From Acidobacteriota bacterium (GTDB lineage Bacteria; Acidobacteriota; Thermoanaerobaculia; Multivoradales; UBA5704): DNA of 64,000 bases. The stretch lies in assembly GCA_040005235.1 (NCBI GenBank), contig JBDTZG010000013.1:1-64000 (forward strand). Direction: 5' to 3'. Both the position numbers and the translations under genes were made by a program. Shown one piece after another: positions 1 to 64,000 of the stretch (the first letter of the stretch is position 1; each line of letters begins with the position of its first letter). The notes below the pieces were generated by a model. The model was not told the DNA's origin and did no database searches. It was given only the letters and a program-made list of their open reading frames with translations.

Positions 1-1288
1 GGAACTCCGGATCGCGCATGATCCGGCGATGGAGCGGAATCGAGGTGTGAATCCCTTCGACGACGAAGAAGTCGAGGGCGCGCGACATCCGCGCGATCGC
101 CTCCGGCCGGGTCTGGTCGTGGACGATCAGTTTGGCCACCAGCGAGTCGTAGTTCGGCGGTACGACGTAGTCTTCGTAGCCGTGGGTGTCGACCCGCGTG
201 CCCGGCCCGCCCGGCGGATGGAACGTCTTGAGCCTGCCCGGCGAGGGGGCAAAGGTGTCAGGGTTTTCAGCGTTCACCCGGCATTCGATCGCATGGCCGC
301 GCGGCGGCATGCCGCTCGGGATGTAGAGCTTCTCCCCCGAGGCGATGCGCATTTGGAGCTTCACGAGATCGATTCCGGTGACCATCTCGGTGACCGGATG
401 CTCGACCTGGATGCGCGTGTTCATCTCCATGAAATAGAAGCTGCCGTCCGAGTCGAGCAGGAACTCGATCGTGCCGGCGTTTTCATACGAGACCGCCTCG
501 CAGAGCCGGACCGCGGCGTCGCCCATCTTGGCGCGCAGCTCGGGGGTGAGCGCGGGCGAAGGCGCCTCTTCGATCAGTTTCTGGTGCCGGCGTTGGATCG
601 AGCATTCGCGCTCGCCGAGGTGGATCGCCGTGCCGTAATGGTCGCCGAACACCTGGAACTCGATGTGGCGCGGTTCGACCAGATATTTTTCAAGATAGAT
701 CGAGCCGTCGCCGAACGCTTTTTCCGCCTCGGCGTGGGCGGTTGCGAATTGGCTGGCGATTTCCTTCGCCTCGTGGACGATCCGCATACCACGCCCGCCG
801 CCGCCGGCCGACGCCTTGAGGATGACCGGATAGCCCACCTCGTCGGCCAGGGCGCGCGCCTCGTCCGCGTCGGCAAGGGGACGCTCGCTGCCGGGAAGGA
901 CCGGCACGCCCGCGTCGATCGCCTTCTGCCGGGCGTTCGCCTTGTCGCCCATCATCCGGATAACCTCCGGACGCGGGCCGATCCAGCCGATCTTGCACTC
1001 GGCCAAGACTTCGGCGAAATGGGCGTTCTCGGCCAGAAAGCCGTAGCCCGGATGGACCGCGTCGGCGCCGGTGATCTCGGCGGCCGAGAGGATGCTCGAA
1101 ATGTTCAGGTAGCTCTGGTTCGAGGGGGGCGGTCCGATACAGATGTCCTGGTCGGCGTAGGTGACGTGCAGACTGTCGCGGTCGGCGGTCGAATAGACCG
1201 CAACGGTCTGGATGCCGAGCTCGCGGCAAGCCTGGATGATCCGCAGGGCGATCTCGCCCCGGTTGGCGATCAGAATCTTTTTGAACAT
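1..1288 (-). CDS. accC: Acetyl-CoA carboxylase biotin carboxylase subunit (3' end runs off window)
   Basis: Not in ORF track; manual minus-strand translation from ATG 1288 gives [16 protein letters not shown]..., later [46 protein letters not shown]; directly downstream of accB. Confidence 0.96.
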
Positions 1289-1304
1289 CGTGCCGGCGGG
1301 GCGC

Positions 1305-1820
<516 letters not shown>

Positions 1821-1881
1821 GGCTCGTGTTTCCTTGAGGGAGTTCGGGCCGGGCCGCAATCCGTCCGTCGAGGGCTTTTGC

Positions 1882-2238
1882 TCAGGAAAGCTCGCTCTCC
1901 AAGAGCAGGCGCGCCCGGCGCATCTCGAATCGCGCGCGGCCGTAGCTGCCCTCCGTTCCCAGGACGAGCAGCAGGTAATAGTCCTTGGTGAGCGAGCTTA
2001 CCATGACGGTCCCGAGGTCCGTGGTGACCGAGACCTGCTGCACCTCGCCCATCGCGATCTCGCGATGGTTGTCGCCGATCGATCGCGCCTGGGCGATGAG
2101 CTCGGCCGAAAGGACCTCAAGGTCGAGCTCCGGATCGTTCGACACGGACTCGACGGCGATGCCGTCGGCGGCGACCAGCGAGAGGGCGATCGCCCCCTCG
2201 ATCCGGTTGGCGATGCGGGAGAGGACTTCAAGAAACAC
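1882..2238 (-). CDS. Roadblock/LC7-domain protein (MglB/MglC-like)
   Basis: 118 aa with pattern IEGAIALSLVAADGIAVE...YYLLLVL...GSYGRARFEMRRA typical of roadblock proteins; start overlaps upstream TPR gene. Confidence 0.8.
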   Translation of the reverse strand: MFLEVLSRIANRIEGAIALSLVAADGIAVESVSNDPELDLEVLSAELIAQARSIGDNHREIAMGEVQQVSVTTDLGTVMVSSLTKDYYLLLVLGTEGSYGRARFEMRRARLLLESELS

Positions 2239-3547
2239 CGGGCGCGCTCCCGCGGCGGAGCCGCTCTAGGTAAGCGGAGAGCAGCTGGATCTTGCTCTGC
2301 GTCTTGGATGGAACGGAGCTCGCCGACGCGGCGGCGCTAGCTGCGGCGGCCGGGACCGACGTCGGTGCGGCGATCTCTGCCGTCGTCACGGGCGAAAGCG
2401 GCGTAGAGATCGCAGGGACCGGCGCGAGGCGGGTGGTGAAATCCGAAGTCTCCGGCGCCGGCTCCGCCGCAACGGCCGCCGCCTCTCCCCGGATGCGCGC
2501 CGCGAGATCGTGCGCCGCAACGTTTTCCGGCTCGCGCCGCAGAACCTGGGCGAGGATTCGCAGCGCCTCGTCCCGATGTCCTTGGCGCAGGTAGAGCTCG
2601 GCGAGCGTGACCGTTTCGGTTTCGGTTTCGATCGGGGCCTCGATCCGGGTCTCGATCGCGGCGGGCGGCGGTTCGAATCCGAGCGTCGGCATAGGGCTCG
2701 GCGCCGCGGCGAAGATCGGCATCGGCTCGGGAGACCGCGACTCAGGAGGCGCGGCGGGCGGAAGAACGGCTTCCATCCGGGGCGACGGTACCGGCGCGGG
2801 GACCGGGATGTCGAGAACCCGAAGATCGAAAATGCCGCCGACCGCGAGTCCCTCCGCCCATCGGCGGCGGCTTTCGCCTCCGCCCAGGCCGGAGAAGATC
2901 TCGTCCGCGAGCGGCTCGCGCGCGATTTCCAGCTGGGGTGGCTCGGGCGAGTCGTAGAGCCCGAACAGGTCGTCGAGCGGCGGCAGCGGCGCCGATTGCG
3001 GGATACCTAAATCGAAGATGTCTTCGTTCATCTCGTCGCTCCGGGCCGGGGCAGCAACCTCCGCGCCGATCGGGTCGGTGCCGGGCTGTTCGTGGGTACC
3101 CAAAATCGCGACGGCCTTCTGGGCCGGTGCGAGATCGGGCGCTTCGAGACGCCGCCGGAGCTCGGCGATGTCCGGATCGGTTTCATGCAACAAAGCATAG
3201 AGCGACAACCGCTCGCGCGCCCGGGCGAGCTCGCCCAAATCGATATAGGCGCGAACCAGCAATTTGCTCGCCACGGCCTGGGTCGCATCCTGGCGCACCA
3301 CCCGCTCCAAGGCTTCCCGCGCGGCCTGCGGCTCATCCAGCTCCAGGTGGCAGCGCCCCTTGGCGACCAGCGCCGAGAGATACCCGGGATGCTCCACGAG
3401 TCCGGCGTCGAGCACCTCGATCGACTCGCGCAGGCGACCGAGTTGGCGGTACTCCTCGGCGAGTTGCAGGAACAGCCGCGAAGTTCGGTCCGCTTCCCAT
3501 CGTTGGCGCAGTTGGGTCACGCGATCGGGAAACGGCTGGTCGGTCAT
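2228..3547 (-). CDS. Tetratricopeptide-repeat protein with Pro-rich linker
   Basis: N-terminal TPRs (SRLFLQLAEEYRQLG, HPGYLSALVAKGRC) and C-terminal TVTLAELYLRQGH...A TPR. Confidence 0.8.
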   Translation of the reverse strand: MTDQPFPDRVTQLRQRWEADRTSRLFLQLAEEYRQLGRLRESIEVLDAGLVEHPGYLSALVAKGRCHLELDEPQAAREALERVVRQDATQAVASKLLVRAYIDLGELARARERLSLYALLHETDPDIAELRRRLEAPDLAPAQKAVAILGTHEQPGTDPIGAEVAAPARSDEMNEDIFDLGIPQSAPLPPLDDLFGLYDSPEPPQLEIAREPLADEIFSGLGGGESRRRWAEGLAVGGIFDLRVLDIPVPAPVPSPRMEAVLPPAAPPESRSPEPMPIFAAAPSPMPTLGFEPPPAAIETRIEAPIETETETVTLAELYLRQGHRDEALRILAQVLRREPENVAAHDLAARIRGEAAAVAAEPAPETSDFTTRLAPVPAISTPLSPVTTAEIAAPTSVPAAAASAAASASSVPSKTQSKIQLLSAYLERLRRGSAPGVS

Positions 3548-3670
3548 CGGAATTCAGATCGATCGATGTTTTGAGGCTTCGCTGTGACCCTGGTTCATCC
3601 GCAGGTCGATTCGTCGGAAACCATTGAATGATAGCAGGTTTGGGGCCGGTCGGGCCGCCTCGGAAAGCAG

Positions 3671-3694
3671 GGCGGCCACCTAAAGGTGGCCGCC
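3671..3694 (-). terminator. Hairpin, probable terminator after the pil/lipoprotein transcript
   Basis: Perfect 10-bp stem GGCGGCCACC-TAAA-GGTGGCCGCC about 35 bp downstream of the 3731 stop; U-tract weak. Confidence 0.55.
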
Positions 3695-3730
3695 GGTTGC
3701 TCCGCGGGATGGACGAAGGGGAGGCGGCGA

Positions 3731-4747
3731 CTACTGCGGCACAGGCACCGTGATCGACTGGATCTCGGTGTCGGTTCCCGCGCTGTTGGTCGCGACCAGG
3801 CGAACGCTCTGGCCGCCCGGATTGATGTAGTCGTGCGACGGGTTCGTTTCCGACGAATCGACCGTGCCGTCGTTGTTAAAGTCCCACTGATACGAAATCG
3901 GCGCGGCGCCCGTCGTCGTGTTTTCGAACCGGACTTGATTGCCCCCGTCAGGGTGGGCGATGAAACCCGCGACCGGCGTCTGGCGCTGAATGCGCACGTC
4001 GAACGTGGCTTCCTGGCTGCCCGAGCCGAGCGAGGCGCGCACCCGAACGGTGAACGTGTTCGCCTGGAAAGTGCTGATCTCGCTCAACTGAACCGTCAGT
4101 CGATCCGATACCTCGCCGCGACTGTTGGTGGTCAGGAACCGCCCGCGCGAGTCGAGAACTCCGATCTCCGAAGTGAAGTTGACGTTGGCACCGGCCAAAG
4201 GGTTGCCCTGATCGTCCCGCACCAGCGCGAGCAGCTCGATCCTCTTGCCCCCGGTGGGGAAGTTGGTGAGGGAAATAGTCGAGGGCGTGGCCTGCAAGGA
4301 CACTCCGCCGGCGTTGCTGCCGACTTGCACCGTCACCGTGGCGCTTCCTGTGCCCGATGCGTTGCCGACCGGCTCGGAAGTGCTGGTCATGGGCGGGGTG
4401 TCCGCGACCCCGGTCGTAACCTCGACCGTGGCGGTTCCCTGTCTCCCGTCTCCCCGGAGAGTGGCGGTCGCCTCGCCGTTGCTGTTCGTGACCACCAGAG
4501 GCTCGATCGAGCCGAGGCTGGTCGCGACGCGCAGCTCGGTGCCGCTGCGCAAGGGAGTACCGGTCGCGGTGCGGCCGAGGATCGAGATGGTCGAAGAGCC
4601 GTTCGCGCTGATGCGGGTGGGCGAGGCGCTGACCGTGAGGAGCGTACCGCTCGGCGCGGTGGGACTCGCTTTGCCGCAAGCGAGACCGATCACGACGGCG
4701 AAAAGGGCGAGGAGGGCGAGCAGTGCGAGAGGCGAGCGGCTTTTCAT
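3731..4747 (-). CDS. Lipoprotein with bacterial Ig-like (invasin/Big_1-type) and C-terminal PKD domains
   Basis: Lipobox GLAC; repeated TNSNGEATATL / TNSRGEVSDRL Ig motifs; SYQWDFNNDG...NPSHDY PKD motif. Confidence 0.8.
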   Translation of the reverse strand: MKSRSPLALLALLALFAVVIGLACGKASPTAPSGTLLTVSASPTRISANGSSTISILGRTATGTPLRSGTELRVATSLGSIEPLVVTNSNGEATATLRGDGRQGTATVEVTTGVADTPPMTSTSEPVGNASGTGSATVTVQVGSNAGGVSLQATPSTISLTNFPTGGKRIELLALVRDDQGNPLAGANVNFTSEIGVLDSRGRFLTTNSRGEVSDRLTVQLSEISTFQANTFTVRVRASLGSGSQEATFDVRIQRQTPVAGFIAHPDGGNQVRFENTTTGAAPISYQWDFNNDGTVDSSETNPSHDYINPGGQSVRLVATNSAGTDTEIQSITVPVPQ

Positions 4748-4766
4748 AGCGCTCCAGTATACGAAC

Positions 4767-4798
4767 CGGGGCGGTCGCCCGTCCAGGCGACCGCCCCG
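4767..4798. terminator. 13-bp-stem intergenic hairpin
   Basis: CGGGGCGGTCGCC-CGTCCA-GGCGACCGCCCCG between two lipoprotein genes; followed on minus strand by TATACT 8 nt before ATG 4747. Confidence 0.5.
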
Positions 4799-4831
4799 AA
4801 TTGTTGGAGTTTAAGCGATCCCGCGCGCCGT

Positions 4832-6763
4832 TTAGGGAGGCGGAACCGTCACGAACTGGGTCTTGGTGGAGCTGCCTCCGGCGTTGGCTACCGTCAGTGA
4901 GACCGTGTAAGTCCCGGCGGCGCTGAAGTTATGCACCGGGTTCTGCTGCCCGCTGGCGTTGGCCCCGCCCGAGGCCGGATCGCCGAAATTCCAGAGCCAA
5001 GAGGTGGGCGCACCGCTCGACGAGTCGGCGAAGATGGTCGTCAGACCGTTGCTGCTGAACGTGAAGTTCGCCACCGGCGGCGCCGGAGGGGTCACGTGGC
5101 AGGTGGTGTCCGACGGCAGGTAGGAGAAGCCGTTGGCGATGGTGTCGTCACAGCCCGTCGTCAGGTTGGTGACCACGACCGGAACCGGCGTCGGTGCATT
5201 GCGCATCCCCGTCAGGCTTCCGGAGGTGCAGGTCTCCTGAAGGAAGGCACCGCTGAAGGGCGGAGTCCGAACCACCACGGAGCCCGGCGTTACGCTGACG
5301 ATCGACGCGGGCTGTCCACCGAAAGTAACCCGCAGCGGTGATTCGAACCCGGTGAATGTCCCGACGGCGCTGGTCAGGGTGACCAGCGTGTTGCCCCCTT
5401 GGGCACCGTTCGACGGCGACACCCCGGTGATCACAGGATCGATCGGCCGATAGCGGAAAGACCCGGCGGCGGTGCTGGAATCGCCGGTTTCGATGTTGGT
5501 GACTTGGGCCAAGGGCGAGCCGACGACCGCCGCGCAGCTGGTGATCGAAACGATCGGAGACCGGGCGACGATCCTGGTGCCGGTTACCGATTGAACGAAG
5601 GCGGCAAACCCGCCGAGACCCACGGTTAGAGGCTCGTCGAAGCCCTGGCCCTGGATCGTCACCTGGGTCGGCACGTTATAGACCACCTCGGTCGGTCCGA
5701 CCGCCGTGATCAACACGTTCGAACCGTAGCGGAAGCCTGCAGAGGTGGAGCCTTCAAAGCCGCTGTTGATGTTTTTGACCCGAATGTCGACGCTCTGGTT
5801 CTGCAGGCCCTGACCGAAGCCGCGCGCGGCAGGCGAGAGCACGATGACCCGGTTCGCGCTTACCGATTCCACCGGTGCCTCGACCGAGATGCGCGGGCTG
5901 CCGCCCTCGAAGAACACCTGGACCGGCGACTGGAAGCCTGAGCCGTTGATCGTGATCCGGGTGCCGCCGTCGTTGCTGCCGGAAGACGGGGTGACCGAGG
6001 TGATGACCGGCTGGACGCCGCCGCCGCCGGTCGCGTAGGTCAGCCCCGCGGCCAGGTTGTCGGTCTTCTGTTCCGGTTCGTTGACGTTGATGGTCACGCT
6101 GACGTTGACCGGTATCGCCTGCCCGGTCGACACCGTGACCCCCGCCTGCACGGCGGAAGGCGTGATGATCCGGATCCGGTCCGGCGAAACCGAGAGCACC
6201 TGGACGTTGGCGGCGCCGACCGTCACGCGCACCGGGTCTTCGAAACCGCCGCCCTGGATCGTCACCGTCTCGCCGCCCTGGGGATCGATCACGGAGGGCT
6301 GCACGAACGCGATGAAGAAAGTGGCGCCCGCGCCGATCTGAACGTTGGCGAAGCCCTCGCTACGATCGAGCGTCGCCCGCACGGTCGCAACCCCGGAGCT
6401 GGTTCCGGGGAACAGCACCGTCTGCGCCGAGCCGTTGGTCAGTTGCAACGTGACCGTGCTCTCGCCGCCCGCCGATCCGAACGTGCCAAGGGTGGTGGCG
6501 ACGGTGATCGGGGTAAGGTTGGCCGGCGGCTGGCCGTTGTCCGCGCGCACCACGCGCACCGTGATCGTGCTCGATTGGCCGCTGCCGATCGCGAGGGTCG
6601 AGGGGTTTGCCGTAACCGTGATGTTGTACGTGATCTGGGCGGTCGGCGGCACCGGCGGCACGGGGTCTACCTTAGGCTCGGACGGAGAATTCGAAGTGCA
6701 CCCGGCCAGCGCCAACAAGGCGGCCGGGAGCAAGACGAACAAAGACTTACGCAGCGGGTTCAT
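4832..6763 (-). CDS. Lipoprotein with Ig-like, multiple IPT/TIG and C-terminal PKD domains
   Basis: Lipobox LAGC; repeated P.ITSV.PS.G...GGT.(I/V)TI.G.GF IPT motifs; SWLWNFGD...NPVHNFSAAGTYTVSLTV PKD motif. Confidence 0.85.
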   Translation of the reverse strand: MNPLRKSLFVLLPAALLALAGCTSNSPSEPKVDPVPPVPPTAQITYNITVTANPSTLAIGSGQSSTITVRVVRADNGQPPANLTPITVATTLGTFGSAGGESTVTLQLTNGSAQTVLFPGTSSGVATVRATLDRSEGFANVQIGAGATFFIAFVQPSVIDPQGGETVTIQGGGFEDPVRVTVGAANVQVLSVSPDRIRIITPSAVQAGVTVSTGQAIPVNVSVTINVNEPEQKTDNLAAGLTYATGGGGVQPVITSVTPSSGSNDGGTRITINGSGFQSPVQVFFEGGSPRISVEAPVESVSANRVIVLSPAARGFGQGLQNQSVDIRVKNINSGFEGSTSAGFRYGSNVLITAVGPTEVVYNVPTQVTIQGQGFDEPLTVGLGGFAAFVQSVTGTRIVARSPIVSITSCAAVVGSPLAQVTNIETGDSSTAAGSFRYRPIDPVITGVSPSNGAQGGNTLVTLTSAVGTFTGFESPLRVTFGGQPASIVSVTPGSVVVRTPPFSGAFLQETCTSGSLTGMRNAPTPVPVVVTNLTTGCDDTIANGFSYLPSDTTCHVTPPAPPVANFTFSSNGLTTIFADSSSGAPTSWLWNFGDPASGGANASGQQNPVHNFSAAGTYTVSLTVANAGGSSTKTQFVTVPPP

Positions 6764-6779
6764 TGTCTGAGCTCCTACG

Positions 6780-7316
6780 TCAGGGGACGACTTCGACGTC
6801 GAAAGAAACCGAATCGGAAACGATGTCGGTCCCCGAAAGTGTACGCCCGAAAAAACGGAGCGTGATCCGCAGCGGAATTATCCGGCTGCCGGTCTGCTGG
6901 TCGGTTCCGAAATTGACCAGGTCCGAAAGTGGCGGCGACGTCAGCTGGGCCGTCCGCAGGAAGGGTAGGTCGTTGATGACAAACGTTCCGTTCACCGAAA
7001 TGTTGCCGAACAACGATTCGACGAGCGGTGGAGGCAGCCGCGTACCCGTATCGCGCCGCGCGTAGCGGACCTCGTACGAGCGAAGCTGGATGTCCTGAAG
7101 ACTGCTGGTCGTGCCGGAGGGATCCTTGGCTACACTTCGCAGCGTGATGCTTGGCACCCGGGTCGGCCCGTTGGCAACCGAGGCGGTGACCGGCAAGAGA
7201 TTGGAGTTGCTGACGGTCAGGAGCACGGTCCCATCGGTCCGTTCCGTGCGTGCATTGCACGACAGCCCTACGAGCACCAGGAGGGAGAGGGCGGCGAGTC
7301 GAGTCTTGATGGTCAT
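6780..7316 (-). CDS. Hypothetical lipoprotein
   Basis: Signal peptide with lipobox GLSC, beta-rich 178 aa; directly after pilQ in the same operon. Confidence 0.75.
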   Translation of the reverse strand: MTIKTRLAALSLLVLVGLSCNARTERTDGTVLLTVSNSNLLPVTASVANGPTRVPSITLRSVAKDPSGTTSSLQDIQLRSYEVRYARRDTGTRLPPPLVESLFGNISVNGTFVINDLPFLRTAQLTSPPLSDLVNFGTDQQTGSRIIPLRITLRFFGRTLSGTDIVSDSVSFDVEVVP

Positions 7317-7338
7317 TTTGAGCGCTCCAGCCGATGTC

Positions 7339-9987
7339 CTAAAGCTTGATGATCCGCGGCGTGATGAAGATGAGCAGCTCTTCGTTCGTGTTGCTCACGG
7401 TCTTGTTTCGGAAGAGGTAGCCGAGCAGCGGGATGTTGGCGAGCCCGGGAACCCTGGCGTTGCCGTCGTTGTTGGAGATCTTGTAGATCCCGCCGATCAC
7501 CGCGGTACCGCCGTCACGCACGATCACTCGAGTGCTCGCGTCCTTGGTCGAGATCGGCGCGTTGGCCGAACCCGGCACCAGCAGGGCGACCTGCGGCTCG
7601 CGCTTCGAGATGTCGATCTGCATCAGGACCGTACCCTCGGCGGTGATCTGGGGCACCACGTCCAGGCGCAGCGTCGCGTTGACGAACTGAACGGTGACCG
7701 TGTTGTTGGCGATGGTCTGGATCGGAATCTGGACGCCGCTCTGGATCGAGGCGCGCTGGTTGTTGAGCGTCGCGACTTTGGGCGCCGAGAGAATGTTGAT
7801 CAGGCCGTCGCTCTCCGCCGCCTGGAGCGAAAGATCGAGCGTGAACGTGTTGAGCACGTTGCCCAAGCGGAGGTTGAGCGCGCCGTTGTTGCCGCCGGTC
7901 GCCAGATTGACGTCGCCGCTACCCCGCCCGTTGTTCGGGAAGACCAGGCCGGTCGTGTTGCCGTGGGCCGCGTCGGCCACGGCGTTGACGCCCCAGTCGA
8001 TGCCCAGCGAGCGCGAGTAGTTCTTGGTCGTCTCGATGATCCGAGCCTCGATCATGACCTGCGGTTCGGGGGTGTCGAGGTTTTCGATCACCGCGATCAC
8101 CGTGTCGAGATAGCTCGGCAGCTCCTTGATGATCAAGGTGTTGGTCCGGTCGTCGACGAGCACCGAGCCGCGCTGGGAGAGAATCCCCGAGGAGCCCGAC
8201 CGCAGCACCCCGGCGACGTTCTGCGCCGTTGCATAAGACAGGCGCTTGAGCACGGTCCGCAACGGCACGGCGAGGGCGCGCGCGTTGGCCAGCTCCTGCC
8301 GCTCGCCGGCCTCGCGGCGCAAGATGGCGGTCGGCGCGATGCGCATCACGTTGCCTTCGAGCTCGCAGCCGAGGCCGTTGATCTTCAGCACCTGGGCGAG
8401 CGCCTGGTCCCAAGGAACGTTTTCGAGCTCGGCGGTGACCTGGCCCGTGACCCCCGGCTGGACCACGATGTTCAGGCCGCTGATCTGCGCGAAGGTGCGC
8501 AGGACGTCGGTGACGTCGGCGTTGGTGACCTTGAGGTCGATCGGGTCGCCCACGTACTTGCGCTCCTCGGTGCCGCCGCCGATGCAGTCGGCGACCGATC
8601 CGGGGCTCGAGGTCGTGCCGGCATCTTCGACGCTGCCCGGTTTGCGCGATGCCGGAGTGCGCACGACCGCGCTTTGACTCCGGGGAGCGGTCGAGCCCGT
8701 GGGCCGCGCGGCGAGGTCGAGGTCGCTGGGTCCGCTGTCTGGCGTCGTCGCCGGCCGGCGCGCCGGGGCGGCGGGAGCCACGTAGACGCCGGTCACCGGC
8801 TTTGCCTCGCCGCCGGTTTCGCCCTGCGCTTCGTAGGAGGCTGTGGTTCCCGCTGCGGCCGCCGGAGGTGACGGTGGCGCGAGGGAGGCGGTCCGGACCG
8901 GCGCTTGATAGGTCGCCTCGGTTTGCCCGCCGAACGTGACGACCAGTGCATTGCCGAGCCGCTGGATGCTGGGGGCGTTCTCGGTGTTCAGATCGAACAC
9001 TACCCGGGCCACCGGGTCCGGGGAACCGCGAAACTGCGCCACTCGAACCCGGTCGACCGGACCGCCCACCGCGATCGAAGAGCGCTTGGTCCGATTGGTC
9101 ACTCCCGGTAGGTCGAGCACGAAGCGCTTCGGGGCGTCGAGCACGAACGTCGTGTAGGGGAACTCGCCGTCACCGGCCAGCCGGATCGTCGCTTTATCCG
9201 CGCCCGGTACGACCACGATCTCATCGAGGCGGGTGGCCGCGGCACCGGTCGGCGCAGGAGCCGACACCGGAGCGTCGGGCGTTCCGAGGCCGCCGCTCGT
9301 GGACGTTCCGGACGAGCCTTCGGTCGCCATCTGCGGCGCCGAGTCGGCCACGACCGGTTCCTGGGCGGGTTCCTCCGCTACCGGCTCATAGGCGAGGTTT
9401 TCCGCGGGCGCCGGAGCCGCCGCCACCTGTCCTTCGACCGGCATCAGCTTCAAACGCAGCCCGTTGCCCTCGGCGATGACCGAATGCTCTACCTCTTGCC
9501 GAGTTTGCAGGATCAGCCGCATCAGCGGCCGCGTCCCCTGGCTGTCCCGCTCGATGCGCACCGAGGAGACCAGGCCGGAGCTCGGCGCCAGGTCGGCGAG
9601 GTCGGGGCCGGGCTTGGAATTGGGCAGCTCGAGCACCACCTGGCCGTCGGCGTTCCGGAAGCTGGTCCAGACCAGCGGCGCGCTCGCACCGAGCTCCAGG
9701 TACGTCTCGGGCGCACCCTCACGCACCTCCATCGAGCGAACTTCGCTCGCGGACCCGGACGTCGGCACCTCGGCGGGCGCTGCCGAAGCCGCTCGCGTCG
9801 AATCGGCTGAAGCGGCCTCGACCACCCGAGCGGGTTTCGAGGTGGTACACCCGAGGCCTAGGGCCAGGACCCCGATCGCGAGCGGCACGCCGAAGCGTCG
9901 CCCTCTGCAACCCAGCGTTCTCATCAGTACATCTCCCATGGCACTCGCCTCCGTCACGGATCCCGACCTCTCCGCCAAGGAACCCAT
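7339..9987 (-). CDS. pilQ: Type IV pilus secretin PilQ with AMIN domains
   Basis: AMIN-like segments (RFVLDLPG, VARVVFDL), NVPWDQAL, DDRTNTLII, QVMIEARIIE, C-terminal ELLIFITPRII; alternative starts at 9939 or 9924. Confidence 0.95.
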   Translation of the reverse strand: MGSLAERSGSVTEASAMGDVLMRTLGCRGRRFGVPLAIGVLALGLGCTTSKPARVVEAASADSTRAASAAPAEVPTSGSASEVRSMEVREGAPETYLELGASAPLVWTSFRNADGQVVLELPNSKPGPDLADLAPSSGLVSSVRIERDSQGTRPLMRLILQTRQEVEHSVIAEGNGLRLKLMPVEGQVAAAPAPAENLAYEPVAEEPAQEPVVADSAPQMATEGSSGTSTSGGLGTPDAPVSAPAPTGAAATRLDEIVVVPGADKATIRLAGDGEFPYTTFVLDAPKRFVLDLPGVTNRTKRSSIAVGGPVDRVRVAQFRGSPDPVARVVFDLNTENAPSIQRLGNALVVTFGGQTEATYQAPVRTASLAPPSPPAAAAGTTASYEAQGETGGEAKPVTGVYVAPAAPARRPATTPDSGPSDLDLAARPTGSTAPRSQSAVVRTPASRKPGSVEDAGTTSSPGSVADCIGGGTEERKYVGDPIDLKVTNADVTDVLRTFAQISGLNIVVQPGVTGQVTAELENVPWDQALAQVLKINGLGCELEGNVMRIAPTAILRREAGERQELANARALAVPLRTVLKRLSYATAQNVAGVLRSGSSGILSQRGSVLVDDRTNTLIIKELPSYLDTVIAVIENLDTPEPQVMIEARIIETTKNYSRSLGIDWGVNAVADAAHGNTTGLVFPNNGRGSGDVNLATGGNNGALNLRLGNVLNTFTLDLSLQAAESDGLINILSAPKVATLNNQRASIQSGVQIPIQTIANNTVTVQFVNATLRLDVVPQITAEGTVLMQIDISKREPQVALLVPGSANAPISTKDASTRVIVRDGGTAVIGGIYKISNNDGNARVPGLANIPLLGYLFRNKTVSNTNEELLIFITPRIIKL

Positions 9988-10541
9988 CAGGGTCCCAGCG
10001 TCTTGCGGACCTCGCGGAACGGCTTGAGCGCGGTCGGATCCTGGACGATCTGTTTGAATACCACCTCGCTGCGGAGGATCGAAACGACGTCGCCGTCGTA
10101 GAGTTGGTCGCCCTCGCGAAGCAGGTAGCTCTTATTCTGATTTGCGGCCTTGACCTGCGCCACATATCCCTTCTTGGTCTTGAAGATGCCGGTCAGATCG
10201 ACCTCGTCGATCAACAGTCCGGGAATCCCCTCCGGCCGCGGCCCCCGCAGCTCCAGACGGTCCGGCTTGATCAACAGAGACTTGAAGGGGTCGCGGCGGT
10301 TACCCGGGTCGTAAGAATAGCCGCCGCCCGACAGGACCTCTTCATCCCCTTCGAGGATCTGATCAATATTGCCCAGATCCGAGTCGCCGCCTGCGAGGTC
10401 CGAGGTGTAGGCCGCGTCGGCGCCGGAAGGCGAAGCGAGAGTGCCCCCCGAAGGCGTCGGATTCGCGGTCTGCGCGGTAGCTGCGAGGCCGAGTGCCAAG
10501 GCGAGCATCGCCAACGAAATGAATAGCGCGCGCGGCTTCAT
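9987..10541 (-). CDS. pilP: Type IV pilus assembly protein PilP-like
   Basis: YDPGNRRDPFKS motif, DLTGIF...YLLREGDQL beta domain; located between pilO and pilQ. Confidence 0.8.
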   Translation of the reverse strand: MKPRALFISLAMLALALGLAATAQTANPTPSGGTLASPSGADAAYTSDLAGGDSDLGNIDQILEGDEEVLSGGGYSYDPGNRRDPFKSLLIKPDRLELRGPRPEGIPGLLIDEVDLTGIFKTKKGYVAQVKAANQNKSYLLREGDQLYDGDVVSILRSEVVFKQIVQDPTALKPFREVRKTLGP

Positions 10542-11233
10542 TCCGGAGTCCCTCCACTACTGCCCAGCGAAGACTTCGACAGGCCTGGCCCACCCTGGGA
10601 AGCGGGCCCGCCGACGTCCGCCGGACCTCGGAGGGCTGGATTGAGCCCCCCTGCGGGAGCGGCGGGCGCGGCAGGCGTTTCCTTGTAAACGAAGGTCTTC
10701 GCGGTGAAGGTCGCGGTGATCGTGTGTGGATTCTTGGGCGCGCTGTATTGGTCGACCTGCAGGTTCTCGATGTTGATGATCCTCGAGAAATTGCTGATCT
10801 TGTCGAAGAAGAGGGCGAGGCTGTGATACCCGCCCTCGACGCCGACCGCGATCGGCCATTCGCTGTAGAAGTCTTTGTCGGTGAGCGCGCCCGGCGTGAA
10901 GCGCTTGAGGTCGAAATCGCCCGCCTCGGCGAGCGAGCGGATTTTCCGCAACAGGTCGGGCGTATTGCGCCTCGTCGGCAGAATGCGCAGCGACTTGTCG
11001 AGCTTCAGCTCCAAGTTGCGCACGTCTTCCTGCAGCCGGGGTAGATCCTCCTTGAAGGCCAAGCCCTCCTGGACCTTCCGCTGCAGCTCGGCCAGCTGGG
11101 CCGCCTTCGACTCGATCTCTTCCTTCATCGGCTGCAACTTGAGGAAGTAGCCGGCGAGCAGCAGGACGGCGCCGACCAGCAGGCCGACGGCGAAGCCGTA
11201 GAACCAGGGCTTACCTTCGAGTCCGGTCTTCAC
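10538..11233 (-). CDS. pilO: Type IV pilus assembly protein PilO
   Basis: TM + coiled coil + FYSEWPI...GGYHSLALFFDKISNFSRIINIENL. Confidence 0.92.
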   Translation of the reverse strand: MKTGLEGKPWFYGFAVGLLVGAVLLLAGYFLKLQPMKEEIESKAAQLAELQRKVQEGLAFKEDLPRLQEDVRNLELKLDKSLRILPTRRNTPDLLRKIRSLAEAGDFDLKRFTPGALTDKDFYSEWPIAVGVEGGYHSLALFFDKISNFSRIINIENLQVDQYSAPKNPHTITATFTAKTFVYKETPAAPAAPAGGLNPALRGPADVGGPASQGGPGLSKSSLGSSGGTPE

Positions 11234-11901
11234 GGTTCTTCCTTAGCGGGCGCCGCAGCCGGCGCGGGCGGGGTCGGTAATGGGCTGGGTGCGCCGGGGG
11301 CGCCGGGAGCCATAGCGGTCGTCGCGGCCGCGACCGGCGGCTTCGGCGCGAACGAGTAGTTGAAGTTGAGGGTGAAGTGATACACCCCGCCCGGAAGCTC
11401 TTCGGTGGAGCGCAGCGTGGGCTCTTCGAACGCCGGCATCTTGTCGAGATTCTCGATGAAGTTGGCCACCGCGTTGGTATTGAACGCGCGCCCTTCGAGC
11501 TCGATGTTCGAAGACGACATCTTCAAACGATCGAGCCAGAGCAGCTCCGGCAAGGCGCGCGAGATGTCGTCCATCACGTGGACCGGACCGCGCTGCGCGC
11601 TCTTCAAGTTGTCGATGACCCCGAGCTTGCGCTCGATCTCTTCTTTCTTCTTCTTGAAGTCCTCGACCTGTTTGATCACCGGGGCAAGCTCGTCCACCTT
11701 CCGTTCGGCGTCCGCGATCTTGGTGTCTTCGGTCGCGATCTGCTGATGCAGGAGCCACCACCAAATCCCGAAAGCGAGCAGGCACAAAACGATCGAGGCG
11801 ACCAGGGCCCATTGTGCGAGGTCTTTGCCTTCGAGGACCGGTTTGATCTTTCGAACCGACGTCGGCCGCTTCCCCTCGGCGATCAAGTTGATCTTGATCA
11901 T
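11230..11901 (-). CDS. pilN: Type IV pilus assembly protein PilN
   Basis: MIKINLI start, TM, coiled coil, DISRALPELLWL, VANFIENL. Confidence 0.92.
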   Translation of the reverse strand: MIKINLIAEGKRPTSVRKIKPVLEGKDLAQWALVASIVLCLLAFGIWWWLLHQQIATEDTKIADAERKVDELAPVIKQVEDFKKKKEEIERKLGVIDNLKSAQRGPVHVMDDISRALPELLWLDRLKMSSSNIELEGRAFNTNAVANFIENLDKMPAFEEPTLRSTEELPGGVYHFTLNFNYSFAPKPPVAAATTAMAPGAPGAPSPLPTPPAPAAAPAKEEP

Positions 11902-11905
11902 CGCG

Positions 11906-12964
11906 CTAGTCTCCCAGCTTGCGGATCGCCAACCCGACCGAGATGGCCATCATCGGTGCCACCGACTGCAACCAAGCCGCGTCGAAATCCTTCTCGTTGA
12001 AGCGGACGCGGCGGAATGGATTGAGGATCTCGACCGGCACCGAGAACCGCTCGCGCAGCACCTGCGCCAGGTTCGGCGTGAGAGCGCACCCTCCCGACAG
12101 CATCAGCTCGTCGACCGGCCCTTCCGAAGAGGTGGCCGAGAAAAAGTCGAAGGTCTTGCGGATCTCGCTCGCCATGTCGCCGGAGACCGCGTCGAGCACG
12201 GTGCGCGCATCGCCCGGGGCGTAGCGGTCGACCGGCTGGCCGCGCTTCAAAGTCTCGGACTGGTCGAACGAAAGGTTCAGGTCGCGCTGAAGCGATTCGC
12301 TGAACTGGTTGCCGCCGAACGAGATGTCGCGCCAGAACACGGTGGTGCCGCGCGACAGAATGTTGATGTTGGTGACGGCGGCGCCCATGTTGATCAGGGC
12401 GACGGTCTTCCGCGAATCGAGGTCGTAGTTGACCTCGTAGCAGTTCTGTACGGCGAAGGCGTCGACGTCGATCAGCGAAGGCACCTTGCCGGTCTGCCGG
12501 ACCACCGAGACGTAGTCGTTGATCTTGTCGAGTTTGACCGCGACTAGCAGCACGTCCATCTGGTCCCGCCCGGGCTCGCCTTCGGAGAGCACGACGTAGT
12601 CGAGGCGCACGTCGTTGATGTCGAACGGGATGTACTGCTCAGCCTCCCACTGGATCGACTCGGCCAGCTCTTCCCGCGGCATCGCGGGCAGCTGAATCTT
12701 TTTGATGATGACCGAGTGGCCCGAGAGCGACGTGGCGTAATTCGTGTTCTTGACTTTGGTCTGATCGTTCAACCGATGGATCGCGTCGACGACCAGCGCC
12801 GAGTCCATCACCGAGCCATCGACGATCGCTTCCGGAGATAGTGGCTCGACCCCCAAACGCTGAAGGTGGAACTCCCCTGCCTTCCGTTCTTTCAGCTCGA
12901 CCAGCTTAATGGCCGAGCTTCCGATGTCGAGCCCCACGACACCCTTCGAGCGCGAGAAGAACAC
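11906..12964 (-). CDS. pilM: Type IV pilus assembly protein PilM
   Basis: VGLDIGSSAIKLVEL, EAEQYIPFDI, VLLVAVK, LSGGCA, AISVGLAIR (actin-like fold). Confidence 0.95.
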   Translation of the reverse strand: MFFSRSKGVVGLDIGSSAIKLVELKERKAGEFHLQRLGVEPLSPEAIVDGSVMDSALVVDAIHRLNDQTKVKNTNYATSLSGHSVIIKKIQLPAMPREELAESIQWEAEQYIPFDINDVRLDYVVLSEGEPGRDQMDVLLVAVKLDKINDYVSVVRQTGKVPSLIDVDAFAVQNCYEVNYDLDSRKTVALINMGAAVTNINILSRGTTVFWRDISFGGNQFSESLQRDLNLSFDQSETLKRGQPVDRYAPGDARTVLDAVSGDMASEIRKTFDFFSATSSEGPVDELMLSGGCALTPNLAQVLRERFSVPVEILNPFRRVRFNEKDFDAAWLQSVAPMMAISVGLAIRKLGD

Positions 12965-13189
12965 CGCGGTTTGCCCCCAAAAGCCCTTTGTACAAGGCCG
13001 GTTACGGAGAAAGGGTTAAAGCTTCACTGGAAGCTACCAGCAAAAAACACCGGTGTCAAGGCGGGGATACGCCTATTGATATATGAAACCGTTACCTCAC
13101 TCTACACACCAACGGTCCTTACGGCAAGGCATTTTTTGCCCTTCGGGGAGGAGGGCGAGGTCGCGGCGCGCGGCTGCTAGAATCGGCCC

Positions 13190-13564
13190 ATGTTCGATGA
13201 CCAGGCTGCACGGGCGACCCGACTGCTCGACGCTCTGATCCGCTCCTCCGGCCAGACCGCCTCCTCTCTGCAGGCGCGGTCGCCCCGGTTGCGTGGCTTG
13301 GAAGACGCGCTCGAAGAGCGCGAGGATATTACCCTCCAGCTTCTCCTGGAGGCCCTGCATCATCTCGAGGTGCCGACCCACCTCTACTTCAGTGCGTTGT
13401 TTCCCCCGCCGGCCACCGGCACCGGGGGGCCGCGGCTCTCCGACCGCCTCCAGGCGCGAACCGGCGGAGCGCAAGCCCCGGTGGAGCCCGAGATCCCGAC
13501 TCCCACCGCCGCGGATCTCGAAGAGCGGATCCGCTCTGCGATCGAGCAGGCGCTCGGCCACTAG
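13190..13564 (+). CDS. Hypothetical protein, possibly degenerate XRE-like HTH
   Basis: 124 aa, LDALIRSSG...ITLQLLLEALHHLEV...YFSALFP resembles XRE helices; extended -10 TGcTAGAAT 6 nt before ATG; divergent from pilM. Confidence 0.6.
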   Translation: MFDDQAARATRLLDALIRSSGQTASSLQARSPRLRGLEDALEEREDITLQLLLEALHHLEVPTHLYFSALFPPPATGTGGPRLSDRLQARTGGAQAPVEPEIPTPTAADLEERIRSAIEQALGH

Positions 13565-13602
13565 AGTCGACCCATCCGTTAAGGTCGCCCTACTCCTGCG
13601 CC

Positions 13603-15132
13603 TTATTCCTGATCAATGCGCACGATCCGGAGCGATCGGCCGGCGAAGCCGTCGGGAGCGATGCCTGCGGCCGCCGCGCGGATCACGACGTCGAGCGCCA
13701 CGCCTTCAGGCAGATCGGCCGGCAAATTGAGCGAAAGGCTCCGCGTCTCGGCGCCGTCCGACGGGAGCACAACCGTGGAGCGCGTACCGCCGGAGGGCGA
13801 GGGAACGCTCAACTCGACCTTCAGCGGGTAGAGGAACGCCACCTCAGGTAGCCGACGCAAAACGACGACCAACCGGTTCGCACCGGGGCGGCGGCGAACG
13901 AGCACGGTGGTCGCGCGTCCGATCAGACCGGTCGTGCAGTCCATCGGCCCCACGCACTGGTCGTCGCGACCGGCACGGGGCTCGTACCCTTCCGGGATGG
14001 ATTTCTCGGTCTCGACCGAAAACAAGCGATCGCTCGCGGCGACCCAATCGCCCGGCGGGGCCTCGGTGTGAACCGCCACGTCGCTCTCGTCCCCGGCATT
14101 GGGCGCGGGCGGCCAGCCGAGAGTCGCGGCCACTCCCCGGTAAACCATCCGGCCGTAGACCCGATTGGCCGCCGGGGTGCCGTGACGGTACGGGGGAGGG
14201 TTCCGCCACATGCCGGTGGTGAAGAACTTCGGGGTGATCACGTAAGGCGCGCGTACGCCGGATTCTGCAATCAGCCGATGGACGAACGGCTCCTCCCAGA
14301 TCGCGGTGAAGAAGAGCAGGAACGGCACCTTGCGTGCGCCGAGGCGCTCCTCCTCCGCCCGGATCGCCCGAAAGCAGGTCTGCCAGCGCGACAGGAACGT
14401 GAACGAGGCCACCGAGTGATTGCGGTAGACGCGCGAATGGTCGTCGCCGAACTCGTCCCGCTCGTTTTGAGATCGGGCGAGCGAGCCGTTCGGCAGCACG
14501 ATCCCCGAGGTGTCCATGTCGTTGCTGCACGGAGCGAGGACCACCGCGTCCGGACTCAGGCGCGGATAGAAGTACTCGAGCGCGGCGACTTCGTTGAGCG
14601 TGTTGTAGCCCGGCAAGGCCAGCGTCCAAGCCTCGACCGGATGCCCCGGCGAAGCGCCTTTATCCCTTGCCAGAGCCTCGAACTGCCGGGGAAACGACTC
14701 CTGCTCCTTGATGCCCATGCCGAACGTCCACGAGTCGCCGACGAAGAGGACCCGGAACGTCCCGGCCGGCTTGGCCGGCGGGCCGGTGCGATACCCCAGG
14801 GCGTTGGCCGTGAATGTGTCGTCCCAAGCCGAGATCCGTTGCCGCGGCCGAAGCGTGTAGCCGATCCTCGGGGCATACCAGGCGGGAACGAACGCGCCCG
14901 GATTGTCGTGCAACGCCTCGTCGAACAGCGCCTGCCGTGCCGCGGGCGAAAGAGATTCCAAATCGGCCCGGCCCCGCACCGCCCGCCACCACCCGAACCC
15001 GCAGAGCGCGGCCACGCCTAAAGCGGTCATCCCGAAAAAGGCGAAAACTCGGGCGAGGCGGAGCTCCTTGGGACTGGAACGGGAGCCCTCCCTGCTCGCG
15101 TCGTCGGGTTCGCCTCTGGAGCTCGCCGTCAT
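13603..15132 (-). CDS. Membrane-anchored SGNH/GDSL hydrolase-family protein
   Basis: N-terminal TM, NALGYR, RVLFVGDSWTFG, ALPGYNT, CSND, terminal HGTPAANRVYG. Confidence 0.8.
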   Translation of the reverse strand: MTASSRGEPDDASREGSRSSPKELRLARVFAFFGMTALGVAALCGFGWWRAVRGRADLESLSPAARQALFDEALHDNPGAFVPAWYAPRIGYTLRPRQRISAWDDTFTANALGYRTGPPAKPAGTFRVLFVGDSWTFGMGIKEQESFPRQFEALARDKGASPGHPVEAWTLALPGYNTLNEVAALEYFYPRLSPDAVVLAPCSNDMDTSGIVLPNGSLARSQNERDEFGDDHSRVYRNHSVASFTFLSRWQTCFRAIRAEEERLGARKVPFLLFFTAIWEEPFVHRLIAESGVRAPYVITPKFFTTGMWRNPPPYRHGTPAANRVYGRMVYRGVAATLGWPPAPNAGDESDVAVHTEAPPGDWVAASDRLFSVETEKSIPEGYEPRAGRDDQCVGPMDCTTGLIGRATTVLVRRRPGANRLVVVLRRLPEVAFLYPLKVELSVPSPSGGTRSTVVLPSDGAETRSLSLNLPADLPEGVALDVVIRAAAAGIAPDGFAGRSLRIVRIDQE

Positions 15133-15236
15133 GGTCGGCGGATGCTAACACCGGCCGGAGATGACCTCCGACCTGCAGCAGATGCCCTTTGAGGGGAAAA
15201 AGCTTGAGATCACCGCACTTTACGGCTAACCTTTAA

Positions 15237-17077
<1,841 letters not shown>

Positions 17078-17081
17078 CCCG

Positions 17082-18701
17082 GTGCCCCTGGTGGCCGCCC
17101 GGATCGATCGAACCTCGGGAACTTCCCTCCGCGCAGGCCTCGCCACGGCGCTCCTGTTCGTCGGGCTAGCGATGTTCGGCGCCCGTTATCACTGGGTGGA
17201 AGAGGCGGGAACGGCAGAGCGCGACGGCTATGTCTCCCAAGCCGAGCAACTGCTCGCTGGGGAGCTGCCGAAAGATCCGTTCCGCCCACCGCTTTATCCC
17301 CTGCTGGTCGCGGGGCTTGGGCGAGCGATCGCCGATCCGTTCGCCGCCGCGCGGCTGATCTCGAACCTCGCGGCGGCCTGCCTCACCTGGATCGCCTGGC
17401 GCACCGGTCGCGAGCTGGGCGGCGGCCTGGCTGAGCAGCCGAAGACTGAATCGACCGGCAAAACCGGCGGCGAAACGATCGGCTCGTGGGCCTTCGTCGC
17501 AACGGCAGTCAATCCGAACCTCTGGATACTCGGCCAGCACACGACGACCGACATGACCTTCGGAGCGCTCGCCGCCGGCACGCTGCTCGCCGGTTTGATC
17601 TACCTGAAACGCCCCGGCCCGCGACCGGCGTGCGTTGCGGGCGCCCTGCTCGGCCTCGCCGCCTTCACCCGCGGCAACGCGATCTTCCTTCTCCCCGGCC
17701 TGCTGGTCGCGTTCTGGATGGCCGGCAAAACGTGGAGCTCCCGGTTGCGCCATTTGACCTATGCAGGCCTCGCGGCGCTCCCCGGCTACGTAGCCCTTTG
17801 GACTTGGCGTTACGTCACGTTCGGCGACCTGTTCCGCGACGACAACTGGAAGAACGTCGCCTGGAAGCTCTATGGGTATCCCGACTGGTCCTACCTCGAT
17901 CGAGTTCCTTTCCACGGCCTGGGGGAGATCGTACGGACCGACCCTCTCGGGATCCTGAAAGGCGGCTTCTCCGAGCTGGCCCGGTTCGCGGAGAGCGGCC
18001 TTGCCCAGCTCGTGGGCACGCCCCTTCACGCGGTGCTCTTCGTCGCGGCCGGCCTCTGGCTCATCTGGAGGAAAGATCGCGAGGCCGGCTGGCTGCTCGG
18101 CGCGGGATTCGTCTTTCTCGCCGCCGCCGCCTTCTCGTTCTTCACCTGGGGACGGCTCTTACTCTGCCTCCTGCCCGCGACGAATGCAGTCCTTTTTGCC
18201 GCCCTCTTTTCGGCGTCCGTAAGGGCGGAGGCAAGCTCCGCCCCTACGTCGGCAAAGCCCGGTTCGGCAGGCTCTCTCCCCCAGAAGCTGGCGCTCGCGG
18301 TCGCCGCGGCCCTCGTTCTCTCGCTCGGAGCGAAAACCGCATTCCGACGCCTTCCCGCGTTCGCCGACCGCCATCCCTATCTGGAGATCGCGATCCTCCG
18401 CCACCTCGAGCAGTCTCTTCCTCCCGGCGCCCGGCTTGGAGGAACCTCGCCCTTCGTGGGCCGATATCTCCACCACCCTTACGTCGGCATCCCCGACGCC
18501 TTCGGCCCCGAGTTGCGCGAGCCGCGGCTCTATCTCGAAAGACTGGAACGGCTCGCCCGCACCGAGCGGATTTCCTATCTGGTGGTCGGAGAATTGGACC
18601 TCCGCGACCGGCCGAAAGGCCTGCTCGGGCCGAAGCCTCCGGCGCCGTGGCTCGTACCGATCGAGCGGGGGGCTGGGGTGGCGGCTTGGCGCGTACGATG
18701 A
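17082..18701 (+). CDS. Multi-TM glycosyltransferase, GT-C fold (ArnT/PMT-like)
   Basis: ERDGYV acidic loop, RPPLYPLL, GLAAFTRGN, many TM segments; GTG 17082 just after the ftsB stop. Confidence 0.75.
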   Translation: MPLVAARIDRTSGTSLRAGLATALLFVGLAMFGARYHWVEEAGTAERDGYVSQAEQLLAGELPKDPFRPPLYPLLVAGLGRAIADPFAAARLISNLAAACLTWIAWRTGRELGGGLAEQPKTESTGKTGGETIGSWAFVATAVNPNLWILGQHTTTDMTFGALAAGTLLAGLIYLKRPGPRPACVAGALLGLAAFTRGNAIFLLPGLLVAFWMAGKTWSSRLRHLTYAGLAALPGYVALWTWRYVTFGDLFRDDNWKNVAWKLYGYPDWSYLDRVPFHGLGEIVRTDPLGILKGGFSELARFAESGLAQLVGTPLHAVLFVAAGLWLIWRKDREAGWLLGAGFVFLAAAAFSFFTWGRLLLCLLPATNAVLFAALFSASVRAEASSAPTSAKPGSAGSLPQKLALAVAAALVLSLGAKTAFRRLPAFADRHPYLEIAILRHLEQSLPPGARLGGTSPFVGRYLHHPYVGIPDAFGPELREPRLYLERLERLARTERISYLVVGELDLRDRPKGLLGPKPPAPWLVPIERGAGVAAWRVR

Positions 18702-18987
18702 AAATTGCCTAGAACGCGGGCGGCTCCAGTTCTGCGCTGCTCCTATCACCAACTTGTCATCGTAATCGCGGGCCAATTGCCACCATCAGAAATGAAACTG
18801 CGCTTATCCGGTTCGCATCCTTCGTAGGCGCGAGGAAATAGCGGCAGCAGCGTGGGGATAGCCGAAACCGTCGATCTGATTGTGGAAGATCGGGTCACGA
18901 TGGCGGCTATAGCAAGACCATAGCGGCTATCGCGGCTCAACATCAGCCCTGCCGGCGTCACTGTGAGCTGCAAAGAACCGGTAGCGA

Positions 18988-19025
18988 AAAGAGGCCCGGC
19001 GACTTGGGCGTCGCCGGGCCTCTTT
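18988..19025 (-). terminator. Rho-independent terminator of the CsgG-like gene (possibly bidirectional)
   Basis: AAAGAGGCCCGGCGAC-TTGGGC-GTCGCCGGGCCTCTTT 16-bp inverted repeat with A/T tails. Confidence 0.85.
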
Positions 19026-19051
19026 GGTGAAACTGGGATCCCTCGTGCGTC

Positions 19052-19681
19052 CTACAGGTCGGCGGCTTTGAGGCTCGCCGTGAGCTGCTGGATGCAGGGC
19101 TTCATCACCTTGTCGAACATCCGCTCATCGGCATCGACGCCGCCGCCGAAGCCGCCGACGTCGACGTTCGAGTGCGACTCCTCCGACCTCGCCTCGTCGG
19201 CCCAGACGATCTCGCCGGTCGAGGTGTCGATGAGACGGGCGTTCAACGCGGCGGTGAAGGTCGTCTTGCCGACGTTGAACCCGGGCAGGCCGCCGAAGCT
19301 CCCGCCGTGGGCACCCTTCTTCTGCGCGCCGTACTCGGTGACCGAGCCGGTCAGAAGGTAGTTGACGCCGAGGAGCTTGCCGACTTTGATCGCCGATTTC
19401 GGATCGACGTCGCCGGAGAGGGTCAAGCCCTTCTCCTGCATCAGCGCTTCCAGCTGCTCGCGCTCCACGACCCGAAACTTGCCGCTCTTGACCAGCTCGG
19501 TGACGAACACGTCCTGCGCCGCTTCGGCGCCCCCGTGAAACCACCACTGGTTGTCGGCCTTGTTCTTGAATTCGATGACCGCGATCCGCGGCTTGCTGCT
19601 CTTGTCGGCCGCCGAGACGAGGTTCGGGGCGATCGCGGCTGCGACCAATGCGCCGACGAGCCACAGGGACGTGCGCTTCAT
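19052..19681 (-). CDS. CsgG/HfaB-family secreted protein
   Basis: Signal peptide, KPRIAVIEF, LVKSGKFRVVEREQL, VGKLLGVNYLLTGSVTEY, ARLIDTSTGEI. Confidence 0.85.
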   Translation of the reverse strand: MKRTSLWLVGALVAAAIAPNLVSAADKSSKPRIAVIEFKNKADNQWWFHGGAEAAQDVFVTELVKSGKFRVVEREQLEALMQEKGLTLSGDVDPKSAIKVGKLLGVNYLLTGSVTEYGAQKKGAHGGSFGGLPGFNVGKTTFTAALNARLIDTSTGEIVWADEARSEESHSNVDVGGFGGGVDADERMFDKVMKPCIQQLTASLKAADL

Positions 19682-19825
19682 GTTCGATGACCTCCTAGGG
19701 AGAGGTCCCCTTTTGGAGGACCCGTTTGATCGCCCGCATTCAGAGCAGAGATGAGGGGACTTCCCCGTACTGGCGCTGCTCGGCTGCGAAACGTTACAAG
19801 TCTAATTCTAGCGCGTTTCCGCCCC

Positions 19826-22114
19826 TTAGAAGCTGTCGCGGGCTGGGCGAAGTGCGGCTTCCCGTTCCTGGGCGTCGACGACGCAAATCGCCGCCATGTT
19901 GACGATGTCCTGAACTTCGAGCCCCGGCTGGAGGACGTGTACCGGCCGCGCGAGGCCGAGCAGCACCGGACCGATCGCCTCCGCCCCGGCCAAGCGCCAG
20001 ACTAGCTTGTAGGCGATATTGGCCGACTGCAGCTCGGGGAAGATCAGGATGTTCGCCGGTTTCGACAGCCGGCTCCAGGGGTAGATCTCGGAGAGAATAT
20101 CGCCCAAGATCGCGGTGTCCGCCTGCATTTCCCCGTCGACTTCAAGCTCCGGAGCCTCTTCGCGCAGGATCTCGACCGCCCGCCGGACCTTGCGGGCCGC
20201 GGCGTGGGTGTTCGAACCGAAGTTCGAAAACGACAGCATGGCGACCCGCGGCTCGATCTGAAACCGGCGCGCAAACTCGACCGTCAGCCGGGCGATCTCG
20301 GCGAGACCCTCGGCGGTCGGGTCGATGTTGACCGTCGTATCGGCGAAGACGAACACCCGATCTTTGAGGATCAAAAGGTAGGCGCCGCAGATCCGTTTCA
20401 CCCCCGGGCGCAGGTCGATGATCTGAAGCGCCGGACGGATCGTCTCGGGGTAGGACTGGGTCATGCCGGAGATCAGGCCGTCGGCATCTCCCTGCTCGAC
20501 CATCATGGCGCCGAAGTAGTTGCGCTGACGCATCCACCTCTGCGCCTCTTCCCGGGTGATTCCCTCGCGGCGGCGCAGCTCGTGGTAGCGCGCGGCGTAG
20601 CGGGCGTAATTCTCCGATGTTTCGCTGTGGAGGATCGTCAGCCGGTCTTCAGCGAGGTCGAGCTCGGCGAGGCGCGGCCCGATCACCTCGCGGCGGGCAA
20701 GCAGGATCGGGTGGGCGATCCCTTCGTCGACCAGGATTTTCGCCGCGCGAAGGATCTTCTCGTGCTCGCCCTCGGGGAAGACGATCCGCTTCGGGTTGCG
20801 CTTGGCCTGGTCGATCAGGCCGCGCATCAATTCCAGCCGGCGGGAGATCAAGGTTTCCAGCCGCCGCCCGTAGGCGGCGAAATTCGCGATCGGCACCCGG
20901 GCGACCCCGCTCTCCATCGCCGCCGCGGCGACCGCGGGGGGGACGACCAGCAGGACGCGGTGATCGAGCGGCTTGGGGATCAGGTAGTCGCGACCGAAGC
21001 GGAGCGTCTCCAGGCCGTAGGCCTTGAGTACCGAGTCCGGCACGTCCTCGTGGGCGAGCTCCGCCAGGGCGCGGACCGCGGCGAGCTTCATCGGCAAGTT
21101 GATGTCGGTCGCCCGAACGTCGAGCGCGCCACGGAACAGGAACGGGAAGCCGAGCACGTTGTTGACTTGGTTCGGGTAGTCGCTCCGGCCGGTGGCGACG
21201 ATCGCGTCCGGCCGTTCCGCCCGCACGTCGTCGTAGGTGATCTCCGGATCCGGATTCGCCATCGCGAACACGATCGGATCGGGCGCCATGCCGCGAATCA
21301 TTTCGCGGCTGACCACCCCGCCGACCGACAGGCCGACGAAGACGTCGGCGTCGACCAACGCCTCGGCCAGCGTGCGCGACGGGGTCTCGCAGGCGAAAAC
21401 CGCCTTATAGGGGTCCATCTCCTCAGTCCGCCCCGGGTAGACGACCCCGTGGCGATCGCAGACTTTGATGTTTTCGCGCCGCGCGCCGAGCTCCAGATAG
21501 AGGGCCGCGCAGGAGAGCGCCGCGGCGCCCGCGCCGGAAAAGACGATCCGCGCCTGGTCTATCGTCTTGCCCGCCACTTCCAGGGCGTTCAACAGCGCGG
21601 CGGCCGAGATGATCGCGGTGCCGTGCTGGTCGTCGTGGAAGACCGGGATGTTCATCTCGGCTTTGAGGCGCCGTTCGATCTCGAAACACTCCGGCGCCCG
21701 GATGTCCTCCAGGTTGATGCCGCCGAAGCTCGGCTCGAGCAGCTTCACCGTCCGCACGAACTCGTCCGGATCTTCGGTCGCCACCTCAAGATCGAAGACG
21801 TCGATGTCGGCGAAGCGCTTGAACAGCACCCCTTTGCCTTCCATCACGGGTTTGCCGGCCAACGCTCCGATGTTGCCCAGCCCGAGCACCGCGGTGCCGT
21901 TGCTGATCACCCCGACCAAGTTGCCCTTGTTGGTGTACTCGTAGGCGAGAAGCGGGTCGGCCTGAATTTCCTGACAGGGATAGGCGACACCGGGGCTGTA
22001 GGCGAGGGAGAGATCGCGCTGCGTCGCGGTCGGCTTGGTGGGTACAACCTCGATCTTTCCCTTCCGCCCTTGGGAGTGGTAGTCGAGCGCGTCCTGCCGG
22101 GTGACTTTTCTCAC
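19826..22114 (-). CDS. maeB: NADP-dependent malic enzyme with C-terminal phosphotransacetylase-like domain
   Basis: [66 protein letters not shown]. Confidence 0.97.
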
Positions 22115-22153
22115 GGCGGCGGATTCTACAGGTCCGGCGCCTCGCGCGTTGGA

Positions 22154-22627
22154 TTAGGGGCGGGCTTGATGGGAGAGCAGAAGCTCCTCGAAGACCATCC
22201 GATAGACGCCGAGCAGATCGTCGAAGATTTTCTTGAACCCCTGCTCCAACGATTGCGAGCGGCCCCCTTCGAGGAAGGCGGGCAGGAGAATGCTCTGCTC
22301 CTCGCGGAGGTCGGCGAGCAGGCGATCGTTGTCTTCTCGGTCGGCCCGCGCGCCCTGGGCGCCCGGAGTGCCGGCCTTCGAGCTCAGACGCTCTAGCCCT
22401 GCCGCGCGCCGATCGACGAGATAGAGGGTATAGAAGAACTGGAAATATTCGACGCCGAGCGACTGCAGCAGCCGCTCCAGCGTTTCGAGCTTGGGCAGGC
22501 GGCCGTTTTCGTACTTCGAGAGCTGGCTCTTGCTGATGCCGGCTTCTTTGGCGACCTGGCCCTGGCTTTGGCCGCGGAGCTCGCGCAGGAGCCGTAGTGT
22601 CAGACCGAGGTGACGGAACATCTCCAT
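22154..22627 (-). CDS. XRE-family HTH transcriptional regulator
   Basis: LRLLRELRGQSQGQVAKEAGISKSQLSKYENG. Confidence 0.88.
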   Translation of the reverse strand: MEMFRHLGLTLRLLRELRGQSQGQVAKEAGISKSQLSKYENGRLPKLETLERLLQSLGVEYFQFFYTLYLVDRRAAGLERLSSKAGTPGAQGARADREDNDRLLADLREEQSILLPAFLEGGRSQSLEQGFKKIFDDLLGVYRMVFEELLLSHQARP

Positions 22628-22633
22628 GCCGAA

Positions 22634-22690
22634 AATCTATCCGGCATCGGTGTGCGAATTCAAGTCTAAGTCATTCAAATAGAATCACTT
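22634..22690 (-). promoter_or_regulatory. Sigma70-type promoter (TTGAAT-N18-TAGATT) with upstream AAGT-N15-ACTT palindrome
   Basis: -10 at 22634-22639, -35 at 22658-22663, palindrome at 22668-22690; same geometry at two other XRE genes. Confidence 0.75.
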
Positions 22691-22862
22691 AGCCTGCCAT
22701 CTTAGGCGTCGCTTTAGGATATTTAGTCGCGTCTTACGGCACTCATGACGGGTGGCACAGGAATAAATTGGCGACACGTAACTCTTTTGGACAACCTGGC
22801 GAAGACTCAAATTTTTTCTGCGAGGTTCTCGGTTTGCGGCATTCGGCGCGAATCCCGCGAAG

Positions 22863-23330
22863 TCAGGAGCCGCTCTGGGTCTCCGGCGAGGGGGAAGGTG
22901 CCCCTTCGTTTCGCGCCACGACCCGGAAGAAGACGACGTAATCGCCCATCTCGACGGCGCCTTGCGCCAACGGCTGCGGCCGTTCGAGGGCGGCCCGGAC
23001 GAAGGTGTCGAAGCGGTCGAGCGCCTGGCGCAGCGAGCCGCCGAGCGGCTCGGTGGCACCGAGGCCGAGATCGACCGGTCGCTCGCTCCCGTGGATCGCG
23101 GTCGCCTCCGCCTCCACCAGATCGTAGCGACGGAAGAACTCCTTCCGGCTGACCGAGAGGGCCGCGAGGATCTTCCCCAGAGTATTGAGCGTCGCTTCTT
23201 GCTTGCCATTCTCGATTCGCGAGAGTTGGCCTTTGCCGACCTTCGCCTCCGCCCCCAGCGCAGACAGGGTCTTCTTCTTGTCCTTCCGCAGGCGGCGGAC
23301 CGTTTCCCCGAGGTGCTCAAAGATTTCCAC
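22863..23330 (-). CDS. XRE-family HTH transcriptional regulator
   Basis: VRRLRKDKKKTLSALGAEAKVGKGQLSRIENGKQ; paralogue of 24379..24846. Confidence 0.88.
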   Translation of the reverse strand: MEIFEHLGETVRRLRKDKKKTLSALGAEAKVGKGQLSRIENGKQEATLNTLGKILAALSVSRKEFFRRYDLVEAEATAIHGSERPVDLGLGATEPLGGSLRQALDRFDTFVRAALERPQPLAQGAVEMGDYVVFFRVVARNEGAPSPSPETQSGS

Positions 23331-23336
23331 CCCGTG

Positions 23337-23393
23337 AATCTATCCGTCATCAAGTCGCGATTGCAAACGTAAGTTCTTTGGTATGAGTCACTT
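23337..23393 (-). promoter_or_regulatory. Sigma70-type promoter (TTGCAA-N18-TAGATT) with upstream AAGT-N15-ACTT palindrome
   Basis: -10 at 23337-23342, -35 at 23361-23366, palindrome at 23371-23393. Confidence 0.75.
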
Positions 23394-23593
23394 GCAAAGA
23401 CTTCCTACGTTCTCTTCGACGGAAAAATCAACCGCTCCCAAGAACCTGCCGGCCCGTTTGTGAGGGCTTCTACGAAAGAAGTTCTAGCCTGCGAAACGAT
23501 TTGGTTCGCGAGAGATTTTTTCGCCCGGCCTTTTCTGCGGTCGAAATCGCGCCCGGGAGGCGAAGACGGAGGGGCGCGCGGAGAAAGAGAGGA

Positions 23594-24187
23594 CTACTCT
23601 TCGAGCGCGTCGAGGCTCTTGCGTTCGAGGTCGAGCAGCCAGCGTTTTTTCTTTTCGCCCGCAATGAAGCTGCCGACTCCCGATTTGTGGGTGACCACCC
23701 GATGGCAAGGAATCAGGATCGGGAGGGGGTTTTCGTGCAGGATCGAGAGCACCTGACGGTAGGCCTCCGGCCGGCCGGCCGCCTCGGCGATGCTCGAATA
23801 GGTCCGGGTCTTGCCGTACCCGACCTTGGCGGTCTCGCGCAGGACCCGCCGGGCGAATCCGGTGACGCCGCAGGGGCCGAGGTCGAAATCGAGATCGAGC
23901 TTGCGCCGGGCGCCCGCGAAGTACTCGGCCAGGTTGCCGAAGATTTCGTCGAAGGCGTCGGACTCATCGAGATCGTGGAGGGACCGATAGGTAGACCGCG
24001 CCTTGCGGTCCGGCACGATCACGAGCCCCGTGATCACGGTACCGCAGAGGTCAACCCCCACCGAGCCGATCGGCGAAGGCATCAGAACTCGCAGCGGCTC
24101 GTACGGTACGGAAGCGTCCCCCACGCCGACCCCTTGCACCTCTGGCATGGAATCCAAGGTTAACACGGGCGACCTGGAGGTCGACAA
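23594..24187 (-). CDS. ogt: Methylated-DNA--protein-cysteine methyltransferase
   Basis: YFAG, VGYGKTRTYSSIA, NPLPILIPCHRVV active-site motif; start uncertain. Confidence 0.9.
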   Translation of the reverse strand: MSTSRSPVLTLDSMPEVQGVGVGDASVPYEPLRVLMPSPIGSVGVDLCGTVITGLVIVPDRKARSTYRSLHDLDESDAFDEIFGNLAEYFAGARRKLDLDFDLGPCGVTGFARRVLRETAKVGYGKTRTYSSIAEAAGRPEAYRQVLSILHENPLPILIPCHRVVTHKSGVGSFIAGEKKKRWLLDLERKSLDALEE

Positions 24188-24313
24188 GACCTCGTGGATT
24201 CACTCCTTCGTTCCGCCAGCGAAAACATCGGTGTCGGCAACGAGAAAAGAGTTGTTCAAAAGGCACCACAAGGGTGTCTCCGTTGTCTTCGACGACAACC
24301 GGCGTCTCTCTGC

Positions 24314-24370
24314 AAGGTACTCATATCAAAAGACTTAGCGTTGCCAAAGGAGGACTTTCGCGAGTAGATT
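24314..24370 (+). promoter_or_regulatory. Sigma70-type promoter (TTGCCA-N18-TAGATT) with upstream AAGG-N15-ACTT palindrome
   Basis: Palindrome at 24314-24336, -35 at 24341-24346, -10 at 24365-24370. Confidence 0.75.
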
Positions 24371-24378
24371 CCGCCATC

Positions 24379-24846
24379 GTGCAATCGTCGACCTTCGCCT
24401 GGGTGGGAGAAACGCTGCGCCGCGTCCGCAAAGAGAAAGGTAAAACCCTCTCTGAGCTGGCGGCAATTGCGAAGGTCGGCAAGGGCCAGCTGTCGAGAAT
24501 CGAGACCGGCAAGCAGGAGATCACGCTCGGCACGCTCGCCAAAGTGCTCGCCGCCTACGGCCTGTCGCGCCAGGAGTTCTTCCGGCGCTACGATCTGGTG
24601 GAGAACGGCGAGCGAGATCGGGCGCGCGACGATCCGAAACCGGCCGCCGACGGGTCCGATCCGCTCCGCTGGACGGAGAGGATCCGCGAATCGATTGGAC
24701 GGATCGAGAATTTCCTCGCGAGCGCCGCCAGCGATTCGCGACCGCTCGCCCAGGGGGGATTCGAAACGGGCGAGTACGTCGTGCTGTTTCGGGTGATGCC
24801 ACGCTCCGCAAAGACCGGCGGCGGCAACGACGAAGCGGGCGGTTAA
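24379..24846 (+). CDS. XRE-family HTH transcriptional regulator
   Basis: LRRVRKEKGKTLSELAAIAKVGKGQLSRIETGKQ; shares EFFRRYDLVE and PLAQG..E.G.YVV.FRV with 22863..23330; GTG 24379 follows the -10. Confidence 0.88.
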   Translation: MQSSTFAWVGETLRRVRKEKGKTLSELAAIAKVGKGQLSRIETGKQEITLGTLAKVLAAYGLSRQEFFRRYDLVENGERDRARDDPKPAADGSDPLRWTERIRESIGRIENFLASAASDSRPLAQGGFETGEYVVLFRVMPRSAKTGGGNDEAGG

Positions 24847-24857
24847 AACCCAGGTCC

Positions 24858-24893
24858 AAAGAAAAGAGCGCCCCCGGGCCAAAAGGGGCGCTC
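24858..24893 (-). terminator. Rho-independent terminator between convergent genes
   Basis: GAGCGCCCC...GGGGCGCTC 9-bp stem followed on the minus strand by TTTTCTTT. Confidence 0.75.
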
Positions 24894-24922
24894 CCCAGAA
24901 ACCACGGACTTGCCGGTGCTGC

Positions 24923-26077
24923 TTACTCGCCGCTCGACTCGAGCTGGATCGTGACTTCCTGCTCGCTGCCGGGCCGGACCGTTACCGTCTGTTCCGAACC
25001 GCGACGGCCGGGACGGACAACCGAGATCCGGTGCTGGCCGGCATCGACCGCCAGGCCCCGGTGAAGGCGGCTGATCTCCTCGGCGGTGCCGACGAACTTG
25101 CCGTCGAGGTAGACGGAGGCGTCGTCGGGCTCGATCGACAGAATCAAGCGACCCTGCTCGTCGTCGCCGGACGGGGCGACCGCCCGATCGTCATCCGAAT
25201 GGTCGTCGCCATAGCTCCCCCGATCGCGGTCGATCCGCTGGGAGCGCTGCCGCTCGTCCCCGACCCGAGTGTCGCGCCGGACGTGAGTCTTGGTCGGCAG
25301 GTCTTCGGGGCGAACCGACGGACCCGCCACCAACCGATCGCCGACGTCGATGGTCAAGCCTGGATAGATCGAGTACTGGCGGGCGAGCGTCTGGTACCCG
25401 TCGCGATAGAACACGATGTCGTAAGTTCCCTTTTCCAGCCAGAGGTAGGTCGGGAAGCCGTCGAAATCATCGACCGTGCCGATGTTCTGGCCGTCGAGCC
25501 AGACCTGGGTGTCGCCCGGCCAGATGTCGAGATCGAGCGCGCCCTGGTCGTCGGCGTCACCGTAGCCTCGGCCGTAACCGCCGCCGTAACCGCCGTAGCC
25601 GTAGGGCTCACCCCAACCCCAGCCCCAACCCCACCAGCCCCACCAGGGATTCGAGTAGTAGCCGCGACCATAACCGTAGCCGTAGTGGCCGCCGCCGCGA
25701 GAATGGCCATGGTCCCCGCCGCGACCGCCTCGGTCACCGCGGTCGTGCCACTGGCTGCGATCCCCGCCCGAGCCCGAACGAGGCTGCGCGGACGAGCCGT
25801 CATTGCCGGAAGATCCCGAACCCGAGGGGCTCGCGGTGGAGCCGCCGCCGGACGACCCTCCCGAGGAGCCGCCGCCGTGGTTCCAGCTTCCGCGGTCGCC
25901 GCCCGGCTCGGAGCGCGCGTGCGACGCCTCGCCCGCCGAACCGTCGCTGTGGCCCCCCTGCGCGCGAGCTTGGGCGGCGAGCGGTACCGCCGCCGCGCCG
26001 AGCGCCAAGAACAACGCGAGGCCAACGCCTTGCGCGCGGGTGGCGCCGACGAGCGAGTCTCGAGTTGAAATGATCAT
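24923..26077 (-). CDS. Secreted PEGA-domain protein with Gly/Ser/Tyr/Trp low-complexity region
   Basis: Signal peptide; two PEGA-like modules (LDIWPGDTQVWLDG, LSIEPDDASVYLDGKFVG); GYGYG / WGWGWG tracts. Confidence 0.8.
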   Translation of the reverse strand: MIISTRDSLVGATRAQGVGLALFLALGAAAVPLAAQARAQGGHSDGSAGEASHARSEPGGDRGSWNHGGGSSGGSSGGGSTASPSGSGSSGNDGSSAQPRSGSGGDRSQWHDRGDRGGRGGDHGHSRGGGHYGYGYGRGYYSNPWWGWWGWGWGWGEPYGYGGYGGGYGRGYGDADDQGALDLDIWPGDTQVWLDGQNIGTVDDFDGFPTYLWLEKGTYDIVFYRDGYQTLARQYSIYPGLTIDVGDRLVAGPSVRPEDLPTKTHVRRDTRVGDERQRSQRIDRDRGSYGDDHSDDDRAVAPSGDDEQGRLILSIEPDDASVYLDGKFVGTAEEISRLHRGLAVDAGQHRISVVRPGRRGSEQTVTVRPGSEQEVTIQLESSGE

Positions 26078-27033
26078 CGAACTTCTCCTTGGGCCGTTCC
26101 GTCACCGCCCGTCCAGGCGCGGTGGAGACCCTTCACGTAGTGAAACCTGAGCACTTCCTCCCAAGCTTTGGGGAGGGACACCGGAGAATTCTGCAAGGCC
26201 CGGACCAACCATTCCAGGCGCCGCTGCCGCTTTTCCGCGGGCACCGGCGGCGGACCTTCAGGGCCGACGCCGAGAAAAGCCCCCAGCTCCGGATGCAGGC
26301 GGTAGAACACGACGCCGCAGTATCCCGCCTTTTCCTGCCGCACGGCAAAGCGCGAGAGATCGGTCGGATGGTCGTGGGCGGCCTTCGCGCGGCGCTCGTA
26401 GGTGAGGCGCAACCCCTTTTTTTTCATGCGGTAGGCGACCTCGATGTCCTCCCAAGCGGGATACGGAAACCGCAGGTCGAACGGCTCGGCACGCAGCAGC
26501 TCGCGGGACAGCGACAGATTGGAGGTGTAAAAAAAATTGAACGGCACGTCGTCCGGATCGTCGATCAGCGCATAGCCGAATTGCAGCCCATGCTCGTTGA
26601 TGTAGCGCAAGAAAGGGTTGAGCCGCATGCGCGGATGCCACCCGGTATAGCCGATCACGGCGTGGAGCGAATCGTCCCTGCCGCGGCGGTGCGCATCCCG
26701 GTGGGCCGCGAGCCATCCCGATGCGGGGACGGTGTCGTCCCCCAGAAAGGCCACCCAGGTTCCCGCCGCCGCTTCGACCCCGGCGTTTCGCGCCGCGGCC
26801 GGTCCGCGGTTCTCCTGGCGCAGGTGCCGGAAGGGCACGATCTTCCCGGACTCAAGCCGCGCCGCCGTATGCCGTTCCAGAAAATCGGCGGTGCCGTCGG
26901 TCGAGCCGTCGTCCACCACCACGACCTCAAACGATGGCGCGCCGGCCTGGGCGTCGAGCGCCGCGAGCACTTCGGGCAGGACGTCCATCCGGTTGAAGGT
27001 CGGAACGACGACGGAGAATTCGGGCGGCGCCAC
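26074..27033 (-). CDS. Family 2 glycosyltransferase
   Basis: SVVVPTFNR, VVVVDDGSTDGT, GPAAARNAG, FLGDD, WEDIE; GTG 27033 is 7 nt after TAAGCT. Confidence 0.92.
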   Translation of the reverse strand: MAPPEFSVVVPTFNRMDVLPEVLAALDAQAGAPSFEVVVVDDGSTDGTADFLERHTAARLESGKIVPFRHLRQENRGPAAARNAGVEAAAGTWVAFLGDDTVPASGWLAAHRDAHRRGRDDSLHAVIGYTGWHPRMRLNPFLRYINEHGLQFGYALIDDPDDVPFNFFYTSNLSLSRELLRAEPFDLRFPYPAWEDIEVAYRMKKKGLRLTYERRAKAAHDHPTDLSRFAVRQEKAGYCGVVFYRLHPELGAFLGVGPEGPPPVPAEKRQRRLEWLVRALQNSPVSLPKAWEEVLRFHYVKGLHRAWTGGDGTAQGEVR

Positions 27034-27069
27034 GATCTGGAGCTTACTGCGGGTTACGATCGCGCAGAA

Positions 27070-28299
27070 GTGAGCTCCGCCCTCCTCGCTCCGCTCGTGG
27101 AATCCCTCGCCGCTCCTCATCCGGCTCTCGCGAGCCTGCCGGAGGAGCGCCTGATCGCCGCCTGGAGTACAACGGTCGAGGCGTTTCTCGATCCAAGTTC
27201 CCCCGAGCGGCGAAGCCTCGATCCCCAGCTTCTTCAATCCAGCCGGCTCTCCCCCGAGGGGCTCGAAGCCGGACTCGCGGCGGTGTTGGGAGGGGTGCGG
27301 GAAACGCCTTTCCGTACCCTCCTGCGCGCCGCGGGAGAGCGCCGGGGCCAGGAGTCGTCGGACACGTCAGGGCCATTGGAGCCATCCGAGCCGGGCTTCG
27401 TGCTCGCGATCCTCGCGGGCAATCTGCCCGGCCTCGCGGTCCAGCCGCTCGCTGCCGCGGTCGCCCTGCGGCGAGCCGCCCTGCTCAAATCGCCCTCCGC
27501 CGAGCCCTGGTTCGCCCCGGCGTTCCTCGCCGCGCTCGGCCGGCGGGAAGTGGCGTTCGCGGACGCCTACGCCGCGGCCGCCTGGACCGGAGGCATCATG
27601 CACATCGAGGCGCCGATCCTCGAACGCGCTGGCCGCATCCTCGCCTATGGCGACCAGGCGACGCTCGACGATCTCGCCCGTCGGGCCCCGGGCAAGCTGT
27701 TCGGCTACGGCCCGAAGACCAGCTTGGCGGTGATCGGCCCGGGAGCCGCGGGAGAGATCCCGGAGATCGCCGAGGGTCTCGCGCGCGACGTCGCGCTGTT
27801 CGACCAGCGCGGCTGCCTTTCGATCGGCGCAATCTACACGACGCTCCCCGGCCGCCAAACCCAAGATCTGGCCGAATCTCTGGCCGAGGCGCTGGCCCGG
27901 CTCGCCCGGCTCTGGCCGCCCGGTCCGGCCGAGCCGCAGGTCGTCGCCGCCGTGCAGCAGCTGCGGCTTTCGGCCGAGCTGCGCGGCCTGCGCGTTTTCG
28001 GATCGAGCCCCGCCGAGGGCACCGTGATCGTCGAGCCGGAACCGCGCTTCGTCCCGTCGCCGGGATTGCGGACCGTCCGCATCCACCCCATCGACGATTT
28101 GGCACGGATTCCCGATCTTCTCGCCCCGTGGACCGATCGGCTGCAAGGGGCCGCCCTCGCCGGAGCGGACGCCGATGCCTTGCGACCTCAGCTCGGCGCG
28201 CTCGGTGTCTCGCGTTTCGCGCCCCCTGGCGAGCTGCAGCATCCGGACGCCTCATGGCACAACGGCGGCGTCCATCCGCTCGACGCCCTGCTCGGCTGA
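27070..28299 (+). CDS. Acyl-CoA reductase (LuxC-like, ALDH fold)
   Basis: ILAGNLPG, LLKSPS, ILAYGD, GYGPKTSLAVI, DVALFDQRGCLS catalytic Cys, WHNGG; GTG 27070. Confidence 0.8.
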   Translation: MSSALLAPLVESLAAPHPALASLPEERLIAAWSTTVEAFLDPSSPERRSLDPQLLQSSRLSPEGLEAGLAAVLGGVRETPFRTLLRAAGERRGQESSDTSGPLEPSEPGFVLAILAGNLPGLAVQPLAAAVALRRAALLKSPSAEPWFAPAFLAALGRREVAFADAYAAAAWTGGIMHIEAPILERAGRILAYGDQATLDDLARRAPGKLFGYGPKTSLAVIGPGAAGEIPEIAEGLARDVALFDQRGCLSIGAIYTTLPGRQTQDLAESLAEALARLARLWPPGPAEPQVVAAVQQLRLSAELRGLRVFGSSPAEGTVIVEPEPRFVPSPGLRTVRIHPIDDLARIPDLLAPWTDRLQGAALAGADADALRPQLGALGVSRFAPPGELQHPDASWHNGGVHPLDALLG

Positions 28300-28333
28300 T
28301 CGGCTGATCCGCCGCTCGGTCTATGCTTCCCCC

Positions 28334-29236
28334 ATGCAGACCGCCGAGGGATTCGTCTTCGTCCGCCCGGGCCTCCACCTCTACTACCGGACGGTGGGCC
28401 ACGGACCGGAGGTCGTCCTGATCCCGAACGCCAACTGGCTCGCCGAGCTGCTCGCGCCCCTCAGCCCGGGCCGGACGCTCCTGTTCTACGACCCACGCAG
28501 CCGCGGCCGGTCGAGCACGGTGTCCGAATCGCGTCAACTGTCGCTCGAAGCGGACGTTGAGGATCTCGAAGCCGTCCGCCGCTACTTCGGGGCGGACCGG
28601 ATTTCGCTGCTCGGCAGCAGCTACCACGCGGCGATCACCGCGAGCTACGCGATCGAAAATCCAGACCGGGTGGAGCGGATGGTCCTCGCCTGCCCGATCA
28701 CCCCGAGAGTGCCGGGCGAGTGGGCGCAGGAGCTGCCCTCGCCGGAGATCCTGATCGTCCCGCCGGGCGTGCCGCGGCTCGAAGCGTTGCGCCAGCGGCA
28801 AATCGATCGGACCGATCCGGTGGCGTTCTGCCGCGCCTGGTTCGCCCATTTCCTGCTGCCGGCCCAGATCAGCGACCCCGCCGCGATCGAGCGCTTTCCG
28901 CTCGCCGACATCGCGAGCTTCCCGAACGAATGGCCGCAGCACACCATGCCGCTCTACTTCCGGGACATCGTGCCGAAGATGGGCCGCTGGGATTTCCGCC
29001 CGAAGTTGAGCCGGTTGAAGGCGCCACTGCTGGTGATCCAGGGGACCGACGACCTGGTCCCCGTCCAGGCTTCACAAGAATGGGCGGCCTGGGCGCCGGA
29101 CGCTCGGTTCCTGGCGATCGAGGCCGCCGGCCATCATCCCTACCTTGAAAAGCCGGACGAGTTCTTCCCAGCGGTCGAAGCGTTTCTCGAAGGGCGCTGG
29201 CCGCCGGCCGCCGAGGCGGTCCGGCGACCGGTCTGA
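28334..29236 (+). CDS. Alpha/beta hydrolase (proline iminopeptidase-like)
   Basis: YDPRSRGRS, LLGSSY nucleophile elbow, QGTDDLVP, AGHHPYLE. Confidence 0.85.
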   Translation: MQTAEGFVFVRPGLHLYYRTVGHGPEVVLIPNANWLAELLAPLSPGRTLLFYDPRSRGRSSTVSESRQLSLEADVEDLEAVRRYFGADRISLLGSSYHAAITASYAIENPDRVERMVLACPITPRVPGEWAQELPSPEILIVPPGVPRLEALRQRQIDRTDPVAFCRAWFAHFLLPAQISDPAAIERFPLADIASFPNEWPQHTMPLYFRDIVPKMGRWDFRPKLSRLKAPLLVIQGTDDLVPVQASQEWAAWAPDARFLAIEAAGHHPYLEKPDEFFPAVEAFLEGRWPPAAEAVRRPV

Positions 29237-29252
29237 GCTTCGCCTACCTGCC

Positions 29253-30221
29253 TTACCGAATCTCGAACCGATAGCTCTGGATCTTCTTCGTCGCGCCGCC
29301 TTCGACCGCGGAGAGGACCAGCGTGTAGCTCCCCTTGCCGAGCTTCGACGGGTTGACCTGAAACAGGACGCCGCCGCTGTTTTCGTCGTATCGAGCCGAG
29401 TCGGAAAAAACCGGAGAGGCACCGCGCCTCACTTCCACCCGGTATTGGGCGGCGGGTTTCCCTTCGGTGTCGTAGCTGATGATCAGGGGGGCGCTCTGGC
29501 TCTTGCTCGAAAGAGAGGGCGTCGCCGGTTCGTCTCCCCCCCGGGTCAGCTCGGCGGTGAGAATCAGGATGTTCACGCTGCCGGTGCCATACCCTCCGCC
29601 GGTCTCCGCGGGAGCTGAGGCGGCCGAAGGAACGGGGGCCGCAGGTCGCGAGGCCATCTGCTGGCGAAGCTCTCCCATCTGGGTGGTCAGGCTGGAGAGC
29701 CCTTCCCGGGCCTGGGCGACCTCCTGCTGGGCCGACGCGACCTGGATCCCCAGCGCTTGGCGCTCCTTTTCGCCGTGCAGATAGGCGGAGAACGCGACCA
29801 CACCGCCAAGCGCCGCGGCCAGCGCGGTCGCCTGCCAGGCCCGGTAGAACCGGGGAGGCGCCGCGGCGACGACGGGACGCTGTTTCGGCCGCAGCAGCGC
29901 CACGTCCGGCTCTTCGGCCAGGCGGCGGCTGGTACGGATCATCTCCAGGTCCGCGGCACATTCCGGGCAATCTTCGAGATGGCGCTCGACCAGGCCGCTG
30001 TCGAGCCCTTCGGGGGTCCGATCCCAGGCGTAGTCGACCAGCGCCTCGGCGGGCACGTGGACGGAAAAAATGCGGTAGCCGATCCGGGTTTCGGCCAGGG
30101 CCGCGCGGCAGGCGGCGCAGTCCTTCAGATGGCCGCGGATCTCGCTCTGCTCTTCCGGAGCGAGAGAGCCGTTCAAAAACCAGGGCAGACGCTCGACCAC
30201 TTCATCGCAGATCATTCGCAT
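29253..30221 (-). CDS. Membrane anti-sigma factor with two zf-HC2 zinc fingers
   Basis: HLKDCAAC and HLEDCPEC (HxxxCxxC) motifs, one TM, coiled coil, C-terminal beta domain; directly after the ECF sigma. Confidence 0.88.
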   Translation of the reverse strand: MRMICDEVVERLPWFLNGSLAPEEQSEIRGHLKDCAACRAALAETRIGYRIFSVHVPAEALVDYAWDRTPEGLDSGLVERHLEDCPECAADLEMIRTSRRLAEEPDVALLRPKQRPVVAAAPPRFYRAWQATALAAALGGVVAFSAYLHGEKERQALGIQVASAQQEVAQAREGLSSLTTQMGELRQQMASRPAAPVPSAASAPAETGGGYGTGSVNILILTAELTRGGDEPATPSLSSKSQSAPLIISYDTEGKPAAQYRVEVRRGASPVFSDSARYDENSGGVLFQVNPSKLGKGSYTLVLSAVEGGATKKIQSYRFEIR

Positions 30222-30231
30222 TCCCTCCGCT

Positions 30232-30864
30232 CTAGATAGGCGCGATTCGCGGCGATCCGTTACCGCGGCTCCCGCCGAGCAGCTCGGACCGCACGCGGGT
30301 CGCCTTTTCCCGACAGCGCAAGACGCGCACTCGGAGGGTTCCTTCCGCGACCGCCATCCGGTCGCTCATCTCTCGATACGAGACGCCCGACGCGAGCATT
30401 TTCCACATCGTCCGGCACTCGCCGGGGACCCGATCGAGGACGCGCAGCAATAGGTCGCGATCGGCCCCCTGATCGGCCGGGCTCGGCCCCGGGGCGAGCG
30501 GCTGTTCGATCGCCGACAGCTCGTCCAGATCCTCCGTCGGCCGGCGGGCCAAGGCCCGCACTTGATCGACGCAGGTGTGGGAAATCACCCGGAACAGGTA
30601 GGTCTTGAGGCTCGAATCGCCGTGAAATCGACCCTGGGCGAGCAGGCGGGTGATCTCCAGCCGGACGTCCTGGAGCAGGTCGTCCCAACGGTGGCGCAGC
30701 CGGCGTTCGAACGGCCAGGCCGCGCGCAGGATCCAGGAGTCGACGGTCCGGATCGCCTGCCGGTCGCCCGCGAGGAATCTTTGCGCTACGTCCGCGTCCT
30801 CGCCGGCCGTCGCGCGAGTGGGCCAAGAAAGCGGCCGGACGGCTTCATCGAAGATCATTCGCAT
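30232..30864 (-). CDS. ECF RNA polymerase sigma factor (copy 2)
   Basis: Region 2 WDDLLQDV...FHGDSSLKTYLFRV; region 4 GVSYREMS...EGTLRVRVLRCR; ATG 30864 after GGAGG. Confidence 0.9.
   Translation of the reverse strand: MRMIFDEAVRPLSWPTRATAGEDADVAQRFLAGDRQAIRTVDSWILRAAWPFERRLRHRWDDLLQDVRLEITRLLAQGRFHGDSSLKTYLFRVISHTCVDQVRALARRPTEDLDELSAIEQPLAPGPSPADQGADRDLLLRVLDRVPGECRTMWKMLASGVSYREMSDRMAVAEGTLRVRVLRCREKATRVRSELLGGSRGNGSPRIAPI
30237..30264 (-). promoter_or_regulatory. Candidate ECF promoter GGTAAC-N16-CGCCTA upstream of the anti-sigma
   Basis: Motif lies in the 3' end of sigma copy 2 and recurs with the same spacing at 30880-30907. Confidence 0.6.
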
Positions 30865-31483
30865 TTCCTCCGCGGCGTTTAGGCGCGGAAGGGCTCTCGA
30901 TGTTACCGACCAATTTGCCCGCCACTCCCGCGGCCCCCGCGACGACACCGAGCAGCTCGGCCCGCGCGCTGGTCGCCTTTTCGCGGCAGCGCAGGACCCG
31001 CACCCGCAGGGTGCCCTCCGCCACCGTCAGCCGGTCGCCCATCTCCTTGTAAGACAACCCTGCGGCGAGCATGCGCCAAAGGTTTCGGCAATCGTAGGGG
31101 ACGCGGTCGAGCACCCGCAGCAGGAGGTCCCGATCGACCCGGGTCTCAGCCGGGCTCGGCCCGGGGGAGCGCGGCTGATCCGCCCCTTCGAGCTCGTCCA
31201 GGTCTTCCCACTTGTGTTTGTTCTGCGCCCGCACCTGATCGAGGCAGGTGTGGGAAACGACCCGCCAAAGGTAGGTCTTGAGGCTCGAATCCCCCCGGAA
31301 CTTGCCCTGCCCGAGCAGACGCGTGATTTCGAGGCGAATCTCTTGGAGCACGTCGTCCCAACGGTGGGCGAGGCGGCGTTGGTAGGGCCAGGCCGCGCGG
31401 GTGATCCAGCCGTCGATGGTCGAAATGGACGAACGCTCGCCTCCAAGGAATCCCCGGACGACTTCCGCATCCTCCCCTTGCAT
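30845..31483 (-). CDS. ECF RNA polymerase sigma factor (copy 1)
   Basis: WDDVLQEI...FRGDSSLKTYLWRV, GLSYKEMG...EGTLRVRVLRCR; close paralogue of copy 2. Confidence 0.92.
   Translation of the reverse strand: MQGEDAEVVRGFLGGERSSISTIDGWITRAAWPYQRRLAHRWDDVLQEIRLEITRLLGQGKFRGDSSLKTYLWRVVSHTCLDQVRAQNKHKWEDLDELEGADQPRSPGPSPAETRVDRDLLLRVLDRVPYDCRNLWRMLAAGLSYKEMGDRLTVAEGTLRVRVLRCREKATSARAELLGVVAGAAGVAGKLVGNIESPSAPKRRGGNANDLR
30880..30907 (-). promoter_or_regulatory. Candidate ECF promoter GGTAAC-N16-CGCCTA upstream of sigma copy 2
   Basis: Same hexamers and spacer length as 30237-30264 but an unrelated spacer sequence. Confidence 0.6.
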
Positions 31484-31620
31484 ACTTCGGCACCCCCTTG
31501 AGACACCTTAGATCTTAGCCGCAAAGCGCGGGCATCTGACATGGAGCCCGGTCTAGAATGGCCCGGACCGACGGCTCGGGGAAGCCTCTTTTGTGGGCCG
31601 CTGTTTTCCGGAGGCTCTGG

Positions 31621-34575
31621 TTGACGATCCACGCGGAACCCATTCGATCCGCCCGCCGGGGGCGAGATCTCCTCGCGGGATTTCTCGCGGCGGCGCTCCT
31701 CGGCGCCTTCGCGGCGGCTCGGCTTGGCGCGGCGCAAGAGGCCGATCGCGATCTCTGCGCCGACGAGGGAACCTTCAGCCGCGCGCTCGCCGATACCGAT
31801 CGCGGAGATCTCGACGCGGCGCGGAAGGGATTCGAAGCGGCACGGGCCTCCTTCAAGCTCGCCCTCGACCTGCCGTGCGAGATCGAATCGCTCTATCGCG
31901 TCGGCCGCCTGCTCAAGAACCAGGGCAAAGCCGATCTGGCGATCGAGGCGTTCGAGGAGGCCTTGCCGCTGGTCGATCGCCTGCTGCCGCTCGCCGCGAA
32001 GGACGCCGACGCAGCTTTGGTCTGCGGCAAGGTCTGGAACCTGCTCGGATTCACCCTGCTCGGCCAAGGCAACATCAAGGACGCCCGCCGCTACATCGAG
32101 CAAGCCGTGGAGCTCGCCCGCTGCTGGCCGGCAGACCCGAGGTTCCCTTATTCCTCTTGGGCGCGGAATCTGGCGAACGTCGAGGCGAAGGCGGGCGACT
32201 TTCCGACCGCACGCCGGCTCTACCTCGAGCTTTTGGCCCTGCCGATTTCCGACGGCTTGGAGATCGCGAGGTTGAACATCCTGCTCGGATTCATCGAATC
32301 GAGCAGCGGCAACGTCGACGACGCGCGCCGCTACCTCGACCAGGCGGAGGGCTTCGCCTTCGACGATCCCCGCATCGGCTGGCAGGTCTGGCACGAGCGC
32401 TGCGCCATCTCCTCGCGCCTCGGTTTGCTCGACGAGGCGCTCGACCAGTGCGCCATCGCGTTGATTAGGGCCAAGTCGGATCCCGACTGGGAGGCCCAGA
32501 CGCTCAATCTTCTCGGCAGCTTGAGCTCCGATCTCGGTTCGTACGAGTCGGCCCTCCAGAGCTTCGCGCGTTCGCGGGAGATTTTCCGCCAACTCAACCT
32601 CGCCGGGCCCGAAAGCAATTCTCTGTGCAACTTCGGCTTCGGCCAGGCGCAGCTGGGCCGGTTCGACGAGGCGCAGAAGAGCTTTGCCGAGGCCGCGAAA
32701 CTCGCCGCCCGAGTGGGCAATTCCGGCAGCGAAGGGTTCGCGCTCTATTTGCAGGGCCGGGTGGCGCTCCAGCGCACGGCCCACGGATCGAGAGCCGAGG
32801 TCCTGGCCGCCCACGCGGTCCTTACAAAGGCGCTCGACCGCATGAGCCAGGCCGGTGACGTTCCCGGACAGGCCGACGCCCAGCTGGAGCTGGCCGGAGC
32901 CGAAACTCGCCTGGGCGACTTCCCCGGCGCGCTCGGACGGCTCGACCTGGCGTTCGCCCTGGCGCAGAAGCTGGAGGATCCGGTACGCCGCGCGGCGGTC
33001 CTCACTCGCCGTGCCGAGATCCTCGCGGAGAGCGGCAAGCTGGAGCCCGGGCTCGCGGCGATCCAAGACGCCGTGCGCGAGATCGACGACCTTCGCACGC
33101 GGGTGGCAAGCCCTCCGCTGCGGGCCACCTTTTTCGCCAGCCGGCGCCGCACCTTCGAGCTGCAAATCGAAATCCTGCTGCGCCTCGCGAAGCTTCATCC
33201 CGATTCCGGCTTCGAGATCCAAGCGTTCGAAGCGAGCGAAGCGGCCCGGGCGCGCAGCCTCCTCGACCTGTTGGTCGAGCGGAGCCTCGCCCAAGGTCGA
33301 AACGCGAATCCGGTACTTGCGGGTCTGGTTCGCCAGGGCCTCGATCTCGACCGCGAGCTGAACCTTGCACAGGCACAGTCGAGAACCGCTCCGGCGGAGC
33401 CGAAACTTCCCGAGCGCGAGCGCCTCGACAGAAGGATCGCGACCCTCGAAGCGAATCTGCAGGAGGTCGAGCGCCGCTTACGCATAACCGATCCGCGATA
33501 CGCCGCGGTGCGCTATGCCCGGGCGCTCGGAGCGCGGGACATCCAGCGCGAGCTGAGCGACCACGAGATCCTGCTCGAGTACGTTTTCGCCGCCGACGCG
33601 GCCTACCTCTTCGCGGTCACTCGAGAGCAGGTCCGCGCCCTGCCGCTGGACCAACCCGCGATCGCGAAGATCCTGCCGCCCTTTCGCGCGCGGCTCGCCG
33701 GAGGACAAGGCCTGGAGCAAGCCCTGCGGATCGACGCCCGGAAACTCTACGATCTCCTGCTCGCTCCGGCTGCGGAGCTACTCACCGGCAAAGACCGTCT
33801 GATCGTGGCCGCCGACGGCGATCTCTATTTCCTTCCTTTCGAGGTTCTCATTTCCCCTGCGCCGCCGGGAGCGTCTCCTTCCTACCTGATCGAAACCAAG
33901 ACGATCTCCTACACCCCCTCCGCCAGCGTGCTCGCGCGGCTCGGGGAGCTTCCGGTGGGCGACGCGTTCGAATTCGTCGGCGTCGCGGTCGGCGATCCGA
34001 AGGATGGCTCGGCCGTTCTCGCGAAGGTCGACGACGAGGTGAGGGGCATTGCGGCGCTCTACCCGGCGGAGCGGAGCCGCCTGCTGCTGGACGGTGCCGC
34101 GACCGAAGCGGGTCTCTCGGGATTGCACGGCGCATTGTCCGGCGCGCGGCGCATCCATTTCGCGACCCACGGCTATCTGTCGGACGATCCGCAGCGGATG
34201 GGCCTGCGCCTCGCGCCCGATCCGTCCGGAGGGGACGGACTGCTGCAAGCTTTCGAGGTTCTGCGCCTCGATCTTCACGCGGACCTCGTCGTGCTCTCCG
34301 CCTGCGAAACGGCGGTCGGCCAACAGGTTCCCGGAGAAGGGGTGATCGGCCTGCCGCGCGCCTTCTTCTACGCCGGAGCGCGCAGCGTCGCGGTCAGTCT
34401 GTGGCGCGCGCCGGACGATGCCACCGCGCGGCTCATGACCTCGTTCTACGGCCATCTGCAACAGGGCCAGGACAAGGCGGAAGCGCTGCGCCAGGCCAAG
34501 CTCGAACAGATTCGCGACCGGCAGCGCCCGTTCCTCTGGGCACCGTTCGTTCTCGTCGGGTCGCCGATACGGTAA
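31621..34575 (+). CDS. TPR-CHAT domain protein (caspase-like clan CD cysteine protease)
   Basis: N-terminal hydrophobic signal-like segment, many TPRs, CHAT motifs DGDLYFLPFEVL, IHFATHG (His), VVLSACET (Cys), GARSVAVSLW, PFLWAPF; TTG 31621 has GGAGG (ORF track start 31558). Confidence 0.92.
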   Translation: MTIHAEPIRSARRGRDLLAGFLAAALLGAFAAARLGAAQEADRDLCADEGTFSRALADTDRGDLDAARKGFEAARASFKLALDLPCEIESLYRVGRLLKNQGKADLAIEAFEEALPLVDRLLPLAAKDADAALVCGKVWNLLGFTLLGQGNIKDARRYIEQAVELARCWPADPRFPYSSWARNLANVEAKAGDFPTARRLYLELLALPISDGLEIARLNILLGFIESSSGNVDDARRYLDQAEGFAFDDPRIGWQVWHERCAISSRLGLLDEALDQCAIALIRAKSDPDWEAQTLNLLGSLSSDLGSYESALQSFARSREIFRQLNLAGPESNSLCNFGFGQAQLGRFDEAQKSFAEAAKLAARVGNSGSEGFALYLQGRVALQRTAHGSRAEVLAAHAVLTKALDRMSQAGDVPGQADAQLELAGAETRLGDFPGALGRLDLAFALAQKLEDPVRRAAVLTRRAEILAESGKLEPGLAAIQDAVREIDDLRTRVASPPLRATFFASRRRTFELQIEILLRLAKLHPDSGFEIQAFEASEAARARSLLDLLVERSLAQGRNANPVLAGLVRQGLDLDRELNLAQAQSRTAPAEPKLPERERLDRRIATLEANLQEVERRLRITDPRYAAVRYARALGARDIQRELSDHEILLEYVFAADAAYLFAVTREQVRALPLDQPAIAKILPPFRARLAGGQGLEQALRIDARKLYDLLLAPAAELLTGKDRLIVAADGDLYFLPFEVLISPAPPGASPSYLIETKTISYTPSASVLARLGELPVGDAFEFVGVAVGDPKDGSAVLAKVDDEVRGIAALYPAERSRLLLDGAATEAGLSGLHGALSGARRIHFATHGYLSDDPQRMGLRLAPDPSGGDGLLQAFEVLRLDLHADLVVLSACETAVGQQVPGEGVIGLPRAFFYAGARSVAVSLWRAPDDATARLMTSFYGHLQQGQDKAEALRQAKLEQIRDRQRPFLWAPFVLVGSPIR

Positions 34576-34599
34576 CCTTTCCGCCAGTTTCAACGCCCA
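34571..34599 (+). promoter_or_regulatory. Candidate ECF promoter GGTAAC-N17-CGCCCA overlapping the CHAT stop codon
   Basis: Resembles the motifs at the sigma genes and points at the small gene starting at 34724. Confidence 0.45.
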
Positions 34600-34723
34600 A
34601 CGGTAGCGTCAGCGAAATTTCTGAGCGACCGCTCCGCGAATCGCGCCCGTCCTGGAGCGCGTCCGAGAACGGAACGCCATTGAACCATCGAACCCCTTGG
34701 TTTGGGGGAGGAGGGAGCAGCAT

Positions 34724-35233
34724 ATGCCCGTAAGCAATGACGACGACACCGGAACGGTTGCCACCGTCGGCAGACCTCGGCCGACTTTGACGTTCGAAAC
34801 GTACGCCCTGTACTCCTCGGCAATCACCGCCGCCGCCTTCGGCCTGGAGCTGGTGCGTTGCGGCGGCCGCTCGCTCGTGGGCGTGATCGGATTCTTTGCC
34901 GCCCTTTTAACCTTCGGCCTGCTGGCTTACGACGTCGGACAGAAGTCGTCGATCCGCGGCGCCAAGACCCGGAGCAATGTCGCCGGCTCGTCACTCGTGC
35001 AGGGTTTCTCGGGTTACGACTTCGGTCCCTCGTTCAGTCTCAGGGTGGGGGAATCCGCTCCGCTGCCGCCCGACTTCGACGCGGGTTGCGTCGTCGTTTT
35101 CTATACCGGGGGCGCCAACAAGGTCGAGACCTCGATCACCGGCGTGGCGAACTGCGACTGCTCGATTCGTTACATCAACAATCCGAACAAGAACATACCC
35201 ACGGACCCGGATCACATCGCCGTCTCGCCTTAG
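34724..35233 (+). CDS. Hypothetical protein (hydrophobic N-half, Cys-containing C-half)
   Basis: 169 aa, strong RBS GGAGGAGG, GC-rich third positions; no family recognised. Confidence 0.7.
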   Translation: MPVSNDDDTGTVATVGRPRPTLTFETYALYSSAITAAAFGLELVRCGGRSLVGVIGFFAALLTFGLLAYDVGQKSSIRGAKTRSNVAGSSLVQGFSGYDFGPSFSLRVGESAPLPPDFDAGCVVVFYTGGANKVETSITGVANCDCSIRYINNPNKNIPTDPDHIAVSP

Positions 35234-35325
35234 GACCGCTCCGGCCCCGGCCCGGCCGGGAAGACGTCCCCGCTCCCCTCGGTTATAGTCCCCGCCTTCA
35301 TCTGGACGGAACCGAGGGGAGCTGC

Positions 35326-37458
35326 ATGTCCGAGACGTCTCAATTGATGCGCAAGCTGAACGAGCTGGCGCAGAATCTTTGGTGGTCCTGGCGGCCGGAG
35401 ATCCGGTCGATCTTTCGCGAGCTCGATCCGGACGCCTGGCGAGCGGTCTACCACAACCCCGTCGCGATGCTCCATCGCCTGGACGACGCGAGCGTCGCAC
35501 AGCGTGTCTCGTCGCTCGAAATGCAGACGCGCATCGATCAAGCGCATCGCCGGCTGACCGAATACCTGCGCGGCGGAGACGGCTGGGGCGCCGTCCATGC
35601 CTCGGCGCTGCTGGCGCGGCCGGTCGCTTATTTTTCCGCCGAATTCGGCCTTCACCAGTCGATCCCGGTCTACTCGGGCGGCCTGGGCGTTCTCGCCGGG
35701 GATCACCTCAAGAGCCTGAGCGACCTCGGGGTGCCGGTAGTCGGCGTCGGTCTGCTCTACCACCAGGGATACGTCCACCAGCTGATCGACGCGGTGGGCG
35801 ACCAGCAGGATTACTACGAGCCGGTCGACTCCGCGCTGCTGCCGATCTCGCCGGTCCAGGGTCCCGACGCCCTTGCCGTCCGGGTCGCCGTCGAGCTGCC
35901 TGGCCGGATCGTCCATCTGCGGATCTGGCGCGTCGCGGTCGGCCGCTGCACCCTCCTGCTGCTCGACGCCCGGCACGACGAGAACAGCGAAGAGGACAGC
36001 TCGCTCACCGACCGGCTCTACGGCGGCGACACCGAGACCCGCATTCAGCAGGAGGTGTTGCTGGGGGTGGGCGGCTGCCGCGCGCTGGCGGCGATCGGCA
36101 TCCACCCTTCGGTGCTTCACCTGAACGAGGGGCATTCCGCGTTCGCCCTGCTCGAATGGGCGCACCAGATCGCGGCGAACCAGGGGCTGTCGGCCAAAGA
36201 AGCCCTGCGCGAAGTGGCGGCGATGTCGGTCTTCACGACCCATACTCCCGTCGAAGCCGGGCACGACCGATTCGATCCGAGCCTCGCCGCCCGCTATCTG
36301 GAGCCGCTGTTTCCGGCACTCGGGCTGAAGCCCATGGAGCTGGTCGCCCTCGGACTCGAAAAACCGGCCGATCCGGATTCGCTGTTCTGCCCCACCGCCC
36401 TCGCGCTCAACCTGACCCGCAAGGCGAACGGCGTCTCCGCGCTCCACGGCCGGGTGTCGCGCAAGATGTGGCATCACCTCTATCCGGGCAAGACCGAAGA
36501 AGAGGTGCCGATCGGCCACATCACAAACGGCGTCCACGTCCGCACCTGGATCGCCTCGGCAATGCACCAGCTCCTGGTCCGCCACCTGAGCGCCGATTGG
36601 ACCGAGAAGATGGCGCACCGCGACCTGTGGGAGCGGATCGAGGAGGTGCCGGACGCGGAGATCTGGGAGGTCCACCAGGTGCTCAAAGGGCGGATGGTCG
36701 AATTCGTCCGCGGCCGGCTCGCCGAACGCCGCCAGCGGGTCAAGCTGCCCGATCCGGAACGAACGCCGCTCGGCACCGAGACGCTCACCCTCGGCTTCGC
36801 CCGCCGCTTCGCCACCTACAAGCGAGCCGATCTGCTGCTGACCGACACCGACCGCCTGGCCCGCTTGGTCGGCGACCCGGCCCGGCCGCTCCAGATCGTC
36901 TACGCCGGCAAAGCCCACCCGCGCGACGAAGCAGGCAAGGAGCTGGTGCGGAAGGTTTCGCACCTCGAAAACGACCCCCGCTTCGCCGGCCGCGTCGTCC
37001 TGGTCGAAAACTATTCGATGCACGTCGCCCGGCAGCTGGTCCAAGGGGTGGACGTCTGGGTGAACACCCCCCGCCGCCCGAACGAAGCCTGCGGCACCAG
37101 CGGCCAGAAATGCATCCTGAACGGCGTGCTGAACCTCTCGATCCTCGACGGCTGGTGGGCCGAAGGCTACGACGGAGCGAACGGCTTCGCGATCGGCCAC
37201 GGCGAAAGCCACAAGGACCCCGAAATCCAAGACGCCCGCGACGCCGAGTCGCTCTACCAGGTGCTCGAACAGCAGGTGATCCCCCTCTACTACCAGCGCG
37301 ACGACGAAAACCTCCCCCGCGCCTGGATCCAGAGGGTCAAACGAGCCATCCACACAATGGCCTGGCGCTTCAACGCCGACCGCATGGTGAGGGACTACGT
37401 CGAAGAGTGCTACCTGCCCGCCGCGGGCGGGGGGACGTGCCGGATGCCGGGCCGGTAA
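35326..37458 (+). CDS. glgP: Alpha-glucan (glycogen/maltodextrin) phosphorylase
   Basis: NLWWSW, AYFSAEFG, YSGGLGVLAGDHLK, HLNEGH, FARRFATYKRA, EACGTSGQK PLP site. Confidence 0.96.
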   Translation: MSETSQLMRKLNELAQNLWWSWRPEIRSIFRELDPDAWRAVYHNPVAMLHRLDDASVAQRVSSLEMQTRIDQAHRRLTEYLRGGDGWGAVHASALLARPVAYFSAEFGLHQSIPVYSGGLGVLAGDHLKSLSDLGVPVVGVGLLYHQGYVHQLIDAVGDQQDYYEPVDSALLPISPVQGPDALAVRVAVELPGRIVHLRIWRVAVGRCTLLLLDARHDENSEEDSSLTDRLYGGDTETRIQQEVLLGVGGCRALAAIGIHPSVLHLNEGHSAFALLEWAHQIAANQGLSAKEALREVAAMSVFTTHTPVEAGHDRFDPSLAARYLEPLFPALGLKPMELVALGLEKPADPDSLFCPTALALNLTRKANGVSALHGRVSRKMWHHLYPGKTEEEVPIGHITNGVHVRTWIASAMHQLLVRHLSADWTEKMAHRDLWERIEEVPDAEIWEVHQVLKGRMVEFVRGRLAERRQRVKLPDPERTPLGTETLTLGFARRFATYKRADLLLTDTDRLARLVGDPARPLQIVYAGKAHPRDEAGKELVRKVSHLENDPRFAGRVVLVENYSMHVARQLVQGVDVWVNTPRRPNEACGTSGQKCILNGVLNLSILDGWWAEGYDGANGFAIGHGESHKDPEIQDARDAESLYQVLEQQVIPLYYQRDDENLPRAWIQRVKRAIHTMAWRFNADRMVRDYVEECYLPAAGGGTCRMPGR

Positions 37459-37718
37459 ATCCTTTCCTGGGCGCGCGATGCGCCAGCGGGTCGGCGGTCG
37501 GCTGGAGGAAATCGGCCCTCCGCTCGACGAGAACCGCGGTGGTCCCGCGATGAGCTTTAGCTATGACCGGGGTAGTCACGCGCTAACCCGGCGGAGACCT
37601 TCGGCCCGCTGCCGGTGTCGGATGCGCTGGGCGGATTTCGCGCTGAGTGATCCGGTTCGGGTCTTCGCGCCGGACCCGCCCAGCGCTCAGAAAGAGATCG
37701 ATGCGCTACACTCCCCTC

Positions 37719-37952
37719 ATGGGCGCACCGCTGACCATTTCCACCGATAAAAAGCTTCGAGAAGCTCTGGAGCAGCGCGCGGCTTCTCAGGGGAAGACCG
37801 TTCCCGAGGTCGCTCGGGAAATCCTCGTCGATGCCGTTGAGGAACGCCCCTTGGGTGAGCGGATCGGGCACCTTCGAGGTCGGCTCGACCTGAGCTCTGC
37901 CGCCTCAGACTCCCGGCGCCAAGAGATCAAAGAGCGAAACTGGCGTCCTTGA
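37719..37952 (+). CDS. Ribbon-helix-helix antitoxin (VapB/FitA-like)
   Basis: 77 aa, LTIS...LREALEQRAASQGKTVPEVAREIL, ends IKERNWRP; stop overlaps the PIN gene start. Confidence 0.78.
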   Translation: MGAPLTISTDKKLREALEQRAASQGKTVPEVAREILVDAVEERPLGERIGHLRGRLDLSSAASDSRRQEIKERNWRP

Positions 37953-38200
37953 GAGCCTGCCTCCTCGATACCGGTCCCCTCGTGGCCTATCTTGACGCCT
38001 CCGAGCCAAGGCATTCGGAGGTTTCTGATCTTATCGACAGTTTTTCCGGAAAGCTCTACACGACCAGCGCCGTGATCGGCGAGTCGATGTATTTCCTCTC
38101 ATCTGTCAGGCACGGACCTCGGTTCTTGGCGGAATTCGTCGCGGCGAGCGGACTTCTGGTCTACGACCTCAGTGGCGCCGTCGATCTCGCCGAAGCGTCA
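37949..38200 (+). pseudogene. vapC: PIN-domain VapC toxin, C-terminally truncated
   Basis: LLDTGPLVAYLD...TTSAVIGE PIN N-half; similarity stops near residue 83 and the D.AD / T.D catalytic half is missing (ORF drifts to a stop at 38293). Confidence 0.7.
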
Positions 38201-38210
38201 CGCAGACCGT

Positions 38211-38438
38211 GTGCAATCCCCCGCCACGAAAGCTCCCGAACGCCGCCCGTCTCGGGAAGGCAAGGTCCGGAAGGAGTTCTGGCTGGACCCTAAGACGTTA
38301 CGCCGCGCTCAGTCGATTTTGGGCACGGCAACCGATCGCGAAACCGTCGAGGCGGCACTCGATATGGTCGCGTTCCGGCGTGAGCTTCTCGAAGGAACTC
38401 GGGCGCTTGCAGGGCTCCAGATCGATCCGGTCCGTTAG
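38211..38438 (+). CDS. Second VapB-like antitoxin with no downstream toxin
   Basis: RKEFWLDPKTLRRAQSILGTATDRETVEAALD matches the VapB pattern; start uncertain. Confidence 0.65.
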   Translation: MQSPATKAPERRPSREGKVRKEFWLDPKTLRRAQSILGTATDRETVEAALDMVAFRRELLEGTRALAGLQIDPVR

Positions 38439-38496
38439 GCACGGGGTCCAGCGAGGCAACATCGGCCGAGAAAGTGCTGGAGTGGACCCTCCGACC

Positions 38497-38756
38497 CACT
38501 GCAAGCGGCGGTTGAATCCGGTGCATTCGACGACGCGATGCGGTGGAATCTGCGGCGGTTTCGGTGCAATTGACGAACGCTTCTACCGCAAGCGATCCTT
38601 GCTTCCACTACATCCCTCGTCGCTTCCGGTGGAATTTGCGGCAGATTCTACTGGAATGGATCACCGCTTCCGGTGGAATCGCGGCCGTTTCTAGTGGAAT
38701 CGATCATCGCTTCCACTTAAATCTGCGGCCGCTTCCACCGGAAGCTGCGTCGAAGG
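38497..38756. repeat. Degenerate tandem repeat, about 12 units of 22/22/21 bp
   Basis: Units such as CGGTGGAATTTGCGGCAGATTC, TACTGGAATGGATCACCGCTTC, CGGTGGAATCGCGGCCGTTTC, TAGTGGAATCGATCATCGCTTC, CACTTAAATCTGCGGCCGCTTC. Confidence 0.8.
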
Positions 38757-38760
38757 TTTT

Positions 38761-41700
38761 CTACCCCTGCACGAAGTACCCGAAGTACTGCCGACTCCAC
38801 CGCTGGACGGTGACCGTGGGGTTGCCGCAGGCGGGCTCCGCCCGCAGCACGCGCACCTGCGCCAAGCCGATCGGGCAGGTCTGCGGGATCACCACGTCGA
38901 GGTGTTTGCCGTCGGTGCCGATGGCGGTGGTTACGGCCTGCTCGCAGATTGCGCCGCCGGCAAAGCGGAACTGGACTTTGAGCACGCCGGTCAGCTCGAT
39001 GCCTTCGAGCCGGATCTTCGCGCGGCGGATCGAGCCTACGCGCGGCCAGATTTCGGTCACCACCGGGCGGCCGGAGTCGGCCGGGCGGTCGTTGCGCCAG
39101 AAGGTGACGCGGTCGCCGAACGGGTCGTTGGCGAGATCGAGGTCGCCGTCCTCGTCGATGTCCAAGGCGACCAGATCCTGCGAGTCGGTCGAGCGGCGGT
39201 ATTGGGTGAGGATCGTCGGGGTGATGTCGGTGAACGTTCCCGGCGGCGGCGAATCGGCCGAGGTGATCAGGCCGTCGCCGTTTGAATCGACTCCGTTGTT
39301 CATCAGCACACGTGGCAGGTCGTTCACCACCTGGTAGATCAGGTCGAGGTCGCCGTCGCCGTCGAGGTCGGCGAACGCGGGGAACATCGCCTGGTCCATG
39401 CCCGGCGTCGGGTTGCCGGCCGGGTCGGTGGGCGCCGTGTGGATCACCGGCGAGAGCGAGCCGAGGGGCATGCGGGTCTGGAATTCGTCGACCATTCCGC
39501 CGGTGGTGGCGATTTTGTTGATCAACAGCCAGGGGTAGTTGGTCCGGGCGCCTGCGGCGTAGTGGGCGATCGCGACGTCGGAATCGCCGTCGTTGTCCAG
39601 GTCGCCCTGGGCGATGCCGAACGAGCCGCAGGAGATGTAGGACGTGTCGCCCAAAACCTGATCGGTACAGGCGGCGGGCAGCACCGTCGCCGACGATTCG
39701 GTGAGGGTGCCTTTGGGGGTTCCGACCCCGTTTAAGAACAGCAGGTCTTTCGTCTGGGAGACGCTCGTCATCTCGGCCGCGGTCTTGGCGAAGCCGAGGG
39801 TGGTGAACAGGTCGAGCGCGCCGTTGTTGTCGAAATCGGCGAGCAGGTCCATCCCCAGGCCGCGGTTCCAGGCCGGATCGTAGGTGCCGGACGTCGTGCG
39901 CATCTGGGTCGGGGCTACGTCCTTGAACCAGTGAGCGCCGGCGCCGGCCGTGCCGATGACGTTCTTCAAATAGCGCCAGCCGAAGGCGTACGTGCCGATC
40001 GGGTTGGGAAAGAGCGGCGGGGCGACCATGGGCACCGGCCCCGAATAGCCGCTCGGCAGGATCTCGAACAGATGGACGATCGCGTCGACGTCGCCGTCGT
40101 TGTCGAGATCGCCCGCGACCGCCCGGTCACCGATGCCCGGCAGCGGCAGCGAGGTGCGACCGTTCGGGTCGATCCTCGCGTCCTCGGTCGTGCAGGACGA
40201 GGCGGTGTAGAGCGAATCGAAGCCGAAAGTGCCGCTGCCGGAATTGACCAGGACGATCGAATCCGGACTCGTGTCGACGCAATACGGCCAGGCCGGCGTG
40301 CGCTGCGAGGCGAGCAGCGCGTCCACGTCACCGTCCCGGTCGAAATCGGCGAACACGCCGTCTTCCATCCCCTGCGGGATCTGCCGGCCGCGCTTGTTGC
40401 TGGTCTGGCCCGTGCCGCCGAAGGGAGAAGCGTAGTCCTCGTGCTCCGCTTCGATCGCCCCCGCGATGCTGCCGACCAGGTAGTTGTAACCGCGCGAGGT
40501 TTGGAGCGCGTCAAGCGCGCCGTCGCCGTTCCAATCTGCGAAGTCGAAGCCATAGCCATGCTCGGTGCCCGGCATGGTCTGGTAGCTCTTGAAGCCGATG
40601 AAGCCGCCACTGAAATCCCACGGCTGGCCGGCTGTGGCGCCGGGGCCGTTGCCGAGGTTCGAGTGGAGATCGGGCAGCACGCCGCTCCAGCGGTTGCCGT
40701 TCCCCTCGAACAGATCCTTGAAGCCGTTGTTGTCGAAGTCGGCGACCGCCACGGTCTTCGCCGACTGCGTGGGAAAGGCCGTGTACGGCTGCAAGGTGGG
40801 AAACCCGGAGGTCCAATTCGCCTTGTTGGTCATCACGTAGACGCGGCTCGAGGCGCCGGTGAAGGTGTCGTGCTTGAGCAGGTCGCGTTGCGAAACGATG
40901 ACCAGGTCGAGCCAGCCGTCGGGCGCGTTGCCGGAAAGCGTCGGCGGATTCGTCGCCGGCCCGAACAGGTCGACCAGCAGCACCTGCTGGGTGAGCGGTG
41001 CCGTCACCACGTGCTCGGTGGGAAAATTCGGCGCGTTCGTGTCGAGGATCGGGTTCATGAAATCGGTGAACGAATCGAGCGTTCCGCCGAACGAGACGTC
41101 GTTGGCGAAGATCTCCATCAGGTGATCCTCGGCAGGGGTGAGCACGAGGTTCTGGCTGAAGCCGTCCGAACCGGCATTGCCCAGCACGATCTCGGGCCAG
41201 CCGTCTCTGTTCAGATCGCCGAGGGCGACGCTCCGGCTGTCGGATTGCACTCCCGAGGCGAGGGGCACCACCTTGAAGTTGCCGCTGCCGTTGTTGATCA
41301 GAACGTAGTCTTCGCTTTCGGCGCCGCAACCGGCGCTGGCGCAACGGTTGGCGACCGCTAGGTCGAGATCGCCATCCTGGTCGAGATCGATCGCCGCCAC
41401 GTCGTTGGTCGCGCGGGAAAGCTCGCCCGGAATCCGGGTCGCCGTCTCGTCCTTGAAGCATCCCGTGCCGTCGTTGATCAAGAGGACATTGGTGGCGCCC
41501 TTATAGTTGTCGCCTTGACGGCCGATGTAGAGGTCGGCCCAGCCGTCGCCGTTTAGATCCTTGTACACGACGCCCGAGCTATTGCCGGCGGTGGCCGAGA
41601 CGGGGATGCGCGGTCCGGTCGAACAGGTATCCTGCGAGATGTCGCCCCAACGGCCGGTCGCCGGATCGCGGCGCATCAGCAGGTCGGTCTGCGCTTGGGC

Positions 41701-42375
41701 CGCGTTCGCCTGCTCGACCGGATCGGGATCGAGATCGCCAAGCCCGTAGCCGATGCCGGCGGTGACGTACAGGTCGTCGCAGACGGTATCGAGCGGATCG
41801 GCGCAACCGAAGGCCCCGCGAGTCGCCGAGACGAACAGGAACGAGAAGCCGCTCCACGGAACCGGCGGGTCGGTCTGAACGTTCTGGTAGTGGCCGTCGA
41901 TCGACTGGAAGAAGGTCGGTTTTCCGTAGCGGACGGTCTTGGTCGGATCGATCAGCGCGTCGCTGTAGTTGACGAACAGCTGGAGACCTTTCTTTTCCAG
42001 CGACGCTTCCATCAGCTTGCGGGTCCCGCCAGCCGCGGGGGCGATCCCCTCGGGCGGATCGAACTGTGCGACGTTGAACAGCAGCACGTCGGTGTAGGCG
42101 GCCGGTTGCTGGCTCCCCAGGCCGATCAGATCGCGCGCCAGACTGAACACCGTGTCGCCCGGATCTTCGTAGAACTGGTGCGCGCCCCAGACGTACTCGC
42201 CCGTGTCGCGCTCGTAGTTCCAGGGTGTGAGTTTGGGCGGCGGCGGATTGATCGGGATCGGCTCGAGGCAGATCGCGGGACCGATCACCACCTGGGCTAC
42301 CGCGGGCCAAGGAAGGAGAGACGCGAGAAGGGCCGCCCCAAGGGCAACCCGGCGGACGGAACGTGATTTCGACAT
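38761..42375 (-). CDS. Large secreted FG-GAP/VCBS-repeat beta-propeller protein with C-terminal IPT-like domain
   Basis: Signal peptide; about a dozen D(L/F)(D/N)xDGxxD repeats (DLNGDGWAD, DLDQDGDLD, DFDRDGDVD, DLDGDGDLD...); ATG 42375 after GGAGA. Confidence 0.9.
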   Translation of the reverse strand: MSKSRSVRRVALGAALLASLLPWPAVAQVVIGPAICLEPIPINPPPPKLTPWNYERDTGEYVWGAHQFYEDPGDTVFSLARDLIGLGSQQPAAYTDVLLFNVAQFDPPEGIAPAAGGTRKLMEASLEKKGLQLFVNYSDALIDPTKTVRYGKPTFFQSIDGHYQNVQTDPPVPWSGFSFLFVSATRGAFGCADPLDTVCDDLYVTAGIGYGLGDLDPDPVEQANAAQAQTDLLMRRDPATGRWGDISQDTCSTGPRIPVSATAGNSSGVVYKDLNGDGWADLYIGRQGDNYKGATNVLLINDGTGCFKDETATRIPGELSRATNDVAAIDLDQDGDLDLAVANRCASAGCGAESEDYVLINNGSGNFKVVPLASGVQSDSRSVALGDLNRDGWPEIVLGNAGSDGFSQNLVLTPAEDHLMEIFANDVSFGGTLDSFTDFMNPILDTNAPNFPTEHVVTAPLTQQVLLVDLFGPATNPPTLSGNAPDGWLDLVIVSQRDLLKHDTFTGASSRVYVMTNKANWTSGFPTLQPYTAFPTQSAKTVAVADFDNNGFKDLFEGNGNRWSGVLPDLHSNLGNGPGATAGQPWDFSGGFIGFKSYQTMPGTEHGYGFDFADWNGDGALDALQTSRGYNYLVGSIAGAIEAEHEDYASPFGGTGQTSNKRGRQIPQGMEDGVFADFDRDGDVDALLASQRTPAWPYCVDTSPDSIVLVNSGSGTFGFDSLYTASSCTTEDARIDPNGRTSLPLPGIGDRAVAGDLDNDGDVDAIVHLFEILPSGYSGPVPMVAPPLFPNPIGTYAFGWRYLKNVIGTAGAGAHWFKDVAPTQMRTTSGTYDPAWNRGLGMDLLADFDNNGALDLFTTLGFAKTAAEMTSVSQTKDLLFLNGVGTPKGTLTESSATVLPAACTDQVLGDTSYISCGSFGIAQGDLDNDGDSDVAIAHYAAGARTNYPWLLINKIATTGGMVDEFQTRMPLGSLSPVIHTAPTDPAGNPTPGMDQAMFPAFADLDGDGDLDLIYQVVNDLPRVLMNNGVDSNGDGLITSADSPPPGTFTDITPTILTQYRRSTDSQDLVALDIDEDGDLDLANDPFGDRVTFWRNDRPADSGRPVVTEIWPRVGSIRRAKIRLEGIELTGVLKVQFRFAGGAICEQAVTTAIGTDGKHLDVVIPQTCPIGLAQVRVLRAEPACGNPTVTVQRWSRQYFGYFVQG

Positions 42376-42379
42376 GGCA

Positions 42380-42434
42380 TTCTCCGATCGGGGCGCTCGC
42401 CTCGGACCTTCCGAGGTTCCCCCTGATCGGAGAA
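42380..42434 (-). promoter_or_regulatory. Stem-loop occluding the RBS of the FG-GAP gene
   Basis: On the mRNA, UUCUCCGAUC-A-GGGG pairs with CCCC-GAUCGGAGAA (contains GGAGA); inner hairpin CCUCGGA/UCCGAGG. Confidence 0.5.
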
Positions 42435-42469
42435 GCGGATTCGGCGGGGAAAGATGACGAAATTCGCGG

Positions 42470-43225
42470 TTACGACCGCGCGAGATTCGAAAGAATCTGC
42501 CCGGCTTCCTCCAGCCGACCGAGATCGCGCGGCAGCTCCAGGGCGTAGGCGGGCACGACGCTCGCCGCCGCGACGCAGGCTTCGAGGTGGGCGGCCAGGA
42601 GGTCCGGGCCGTAGCGCCGCGCGGCAACCGTTTGGCCGAGCAGCAAGCGGGCGGTCTCGGCCGGGCGCAGGCGGGTAAGCCGCGGCGCGGGCGCCGTCCC
42701 CGGTCCGGCGAGAGCGATCAGCGCGGCGACCGGCGCGGGCGCTCGATACCGGCGCGCCGGGTCGAGCTTGAGCTGCGGATAGTCGAGATGCGCGATGAGC
42801 CGATCTTCTGCCAGCTCGAACGGCAGAAGGTCGTCGGCGGCCCGCTCCCATTCGGGGTACTCCAGAGCCGCCAGCGTCGACTTGCCCCGTCCCGATTCCC
42901 CGAGGAAAACGAACAGGCGGCCGTGGACGAATACCGCGCTCGCATGCAGCGCCCAGATCGCACGGGCCGCGAGCAGCAGGAGGATCGGCGGCCCGAGCGC
43001 CAGCTCCTCGAAATGATCGGGGTCCAGGTCCGCGACTTCGAGCGGCGGCGCGATCAACGATCGGCCGTTCCGCGGCAGCCGCCCACGCGCCTCGGGCGGA
43101 CCGAGGCAGAAGAGCGGCCGATCGGTCCAGAAACGTCGCCCGGCGAGGGTATAGCCGAACGCCTCTTCGCCCTGGCCCAGCCTGAGGATCGGCTCCCCCT
43201 TGCGGGGTCGAACCCGGGCGTACAT
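42470..43225 (-). CDS. HPr-kinase-like P-loop kinase (type found in lasso peptide clusters)
   Basis: LHASAV, Walker A GESGRGKSTLA, ADD motif; ATG overlaps the C25 stop (TGATG). Confidence 0.85.
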   Translation of the reverse strand: MYARVRPRKGEPILRLGQGEEAFGYTLAGRRFWTDRPLFCLGPPEARGRLPRNGRSLIAPPLEVADLDPDHFEELALGPPILLLLAARAIWALHASAVFVHGRLFVFLGESGRGKSTLAALEYPEWERAADDLLPFELAEDRLIAHLDYPQLKLDPARRYRAPAPVAALIALAGPGTAPAPRLTRLRPAETARLLLGQTVAARRYGPDLLAAHLEACVAAASVVPAYALELPRDLGRLEEAGQILSNLARS

Positions 43226-46200
43226 CAGGGCCGGAGCTTCATCGCGGGATCGCCGAGCAGCGTCCAGCCGAGCAGGGCGTCGCGCAGATCACTCGGACCC
43301 CCGGCGATCGCCGCGATCGTCCGCTTGGCCTGGAGCAGCGCGTCGCCGATCGTGGTACCGGGGACCATCAGCCGGGCGAGCAGCGCCGGCCCCAGCAGTT
43401 GGTCCGATTCGGTGCGCGAGAGCGTCGCCGAGCCGATTACCGCGGCGGCCCCCTGGGGACCGGCGAGCAGCAGCCGGTGCGCCAGAGTGTCCACCTCGGG
43501 CGCCACGTGGTAGGTGTTCCAGCAGCCCCACTGGACGACCAGCGAAGGGCTGCCGACGTTGTTGAGCGCCGCCCCGTCGGCCGCCGAGAACAGCCCCCGG
43601 AAGCTCCAGACCGTCGGGCCGGAATGGCCGACGTAATGGACCAGCGCGGGGCCTTGATCGAACGCCGCGATCAGCTGGGATCTTGCAGCCGCGGCCCCCA
43701 GGTCGTCGACGTAGGCCCGGACCAGGGGCCAGGCGGCGGGCACCTGGGAGATCAGCTGATCGCTGATCGAGCTGAACGTCCGGGCGACCTCGGCTTCCGT
43801 GCCGTCCGCCGCGTCCGCCGCGAACAGCGCGCCGGTCCGAGAGCCGTCGAAGGCGAGGGTCTTGGCGATCAACTGGCGCAGCTCCGAGGCGGTGCGCGCC
43901 GGGAAACGGCCGAGCGCCAGATCCTGCACCCCGTCGCCGTCGAGGTCGCCGTAGACCGAGTCGGCCGGGGTGAAGCGGATCAGGTCGTCGGTCTGCGCGT
44001 AGGGGGTCGGGATCAGGCTCACCGAGCCGATACCCAAATGGTCGAAATAGTCGTAGGTGTCCGCTCCGACCAGCAGCAGATAGCGCGCGCCGAGCTGTTG
44101 GGCGGCGTAGCGGACGTAGTCGCGGATCGCCTGCGGGTCGATCTCGCCGCCGGAATAGGCGGCGTAGAGATCGAGCACGTCGACCAACTTGACTCTGTGT
44201 CCTTCGCTCTCGCGCGCCGCGATCAGCGGCGCGAGCTCCCCGGCGAGGCTAGGATGGGTGACGATCAGGTAATCGGCGCGCCGGTTGCCCAGATCGGCGG
44301 GCGCTTCGCGCGCCGGCTGGATCGCCGGGTGGAGCATCGCCGAAGCGGTCGAAAGATCGACCGCGCCGACTTTGGTCGCCGCTCCGGGGATCGAGAACGC
44401 GGCGCGGAAGCCGCCGCCGAAATTGTCGATCGCCACGTTCGAAAGCCGCGAGGCGCCGCCCTTGGCGTAGACCACGAGGTCGTTGGCGCCGAGCCCCTCG
44501 ACCTCGATCCTGCCCGGCGCTCCCGGGAAGCTCAGCCGGTCGTTCCGCGCGACGAAGCGACGGGGATAGCTCACGGCGTAGCGATCGACGTGCACCAGGT
44601 CGAAGGCGTTGCCGGTGTCGCCGGGCAGACGGACCTCCAACGTGTTCGTCCCTTCGAACAGCAGCCCGGGCGGCAGGGGCAGGTCGTAGCTTTTGGCCGT
44701 CAGGCCGTCGAACCGCTCGTCGACGAGCTGCGTGCCGTCGAGCGAAATCTGCAGGTGATGATCCGGCGTCGAAGGCCAGTTCGTGACGCCCCAAAGATCC
44801 ACGTGCAGCCGCGCCTCGGTGCTGGCCGGAGCGTCCACTTCGATCGGAAAGCTCTTGGCCGTCGGGCGCCCTTGAGCGAGCACCGGCGCCTCGTACCAGG
44901 GATCGCCGTTCGGCGAGGCGAAGCTGTAGACCAAGTCGCGGTCGATCGCCAGCACTTCCCCGTAGGAGGCGACCGAAGCGCCTTGCGGCGTACCGTCCTC
45001 CACTAATACCCGCGACGGCCGACGGCCGACGGCGAGGCGATAGACCCGAGACCGGGTGTAGAGGCTGCCCGCGACCGCCTCGCCGCGGAATTCGACGAAC
45101 GACCCGGGACCGAAGATCTCCGAACCTTTTTCGCCCCCTTCTACGTAGATCGGCACCTCCTTGCCGGTCCGCGCCGCGGTGAGCGAGAGGCGGGCGAGGT
45201 TGGCTCCGGCAAAGTCGATTCCCGCGGCGCGAAGCTCTTCGTAGGTCACGCGGTAGAGGCCGTCGGCATCGACCCGCAGCTCGGCGGCGGGAACGCTCGC
45301 GACGCGGCTTTGCGCCCGGCGGTCGTCCTCGGCCGAGGCGGCGATCTCGGCATGCACAGTCGCCCAGTCGATCGGCTCGGCGGCCGAGGGCCGGCCGTAA
45401 GGCCGATCCAGCGCGAACGGTCCGTGGCGGGTCCGACCGCCGTCGAGGCCCGCGTCTTCGAGCAGCAGCTCGGTCCACCCGCCGTCGGGAAGAACCCGTC
45501 GATAACTCTGCGGCGCCAGCCGGTCGAGCGAACGGGCGGGCAGCAGCTTCGGCGTCAGCGGTTGCCACGCGTCCTTCGGCCCCTTGCGGCCGAGCAGCGC
45601 ATAGCCGACGGTCGAGGTCTCGGTTTCGGTGGTCCATTCGACCTCGATCCCGCGGGTGGTCCGGGCGGCGGAAAACGACGCCACGCTCACGGGGAGCGTG
45701 CTGACCGGGATCTGATAGTCCTCGACCTCGCCGCTGGTCGCGACGCCGACCGGCGTGGTCACCTCGGCCGCGGTGTACGAAGTCCGGAACCGGGCGTAGG
45801 TCGCGGTCGTCCCTCCGGCGTTGCTCGGCACAGCGCTCCAGGTGACGTTGAACGCGGTGGGGGTCGAGGTATTGGCCGGCACGGTCACGGTGCCGGAGAT
45901 CTCGTTGGCGTCGAGGAAATCGCCGTCGCGGTTCCAGTCGATGTAGCCGACCAGCGAGCCTGCCGTGGTGGTCGAAAGATTCACCGCGGTGACGCTCACC
46001 GTATAGCTCGTCGAAGGAGAAGCGTAGGCGGGGAACGAAGCGAGGCCGTCCTCGTCGTCGACGCCGCCCACCTGGGTCGTGTCGTCGGTGGTGGCCGCGG
46101 CGCCCGCCTGGCCGTCCGCCTCGCCGTCGGGCGGGTTGGTGCCGAGATAGAGGGTCCGGTCGCCGATCGCGTGGCGCGCGCCGCCCGCGAGCAGCGTGCC

Positions 46201-47430
46201 GTAGCTGTTCGGCGCGTCGCCGTAGTCGTAACCACAGAAGACGAAGTCGCTGATCCCGACGACCATGAACTGGTTTTCGTTTGCCGGATCGTCGCCCTGG
46301 GTGTAGTTCAGGGTGATCGAGGAGACCGCGCCGGTAAACGCCACGTCCAGGTTTCCGGTCGTCGTGTTCTGCGCCGCCGACGCGTCCCCTTCGGCGAGAT
46401 CGCCGGCCAGTTGCGCGTTGCCCCCCGCCACCGCCGCGATGGTGTAGGGAACCCGGTTGCCGGACGGTCCGGTCCCCACCACCTCGATCTGGTCCTCCCA
46501 GCTCCCGCCCGTGATGTCGACGTCCAGGAAGGTGAAGCGTAGATCCCGCACCGGACGGGAAAAACTGAGCGTCGAAACCAGGCCCACCCCTTCGTTGTCC
46601 TGGGTTCCGGCCGCCGCCGCCGCATCCATCGACAGCGAGTAATAGCCGGTGTGGTTGCCGTTGATCGTCGTGCGGGTGAGCACCCCGTTGCCGAGGGTGC
46701 CCGCGGCTGTTGCGCCCGTGCCCGCAAAATCGCTGGTCGCCCCTTGGGTGATGGTCAGATCGCCCACCGTCGCGTTGGTAAACGGCACGACGCTGCCGTT
46801 CGCACCCCAGTCGTAGGTCACGGTCCCGGTGCAAACGGAGGTCGCCGCCGCGGTGCTCACCAGCGTGAGGTACGCCCGATTGAAGGTGCCGTTGGTCGCG
46901 TTGTTGTTGATGTCGCAGATGTTGAGCGTCCAGGTCCCGCTGCTCGCCACGCCGGAAAAAGCGGTGTCGATGTTGGCAACCGGCACGATCCGATTGAAGA
47001 AAGGCGCCGCGGTCGGATCGACGTCGGTGTCGGCGAGCGTCCCTTCGGTGTTGGACGAAAGAAGGATGTCGAAGTTGTCCTGCGTATCGCCGCCCCCGCC
47101 CGCCGTGCCCGCGATGAGCTGCAGGGCGGTGCCGCTCGGCGACACTAGAGTGAGCCGTACGTCGCCGCGGTTGGCGTGGTCGATGTTGAAACCGAGACCG
47201 ACCCGAGACACCGAAAACGAGTCCGAGACGGAAAACGTCCGCACCAGCGGGGTGGCGCAGCCCGCGGCCCCCGCCGCCGCGGCGGAAAAGCTCACGGCTC
47301 CGGACGTGGCGTTGGTGTAGGTATAGGTCAGGGCCTCGGCCGGACCGTCGATCAGGCCGAAAGCACCGAGGAGAATCGTCGCGGAAGTGAGACCGCGGAA
47401 GGTTGCGAAGCGGGAAAATCGGATCGACAT
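43225..47430 (-). CDS. Secreted multidomain C25 (gingipain-family) cysteine peptidase with proprotein-convertase P-like and GEVED domains
   Basis: Signal peptide; NIDHANRGDVRLTLVSPSG (P-domain); DYGDAP...GEVEDY; LPVSVASFSA linker; C25 motifs ADYLIVTH, YLLLVGAD, ALGRFPA, HYVGHSG (His), WGCWN (Cys), LLGDPA. Confidence 0.9.
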   Translation of the reverse strand: MSIRFSRFATFRGLTSATILLGAFGLIDGPAEALTYTYTNATSGAVSFSAAAAGAAGCATPLVRTFSVSDSFSVSRVGLGFNIDHANRGDVRLTLVSPSGTALQLIAGTAGGGGDTQDNFDILLSSNTEGTLADTDVDPTAAPFFNRIVPVANIDTAFSGVASSGTWTLNICDINNNATNGTFNRAYLTLVSTAAATSVCTGTVTYDWGANGSVVPFTNATVGDLTITQGATSDFAGTGATAAGTLGNGVLTRTTINGNHTGYYSLSMDAAAAAGTQDNEGVGLVSTLSFSRPVRDLRFTFLDVDITGGSWEDQIEVVGTGPSGNRVPYTIAAVAGGNAQLAGDLAEGDASAAQNTTTGNLDVAFTGAVSSITLNYTQGDDPANENQFMVVGISDFVFCGYDYGDAPNSYGTLLAGGARHAIGDRTLYLGTNPPDGEADGQAGAAATTDDTTQVGGVDDEDGLASFPAYASPSTSYTVSVTAVNLSTTTAGSLVGYIDWNRDGDFLDANEISGTVTVPANTSTPTAFNVTWSAVPSNAGGTTATYARFRTSYTAAEVTTPVGVATSGEVEDYQIPVSTLPVSVASFSAARTTRGIEVEWTTETETSTVGYALLGRKGPKDAWQPLTPKLLPARSLDRLAPQSYRRVLPDGGWTELLLEDAGLDGGRTRHGPFALDRPYGRPSAAEPIDWATVHAEIAASAEDDRRAQSRVASVPAAELRVDADGLYRVTYEELRAAGIDFAGANLARLSLTAARTGKEVPIYVEGGEKGSEIFGPGSFVEFRGEAVAGSLYTRSRVYRLAVGRRPSRVLVEDGTPQGASVASYGEVLAIDRDLVYSFASPNGDPWYEAPVLAQGRPTAKSFPIEVDAPASTEARLHVDLWGVTNWPSTPDHHLQISLDGTQLVDERFDGLTAKSYDLPLPPGLLFEGTNTLEVRLPGDTGNAFDLVHVDRYAVSYPRRFVARNDRLSFPGAPGRIEVEGLGANDLVVYAKGGASRLSNVAIDNFGGGFRAAFSIPGAATKVGAVDLSTASAMLHPAIQPAREAPADLGNRRADYLIVTHPSLAGELAPLIAARESEGHRVKLVDVLDLYAAYSGGEIDPQAIRDYVRYAAQQLGARYLLLVGADTYDYFDHLGIGSVSLIPTPYAQTDDLIRFTPADSVYGDLDGDGVQDLALGRFPARTASELRQLIAKTLAFDGSRTGALFAADAADGTEAEVARTFSSISDQLISQVPAAWPLVRAYVDDLGAAAARSQLIAAFDQGPALVHYVGHSGPTVWSFRGLFSAADGAALNNVGSPSLVVQWGCWNTYHVAPEVDTLAHRLLLAGPQGAAAVIGSATLSRTESDQLLGPALLARLMVPGTTIGDALLQAKRTIAAIAGGPSDLRDALLGWTLLGDPAMKLRP

Positions 47431-47454
47431 GTCATCACCTCTTCAAAAGATCCC

Positions 47455-47631
47455 TCACTGTGCCTTGAAAATAGCGGGATTGCCGCTTTCGCCGACACCG
47501 GGCGACGGCCCGAGGGTGAACGTGCGCAAGTCGCCATGAACGATCAATCGCGGCGTTTCATACCGGCGCTTGGGCCCCGGGGGGGTGGGTTCGGCAGGTG
47601 GCAAAAACACAGAAAACACCAGGTCGGGCAT
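47455..47631 (-). CDS. Lasso peptide precursor, 58 aa (predicted core GPSPGVGESGNPAIFKAQ)
   Basis: ATG 47631 with GAGGAAGG RBS, 7 nt after the cyclase stop; leader YETPRLIVHGDLRTFT-L fits YxxPxLxxxGxxxxxT with Thr at -2; core has Gly1 and Glu8. Confidence 0.88.
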   Translation of the reverse strand: MPDLVFSVFLPPAEPTPPGPKRRYETPRLIVHGDLRTFTLGPSPGVGESGNPAIFKAQ

Positions 47632-47638
47632 ACCTTCC

Positions 47639-49540
47639 TCACTCTCTCCGGCAGGCCGAGATCTCCCGCTGGGGCACTTCGAAAGCTCCCCGCACTCCGC
47701 TATCGAAATACTTTTCAGGCGATCGACGCTGCCAGATTTCGAACGAAAACGCCAACCAGACCAGCAAACCCGACAAGCCGCATCGCCGCTCCCGCCAGCC
47801 GGTCTCCACCCACTCGGGCAAGAGATAATCTCGCCACGCGGCGTTGGGGTTAAGCAAAATCGCGGCCACCTCGCCGGTTGGATCTGCGTAGACGCCGGAA
47901 ACGAAGAGATCCTCAAACGTCGCCTTGTCCTGCCGGTCGAGGATCGAGCCCGGCAGCAGGCCCGACAGGGCTTGCCGCAAGATGGGGCGCGAATTCCCCT
48001 GGACGCCGAGGTCCTCGGCCGGCAAACCCAAAAACAGCTCGATCACCCGTCGATCGCGCATCGGGTGCCGCACCTCGATCCCCAGGGGGTCGCAGTAGTA
48101 ACGCTCGATCGAGAGCCCGTGGCCGTTCTGCGCGCCGAGCAAGCTGCGCGCCTGCGCCGGGCGCGGGTACTCGGCCGCCCAGCCGTCGCGCTCGATCGGC
48201 TCGGGCAGGAGAGCGAGCGAGCTTTCGGTCAGCCAGGCAAAGCGCTCCGCTTTACGCCGGGCGGCCCGCTCCAGCCGCAATCGATCCGGGAGCAGCGCGC
48301 CGAGCGCCTGCCGTAGCGCGCCGTCGCCGGCGCGGAACCGGCGCCACAGCTCGCCCGCGGCGGCCCCAAAACGCCCGGCCCGCAACGTTTCCTTCAATCG
48401 GTACTCGGCGCCGCCGTAGAGCTGATCTCCGCACAGGCCGGACAGAAGCACGGGGCTGCCAATCCGCTGGGCGGCCTCGTAGGCCCGCTGGTGGAAGTGC
48501 CGGTAGGCGTTTTGCTCCGGCGTCGCCGGATGGGTCGGCCAAGACGCGAGATCGGCGAGCGGCAGCTCGTCGTCGCACGGCAGGCGGTGCAGCTCGAGAT
48601 TCAGCGCGCGCTCCAGCACCGACAGGTGCCGGCTTTCGTCGGCCCGCGGATGGCGGGGAAAAACCCAAGAGAGCGCCCGCAGCCGATCCCCCGCGGGAAG
48701 CGCCCGCTGCGCCAAGGCGGCAATCGGAGCCGAATCGAGGCCGCCGGACAAGAGGACCGCGGGCCGGCCTGCCGATCGAAGGCGGCAGCGGACGGCGAGG
48801 TCGAGACGGTGGCGCAGCTCTTCGGCGCGCTCCTCCGGCCGCCTCTTCAGAAGCCCGGCGGCCGGCCGCGGCCGGGAAAGCCTCTCGCTGCGCGCGCGGT
48901 CATCGCGCACGATCAGGATCTCGCCCGGCTCAAGTTGCCGCACGCCCTGGTAGAAAGTACGACCGGGCTCAGGGTCTTCGAGCGAAAAGTACGCCGCGAC
49001 CCGGGTCCGGTCGAGCGCCATCTCGCGGCCCAGCGTCGCCGCCACGGCCCCTTCTTCGGAAGCCGCGAGCAACCGGCGATCGTCGAGCGCCACGGCGAGG
49101 TTGCGGCCGCCCAGGGCGTCGCGGGCCAGGATCGCCTCCCGCCGCGTCGCATCCCAGATCGCGATCGCGAACGGCCCGAGCAGGCGTTCGAATCCGGCGA
49201 TCCCCCAAGCGGCAAAGACGGCGGCGGCGAGCCGCGCGTCGCTTACCTTCCGAAGCGGACCCGGAGAATCCGGCAACGCGCGCCACAGCGTCTCCCGGTC
49301 GTCGATCCGGCCGTCGAAAGCCAGCCATGCTCGCCAATGTCCGGGAACCGGTATCGGCTGGTGCTCCCCCAACTCTTCCGGCGTGGTCCAGAAATGAAGG
49401 TGGCCCAGAACGCCACCGGCACCCCCGGCGGTGTCCAGGCCCTCCCGACCCCGATGAGCCATGTGGCCCAGCAGCCGCTCAAGGATTGCGGGAAGAAGCT
49501 CCGCGCCCTGGCGTGCCATCGCGAGACCGAGCGCGCTCAT
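47639..49540 (-). CDS. Asparagine synthetase-like lasso peptide cyclase (C protein)
   Basis: FDGRIDDRE, LARDALG, LLSGGLDS ATP-binding loop, LSGLCGDQLY, RHPMRDRRVIE; lacks the N-terminal Cys of true AsnB; adjacent to the precursor. Confidence 0.88.
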   Translation of the reverse strand: MSALGLAMARQGAELLPAILERLLGHMAHRGREGLDTAGGAGGVLGHLHFWTTPEELGEHQPIPVPGHWRAWLAFDGRIDDRETLWRALPDSPGPLRKVSDARLAAAVFAAWGIAGFERLLGPFAIAIWDATRREAILARDALGGRNLAVALDDRRLLAASEEGAVAATLGREMALDRTRVAAYFSLEDPEPGRTFYQGVRQLEPGEILIVRDDRARSERLSRPRPAAGLLKRRPEERAEELRHRLDLAVRCRLRSAGRPAVLLSGGLDSAPIAALAQRALPAGDRLRALSWVFPRHPRADESRHLSVLERALNLELHRLPCDDELPLADLASWPTHPATPEQNAYRHFHQRAYEAAQRIGSPVLLSGLCGDQLYGGAEYRLKETLRAGRFGAAAGELWRRFRAGDGALRQALGALLPDRLRLERAARRKAERFAWLTESSLALLPEPIERDGWAAEYPRPAQARSLLGAQNGHGLSIERYYCDPLGIEVRHPMRDRRVIELFLGLPAEDLGVQGNSRPILRQALSGLLPGSILDRQDKATFEDLFVSGVYADPTGEVAAILLNPNAAWRDYLLPEWVETGWRERRCGLSGLLVWLAFSFEIWQRRSPEKYFDSGVRGAFEVPQREISACRRE

Positions 49541-49775
49541 TTGATTTTACCTCTTCGCGTATCGTCATTTTCTCCCCAACGAAGAATCGATCATAGCAGA
49601 TTCCCCGCCCGCCCTTTTCCGCCCGCCCAAGATTTCCTCACCCAAAAGGAGAGAAATCCCCACCCTGAAGCGAGCCACCCTCCGGCGAGGGGGGTCCCAC
49701 GCCTAATGAGGTTCTTGAGGAATCCCGGCGAAATTAACCTTCACCCATCAACGCCGCTTACCCCAGGAGGACGCC

Positions 49776-51572
49776 ATGAGACTCAGGATGCTCCAGCCGG
49801 CCGTCAACTCTTCGCCGAATTCACACGGCGCGACCCTCGCCGCGAGGGTGCGGAAAACCCTTTCGGCCACCGCTCTCTTCTGTACGCTCGGAGCCCTGCT
49901 CCTGGCAGGCGCCGTCGGGGCCCAGATGGGAACCGGCCCGTTCGCCGCCTTTCCCTCGCAGAGCACCGTGGACTCGCGCTTCCTCTCCTTCGGTTGCAGC
50001 GGGCCCGAGACGATGGAGCAAGCCACGCGGATTTCGCTCGCCGCTCCGGAGTCCAACGTCTCCTTCGAGCTCAACGTGTTCGACGGCGACACTGCGCGGG
50101 TCGACGCGGAGAGCAACCGGCACTGGGATCTCGGCAGCCGGCAGGTGAAGCTCTCCCTCTACGCCGATCCCCTCCGCTCGGGCGACACCTCGCCGGAAAA
50201 CCTGATCGGCGAATGGTTCGGCAACGATGAGAACGCCACCGGCGGCGTTCTTTGGACGGCGTCCGCCGCTACCATGCCGGACAACGACTGGTGGGCCGTT
50301 TCGATCACCAACGCAACTCTCGCCCAGGCTCCCAGCGGCAACTACTTTTACAACCTGGTGATTCAAACCGACGGCGATTGCGCCTCGAACGAGCAGCTGG
50401 AGAGCAACCTCAAGCTCGCGGTCTCCTCGCCGGTGACTTTCCAACTTTCTCGCTTCAGCCTGGTCGGTGAGATCTGCCAATCGACGGACGACGGAGCCCT
50501 CGTTCATCCCGGCTCCTCGGCGGTGACTCCGCAGAACGCCGATCCAGTGGCGGTGACCTACGACGGCAGCTTCGAGCTCTTCTTCCCCGTGGCCGCCGCC
50601 CAGGCCGAGCTGCGCCTGTTCGACGGCGACTTCGATTTCGGCACCGACGCGCTGACCGCGAGTCCTTCGGAAGTCGGATTGGACGCCTGCGTCGACACCG
50701 ACGATCCGGACACCGACTCGGGCTATGTGGACTTTCCGTTTCTCACCCCCGGCGCCTTGGCAGAGGGAGCCGCGGGTCCAGGTTCGCCTGCAGACGACAA
50801 CTCTTCCGACGACCTTCGCCGGGGAGAGCCGGGCGACCCCAACGGCATCGGCTGCGTCCGCTATGAAGTGACCGACCCGGAAAGCAACGTCTATTCCAAC
50901 CCCAACCCCTCCGGCACCCAGGAATGGGAGCAGTTCCTGATTGCCGGCTCTTCCTCGGCTTACACCGCAAGCGCCGACCAGGTCTATGGCGGCGCCACCC
51001 TGCCCGGCGGGATTTGGACGATCAAGATCGTCGGCTTGGACATGTCGAATCCAGTGCTCTGGAACGCGTCCTCGGTCTGCTCGACCCGACCCGCCCGCGA
51101 AGCTCTGCCCGCTGAGGATCCGAACGACGTGCCGCGGATGGCGGCCTGCCCCAACGTACCGACCTACCTGATGGGGGGATTCGTTTGGGCGGATGACGAC
51201 GGCCACGGAAAGATGGACCCCAAAGAGAAAGGAATCGCCGGTGTGTTGGTCGATCTGGTTCGCCCGAGCGATGGTGCGGTGATCGCTTCGTCCCGGACCG
51301 GCGATACGACGAACCCCAACTGGGAGTCATGCCTGGCGAACTTCCAGGCCGCCAACGTCCAGGGCCTGGCCTGCTTCGGAGTAGACATTGCAGCCGAGTA
51401 CGAAATGCGGATTGCGAAAGCCAACTTCGCAGCGGGCCAGCCGCTCTCCGGCAAGATTTCGACGACTGGCGGAGAGACCGAAATGCGCTCATTGACCGCC
51501 GGCAACTCCATGTACAGCAGCTTCGGTTACCAAGACGCCGACTTCGGCACGGTCGGACCGACCTGCCCCTGA
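49776..51572 (+). CDS. Secreted protein: unrecognised N-terminal domain plus C-terminal SdrD-B-like Ig domain
   Basis: Signal peptide; GGFVWADDDGHGKMDPKEKGIAGVLVDL is SdrD-B/Cna-B-like; N-terminal ~400 aa paralogous to the next gene. Confidence 0.8.
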   Translation: MRLRMLQPAVNSSPNSHGATLAARVRKTLSATALFCTLGALLLAGAVGAQMGTGPFAAFPSQSTVDSRFLSFGCSGPETMEQATRISLAAPESNVSFELNVFDGDTARVDAESNRHWDLGSRQVKLSLYADPLRSGDTSPENLIGEWFGNDENATGGVLWTASAATMPDNDWWAVSITNATLAQAPSGNYFYNLVIQTDGDCASNEQLESNLKLAVSSPVTFQLSRFSLVGEICQSTDDGALVHPGSSAVTPQNADPVAVTYDGSFELFFPVAAAQAELRLFDGDFDFGTDALTASPSEVGLDACVDTDDPDTDSGYVDFPFLTPGALAEGAAGPGSPADDNSSDDLRRGEPGDPNGIGCVRYEVTDPESNVYSNPNPSGTQEWEQFLIAGSSSAYTASADQVYGGATLPGGIWTIKIVGLDMSNPVLWNASSVCSTRPAREALPAEDPNDVPRMAACPNVPTYLMGGFVWADDDGHGKMDPKEKGIAGVLVDLVRPSDGAVIASSRTGDTTNPNWESCLANFQAANVQGLACFGVDIAAEYEMRIAKANFAAGQPLSGKISTTGGETEMRSLTAGNSMYSSFGYQDADFGTVGPTCP

Positions 51573-51660
51573 GTAAAAACCGCTTTTTCGTCCCTTTCTT
51601 TCCTTCCCTACTCTGACCTGATCCGTGATGCCCCAGGGCATCGCAGAGAGGACTCTTGTC

Positions 51661-53028
51661 ATGAACGCCTACGGAAAAATCGCTCGGATCGTCTTCGCTT
51701 CGGCTCTCCCACTTCTGATGGGTGGCGGTGCTCTCACCGCTCAGCAGGGCACCGGACCGTTCGCCTCCTTCCCGACCCAGAGCGTCAAGGACGGCCGGTT
51801 CCTCGGTTTCGCCTGCGCGGGTCTTTCGACTTTGGAACAAGACGTTCGGATCATGCTGGCCGCGCCCGGGTCGACAGCGAGCTTCGATCTCGACCTCTTC
51901 GACGGCGAGACCGGCGGCCTCGACGGCTCGGGGAAGAAGCACTGGGATCTCGGCACCCGTCCGCTGAAGTTCTCGCTCTATGCCGACCCGCTGCGTGCGC
52001 GCACCCTCTCCCCGGCCAACTTGATCGGCGAGTGGTACGGCAATTCGGAGAACGCGACCAGCGGCCAGGATTGGACCTCCTCGACGGCGACGATGCCGGA
52101 CAACGACTGGTGGAATCTCCACGTTTCCACCTCGGCGATCGCCCAGGCATCGAGCGGCAACTATCAGTACCTCCTGGTGGTCGACACCGACGGCGCCTGC
52201 GCGGCGGGCGAGCAGCTGGAAAGCAATTTGAAGATCGCGACCTCCTATCCGGTGACCTTCAGCCTTCCTCATTTCGGGTTGGTCGCGGCCATGCGCCAGA
52301 CGGTCAACGACCTTCCGATCATCTATCCGGGTTCTACTTCCGCGGCTCCGTTGACCGGCAGCTTCATGACCGCGCCCACGACCTATGACGGCACGTTCGA
52401 GTTCTACTTCGAGCTGGCGGACGGAGCGACCGAACTGCCACTCTTTGACGGCGATTTCGACTACGGGACCAGCATTCTGCTCGGCACACCTTCCGGCGTG
52501 GCGTTGGACTCATGCGCCGATACGGACGACCCGGGCACGGCGTCTAATTACGCCGACTTCCCCTTCGTTCCGACGGGCGTTGTTCCGGAAGGTTCGCAAG
52601 GTTCGGGGGTTCCGCCGGACGACAGCTACCGCGACGCCTTCCGGCGGGGCGAGCCGGGCGATCCGAACCAAGTGGGTTGCGTCCGCTACGAAGTGACCGA
52701 TCCGGAAAGCCACGTCTACTTTAACGACAACCCCTCGGGCAGCGTCGAATGGGAGCAATTCCTGATCGTCAGCACGTCCTCGCCGTTCCTCGGCCAGGCC
52801 GACGCGGTCTATACCGGCGCGACGCTTCCCGCCGGAATCTGGAAGGTCAAGATCCTTGGGCTCGACCTGGACAACATGAATTTCTGGTACGCCACGACCT
52901 GCGCGACGCGTCCGACGCGCAATCCGGAGCCGGGAGAGGACCCGGACGACGTGCCCCGGGTCGCCGCCTGTCCGGACTTGTTGGGCGAGCAGCCGGCCAG
53001 TTTCGGCGCGCCGAATGCAAAGAAGTAG
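51661..53028 (+). CDS. Secreted protein, paralogue of the upstream gene without the SdrD-B domain
   Basis: Signal peptide; shared blocks LYADPLR, ATMPDNDWW, EQLESNLK, LFDGDFD, GCVRYEVTDPES; ATG 51661 after AGAGGA. Confidence 0.8.
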   Translation: MNAYGKIARIVFASALPLLMGGGALTAQQGTGPFASFPTQSVKDGRFLGFACAGLSTLEQDVRIMLAAPGSTASFDLDLFDGETGGLDGSGKKHWDLGTRPLKFSLYADPLRARTLSPANLIGEWYGNSENATSGQDWTSSTATMPDNDWWNLHVSTSAIAQASSGNYQYLLVVDTDGACAAGEQLESNLKIATSYPVTFSLPHFGLVAAMRQTVNDLPIIYPGSTSAAPLTGSFMTAPTTYDGTFEFYFELADGATELPLFDGDFDYGTSILLGTPSGVALDSCADTDDPGTASNYADFPFVPTGVVPEGSQGSGVPPDDSYRDAFRRGEPGDPNQVGCVRYEVTDPESHVYFNDNPSGSVEWEQFLIVSTSSPFLGQADAVYTGATLPAGIWKVKILGLDLDNMNFWYATTCATRPTRNPEPGEDPDDVPRVAACPDLLGEQPASFGAPNAKK

Positions 53029-53046
53029 AGACCAAGGAGATTCAAA

Positions 53047-54138
53047 GTGATCGACTCCCAGGTAGGTACGCTGCAAACGGCGCTGAACGTGAGCTCCCTG
53101 CCGGCCGGACTGGCCGCCCGCTTGGCGACGGTTTCCGGCCTGGCCGAAAGGGATGTGGCCGGGCGGTCCCTGGCTTCCCTCCGTCACCGGCTGAGTCCGG
53201 TTCTCCAGGCGGACCTGCTGGGTCTGCGGCGGATCGACGGCCGGGTCGTACGGAAACATCCGGCCACCGGGGCGCTGCAACCGGTTCCCGGGGCCACCGT
53301 CCATGTCGAGGACACAGACGGTTCCTTCCTCCTCTATTCGCCGCCGCAGTGGCCGGACTGGAGCTGGCTCGTGCCTTTCAAAGTCCGCCGCGAAGAGATC
53401 GCTATCGCACACACCGACGCGCGCGGGCGGTTCAGCGTCGGCATCCCGCGTTGGGACGTCGAGGCGATCACCGCCTGGCGACAAGGCCGAATCCGCTTCA
53501 GCGACTTCAGCCGGCCGCGCCTTCGCGACGTCGTGAAGGATTTGGACGGGTGCTCTTGCGACTCGGCGGAAGCCGCGATCCGGAAGGCCGATTTCCTCGC
53601 CCGCTGCCGCAAGCGGCTCGGCCGGCCGCTGGCCCGCCGCATCGAAAGCCTGCTTCACGAGCAACCGGCCGGGACGGCCGAGGAGATCGAATCGCTGCTC
53701 GAAACTCCGATCGCGCCGGAACGTCCCTGCGCTCTCGCTGAGATCGGTAGGCCCGAGCTTCTGGAGATCCTGAAGGCGGTCGCCGGCGAGCACGGGATCT
53801 CCCCCCAGGTCGTCGAGGAAGCGGATTTCGGTCCCTGGATCGGGCCGCTCTGGCGCGGCAGCCACCTGGTGCTGAAGCTCTGGACCCCCCTTCTCGACGC
53901 TCCGGACATCACGTTCCGCGTGACCGGGGACCGAGGCAAAGGGGTGGACGAGGAGGTTCTTTACTCCGGGGGATTCTTCGACGTCGCCTGGAACCAGGGC
54001 GGGATTCCCGACCTTACGCTCACCGCCTTCCGCGAAGCCCCGGCCCTTCGCCGAAGCCTCCGGCCGGAGCAAGGACGTCTCCTTGCCCATCGGCCGAAAC
54101 CCCGGTTCGCAGCGGCCCCGCCCGCGATGGCGGCGTGA
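53047..54138 (+). CDS. Hypothetical protein
   Basis: 363 aa, AAGGAG RBS 18 nt after the previous stop; VPGATVHVEDTD...TDARGRFSV resembles a Cna/transthyretin-like beta domain. Confidence 0.7.
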   Translation: MIDSQVGTLQTALNVSSLPAGLAARLATVSGLAERDVAGRSLASLRHRLSPVLQADLLGLRRIDGRVVRKHPATGALQPVPGATVHVEDTDGSFLLYSPPQWPDWSWLVPFKVRREEIAIAHTDARGRFSVGIPRWDVEAITAWRQGRIRFSDFSRPRLRDVVKDLDGCSCDSAEAAIRKADFLARCRKRLGRPLARRIESLLHEQPAGTAEEIESLLETPIAPERPCALAEIGRPELLEILKAVAGEHGISPQVVEEADFGPWIGPLWRGSHLVLKLWTPLLDAPDITFRVTGDRGKGVDEEVLYSGGFFDVAWNQGGIPDLTLTAFREAPALRRSLRPEQGRLLAHRPKPRFAAAPPAMAA

Positions 54139-54180
54139 CCGGCCGCCGTCCCCGGAGGGCCGGGCTGGATCGTGCCCCGG

Positions 54181-55659
54181 CTACCCTGCCTGCTCGTCGG
54201 CGTAAAACCGGTAAAAGTAGTTCGCGTCCTCGAACGGGTGCTCGTCGAGCACGTGATGGAGGAGGCCGCGCTCGACCAAGAGGCGGCCGACGCGAAGGGC
54301 CTCTCGGCGGCTGGTGCCTTCGGCGCGGACGAGCCAGTCGACCGCTTCGCGCCCGGTCAGACAGCGGGGGTAGACGTTCCACAGATGGCGCCGGTCTTCG
54401 ATCGCGACGCCCCCTTCCCCGCGCATTTGCGTCGCCAGGGCCGCCAGCTCTTCCTCCGTCCAGGGCCGGCCGGCAAGGTCGCGGTCGGCTCCGTCCTCCC
54501 CCTTCGCGGCCGGGGCTCCGGCGGTCGCTTCTTCCGCCTGCGCCGCGTGGACCACGCGCTGGGGCAGCGGCATTTCGAGCCCCTCGCGGCGAAAAGCGCT
54601 TTCGATCCCGAAGTTCAGATCGCTTTTCAAGCTGCTCTGTTCGCGCGGGTCGCGGGTCCAGACCAACAGATCGAAGTGGAGCGCGCTGTCGCCGAAGGCG
54701 GTGAGCTGAACCGTCGGGGCCGGCTCGTCCAGCACGTCGGGATGCCGGCGGGCGACGCCGAGCAGGGCGTTGCGCACCTTGGCGATCGGGCTGCTGTAGG
54801 CCGCCGGGACCGGAATCCGCAGGCGCGACACCGGATCGCCATGGCTCCAGTTGATCACCTCGGTTTCCAGAAAGCGCGAGTTCGGCACCAGGATGCTCAC
54901 CCGGTCGGTGGTGCGGATGACCGCGCTTCTTGCCCCGATCCGTTCGACCGTCCCCGAGAACTTGCCGACTTCGACGAAATCGCCGCTCTTGATCGGCCGT
55001 TCGAGGCCGATCAGCAGGCCGGAGACGAAGTTGTTCGCGATGTTTTGCAGGCCGAATCCGAGCCCGATGCCAAGCACGCTGCCGACGATCGCGAGCGTTC
55101 GCGCGTCCAAGCCCCAAACCTGGAGGACGATCAGCCCGCCGACGAACAGCAGCGCATAGCGCAGCAGGCCGGTCAGGCTGTCCTCGGCCGACGCTTCGAG
55201 CCGCAATGGCCGCAGCAGGTAGGACCGGAACAGCCAGGTGACCCCGGCGACGCAAATCCACAGCGCGCCGAGGGCGATCGGGAGCATCACCAGGTCCGCG
55301 GCCGAAAAGGCCTGCTTTTCGATCGCGAAGAGCGGCCGGTTGAAGCTCGCTGCGAGCAGCTCGACCCCCCGGCGGCGCAGGGTTCCCAGGCCCGGAAAGC
55401 GGTCGACGGCAAAGGTGCCGGCCGCCAGCCAGATCCCCCATTTGAAGGGCAGGAGTGCCAGCTCCAACCGATGCTGCCAAATCAGATGGACGCCGGGCGC
55501 CGGCGGCGCCAATCCCCGGCCCTGCCGCTTGCGCCGGGCGCGGTCGGCGAGCCGAAGCGGCAGCCGTCGGCCGAGCCGCCAGAGCGCGAAATGCGCCAAG
55601 GCCGCAGCGCAAAGCGCCGCAAGGCCGAGCGCCAGGGAGGGCATGGGGGAATCGGGCAT
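54181..55659 (-). CDS. mscS: MscS-family mechanosensitive channel fused to a C-terminal DEP domain
   Basis: GIGLGFGLQNIANNFVSG, ERPIKSGDFVEV, VPNS, VINWS; tail DRRHLWNVYPRCLTGREAVDWL...GLLHHVLDEHPFEDANYFYRF is a DEP signature. Confidence 0.9.
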   Translation of the reverse strand: MPDSPMPSLALGLAALCAAALAHFALWRLGRRLPLRLADRARRKRQGRGLAPPAPGVHLIWQHRLELALLPFKWGIWLAAGTFAVDRFPGLGTLRRRGVELLAASFNRPLFAIEKQAFSAADLVMLPIALGALWICVAGVTWLFRSYLLRPLRLEASAEDSLTGLLRYALLFVGGLIVLQVWGLDARTLAIVGSVLGIGLGFGLQNIANNFVSGLLIGLERPIKSGDFVEVGKFSGTVERIGARSAVIRTTDRVSILVPNSRFLETEVINWSHGDPVSRLRIPVPAAYSSPIAKVRNALLGVARRHPDVLDEPAPTVQLTAFGDSALHFDLLVWTRDPREQSSLKSDLNFGIESAFRREGLEMPLPQRVVHAAQAEEATAGAPAAKGEDGADRDLAGRPWTEEELAALATQMRGEGGVAIEDRRHLWNVYPRCLTGREAVDWLVRAEGTSRREALRVGRLLVERGLLHHVLDEHPFEDANYFYRFYADEQAG

Positions 55660-55868
55660 GCGAGGTCAGGTCTCCCGGGAATCCTACGCTGGACGGCGGG
55701 CCGGCGGATGGCGAAGCCTGGAATCGGCGGGATTGGAGCGCTAAGTTACCGGTTTCGGCACTTTGACGTATCATTCCGGCACCGGTTATCCGAAGAGAGC
55801 CTTAGAAACCGGCTGGAACTACCGCGCCCGGATGGATTCGAGGGCTCGGTCGGAGGAAAGTCTGAAAC

Positions 55869-56588
55869 ATGCCAGCCAACGCCCTCCATCCGGATGCCGC
55901 CGGCCGGTCCAAGCCGGAGCGTCTGCGTCTGGCGATCGAGATCTTTTATGCCCGGAGCAGTCGGCAGATGCATCCCGACGGCGATTGGCAAGAGGGTCTC
56001 TGGTACCCCTCGCCCGCCGAGCGCCGGACGTGCTGCGAGGGCATCCACCCCACGATGAGCAACCGGCAGGCTCTGGAGAGCCATTGCCGAAGCCAAAGCC
56101 ATATCGCCGCCTTGTGCGACGTCCCGCTCGGCGAGCTGAAGGCCGCGGTGCGCGCCGATCGCAAGCAAGGTTCGCCGATCGCCGAGCAGGTCACCGCATC
56201 GCTCGTGGCACCTCGGCCGCAGAGGGCCGAAACCTTCTTCGAAATGCGCCAGAAGGCGAGGCAGGAGACTTTCGAGCAGTTGCATGCGGCGCTCGCCCAC
56301 GGCTTGCCCCTTTTCGAGCGGCTGCATGCGCTGCGGGACCCCAAGGTCGCGGAAGAGGAGAGCATGGCCCCACTGCTGGAAACGGCGTCCGCGAGCGCGG
56401 AGCGATTGGTTGCGACGCTCCACTCCGCGCGTAGCCTGGAGGCGACCTTGACGTTCGGGAGCGCCCTTGTCGAAACGCTCCGAGCGTTGTTGGAGGAGCC
56501 CCCGGCCAAGCGCCGCCGTTCGCTCGCCGCCGGAATCACGGGCATCGATCCAAATCCGGACCCGGCCGCTCCCGGCCGGGCGGCTTAG
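55869..56588 (+). CDS. Hypothetical protein with Cys/His-rich N-terminal motif
   Basis: GGAGG RBS; HPDG...WYPS..E..CC..I...HCRS..HIA pattern followed by a helical tail. Confidence 0.7.
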   Translation: MPANALHPDAAGRSKPERLRLAIEIFYARSSRQMHPDGDWQEGLWYPSPAERRTCCEGIHPTMSNRQALESHCRSQSHIAALCDVPLGELKAAVRADRKQGSPIAEQVTASLVAPRPQRAETFFEMRQKARQETFEQLHAALAHGLPLFERLHALRDPKVAEEESMAPLLETASASAERLVATLHSARSLEATLTFGSALVETLRALLEEPPAKRRRSLAAGITGIDPNPDPAAPGRAA

Positions 56589-57049
56589 GCCCGAAGTTGA
56601 TGGTCATTGGCGGCGTGCGGCATCGGTCGGTGGGTCGCTTCTTGCCCGGGTGCGCAAGCCTGACGCAGCTCTTCCACCAGGTCCAGAAGCTCCCGAAGCA
56701 GAGCGGTCCCGTCGCCCAGGATGACGAGATCTTTGCCGATCGCCGTGAGTTGCTTGCGACCGGCGGGCGTGGTCGGTACTTTTCCCAGAGTTTGCTCGAT
56801 CCGGCCGTAGGCATCGACAGCGCAAGAAAGAATGCCTTCGCCGTCGCGCAGGGCGGCGAAGGATCGGTCCCGGGTAGGGCGCACCGCGTTTCCGCTCGAA
56901 CCGGCGTACACCGTCTCCGGCTGCTCGTAGCGGGTCGAAAGGAAGCGCCGGATCAGCTGGACGCTAGGGATGTTTGCGGCACCCGCTTCTGCCGCGAGCT
57001 GCTCAAAGATCCAGATCGACAGAGTGAGGCGAAGTACTTTAGTGGACAT
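56585..57049 (-). CDS. Hypothetical protein, possible ribbon-helix-helix N-terminus
   Basis: ATG 57049 after AGGAGAAGG; KVLRLTLS...EQLAAEA...SVQLIRRFL; candidate promoter TTGACT-N18-CAAGAT upstream. Confidence 0.55.
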   Translation of the reverse strand: MSTKVLRLTLSIWIFEQLAAEAGAANIPSVQLIRRFLSTRYEQPETVYAGSSGNAVRPTRDRSFAALRDGEGILSCAVDAYGRIEQTLGKVPTTPAGRKQLTAIGKDLVILGDGTALLRELLDLVEELRQACAPGQEATHRPMPHAANDHQLRA

Positions 57050-57446
57050 AACCTTCTCCTGAAAGTCCAGAATGACGATGCCGTCGTAATGAGGCAGCGA
57101 TCCTTGGTCCCGCCGTAGTCGCACTCAAAGAGCCGATTGGCGCTCATTGATGCCGCTATGGATATCTTGCGGCTCCATATCGCGGAAAGTCAAGAAAAAG
57201 ACCGGATTTGCCGTTACGAACGACAACACCTGAAAAACGGGTGCCGCAGTGCACCGGTGCATCGACGATCGACCTGACGTTCGGAAGCCGGCGGTCCGGA
57301 GTACAAAAGAGGAGCCATGCTGCAGGCAACGGCGCCCCTAGTAGCCGGAGACTGCGCAGAGGCGGCCAGCTTCTGCGCAGCTCCTTTGTCACGTACCGCA
57401 ACGCCCAGCTCCGTCGGAGTCCGAGAACAAACGGCCTTCGCGCCGG

Positions 57447-57788
57447 TCAGTTCGGCTGGCTGACGACCCGCGCGACCTGGAGATCCGGCCCGGAAAACGT
57501 CCCCCGGTGCGACCAGATCGAAACCGTGACCCGATCGCCGCGGTATTCGAGGATCGGTCCCCGAAGGCCGAACGGCACTTCGATCGCTTCGACCGCTTCC
57601 GAGACGAGGCGCAGAAACGAGAGCGACTCGCACCGCGTCCGGAAGATGAATTGGCGCTGGATACGGAGCCCGTCGGCCGCCAGCTTCCAGCCCGGCATTC
57701 CGCGGAGCCAAAGCTGAATCCTTTCCGCCTTGAGGGAGGGGGGCAGGGGGGACGGAGACGGGGACAAAGAAGAAACTTGTGCGCTCAT
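57447..57788 (-). CDS. Pterin-4-alpha-carbinolamine dehydratase (PCD/DCoH)-like protein, degenerate
   Basis: LRGMPGWKL...IQRQFIF...SFLRLV...VTVSIWSH...DLQVAR fits the PCD fold; HHP motif absent; ATG 57788 after GGAGG. Confidence 0.7.
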   Translation of the reverse strand: MSAQVSSLSPSPSPLPPSLKAERIQLWLRGMPGWKLAADGLRIQRQFIFRTRCESLSFLRLVSEAVEAIEVPFGLRGPILEYRGDRVTVSIWSHRGTFSGPDLQVARVVSQPN

Positions 57789-58095
57789 GGCGAGCACCTC
57801 CAGAGTGGGGCCGGGACGGAGGATTCCGTATCGACCGGCGATGTTCGCGGCGCGCCCGCTCCCCGAAACAGGAGCCGGAATTTGCGGCACGAGCGCCTGG
57901 GGCGCAGTGGCATGTTTGGGCAACCGGCGGTTCGTTTTCATCGCGAGATGAACCGTACGGCATTCGAACCGGCGATTTCCAGCGCGTTTTCGAGCATAGG
58001 GCCTATGCTCGAATTTGCCCCTTGAAATGCCCGATCTGGGTGGTGTAGGGTCTCCGGCTTTTCCCGCGGGAGGGGAATTTGCGCCTTCGCGCGAC

Positions 58096-58758
58096 TCAGC
58101 CCTCGGGCTTGATCCTCGGTTCCACCAAGCCATATCGGACGGCGTGGGAGACCGCCTGCGCCCGGCTGGTCAGATGGAGTTTGTCGAGGATGTTGCGCAC
58201 GTGGAATTTCACCGTGTTGTCGGTTAGCCCGAGACGTTTGGCTAACTGGCGGTTGGAGGTGACCCCTTCGACCATCAGGTCCAAAACTTCGCGCTCGCGA
58301 CCCGTGAGTGCTTCCGATCCTTCTGCTCGCGGTTCCGCGCTCTTGGGCTTGGAGAAAGCCGCCAGGATCTTCCGCGACACCTCCGGAGTGAGCGCGGGTT
58401 CGCCGGCCAGCGCCCGCTCCAACAGCTCGAAAAAGCCGTCGGCTTCGAGGCTCTTGAGCATGTAACCGTGCGCCCCGGCGCGGAGCGCATTGAACAGATC
58501 GTCGTCTTCCATGGAAGCGGTGAGGATGACGACCTTGATCTCCGGCATCCGTTCGATCAACTCCTTCGTCGCCTCGATTCCATTGAGAACGGGCATCGAC
58601 AGATCCATGAGCACGATATCGGGCTTCAAGGTGCAGGCCAGCTCGATCGCCTGCCGGCCGTTGCTCGCTTCGCCGACGACCTCAATTCCCCGCGACTCCA
58701 GCAGGCTGCGCAGGCTGCTGCGAAACAGGGCGTGATCGTCGCCGAGGAGTATTCTCAT
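58096..58758 (-). CDS. NarL/LuxR-family response regulator
   Basis: ILLGDDHALFR, PDIVLMDLSMP, GAHGYMLK, LTGREREVL...TVKFHVRNILDKL. Confidence 0.95.
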   Translation of the reverse strand: MRILLGDDHALFRSSLRSLLESRGIEVVGEASNGRQAIELACTLKPDIVLMDLSMPVLNGIEATKELIERMPEIKVVILTASMEDDDLFNALRAGAHGYMLKSLEADGFFELLERALAGEPALTPEVSRKILAAFSKPKSAEPRAEGSEALTGREREVLDLMVEGVTSNRQLAKRLGLTDNTVKFHVRNILDKLHLTSRAQAVSHAVRYGLVEPRIKPEG

Positions 58759-58771
58759 TTCGGGCCTCCGT

Positions 58772-60133
58772 TCAACCGGTCCTGAGTTTGCCTCCCGGTA
58801 GGGTCAGCATGACGCGGGTCCCCTTGCCCCTCTTAGACGTCACCACGAAGGTGGCGCCGATGGCCGCCGCGCGTTCGGCCATCGTTTTCAATCCGAAGCG
58901 GCCGCACACGGCGATCTCGTCGGACTTCGGTTCGAATCCCACTCCGTCGTCGCTCACCAACAGAAAAACCGCTTCGCCGTCGTTGGCCAGCGTCACCCGT
59001 ACCCAGCGGGCCTGGGCGTGCTTGCGGACATTCGCCAGCATCTCCTGAAGAATGCGCAGGAGCTGCGTTTGGGTTTCGATGGGCAGCTCGTGGACCGGCT
59101 CGATCGCCAGCTCCAGCTGGATCGAGATCTGCTGCGCCCATCCGCTCGCGTAGTCGGAGATCGCCCCAGGCAAACCGCCCTCTTCCGGAAGGATCGTCCG
59201 CAGGTCGAGAATCTGCTGCCGGACGTCGCCGTAAATGTTGCGCGCCGCTTCGGCAAACTCGTCGAGATGGGTCTGCGCTTCTTCCACCTTCCCCTGGCGC
59301 ATGTACTCGCGCACCACCTGCGCCTTGACGTTGACGTAGGCCAGCACCTGGGCGAGCCCGTCGTGCATCTCGTGCGCGATCCGCAGCCGTTCGCGGTCCG
59401 CCCCGAGCGCCTTCATTTGACTATGAAGGTGAGCGTTGTCGATCGCGATCGCCGCCTGCTCGGCAAAGCGCACCAAGACGTCCTCGTCGTCCTGGCTGAA
59501 GGCGCCGCCCCCTTCTTTTTCCGAGAGGTAGAGGATGCCGTGGTGGGGAGCCCGGCAGGTCACCGGAACGGCGAGAAGGCTGTGCATCGACGGATGCCCA
59601 GGAGGAACGCCCACCGAACGCGGATCCTTCGAGATCTCGTCGACCCGCAGGGTTTGCCCTTCAAAGAGGGGAACGCCAAGGAGGCCCAGGCCGCGAGGCG
59701 GAGCGCCGATCGCGGCTTCACGGTCAGGGCCGATGCCGGAAGTGACAAACGAGGTGATCTGCCCGGCCTGATCCACCATGGTGAGGGCGCCGTACAAGGT
59801 ACCGAGCAGCGCGCAAGCCCGCTCGACGACGGTCTGAAGGACGGTGTCGAGAGAGATGTCCGCGGTCACGACCAGCGCAGCGGCGTGCAGCTCCAGCAGC
59901 TCCCGGTTCTGCCGATGCAGCCGATGCTCGAGCTTCTCCAAGCGCTCCAGCAGCAGTTCGTAAAACAACACCAAAAGGACGAGCGCAACCGACAGGATGA
60001 GGAGACGCGCCGCCCACGGCGAAAGCTTGGGAATCAGCAGTAACTGCCTGGAGATCTCGACGGCGACCAGGAGCAAGAGCGGACCCACCACGGCGATGAA
60101 GCGCAAGCGCCCCGCTGATTCCTCAACCCTCAT
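58772..60133 (-). CDS. GAF-domain sensor histidine kinase (HisKA_3, NarX/DevS-like)
   Basis: Two TMs, GAF (PRSVGVPPGHPSMHSLLAVP), ERLRIAHEMHDGLAQ, QEMLANVRKHA, DDGVGF, FGLKTMAERA. Confidence 0.93.
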   Translation of the reverse strand: MRVEESAGRLRFIAVVGPLLLLVAVEISRQLLLIPKLSPWAARLLILSVALVLLVLFYELLLERLEKLEHRLHRQNRELLELHAAALVVTADISLDTVLQTVVERACALLGTLYGALTMVDQAGQITSFVTSGIGPDREAAIGAPPRGLGLLGVPLFEGQTLRVDEISKDPRSVGVPPGHPSMHSLLAVPVTCRAPHHGILYLSEKEGGGAFSQDDEDVLVRFAEQAAIAIDNAHLHSQMKALGADRERLRIAHEMHDGLAQVLAYVNVKAQVVREYMRQGKVEEAQTHLDEFAEAARNIYGDVRQQILDLRTILPEEGGLPGAISDYASGWAQQISIQLELAIEPVHELPIETQTQLLRILQEMLANVRKHAQARWVRVTLANDGEAVFLLVSDDGVGFEPKSDEIAVCGRFGLKTMAERAAAIGATFVVTSKRGKGTRVMLTLPGGKLRTG

Positions 60134-60152
60134 AATTTACGACTATATCGCC

Positions 60153-60788
60153 TTACGGAAGAGAAGTTGGCTTCGCACCTCGCCGGGGCGCCCGGCTGAG
60201 CCAGAGCCCCGCCAGTCCGGTCATCGACGCGAAGGCGGCCAGAATGAATCCGGCGGAGGGGCGGGCATCGAGCGTGGCTCCGGCAATCGCCAGCCGTCCA
60301 AGCAGCAGAAAAGCCGGACCGACATGCAAGCGGCCGGGCACCGGGGAGAGCGTCGCCAGGATCGACACCAGCCACCGCGCCGTGTCGGCGACGACGATGA
60401 ACGGGAAGCAGATGGCGGGCACGGCCAGCAAGGCCGTCCAGCGGCGGCGGCCGTAGGCGGCGGTCAGTAACAATCCGACCACTACGACCAGTGCCAGGGA
60501 CAAGGATCGTTCCAAGGCGGCAAGGTCCTCGCCCTGGCCATCGCCGGGCCAACCGGCTGCCGAAAGGACTTCGGGAAGCGCCCCGTCCAGTCGGCCCAAA
60601 TACGAGATGAGTTTCACGCCCTGGGGCTGAGCGCGGGTGACCAACTCGATCTGCCAATAGGGAAGCCAATACGAGACGATCAGCAACACGGCGGCGGCGA
60701 CCAGGGTCCCGGTAGCCGCCGGGTTGAGGCGCCGGGATTTGCGAGACCTGGTTTGCGACAGCTCCGCCGCGTTGGTGAAAGGAGCCAT
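60153..60788 (-). CDS. Membrane protein resembling the clade II nos-cluster membrane protein (NosB-like)
   Basis: Four TMs; LPYWQIEL...QPQGVKL.SY...LDGALPEV recalls PxWxIxLxAPQYPxGL; start uncertain. Confidence 0.5.
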   Translation of the reverse strand: MAPFTNAAELSQTRSRKSRRLNPAATGTLVAAAVLLIVSYWLPYWQIELVTRAQPQGVKLISYLGRLDGALPEVLSAAGWPGDGQGEDLAALERSLSLALVVVVGLLLTAAYGRRRWTALLAVPAICFPFIVVADTARWLVSILATLSPVPGRLHVGPAFLLLGRLAIAGATLDARPSAGFILAAFASMTGLAGLWLSRAPRRGAKPTSLP

Positions 60789-60938
60789 TCCACAAGAATA
60801 GACGGCAGCCGCGCAAGCGGCTCCACACATAAGGGTGGGAAAAGAACGCCGCGGGGTAGGGAAAGCCACGCGGCGGGGTGGGGCGGGGATTACTCAAGTG
60901 CTACTGCTCGAAGGCGGAACCTCGCCGGACCCCGAGCT

Positions 60939-61225
60939 TCAGTGCGGCGCATACGCCAGCGGCCGATCCCACGCCGTCCCGCGCAGCAGCTCCGGCCAGG
61001 GCACGTCGGCGGTGAGGATGTTGTTCGGGCTCCCTTCGAACTCGACGTTCAGGAACGCGCCGCTCCGAAACACCGATTCGGGCTGAGTCTCATGGCCGGC
61101 GAAGATCGGCGGTGCGATCAGAATCGCCGAGCTCGGCGTCAGCAGCCCTGTGCAAGGCGCCGGAGCGTTGCGGCACCAAGGCAGGGTCTCGATCCGGCCG
61201 GCCGCCAGCTTGCCCGCCGCAGAAT
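60939..61225 (-). pseudogene. C-terminal fragment of a paralogue of the 61534..62637 protein
   Basis: Manual translation GKLAAGRIETLPWC...PPIFAGHETQPESVFRSGAFLNVEFEGSPNNILTADVPWPELLRGTAW aligns with GRLVGGTVTALPFC...PPVRPGIEVQGEPVFRRGAHLNIDIIDSEFNVFNANVNWADLLRDTAW; in-frame TAG at 61251-61253 and no start codon before the homologous segment. Confidence 0.8.
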
Positions 61226-61533
61226 CTTTGGTCTCATCGCGATCTCCAAGCTAACGCTGCACAACTCGCAGCATTGCTGGCTCATTCTTCGACCGGGGCA
61301 TCGTAAGGATATTTGGGTGACGTGATCTTGCAGGGGCTGCTTCCCTTGCAGGATTCGGGGGACGGCTGCCATTGAATCTGCTCTTGGGAGATTGGCGCGG
61401 CCGTCGGATTCGTTGGATCGAGCCAGAAGACGTCGAAGTTTCCGGGCTGCGAGCCTAGGTGAAGAATCAGGTCTGCCTCTTGGTATCGCGCCGTGGGCCG
61501 ACGCCGGCCGTCGCGCCCTCGGCATGCGCCACC

Positions 61534-62637
61534 TCACGGTACCAGCCCGCCGTTCCACGCCGTGTCGCGCAGGAGGTCCGCCCAATTCACGTTGGCGTTG
61601 AAGACGTTGAACTCGCTGTCGATGATGTCGATGTTCAAATGCGCTCCGCGACGGAAGACCGGCTCGCCCTGCACCTCTATTCCGGGGCGAACCGGGGGAA
61701 GGACGTAGAGACCGACGCCCGGATCCAACACTTGGATGCACGCGGTGGTCAGGAACGTCCCGTCGGGCTGCTCGCAGAACGGCAGCGCCGTTACGGTGCC
61801 TCCGACCAGGCGGCCCGGCGGATCAACATCGACGCGAAACAGGAAGGGCATGCGAAACTCGCCGAAACCACACTCACCGTCCTCATTGCAGAACGCGGTA
61901 TACGGGTAGACGTCCACCCTGTAAGTGAACGGCTGCTCGGCGCGATAGATGACTGCCTTGAATCGGGTTCCAGCACAAAAGGGCGGATTCACAAACGGCT
62001 CCAACAGGCACGTGGTCGGCCGCACCGTCCGCGCCAGGATCGCGAAGACCCGCAGGTCGAAATCCGTCACCTCGCCGTGGCAGGGGGTGAGCAGATCGTC
62101 CACCGCCAGCCCCCGCCCGGCGCCGTCGGCACTCCCCTCCCCTCGGTCGGTGCGGGTGGTCAGTTGCAAGGCGATCGTCGGTCGATCGGGGTTTGGCACC
62201 TGGGGCGCCAGATCCATTTTGATCAGGAGGTTGCCGCGGAAGCCGATGGGCACGTCCAGGTTTGACGCGGTATCGCGGCGCACCAGGGTCGCTTGAGGCA
62301 GGACCGACCGCCGAGGATCGAGAAAATCTTCTCCTCGGCGCAGAATTAGGTCGAATGCAAGCTGCTGCTCTTGGCGGAATCGATCTCCCTGGACCGTGAT
62401 GAATCGCATGTCGTTGGTGCCGACCAGGCCCCGGTAGGCACCGCTCTGCGGGGATGAGCGCCAGAGGAAGAGGCTCGAGCCGAGGTAGGCCACGGAAATG
62501 CGGTGGATCAGCCGGCCCGACTGTTGTTCCTCGCAGGTCACCTGCGCCGGCGTGAGCGGGCGGCTGATCAGCGGTTGGGCGACTGCGGAGACCGTGGAGA
62601 ATAGCCAGAGTGGCAGCAACAGCACAGACGTTCTCAT
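61534..62637 (-). CDS. Secreted Cys-containing hypothetical protein
   Basis: Signal peptide MRTSVLLLPLWLFSTVSAVAQ, 367 aa, AAAGGTG RBS, several paired Cys. Confidence 0.8.
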   Translation of the reverse strand: MRTSVLLLPLWLFSTVSAVAQPLISRPLTPAQVTCEEQQSGRLIHRISVAYLGSSLFLWRSSPQSGAYRGLVGTNDMRFITVQGDRFRQEQQLAFDLILRRGEDFLDPRRSVLPQATLVRRDTASNLDVPIGFRGNLLIKMDLAPQVPNPDRPTIALQLTTRTDRGEGSADGAGRGLAVDDLLTPCHGEVTDFDLRVFAILARTVRPTTCLLEPFVNPPFCAGTRFKAVIYRAEQPFTYRVDVYPYTAFCNEDGECGFGEFRMPFLFRVDVDPPGRLVGGTVTALPFCEQPDGTFLTTACIQVLDPGVGLYVLPPVRPGIEVQGEPVFRRGAHLNIDIIDSEFNVFNANVNWADLLRDTAWNGGLVP

Positions 62638-62655
62638 GGCATCACCTTTCTCTCG

Positions 62656-64000
62656 TCACTGCAACTGCACCCGCAGGAGGATGTCGTACGCGTACTTCGG
62701 CGATTGAATCACACAGCTGCCGCCGTTGCAGGTCTTGCGGCGACCATCCCAATCGATCGTCTGGGTCAAAGTGATCGTGCCGGTCGACGGGGTGATCCAT
62801 TGCACGGTGAACCGGCCGTTGGCGGGACCCAGGTCGAGCAGCGGCAACACTGCCTGGTACTTGTTGCTCGGCCAGATCCGGGCGTCGTAGGCGTTGCGGC
62901 TGAGAAACGAGGGCAGGTTGGCGGCATCCCTCGGGCAGCCGGTCAGGCCGAAGTCGACCTCCGTTGGGATCTGGTCCGGGTGCGCAGGGTCTCTTGGCTT
63001 CTGGCAGCGAACGGTGCTGTGATGAAGATAGAGGAGAAACAAGCGCTTCGAATCGTTGAGCGAGGTTTGGAGCGAAGCCCAATAACGTTGAGAGATCCGG
63101 ACCGTGTCGAGGTCTGTGAGAGTGGTGCCGTCCGGGTAGATATTCAAGCCGACCCAGGCGGGTGCCCGCGACGAAGACAGAATCTTCCCCTGCTCGATGT
63201 ACGGGCGGAGAAAACGAGCCATCACGCCCAGCTGGCGGCGGATGTCGGCCGGGGTGTTCGGGTTGCCCCCGGAGAGGTAGCCCCAGGAGTCGTGGATGCC
63301 CCCCTGATCCAGCAGGAACTCCCAGGCCTCCGCCCGCGCCGGTTCGGGAAGGCCCTGTTGGAGCGCCCCGTCCACGTGCCCCCGGGTGCCGCCTTTGCCG
63401 CCAAACGGCGTGATCTTCGTTTCGTTGAAGCCGAACGGGCGTTGGCGGCTGCCGTATTTCTGGACGAGGGTGAGGGCGCCGGCATCAAGCTTGCGCGACA
63501 CACCTCCCGGCAGCGTGGAGGCGAGGTTCGTGCCGACAGTCGTGTAGTGCCCGTTCAAGATATCCACGTTCGGATCGTTGCGGTATTGGTCGGCGCCGAG
63601 CTGGCTGAAAGGCTGCACCGCGATCAAGTGCCCGCCCGGGTCGAGCTTGGGGTACTTGGCCTCCTCGTCCATCGTTGCGCGGATCATGTCCTTTTGCCAT
63701 TTGGCGACAGCCAGGGGATCGACCGTCTCGGGATCGGGTTCGTTGGCGATCTCCCACCAGACGTTGTCGAAGCACCAGAGCTCGCGGACGGTCCAGAGGA
63801 TCACGTTCTTTTGCGCCGCGCGCATCTTCAGGTTGGCCAGCGCTTCGGGGGTTCCGCGGAGGTCGTCCACTACCGCATATTCCTTCTGCGAGAACTTGAC
63901 GATTTCCAGCTGGCCGTTCGTCCCCGGCAAGCGCCCCTTGCCGCCCCAGGGGCCGGCCTCGAAGAAATCCCCTTCGAACGGCGCGAAGAAGGTCACCTCG
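62656..64000 (-). CDS. Putative clan GH-A glycoside hydrolase-like protein (5' end outside window)
   Basis: WEIANEP acid/base-type motif, GHY, FNET candidate nucleophile, C-terminal beta domain FTVQWITPSTG. Confidence 0.6.
   Translation of the reverse strand, partial: EVTFFAPFEGDFFEAGPWGGKGRLPGTNGQLEIVKFSQKEYAVVDDLRGTPEALANLKMRAAQKNVILWTVRELWCFDNVWWEIANEPDPETVDPLAVAKWQKDMIRATMDEEAKYPKLDPGGHLIAVQPFSQLGADQYRNDPNVDILNGHYTTVGTNLASTLPGGVSRKLDAGALTLVQKYGSRQRPFGFNETKITPFGGKGGTRGHVDGALQQGLPEPARAEAWEFLLDQGGIHDSWGYLSGGNPNTPADIRRQLGVMARFLRPYIEQGKILSSSRAPAWVGLNIYPDGTTLTDLDTVRISQRYWASLQTSLNDSKRLFLLYLHHSTVRCQKPRDPAHPDQIPTEVDFGLTGCPRDAANLPSFLSRNAYDARIWPSNKYQAVLPLLDLGPANGRFTVQWITPSTGTITLTQTIDWDGRRKTCNGGSCVIQSPKYAYDILLRVQLQ

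Follow-up and report, generated by a model that had tools for sequence, protein, structure and literature searches.

Work on lasso peptides has mainly dealt with free antimicrobials and with ligands of receptors. By convention, a lasso cluster is defined by adjacent genes for the precursor (A), the leader-processing proteins B1 and B2 and the cyclase (C). A cluster protease that acts on the mature peptide and not on the leader has a precedent in the astexin-type clusters, which encode a dedicated lasso isopeptidase; this isopeptidase belongs to the serine proteases, has a different fold and shows no homology to C25, and the fused B protein is kept in these clusters. The clusters for phosphorylated lasso peptides (paeninodin, pseudomycoidin and bsf of Bradymonas sediminis) have a YxxPxL leader, an Asn-synthetase-type cyclase, an HprK-like kinase and discrete B1 and B2, and no C25 peptidase has been described in them. 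According to PMC10368454, BsfK phosphorylates the core Ser3 together with B1. According to PMC13381572, the clusters for linear polyphosphorylated peptides (LPPs) of Bacillota pair an RRE with an HprK-like kinase, the leader on which they act carries [Y/W]xxP, a role at the cell surface is suspected for them, and, unlike the locus described here, they have no cyclase and use a signal-peptidase-like leader protease. The terms C25, PorU, gingipain and sortase do not occur in the text of that source, and no description of a lasso cluster paired with a C25 peptidase was found in the article texts searched.

In the present study, a stretch of 64,000 nucleotides (the window) was analysed, in which a minus-strand operon and its downstream neighbour were placed as follows.

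47639..49540, minus strand: lasso cyclase (C), P0001, 633 aa; Pfam Asn_synthase and GATase_6/7
47455..47631, minus strand: precursor (A), 58 aa; NCBIfam NF033521 lasso_leader_L3
43225..47430, minus strand: secreted multidomain C25 protein, P0003, 1401 aa; Pfam Peptidase_C25, GEVED and P_proprotein
42470..43225, minus strand: HprK-like P-loop kinase (K), P0004, 251 aa; invariant motif residues, weak profile matches
38761..42375, minus strand: FG-GAP repeat secreted protein; Pfam FG-GAP_3, E 5.6e-42

The gene order of the operon is C-A-C25-K. The cyclase stop and the precursor ATG are 7 nt apart, the precursor stop and the C25 ATG 24 nt, and the coordinates give a one-base overlap of the C25 and kinase genes. 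The three large ORFs (cyclase, C25 and HprK-like) have a GC3 of 0.82-0.87, and their GC varies over the codon positions as in real genes. The first-pass annotation had reported four tightly linked minus-strand genes for a cyclase, a 58-aa precursor, a 1401-aa C25 protein and an HPr-kinase-like protein, with these gaps and this overlap, and all of the ORFs were found as placed. Its description of the flanks as large FG-GAP and SdrD-B proteins also agrees with Pfam. The FG-GAP gene lies 94 nt downstream of the kinase gene; its start is probably the ATG at 42375 rather than the TTG at 42627; a signal-peptide-like segment follows this ATG. The gene is a lineage-specific neighbour, kept downstream of the cluster in three related loci only (L012, L014 and L015), and may be co-transcribed with the operon. 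A scan of 38000-50200 gave no promoter-like site; the terminator-like sites numbered 8, where 8.3 would be expected, and the scan was uninformative on the limits of the operon. Like the phosphorylated lasso clusters, the window system has the YxxPxL leader, the cyclase type, a putative HprK-like kinase and discrete B1 and B2. It differs from them in that B1 and B2 lie outside the operon and in that the operon contains no ABC exporter and no nucleotidyltransferase. Taking the explanation as a whole, we consider it probable that the C-A-C25-K order is the Thermoanaerobaculia-type form of a widespread, unstudied lasso-peptide family with a conserved ring, an HprK-like kinase and a secreted PorU-like C25 protein, in which B1 and B2 act in trans and the C25 protein works on or with the exported peptide.

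The cyclase was recognised by Pfam Asn_synthase (E 1.3e-35) with GATase_6/7 and by an SGGLDS PP-loop motif in its translation; among the NCBIfam models, the lasso cyclase NF033535 scored highest, with 238 bits, which is under its cut-off of 525. The precursor passes NF033521 lasso_leader_L3 (20.7 bits, cut-off 19), and a putative ribosome-binding site, GGAAGG, lies at most 7 nt upstream of its gene. Its 40-aa leader ends in RRYETPRLIVHGDLRTFTL, and the core is GPSPGVGESGNPAIFKAQ, with a predicted ring from Gly1 to Glu8. The features of a lasso precursor are found together here, namely a leader with YETPRLIVHGDLRTFTL (YxxPxL and Thr at -2) and a core with G1 and E8, within the positions 7-9 typical of the Asp/Glu acceptor. 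In an alignment of the peptide and 49 precursors of related loci, Y24, P27 and G41 were invariant, and the family precursors share the ring motif G-x-S-P-G-x-G-D/E-S, which is specific to this family in comparison with the phosphorylated lasso clusters. The acceptor D/E stands at core position 8 in 44 of the 50 precursors, a Ser follows the acceptor directly in 44/50, Thr occupies -2 in 41/50, and Ser or Thr is usual at core position 3. This precursor type was also observed at one locus (L021) whose genome contains no C25 gene anywhere. The kinase P0004 has no Pfam match and matches TIGR04352 and TIGR04355 weakly (14 and 13 bits against 200). Its assignment as HprK-like is suggested by H94, G109, G114, K115, S116, D131 and D132, invariant in all 25 family members in the signature H...GESGxGKS...ADD, and by weak matches of the family profile to HPr kinase 1ko7/1jb1 (21-22 bits) and to PEP carboxykinase structures.

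The protein P0003 begins with a signal-peptide-like N-terminus, followed by a P-domain, GEVED and a PorU-like module of about 700 aa that ends in Peptidase_C25 (PF01364, residues 1054-1399, E 1.2e-65, full model positions 1-374). By this domain and by its predicted catalytic dyad, His1269/Cys1303, which is invariant in 38/38 modules (H569 and C603 of alignment A1), it is assigned to the C25 family (clan CD). The first-pass annotation had called it a gingipain-family (C25) protease; the C25 family was confirmed, and the profile alignments showed likeness to PorU rather than to the gingipains. RgpB and Kgp belong to the same Pfam family and share the region of the catalytic dyad, and their match is weaker and partial (E 1e-15 to 1e-10), covering the catalytic half only. 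PorU is the sortase that Porphyromonas gingivalis uses in type IX secretion (PDB 6za2). In contrast to the gingipain match, the profile of the 38 modules aligns with PorU residues 36-785 at an E of 2.5e-30, and the last ~700 residues of the window protein are covered over their whole length; both proteins have a GH(S/G)G motif, a Cys motif and a FAAD stretch. Unlike PorU, the window protein stays far under the cut-off of NF033707 (127.5 bits over residues 717-1399, against 420), and since its C25 domain ends at residue 1399 of 1401, it has no C-terminal sorting domain. By these profile comparisons, P0003 is of PorU-like architecture and outside the PorU equivalog of type IX secretion. The family module also differs from PorU in being fused to variable, adhesin-like N-terminal parts (SdrD_B, DUF11, DUF7933, lectin, GEVED), behind N-termini that are signal-peptide-like, and in being found in Acidobacteriota and Chloroflexota. 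To our knowledge, these two phyla are not known for type IX secretion. The position of the RgpB S1 residue Asp163 is a Lys in the family consensus, as read with low reliability off one alignment. The F-K/R-x pattern near the C-terminus of tails in the window's clade was considered as a gingipain-type site at Lys/Arg and rejected, because the module is PorU-like, the counterpart of the RgpB S1 Asp is not acidic in that alignment and the pattern is absent in the tails of Chloroflexota.

The peptide may be a ligand of the protease and not its substrate, that is, a tight-binding inhibitor, an activator or a cofactor that controls the PorU-like module extracellularly. Lasso peptides can inhibit proteases. 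The ring is unusually conserved across phyla together with a C25 module that is 35-84% identical to that of the window, and the tails vary in sequence and in length (15 to 51 core residues), as would suit an interaction centred on the ring. However, a regulator of this kind would leave the constant presence of the kinase unexplained, and we regard this explanation as unlikely.

The pairing of the C25 module with the cyclase was followed through genomes that are all uncultured MAGs, and a cyclase was counted as linked when a C25 homologue lay within 10 kb of it. Of the 76 cyclase relatives surveyed, 53 are linked, and 45 of these 53 loci have an HprK-like kinase homologue. In the cyclase tree, one starred clade of 51 rows, to which the window cyclase belongs, holds all 45 of the C25-linked cyclases of the tree. 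Among 151 genomes of the window's class, 13 of the 15 C25-module matches of at least 412 bits abut a cyclase match, and all 11 cyclase matches of at least 190 bits abut C25. Among 121 genomes of the class Anaerolineae, both C25 matches of at least 523 bits abut a cyclase, which gives 15/17 high-scoring modules for the two samples together. The linkage persists through changes of gene order, with C25 upstream, between A and K, downstream or divergent, and the family counts 50 or more loci, which are spread over Acidobacteriota, Chloroflexota, Entotheonella and one deltaproteobacterial MAG. Chance adjacency is excluded by the linkage counts, the class-wide samples and the tree clade. The linkage, which the first-pass annotation had proposed to test across genomes, is conserved and specific, so that a surface-related role of the C25 enzyme is still conceivable. 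High-scoring modules unlinked to a cyclase occur in G172, in G173 and as two extra copies in G056; around those of G172 and G173 there is no HprK, B1 or cyclase gene, and the neighbours are B12/radical-SAM, methyltransferase, sugar and polysaccharide genes. Distant C25 paralogues of the class, about 30% identical to the window module, have no PqqD, radical SAM, S26 or kinase genes in 5/5 regions by Pfam (12-14 kb downstream, same-strand ORFs). About ten Anaerolineae loci run on into polysaccharide genes (DUF4012, Wzz/GNVR kinase, Wzt ABC, TMEM260-like).

These data bear on a second alternative, in which there is no direct biochemical link and the genes for the peptide and for the giant surface protease form a co-regulated cell-surface or biofilm module with separate targets. 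It would agree with the variable adhesin-like parts of the C25 proteins, with the Anaerolineae loci that continue into polysaccharide genes, with the unlinked modules in some genomes and, as reported in PMC13381572, with the co-localisation of phosphorylated lasso peptides and LPPs of Bacilli with capsule loci. But the C25 subfamily and the cyclase clade are paired one to one, through rearrangements and across phyla, which is tighter than usual for co-regulation, and we therefore judge this alternative to be distinctly unlikely.

The first-pass annotation had found no B1 or B2 gene in the window, and it had proposed that B1 and B2 act in trans or that the C25 enzyme removes the leader. Pfam and a six-frame search agree with the absence: there is no PqqD or Transglut_core3 in the window or on contig C126. 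In the whole-genome six-frame search, PqqD (73.1 bits) and Transglut_core3 (60.1 bits) were found on contig C80 only, and the next-best matches reach 16.6 and 16 bits. This sole pair lies within a second, canonical lasso cluster of the order A-C-K-B1-B2, whose B2 passes NF033537 (69.7 bits, cut-off 33) and whose precursor leader has the same frame as that of the window, K-x-x-Y-x-x-P-x-L...T-L. The four nearest relatives examined have an orthologous second cluster on another contig. In other Acidobacteriota with this operon type, the B genes stand by themselves. G004 carries an orphan SdrD_B-B1-B2-GroEL stretch, and the 20 kb covered there contain no cyclase, kinase or precursor gene. In six genomes, B2 or B2-B1 forms a lone unit, and the 13-20 kb covered are free of cyclase genes. 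One of these six is G011, on whose closed chromosome the two C25-linked loci are located at 1.47 and 2.17 Mb, with B2 at 3.00 Mb (0.8-1.5 Mb away from them) and PqqD matches at 0.76, 1.79 and 5.42 Mb. Among the 27 distinct genomes without B genes beside the C25-linked cluster, 25 have a PF13471 match over the cut-off elsewhere, compared with 40/138 of the remaining genomes in the class sample. Neither the B1 tree (77 columns) nor the B2 tree (131 columns) indicated with which cluster the C80 pair co-evolved; its nearest outside rows, a C25-linked locus for B1 and an unlinked one for B2, are both unsupported. Given the C80 pair, the two-cluster layout of the relatives and the stand-alone B genes elsewhere, the best reading is that B1 and B2 encoded in trans act on the window precursor, the leader of which retains the YxxPxL...T(-2) features that they read.

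Two genomes, G144 (98% complete, 30 contigs) and G157 (96% complete), carry the four-gene cluster with no credible Transglut_core3 or PqqD genome-wide; the best scores are 26 and 22 bits, in ORFs of more than 500 aa, and 14.7 and 11.7 bits. The G144 cluster stands by itself between GlnRS and GluRS. We estimate that about one B-gene miss would be expected by chance among 27 genomes of ~96-98% completeness. ATP-dependent lasso cyclisation requires a free core N-terminus in the cytoplasm, and for this reason the signal-peptide-like N-termini of the C25 proteins disfavour a role as leader peptidase. These two genomes, and the formation of pseudomycoidin from a leaderless core without leader peptidase (PMC6993621), would fit a B1/B2-independent pathway in which C25 or another non-B2 protease removes the leader, but this is very improbable in view of these N-termini, of the B1 and/or B2 genes beside the cyclase in 30 of the 53 C25-linked loci, all with cyclases of the window's clade, of the B1/B2 recognition features kept in the leaders even in G144, and of B2 elsewhere in nearly all locally B-less genomes.

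In the reading that we prefer, with B1 and B2 supplied in trans from the second cluster, the RRE of B1 would bind the precursor in the cytoplasm through its YxxPxL leader and the B2 peptidase would cut after Leu(-1). The kinase may phosphorylate a conserved core serine, for which Ser3 (by analogy with BsfK) and Ser9 are the candidates, and the cyclase would link Gly1 to Glu8. Outside the cytoplasm, the PorU-like module would then work on the exported mature peptide or together with it. Our preferred guess is that it cleaves the C-terminal tail or carries out a transpeptidation there; PorU-type transpeptidases remove a C-terminal segment and transfer the new C-terminus to an amine. A more specific form of this reading, in which the module is a RiPP sortase that, after export, cuts the phosphorylated lasso tail and covalently attaches the peptide to the envelope or to its own adhesin part, seems to us unlikely. 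If true, this would be the first lasso peptide with a covalent anchor, and PorU-type transpeptidases would have a function outside type IX secretion.

The locus also indicates that leader-processing B genes can be dispersed over the chromosome and shared, so that genome mining which demands B beside C misses or mis-scores such clusters. With only four to six genes, the system lends itself to reconstitution in a heterologous host, which makes the hypothesis directly testable. It belongs to a large natural family with a near-fixed ring, a kinase and a genetic tie to a secreted PorU-like cysteine peptidase with adhesin-like domains. The family suggests that PorU-type enzymes have a task beyond type IX secretion, and its tie to an adhesin-fused peptidase points to a cell-surface role for the lasso peptide.

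In the present analysis, four linked open reading frames were found where the first-pass annotation had placed them, each with a stop-free translation:

47639-49540, minus strand, cyclase (C)
47455-47631, minus strand, precursor peptide (A), 58 aa
43225-47430, minus strand, C25-family protein, 1401 aa
42470-43225, minus strand, HprK-like kinase (K)

In this DNA of 66% G+C, the GC content of the three large frames is biased by codon position as in real coding sequences, with a GC3 of 0.82-0.87. The tight spacing described earlier was also recovered, with 7 nt from the cyclase stop to the precursor ATG and 24 nt from the precursor stop to the C25 ATG; a GGAAGG ribosome-binding site precedes the precursor, and the C25 and kinase genes overlap by one base. 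The cyclase consists of Asn_synthase and GATase_6/7 domains (Pfam), and its best NCBIfam model is the lasso cyclase NF033535 (238 bits, below the cut-off of 525). The operon is indeed flanked by an FG-GAP protein, for whose gene the ATG at 42375 is the likelier start, and an SdrD_B protein. Elsewhere in the window, an MscS-type mechanosensitive channel (54181-55659, minus) carries a C-terminal DEP domain (PF00610, E 3.6e-20), which is known mostly from eukaryotic signalling proteins. A 1005-aa protein with TPR and CHAT (caspase-like) parts, a further relative of clan CD peptidases encoded in the window, adjoins a pair of ECF sigma and zf-HC2 anti-sigma genes (together 29253-34575).

The C25 protein contains the following Pfam domains:

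residues 75-188, P_proprotein
residues 493-574, GEVED
residues 1054-1399, Peptidase_C25 (E 1.2e-65)

The NCBIfam PorU model matches residues 717-1399 with 127.5 bits, short of its cut-off of 420, and the protein's N-terminus reads MSIRFSRFATFRGLTSATILLGAFGLIDGPAEA. In this family, proteins of ~1300 to over 3200 aa have variable N-terminal parts (SdrD_B, DUF11, DUF7933, lectin-like, GEVED, P-domain) and a constant module of the last ~700 residues, nearly always at the end of the protein, in which the dyad His and Cys (His1269 and Cys1303 in the window) are invariant in 38/38 cases. A 38-module profile aligned with residues 36 to 785 of PorU (6za2; E 2.5e-30), whereas in gingipains it matched the catalytic half only (E 1e-15 or weaker). 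A hydrophobic, signal-peptide-like start, assessed visually on a hydropathy score and not with a signal-peptide predictor, was present in 18 of the 22 full-length proteins listed, including the window's relatives at loci L012-L016.

Relatives of the cyclase were scanned in one genome per species, which gave 76 loci, all from MAGs, and profiles of the proteins from the window and from C80, another contig of the source genome, were run on every ORF of these loci. A C25 homologue lay in the fetched flank (10 kb or less) at 53 of the 76 loci, with the HprK-like kinase also in 45 of these 53. Thus, the proposed co-occurrence of cyclase and C25 was borne out, but the accompanying lack of B2 was not general: B1 (RRE, PqqD) and/or B2 (leader peptidase, Transglut_core3, PF13471) were kept at 30/53 loci, both at 26 and neither at 23. 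B genes were kept at 23/27 loci labelled Chloroflexota and at 7/24 labelled Acidobacteriota ('Multivoradales' counted as Acidobacteriota). The gene order is usually giant C25 protein-C-A-K-B1-B2, and C-A-C25-K in the window clade; at a few loci C25 instead lies downstream or stands in convergent or divergent orientation. For 59 cyclases, a rapid maximum-likelihood tree was built, with SH-aLRT as its only support and several rows flagged for odd composition. In it, one starred clade (support 99) holds all 45 C25-linked cyclases and 6 with no C25 in the flank; the C80 cyclase and other unlinked ones fall outside. To account for the loss of local B genes, 5 or more changes on starred branches are required. 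At ~10 Anaerolineae loci, the order C25-C-A-K-B1-B2 is followed by surface-polysaccharide genes (DUF4012, Wzz/GNVR tyrosine-kinase type, Wzt-type ABC ATPase, TMEM260-like mannosyltransferase), for example:

L024, 8125-13327
L078, 19041-20939
L027, 18769-20061

The conserved linkage anticipated by the first-pass annotation was also seen from the side of the protease. In a sample of 151 genomes of the window's class, of which three unpublished ones (G019, G119, G150) were counted in denominators only, the ~700-aa module matched 71 genomes with bimodal scores: 15 matches in 13 genomes reached at least 412 bits, and every other match was at most 228 bits. A cyclase match adjoins 13 of these 15 modules, and all 11 cyclase matches of at least 190 bits adjoin a high-scoring module. 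The remaining two of the 15 are additional copies in a single genome, high-scoring tandem ORFs of 1391 and 3233 aa (L117, G056:C2:630000-649999, at 4666-18733) without a neighbouring cyclase. About 12 kb from them, locus L118 has a weak B2-like ORF; this DNA is of 74-77% G+C and was difficult to annotate. In the Anaerolineae-class sample, 60/121 genomes had module matches, and the 2 matches of at least 523 bits both abut a cyclase. High-scoring modules stand apart from the genome's own cyclase in G172 and G173, and none was found in G171 (L021), G174 or G175. The linkage is therefore specific both ways, not absolute. The unlinked copies of G173 (L119, L120; G173:C5:102000-137999) lie near three B12-binding/radical-SAM genes and a methyltransferase on the opposite strand, and HprK, PqqD and cyclase were not found around them. 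More distant C25 paralogues of the window's class, ~30% identical to the window module, were also checked for peptide cassettes: among same-strand ORFs of the following 12-14 kb, Pfam recognised no PqqD, radical SAM, S26 or kinase gene in any of 5 regions.

With 20.7 bits, the window precursor clears the threshold of 19 set for the lasso leader model NF033521. Its leader, MPDLVFSVFLPPAEPTPPGPKRRYETPRLIVHGDLRTFTL, shows the lasso frame Y-x-x-P-x-L-x3-G-x5-T-x, and its core, GPSPGVGESGNPAIFKAQ, has Gly first and Glu as its eighth residue, so an 8-residue ring with a 10-residue tail is predicted. Precursors of one family were found at 44/53 C25-linked loci under a strict pattern, and at three more (L024, L041, L057) under a looser one. 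Fifty precursors, with cores of 15-51 residues, were aligned, and none departs from the leader Tyr, the leader Pro or the core Gly1. Position -2 is occupied by Thr (41 precursors), Val (5), Ala (3) or Ile (1); 44 have the acceptor Asp/Glu as eighth core residue, and 44 have Ser immediately after the acceptor. Because the pattern itself demanded Ser or Thr as third core residue, the frequency of this feature is uninformative; most precursors under the looser pattern had it too. A second motif past the ring, ~(L/I)PQPGG(F/Y)YPPEF, occurs in long Pro-rich Anaerolineae tails (L027, L028, L052, L055, L059, L064), is missing from the short Acidobacteriota tails, and might act as a signal for docking or cleavage.

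The window kinase has no Pfam match. Its family keeps His94, G109, G114-K115-S116 and D131-D132 in 25/25 members, and the family profile gave weak matches, longer than the P-loop, to HPr kinase and PEP carboxykinase structures. A kinase of homologous type from the bsf cluster, aided by B1, phosphorylates core Ser3 (PMC10368454); by analogy with it, phosphoserine would be expected at Ser3 or Ser9 of the window core.

The first-pass annotation had recognised no B1 or B2 gene in the window, and a six-frame search of the whole genome (6.2 Mb, 140 contigs; the window is 1-64000 of the 109-kb contig C126) agreed, placing Transglut_core3 and PqqD on C80 only. This contig of 6802 bp holds a second, canonical lasso cluster with every gene on one strand:

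L011, 1023-4669, minus strand, A-C-K-B1-B2
precursor, 56 aa, leader ending in KRKHYASPQLSIYGRLFDLTL, followed by SENGDGED; core SENGDGEDAEFAGSRPASRPPGSTGR
cyclase, 559 aa, 27% identical to the window cyclase
HprK-like kinase, 326 aa
B1, 104 aa, best model the lasso PqqD chaperone, under that model's cut-off
B2, 168 aa, passing NF033537 (69.7 bits against 33)

A truncated SdrD_B protein adjoins the cluster, the contig breaking within its repeats, and orthologues in four sister genomes are also near contig ends. Both precursors of the genome have the YxxPxL...T-L leader frame. According to one study, Bacillota RREs tell Tyr from Trp leaders and lasso RREs of other phyla, e.g. FusB1, are relaxed (PMC13381572). 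On these two grounds, it is plausible that one B1/B2 pair serves both clusters.

B genes outside the C25 cluster were also looked for in relatives. Of the genomes whose C25 cluster lacks local B genes, 27 are distinct (duplicates, recognised by identical places, counted once), and 25 of these had a Transglut_core3 match over the Pfam cut-off, against 40/138 other class-sample genomes; the rates are given without a statistic because relatedness makes the genomes non-independent. Two of the 25 matches were nearby after all, in G012 (L038; a K-B1-B2 set and precursor just beyond the giant C25 gene, on a contig of equal length) and G170 (L067; a second full lasso cluster some 8-18 kb off). In ten genomes (G000, the source genome, and G001, G002, G003, G005, G008, G013, G015, G166 and G167), the match is a second lasso cluster with its own cyclase. 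G004, whose sole lasso-type cyclase is the C25-linked one, has a stand-alone B1-B2 pair between an SdrD_B-domain gene and groEL (L098, G004:C74, 7110-11151), with cyclase, kinase and precursor all absent across the 20 kb examined; it looks like a remnant of a C80-type cluster of which the B genes alone were kept. Furthermore, there are isolated B2-B1 pairs in G006 and G007, single B2 genes amid unrelated genes in G009, G010, G011 and G014, and K-B1-B2 without cyclase in G168. G011 has a closed chromosome, on which distances of 0.3 to 1.5 Mb separate the pair of C25-linked loci, B2 and the PqqD genes. We know of no other use for an orphan lasso-type B2, and these stand-alone genes therefore argue for action in trans. 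Against action in trans, neither G144 (98% complete, 30 contigs) nor G157 (96% complete) yielded a credible B1 or B2; by our estimate, genome incompleteness would lead one to expect roughly one or two cases of this kind. In these two distant Thermoanaerobaculia, the cluster lies beside GlnRS and GluRS genes (L114, G144:C4, as C-A-C25-K between the two; L115, G157:C17), which suggests an old, conserved insertion site.

Among the papers listed by full-text literature searches, none was found to link lasso peptides or RiPPs to C25, PorU or gingipain proteases. Comparative genomics, the sole basis of the peptide-protease link, makes some direct interplay between the peptide and the C25 protein somewhat probable. 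That the protease performs tail cleavage or transfer on the peptide is a tentative possibility, and it is unlikely that the lasso peptide is a ligand or regulator of the protease. Co-regulation of the two without contact seems more unlikely still. The first-pass annotation had offered B1/B2 in trans or a non-canonical role of C25, as leader remover or in ligation to surface proteins, and the former gained from the C80 pair and the stand-alone B genes. It is highly improbable that C25, or some other protease, removes the leader: a B-independent route is possible in G144 and G157, but the ATP-dependent cyclase requires a free core N-terminus inside the cell, which a secreted enzyme, as the C25 proteins appear to be from their starts, is unable to provide, and most C25-linked relatives keep B1/B2; we therefore rejected C25 in this role.

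Action of B1/B2 in trans on the window operon is thus quite likely. It is suggested that the C80 pair would process the window precursor, that the operon kinase and cyclase would then yield a phosphorylated Gly1-Glu8 lasso, and that the PorU-like module may work on or with the exported lasso peptide.
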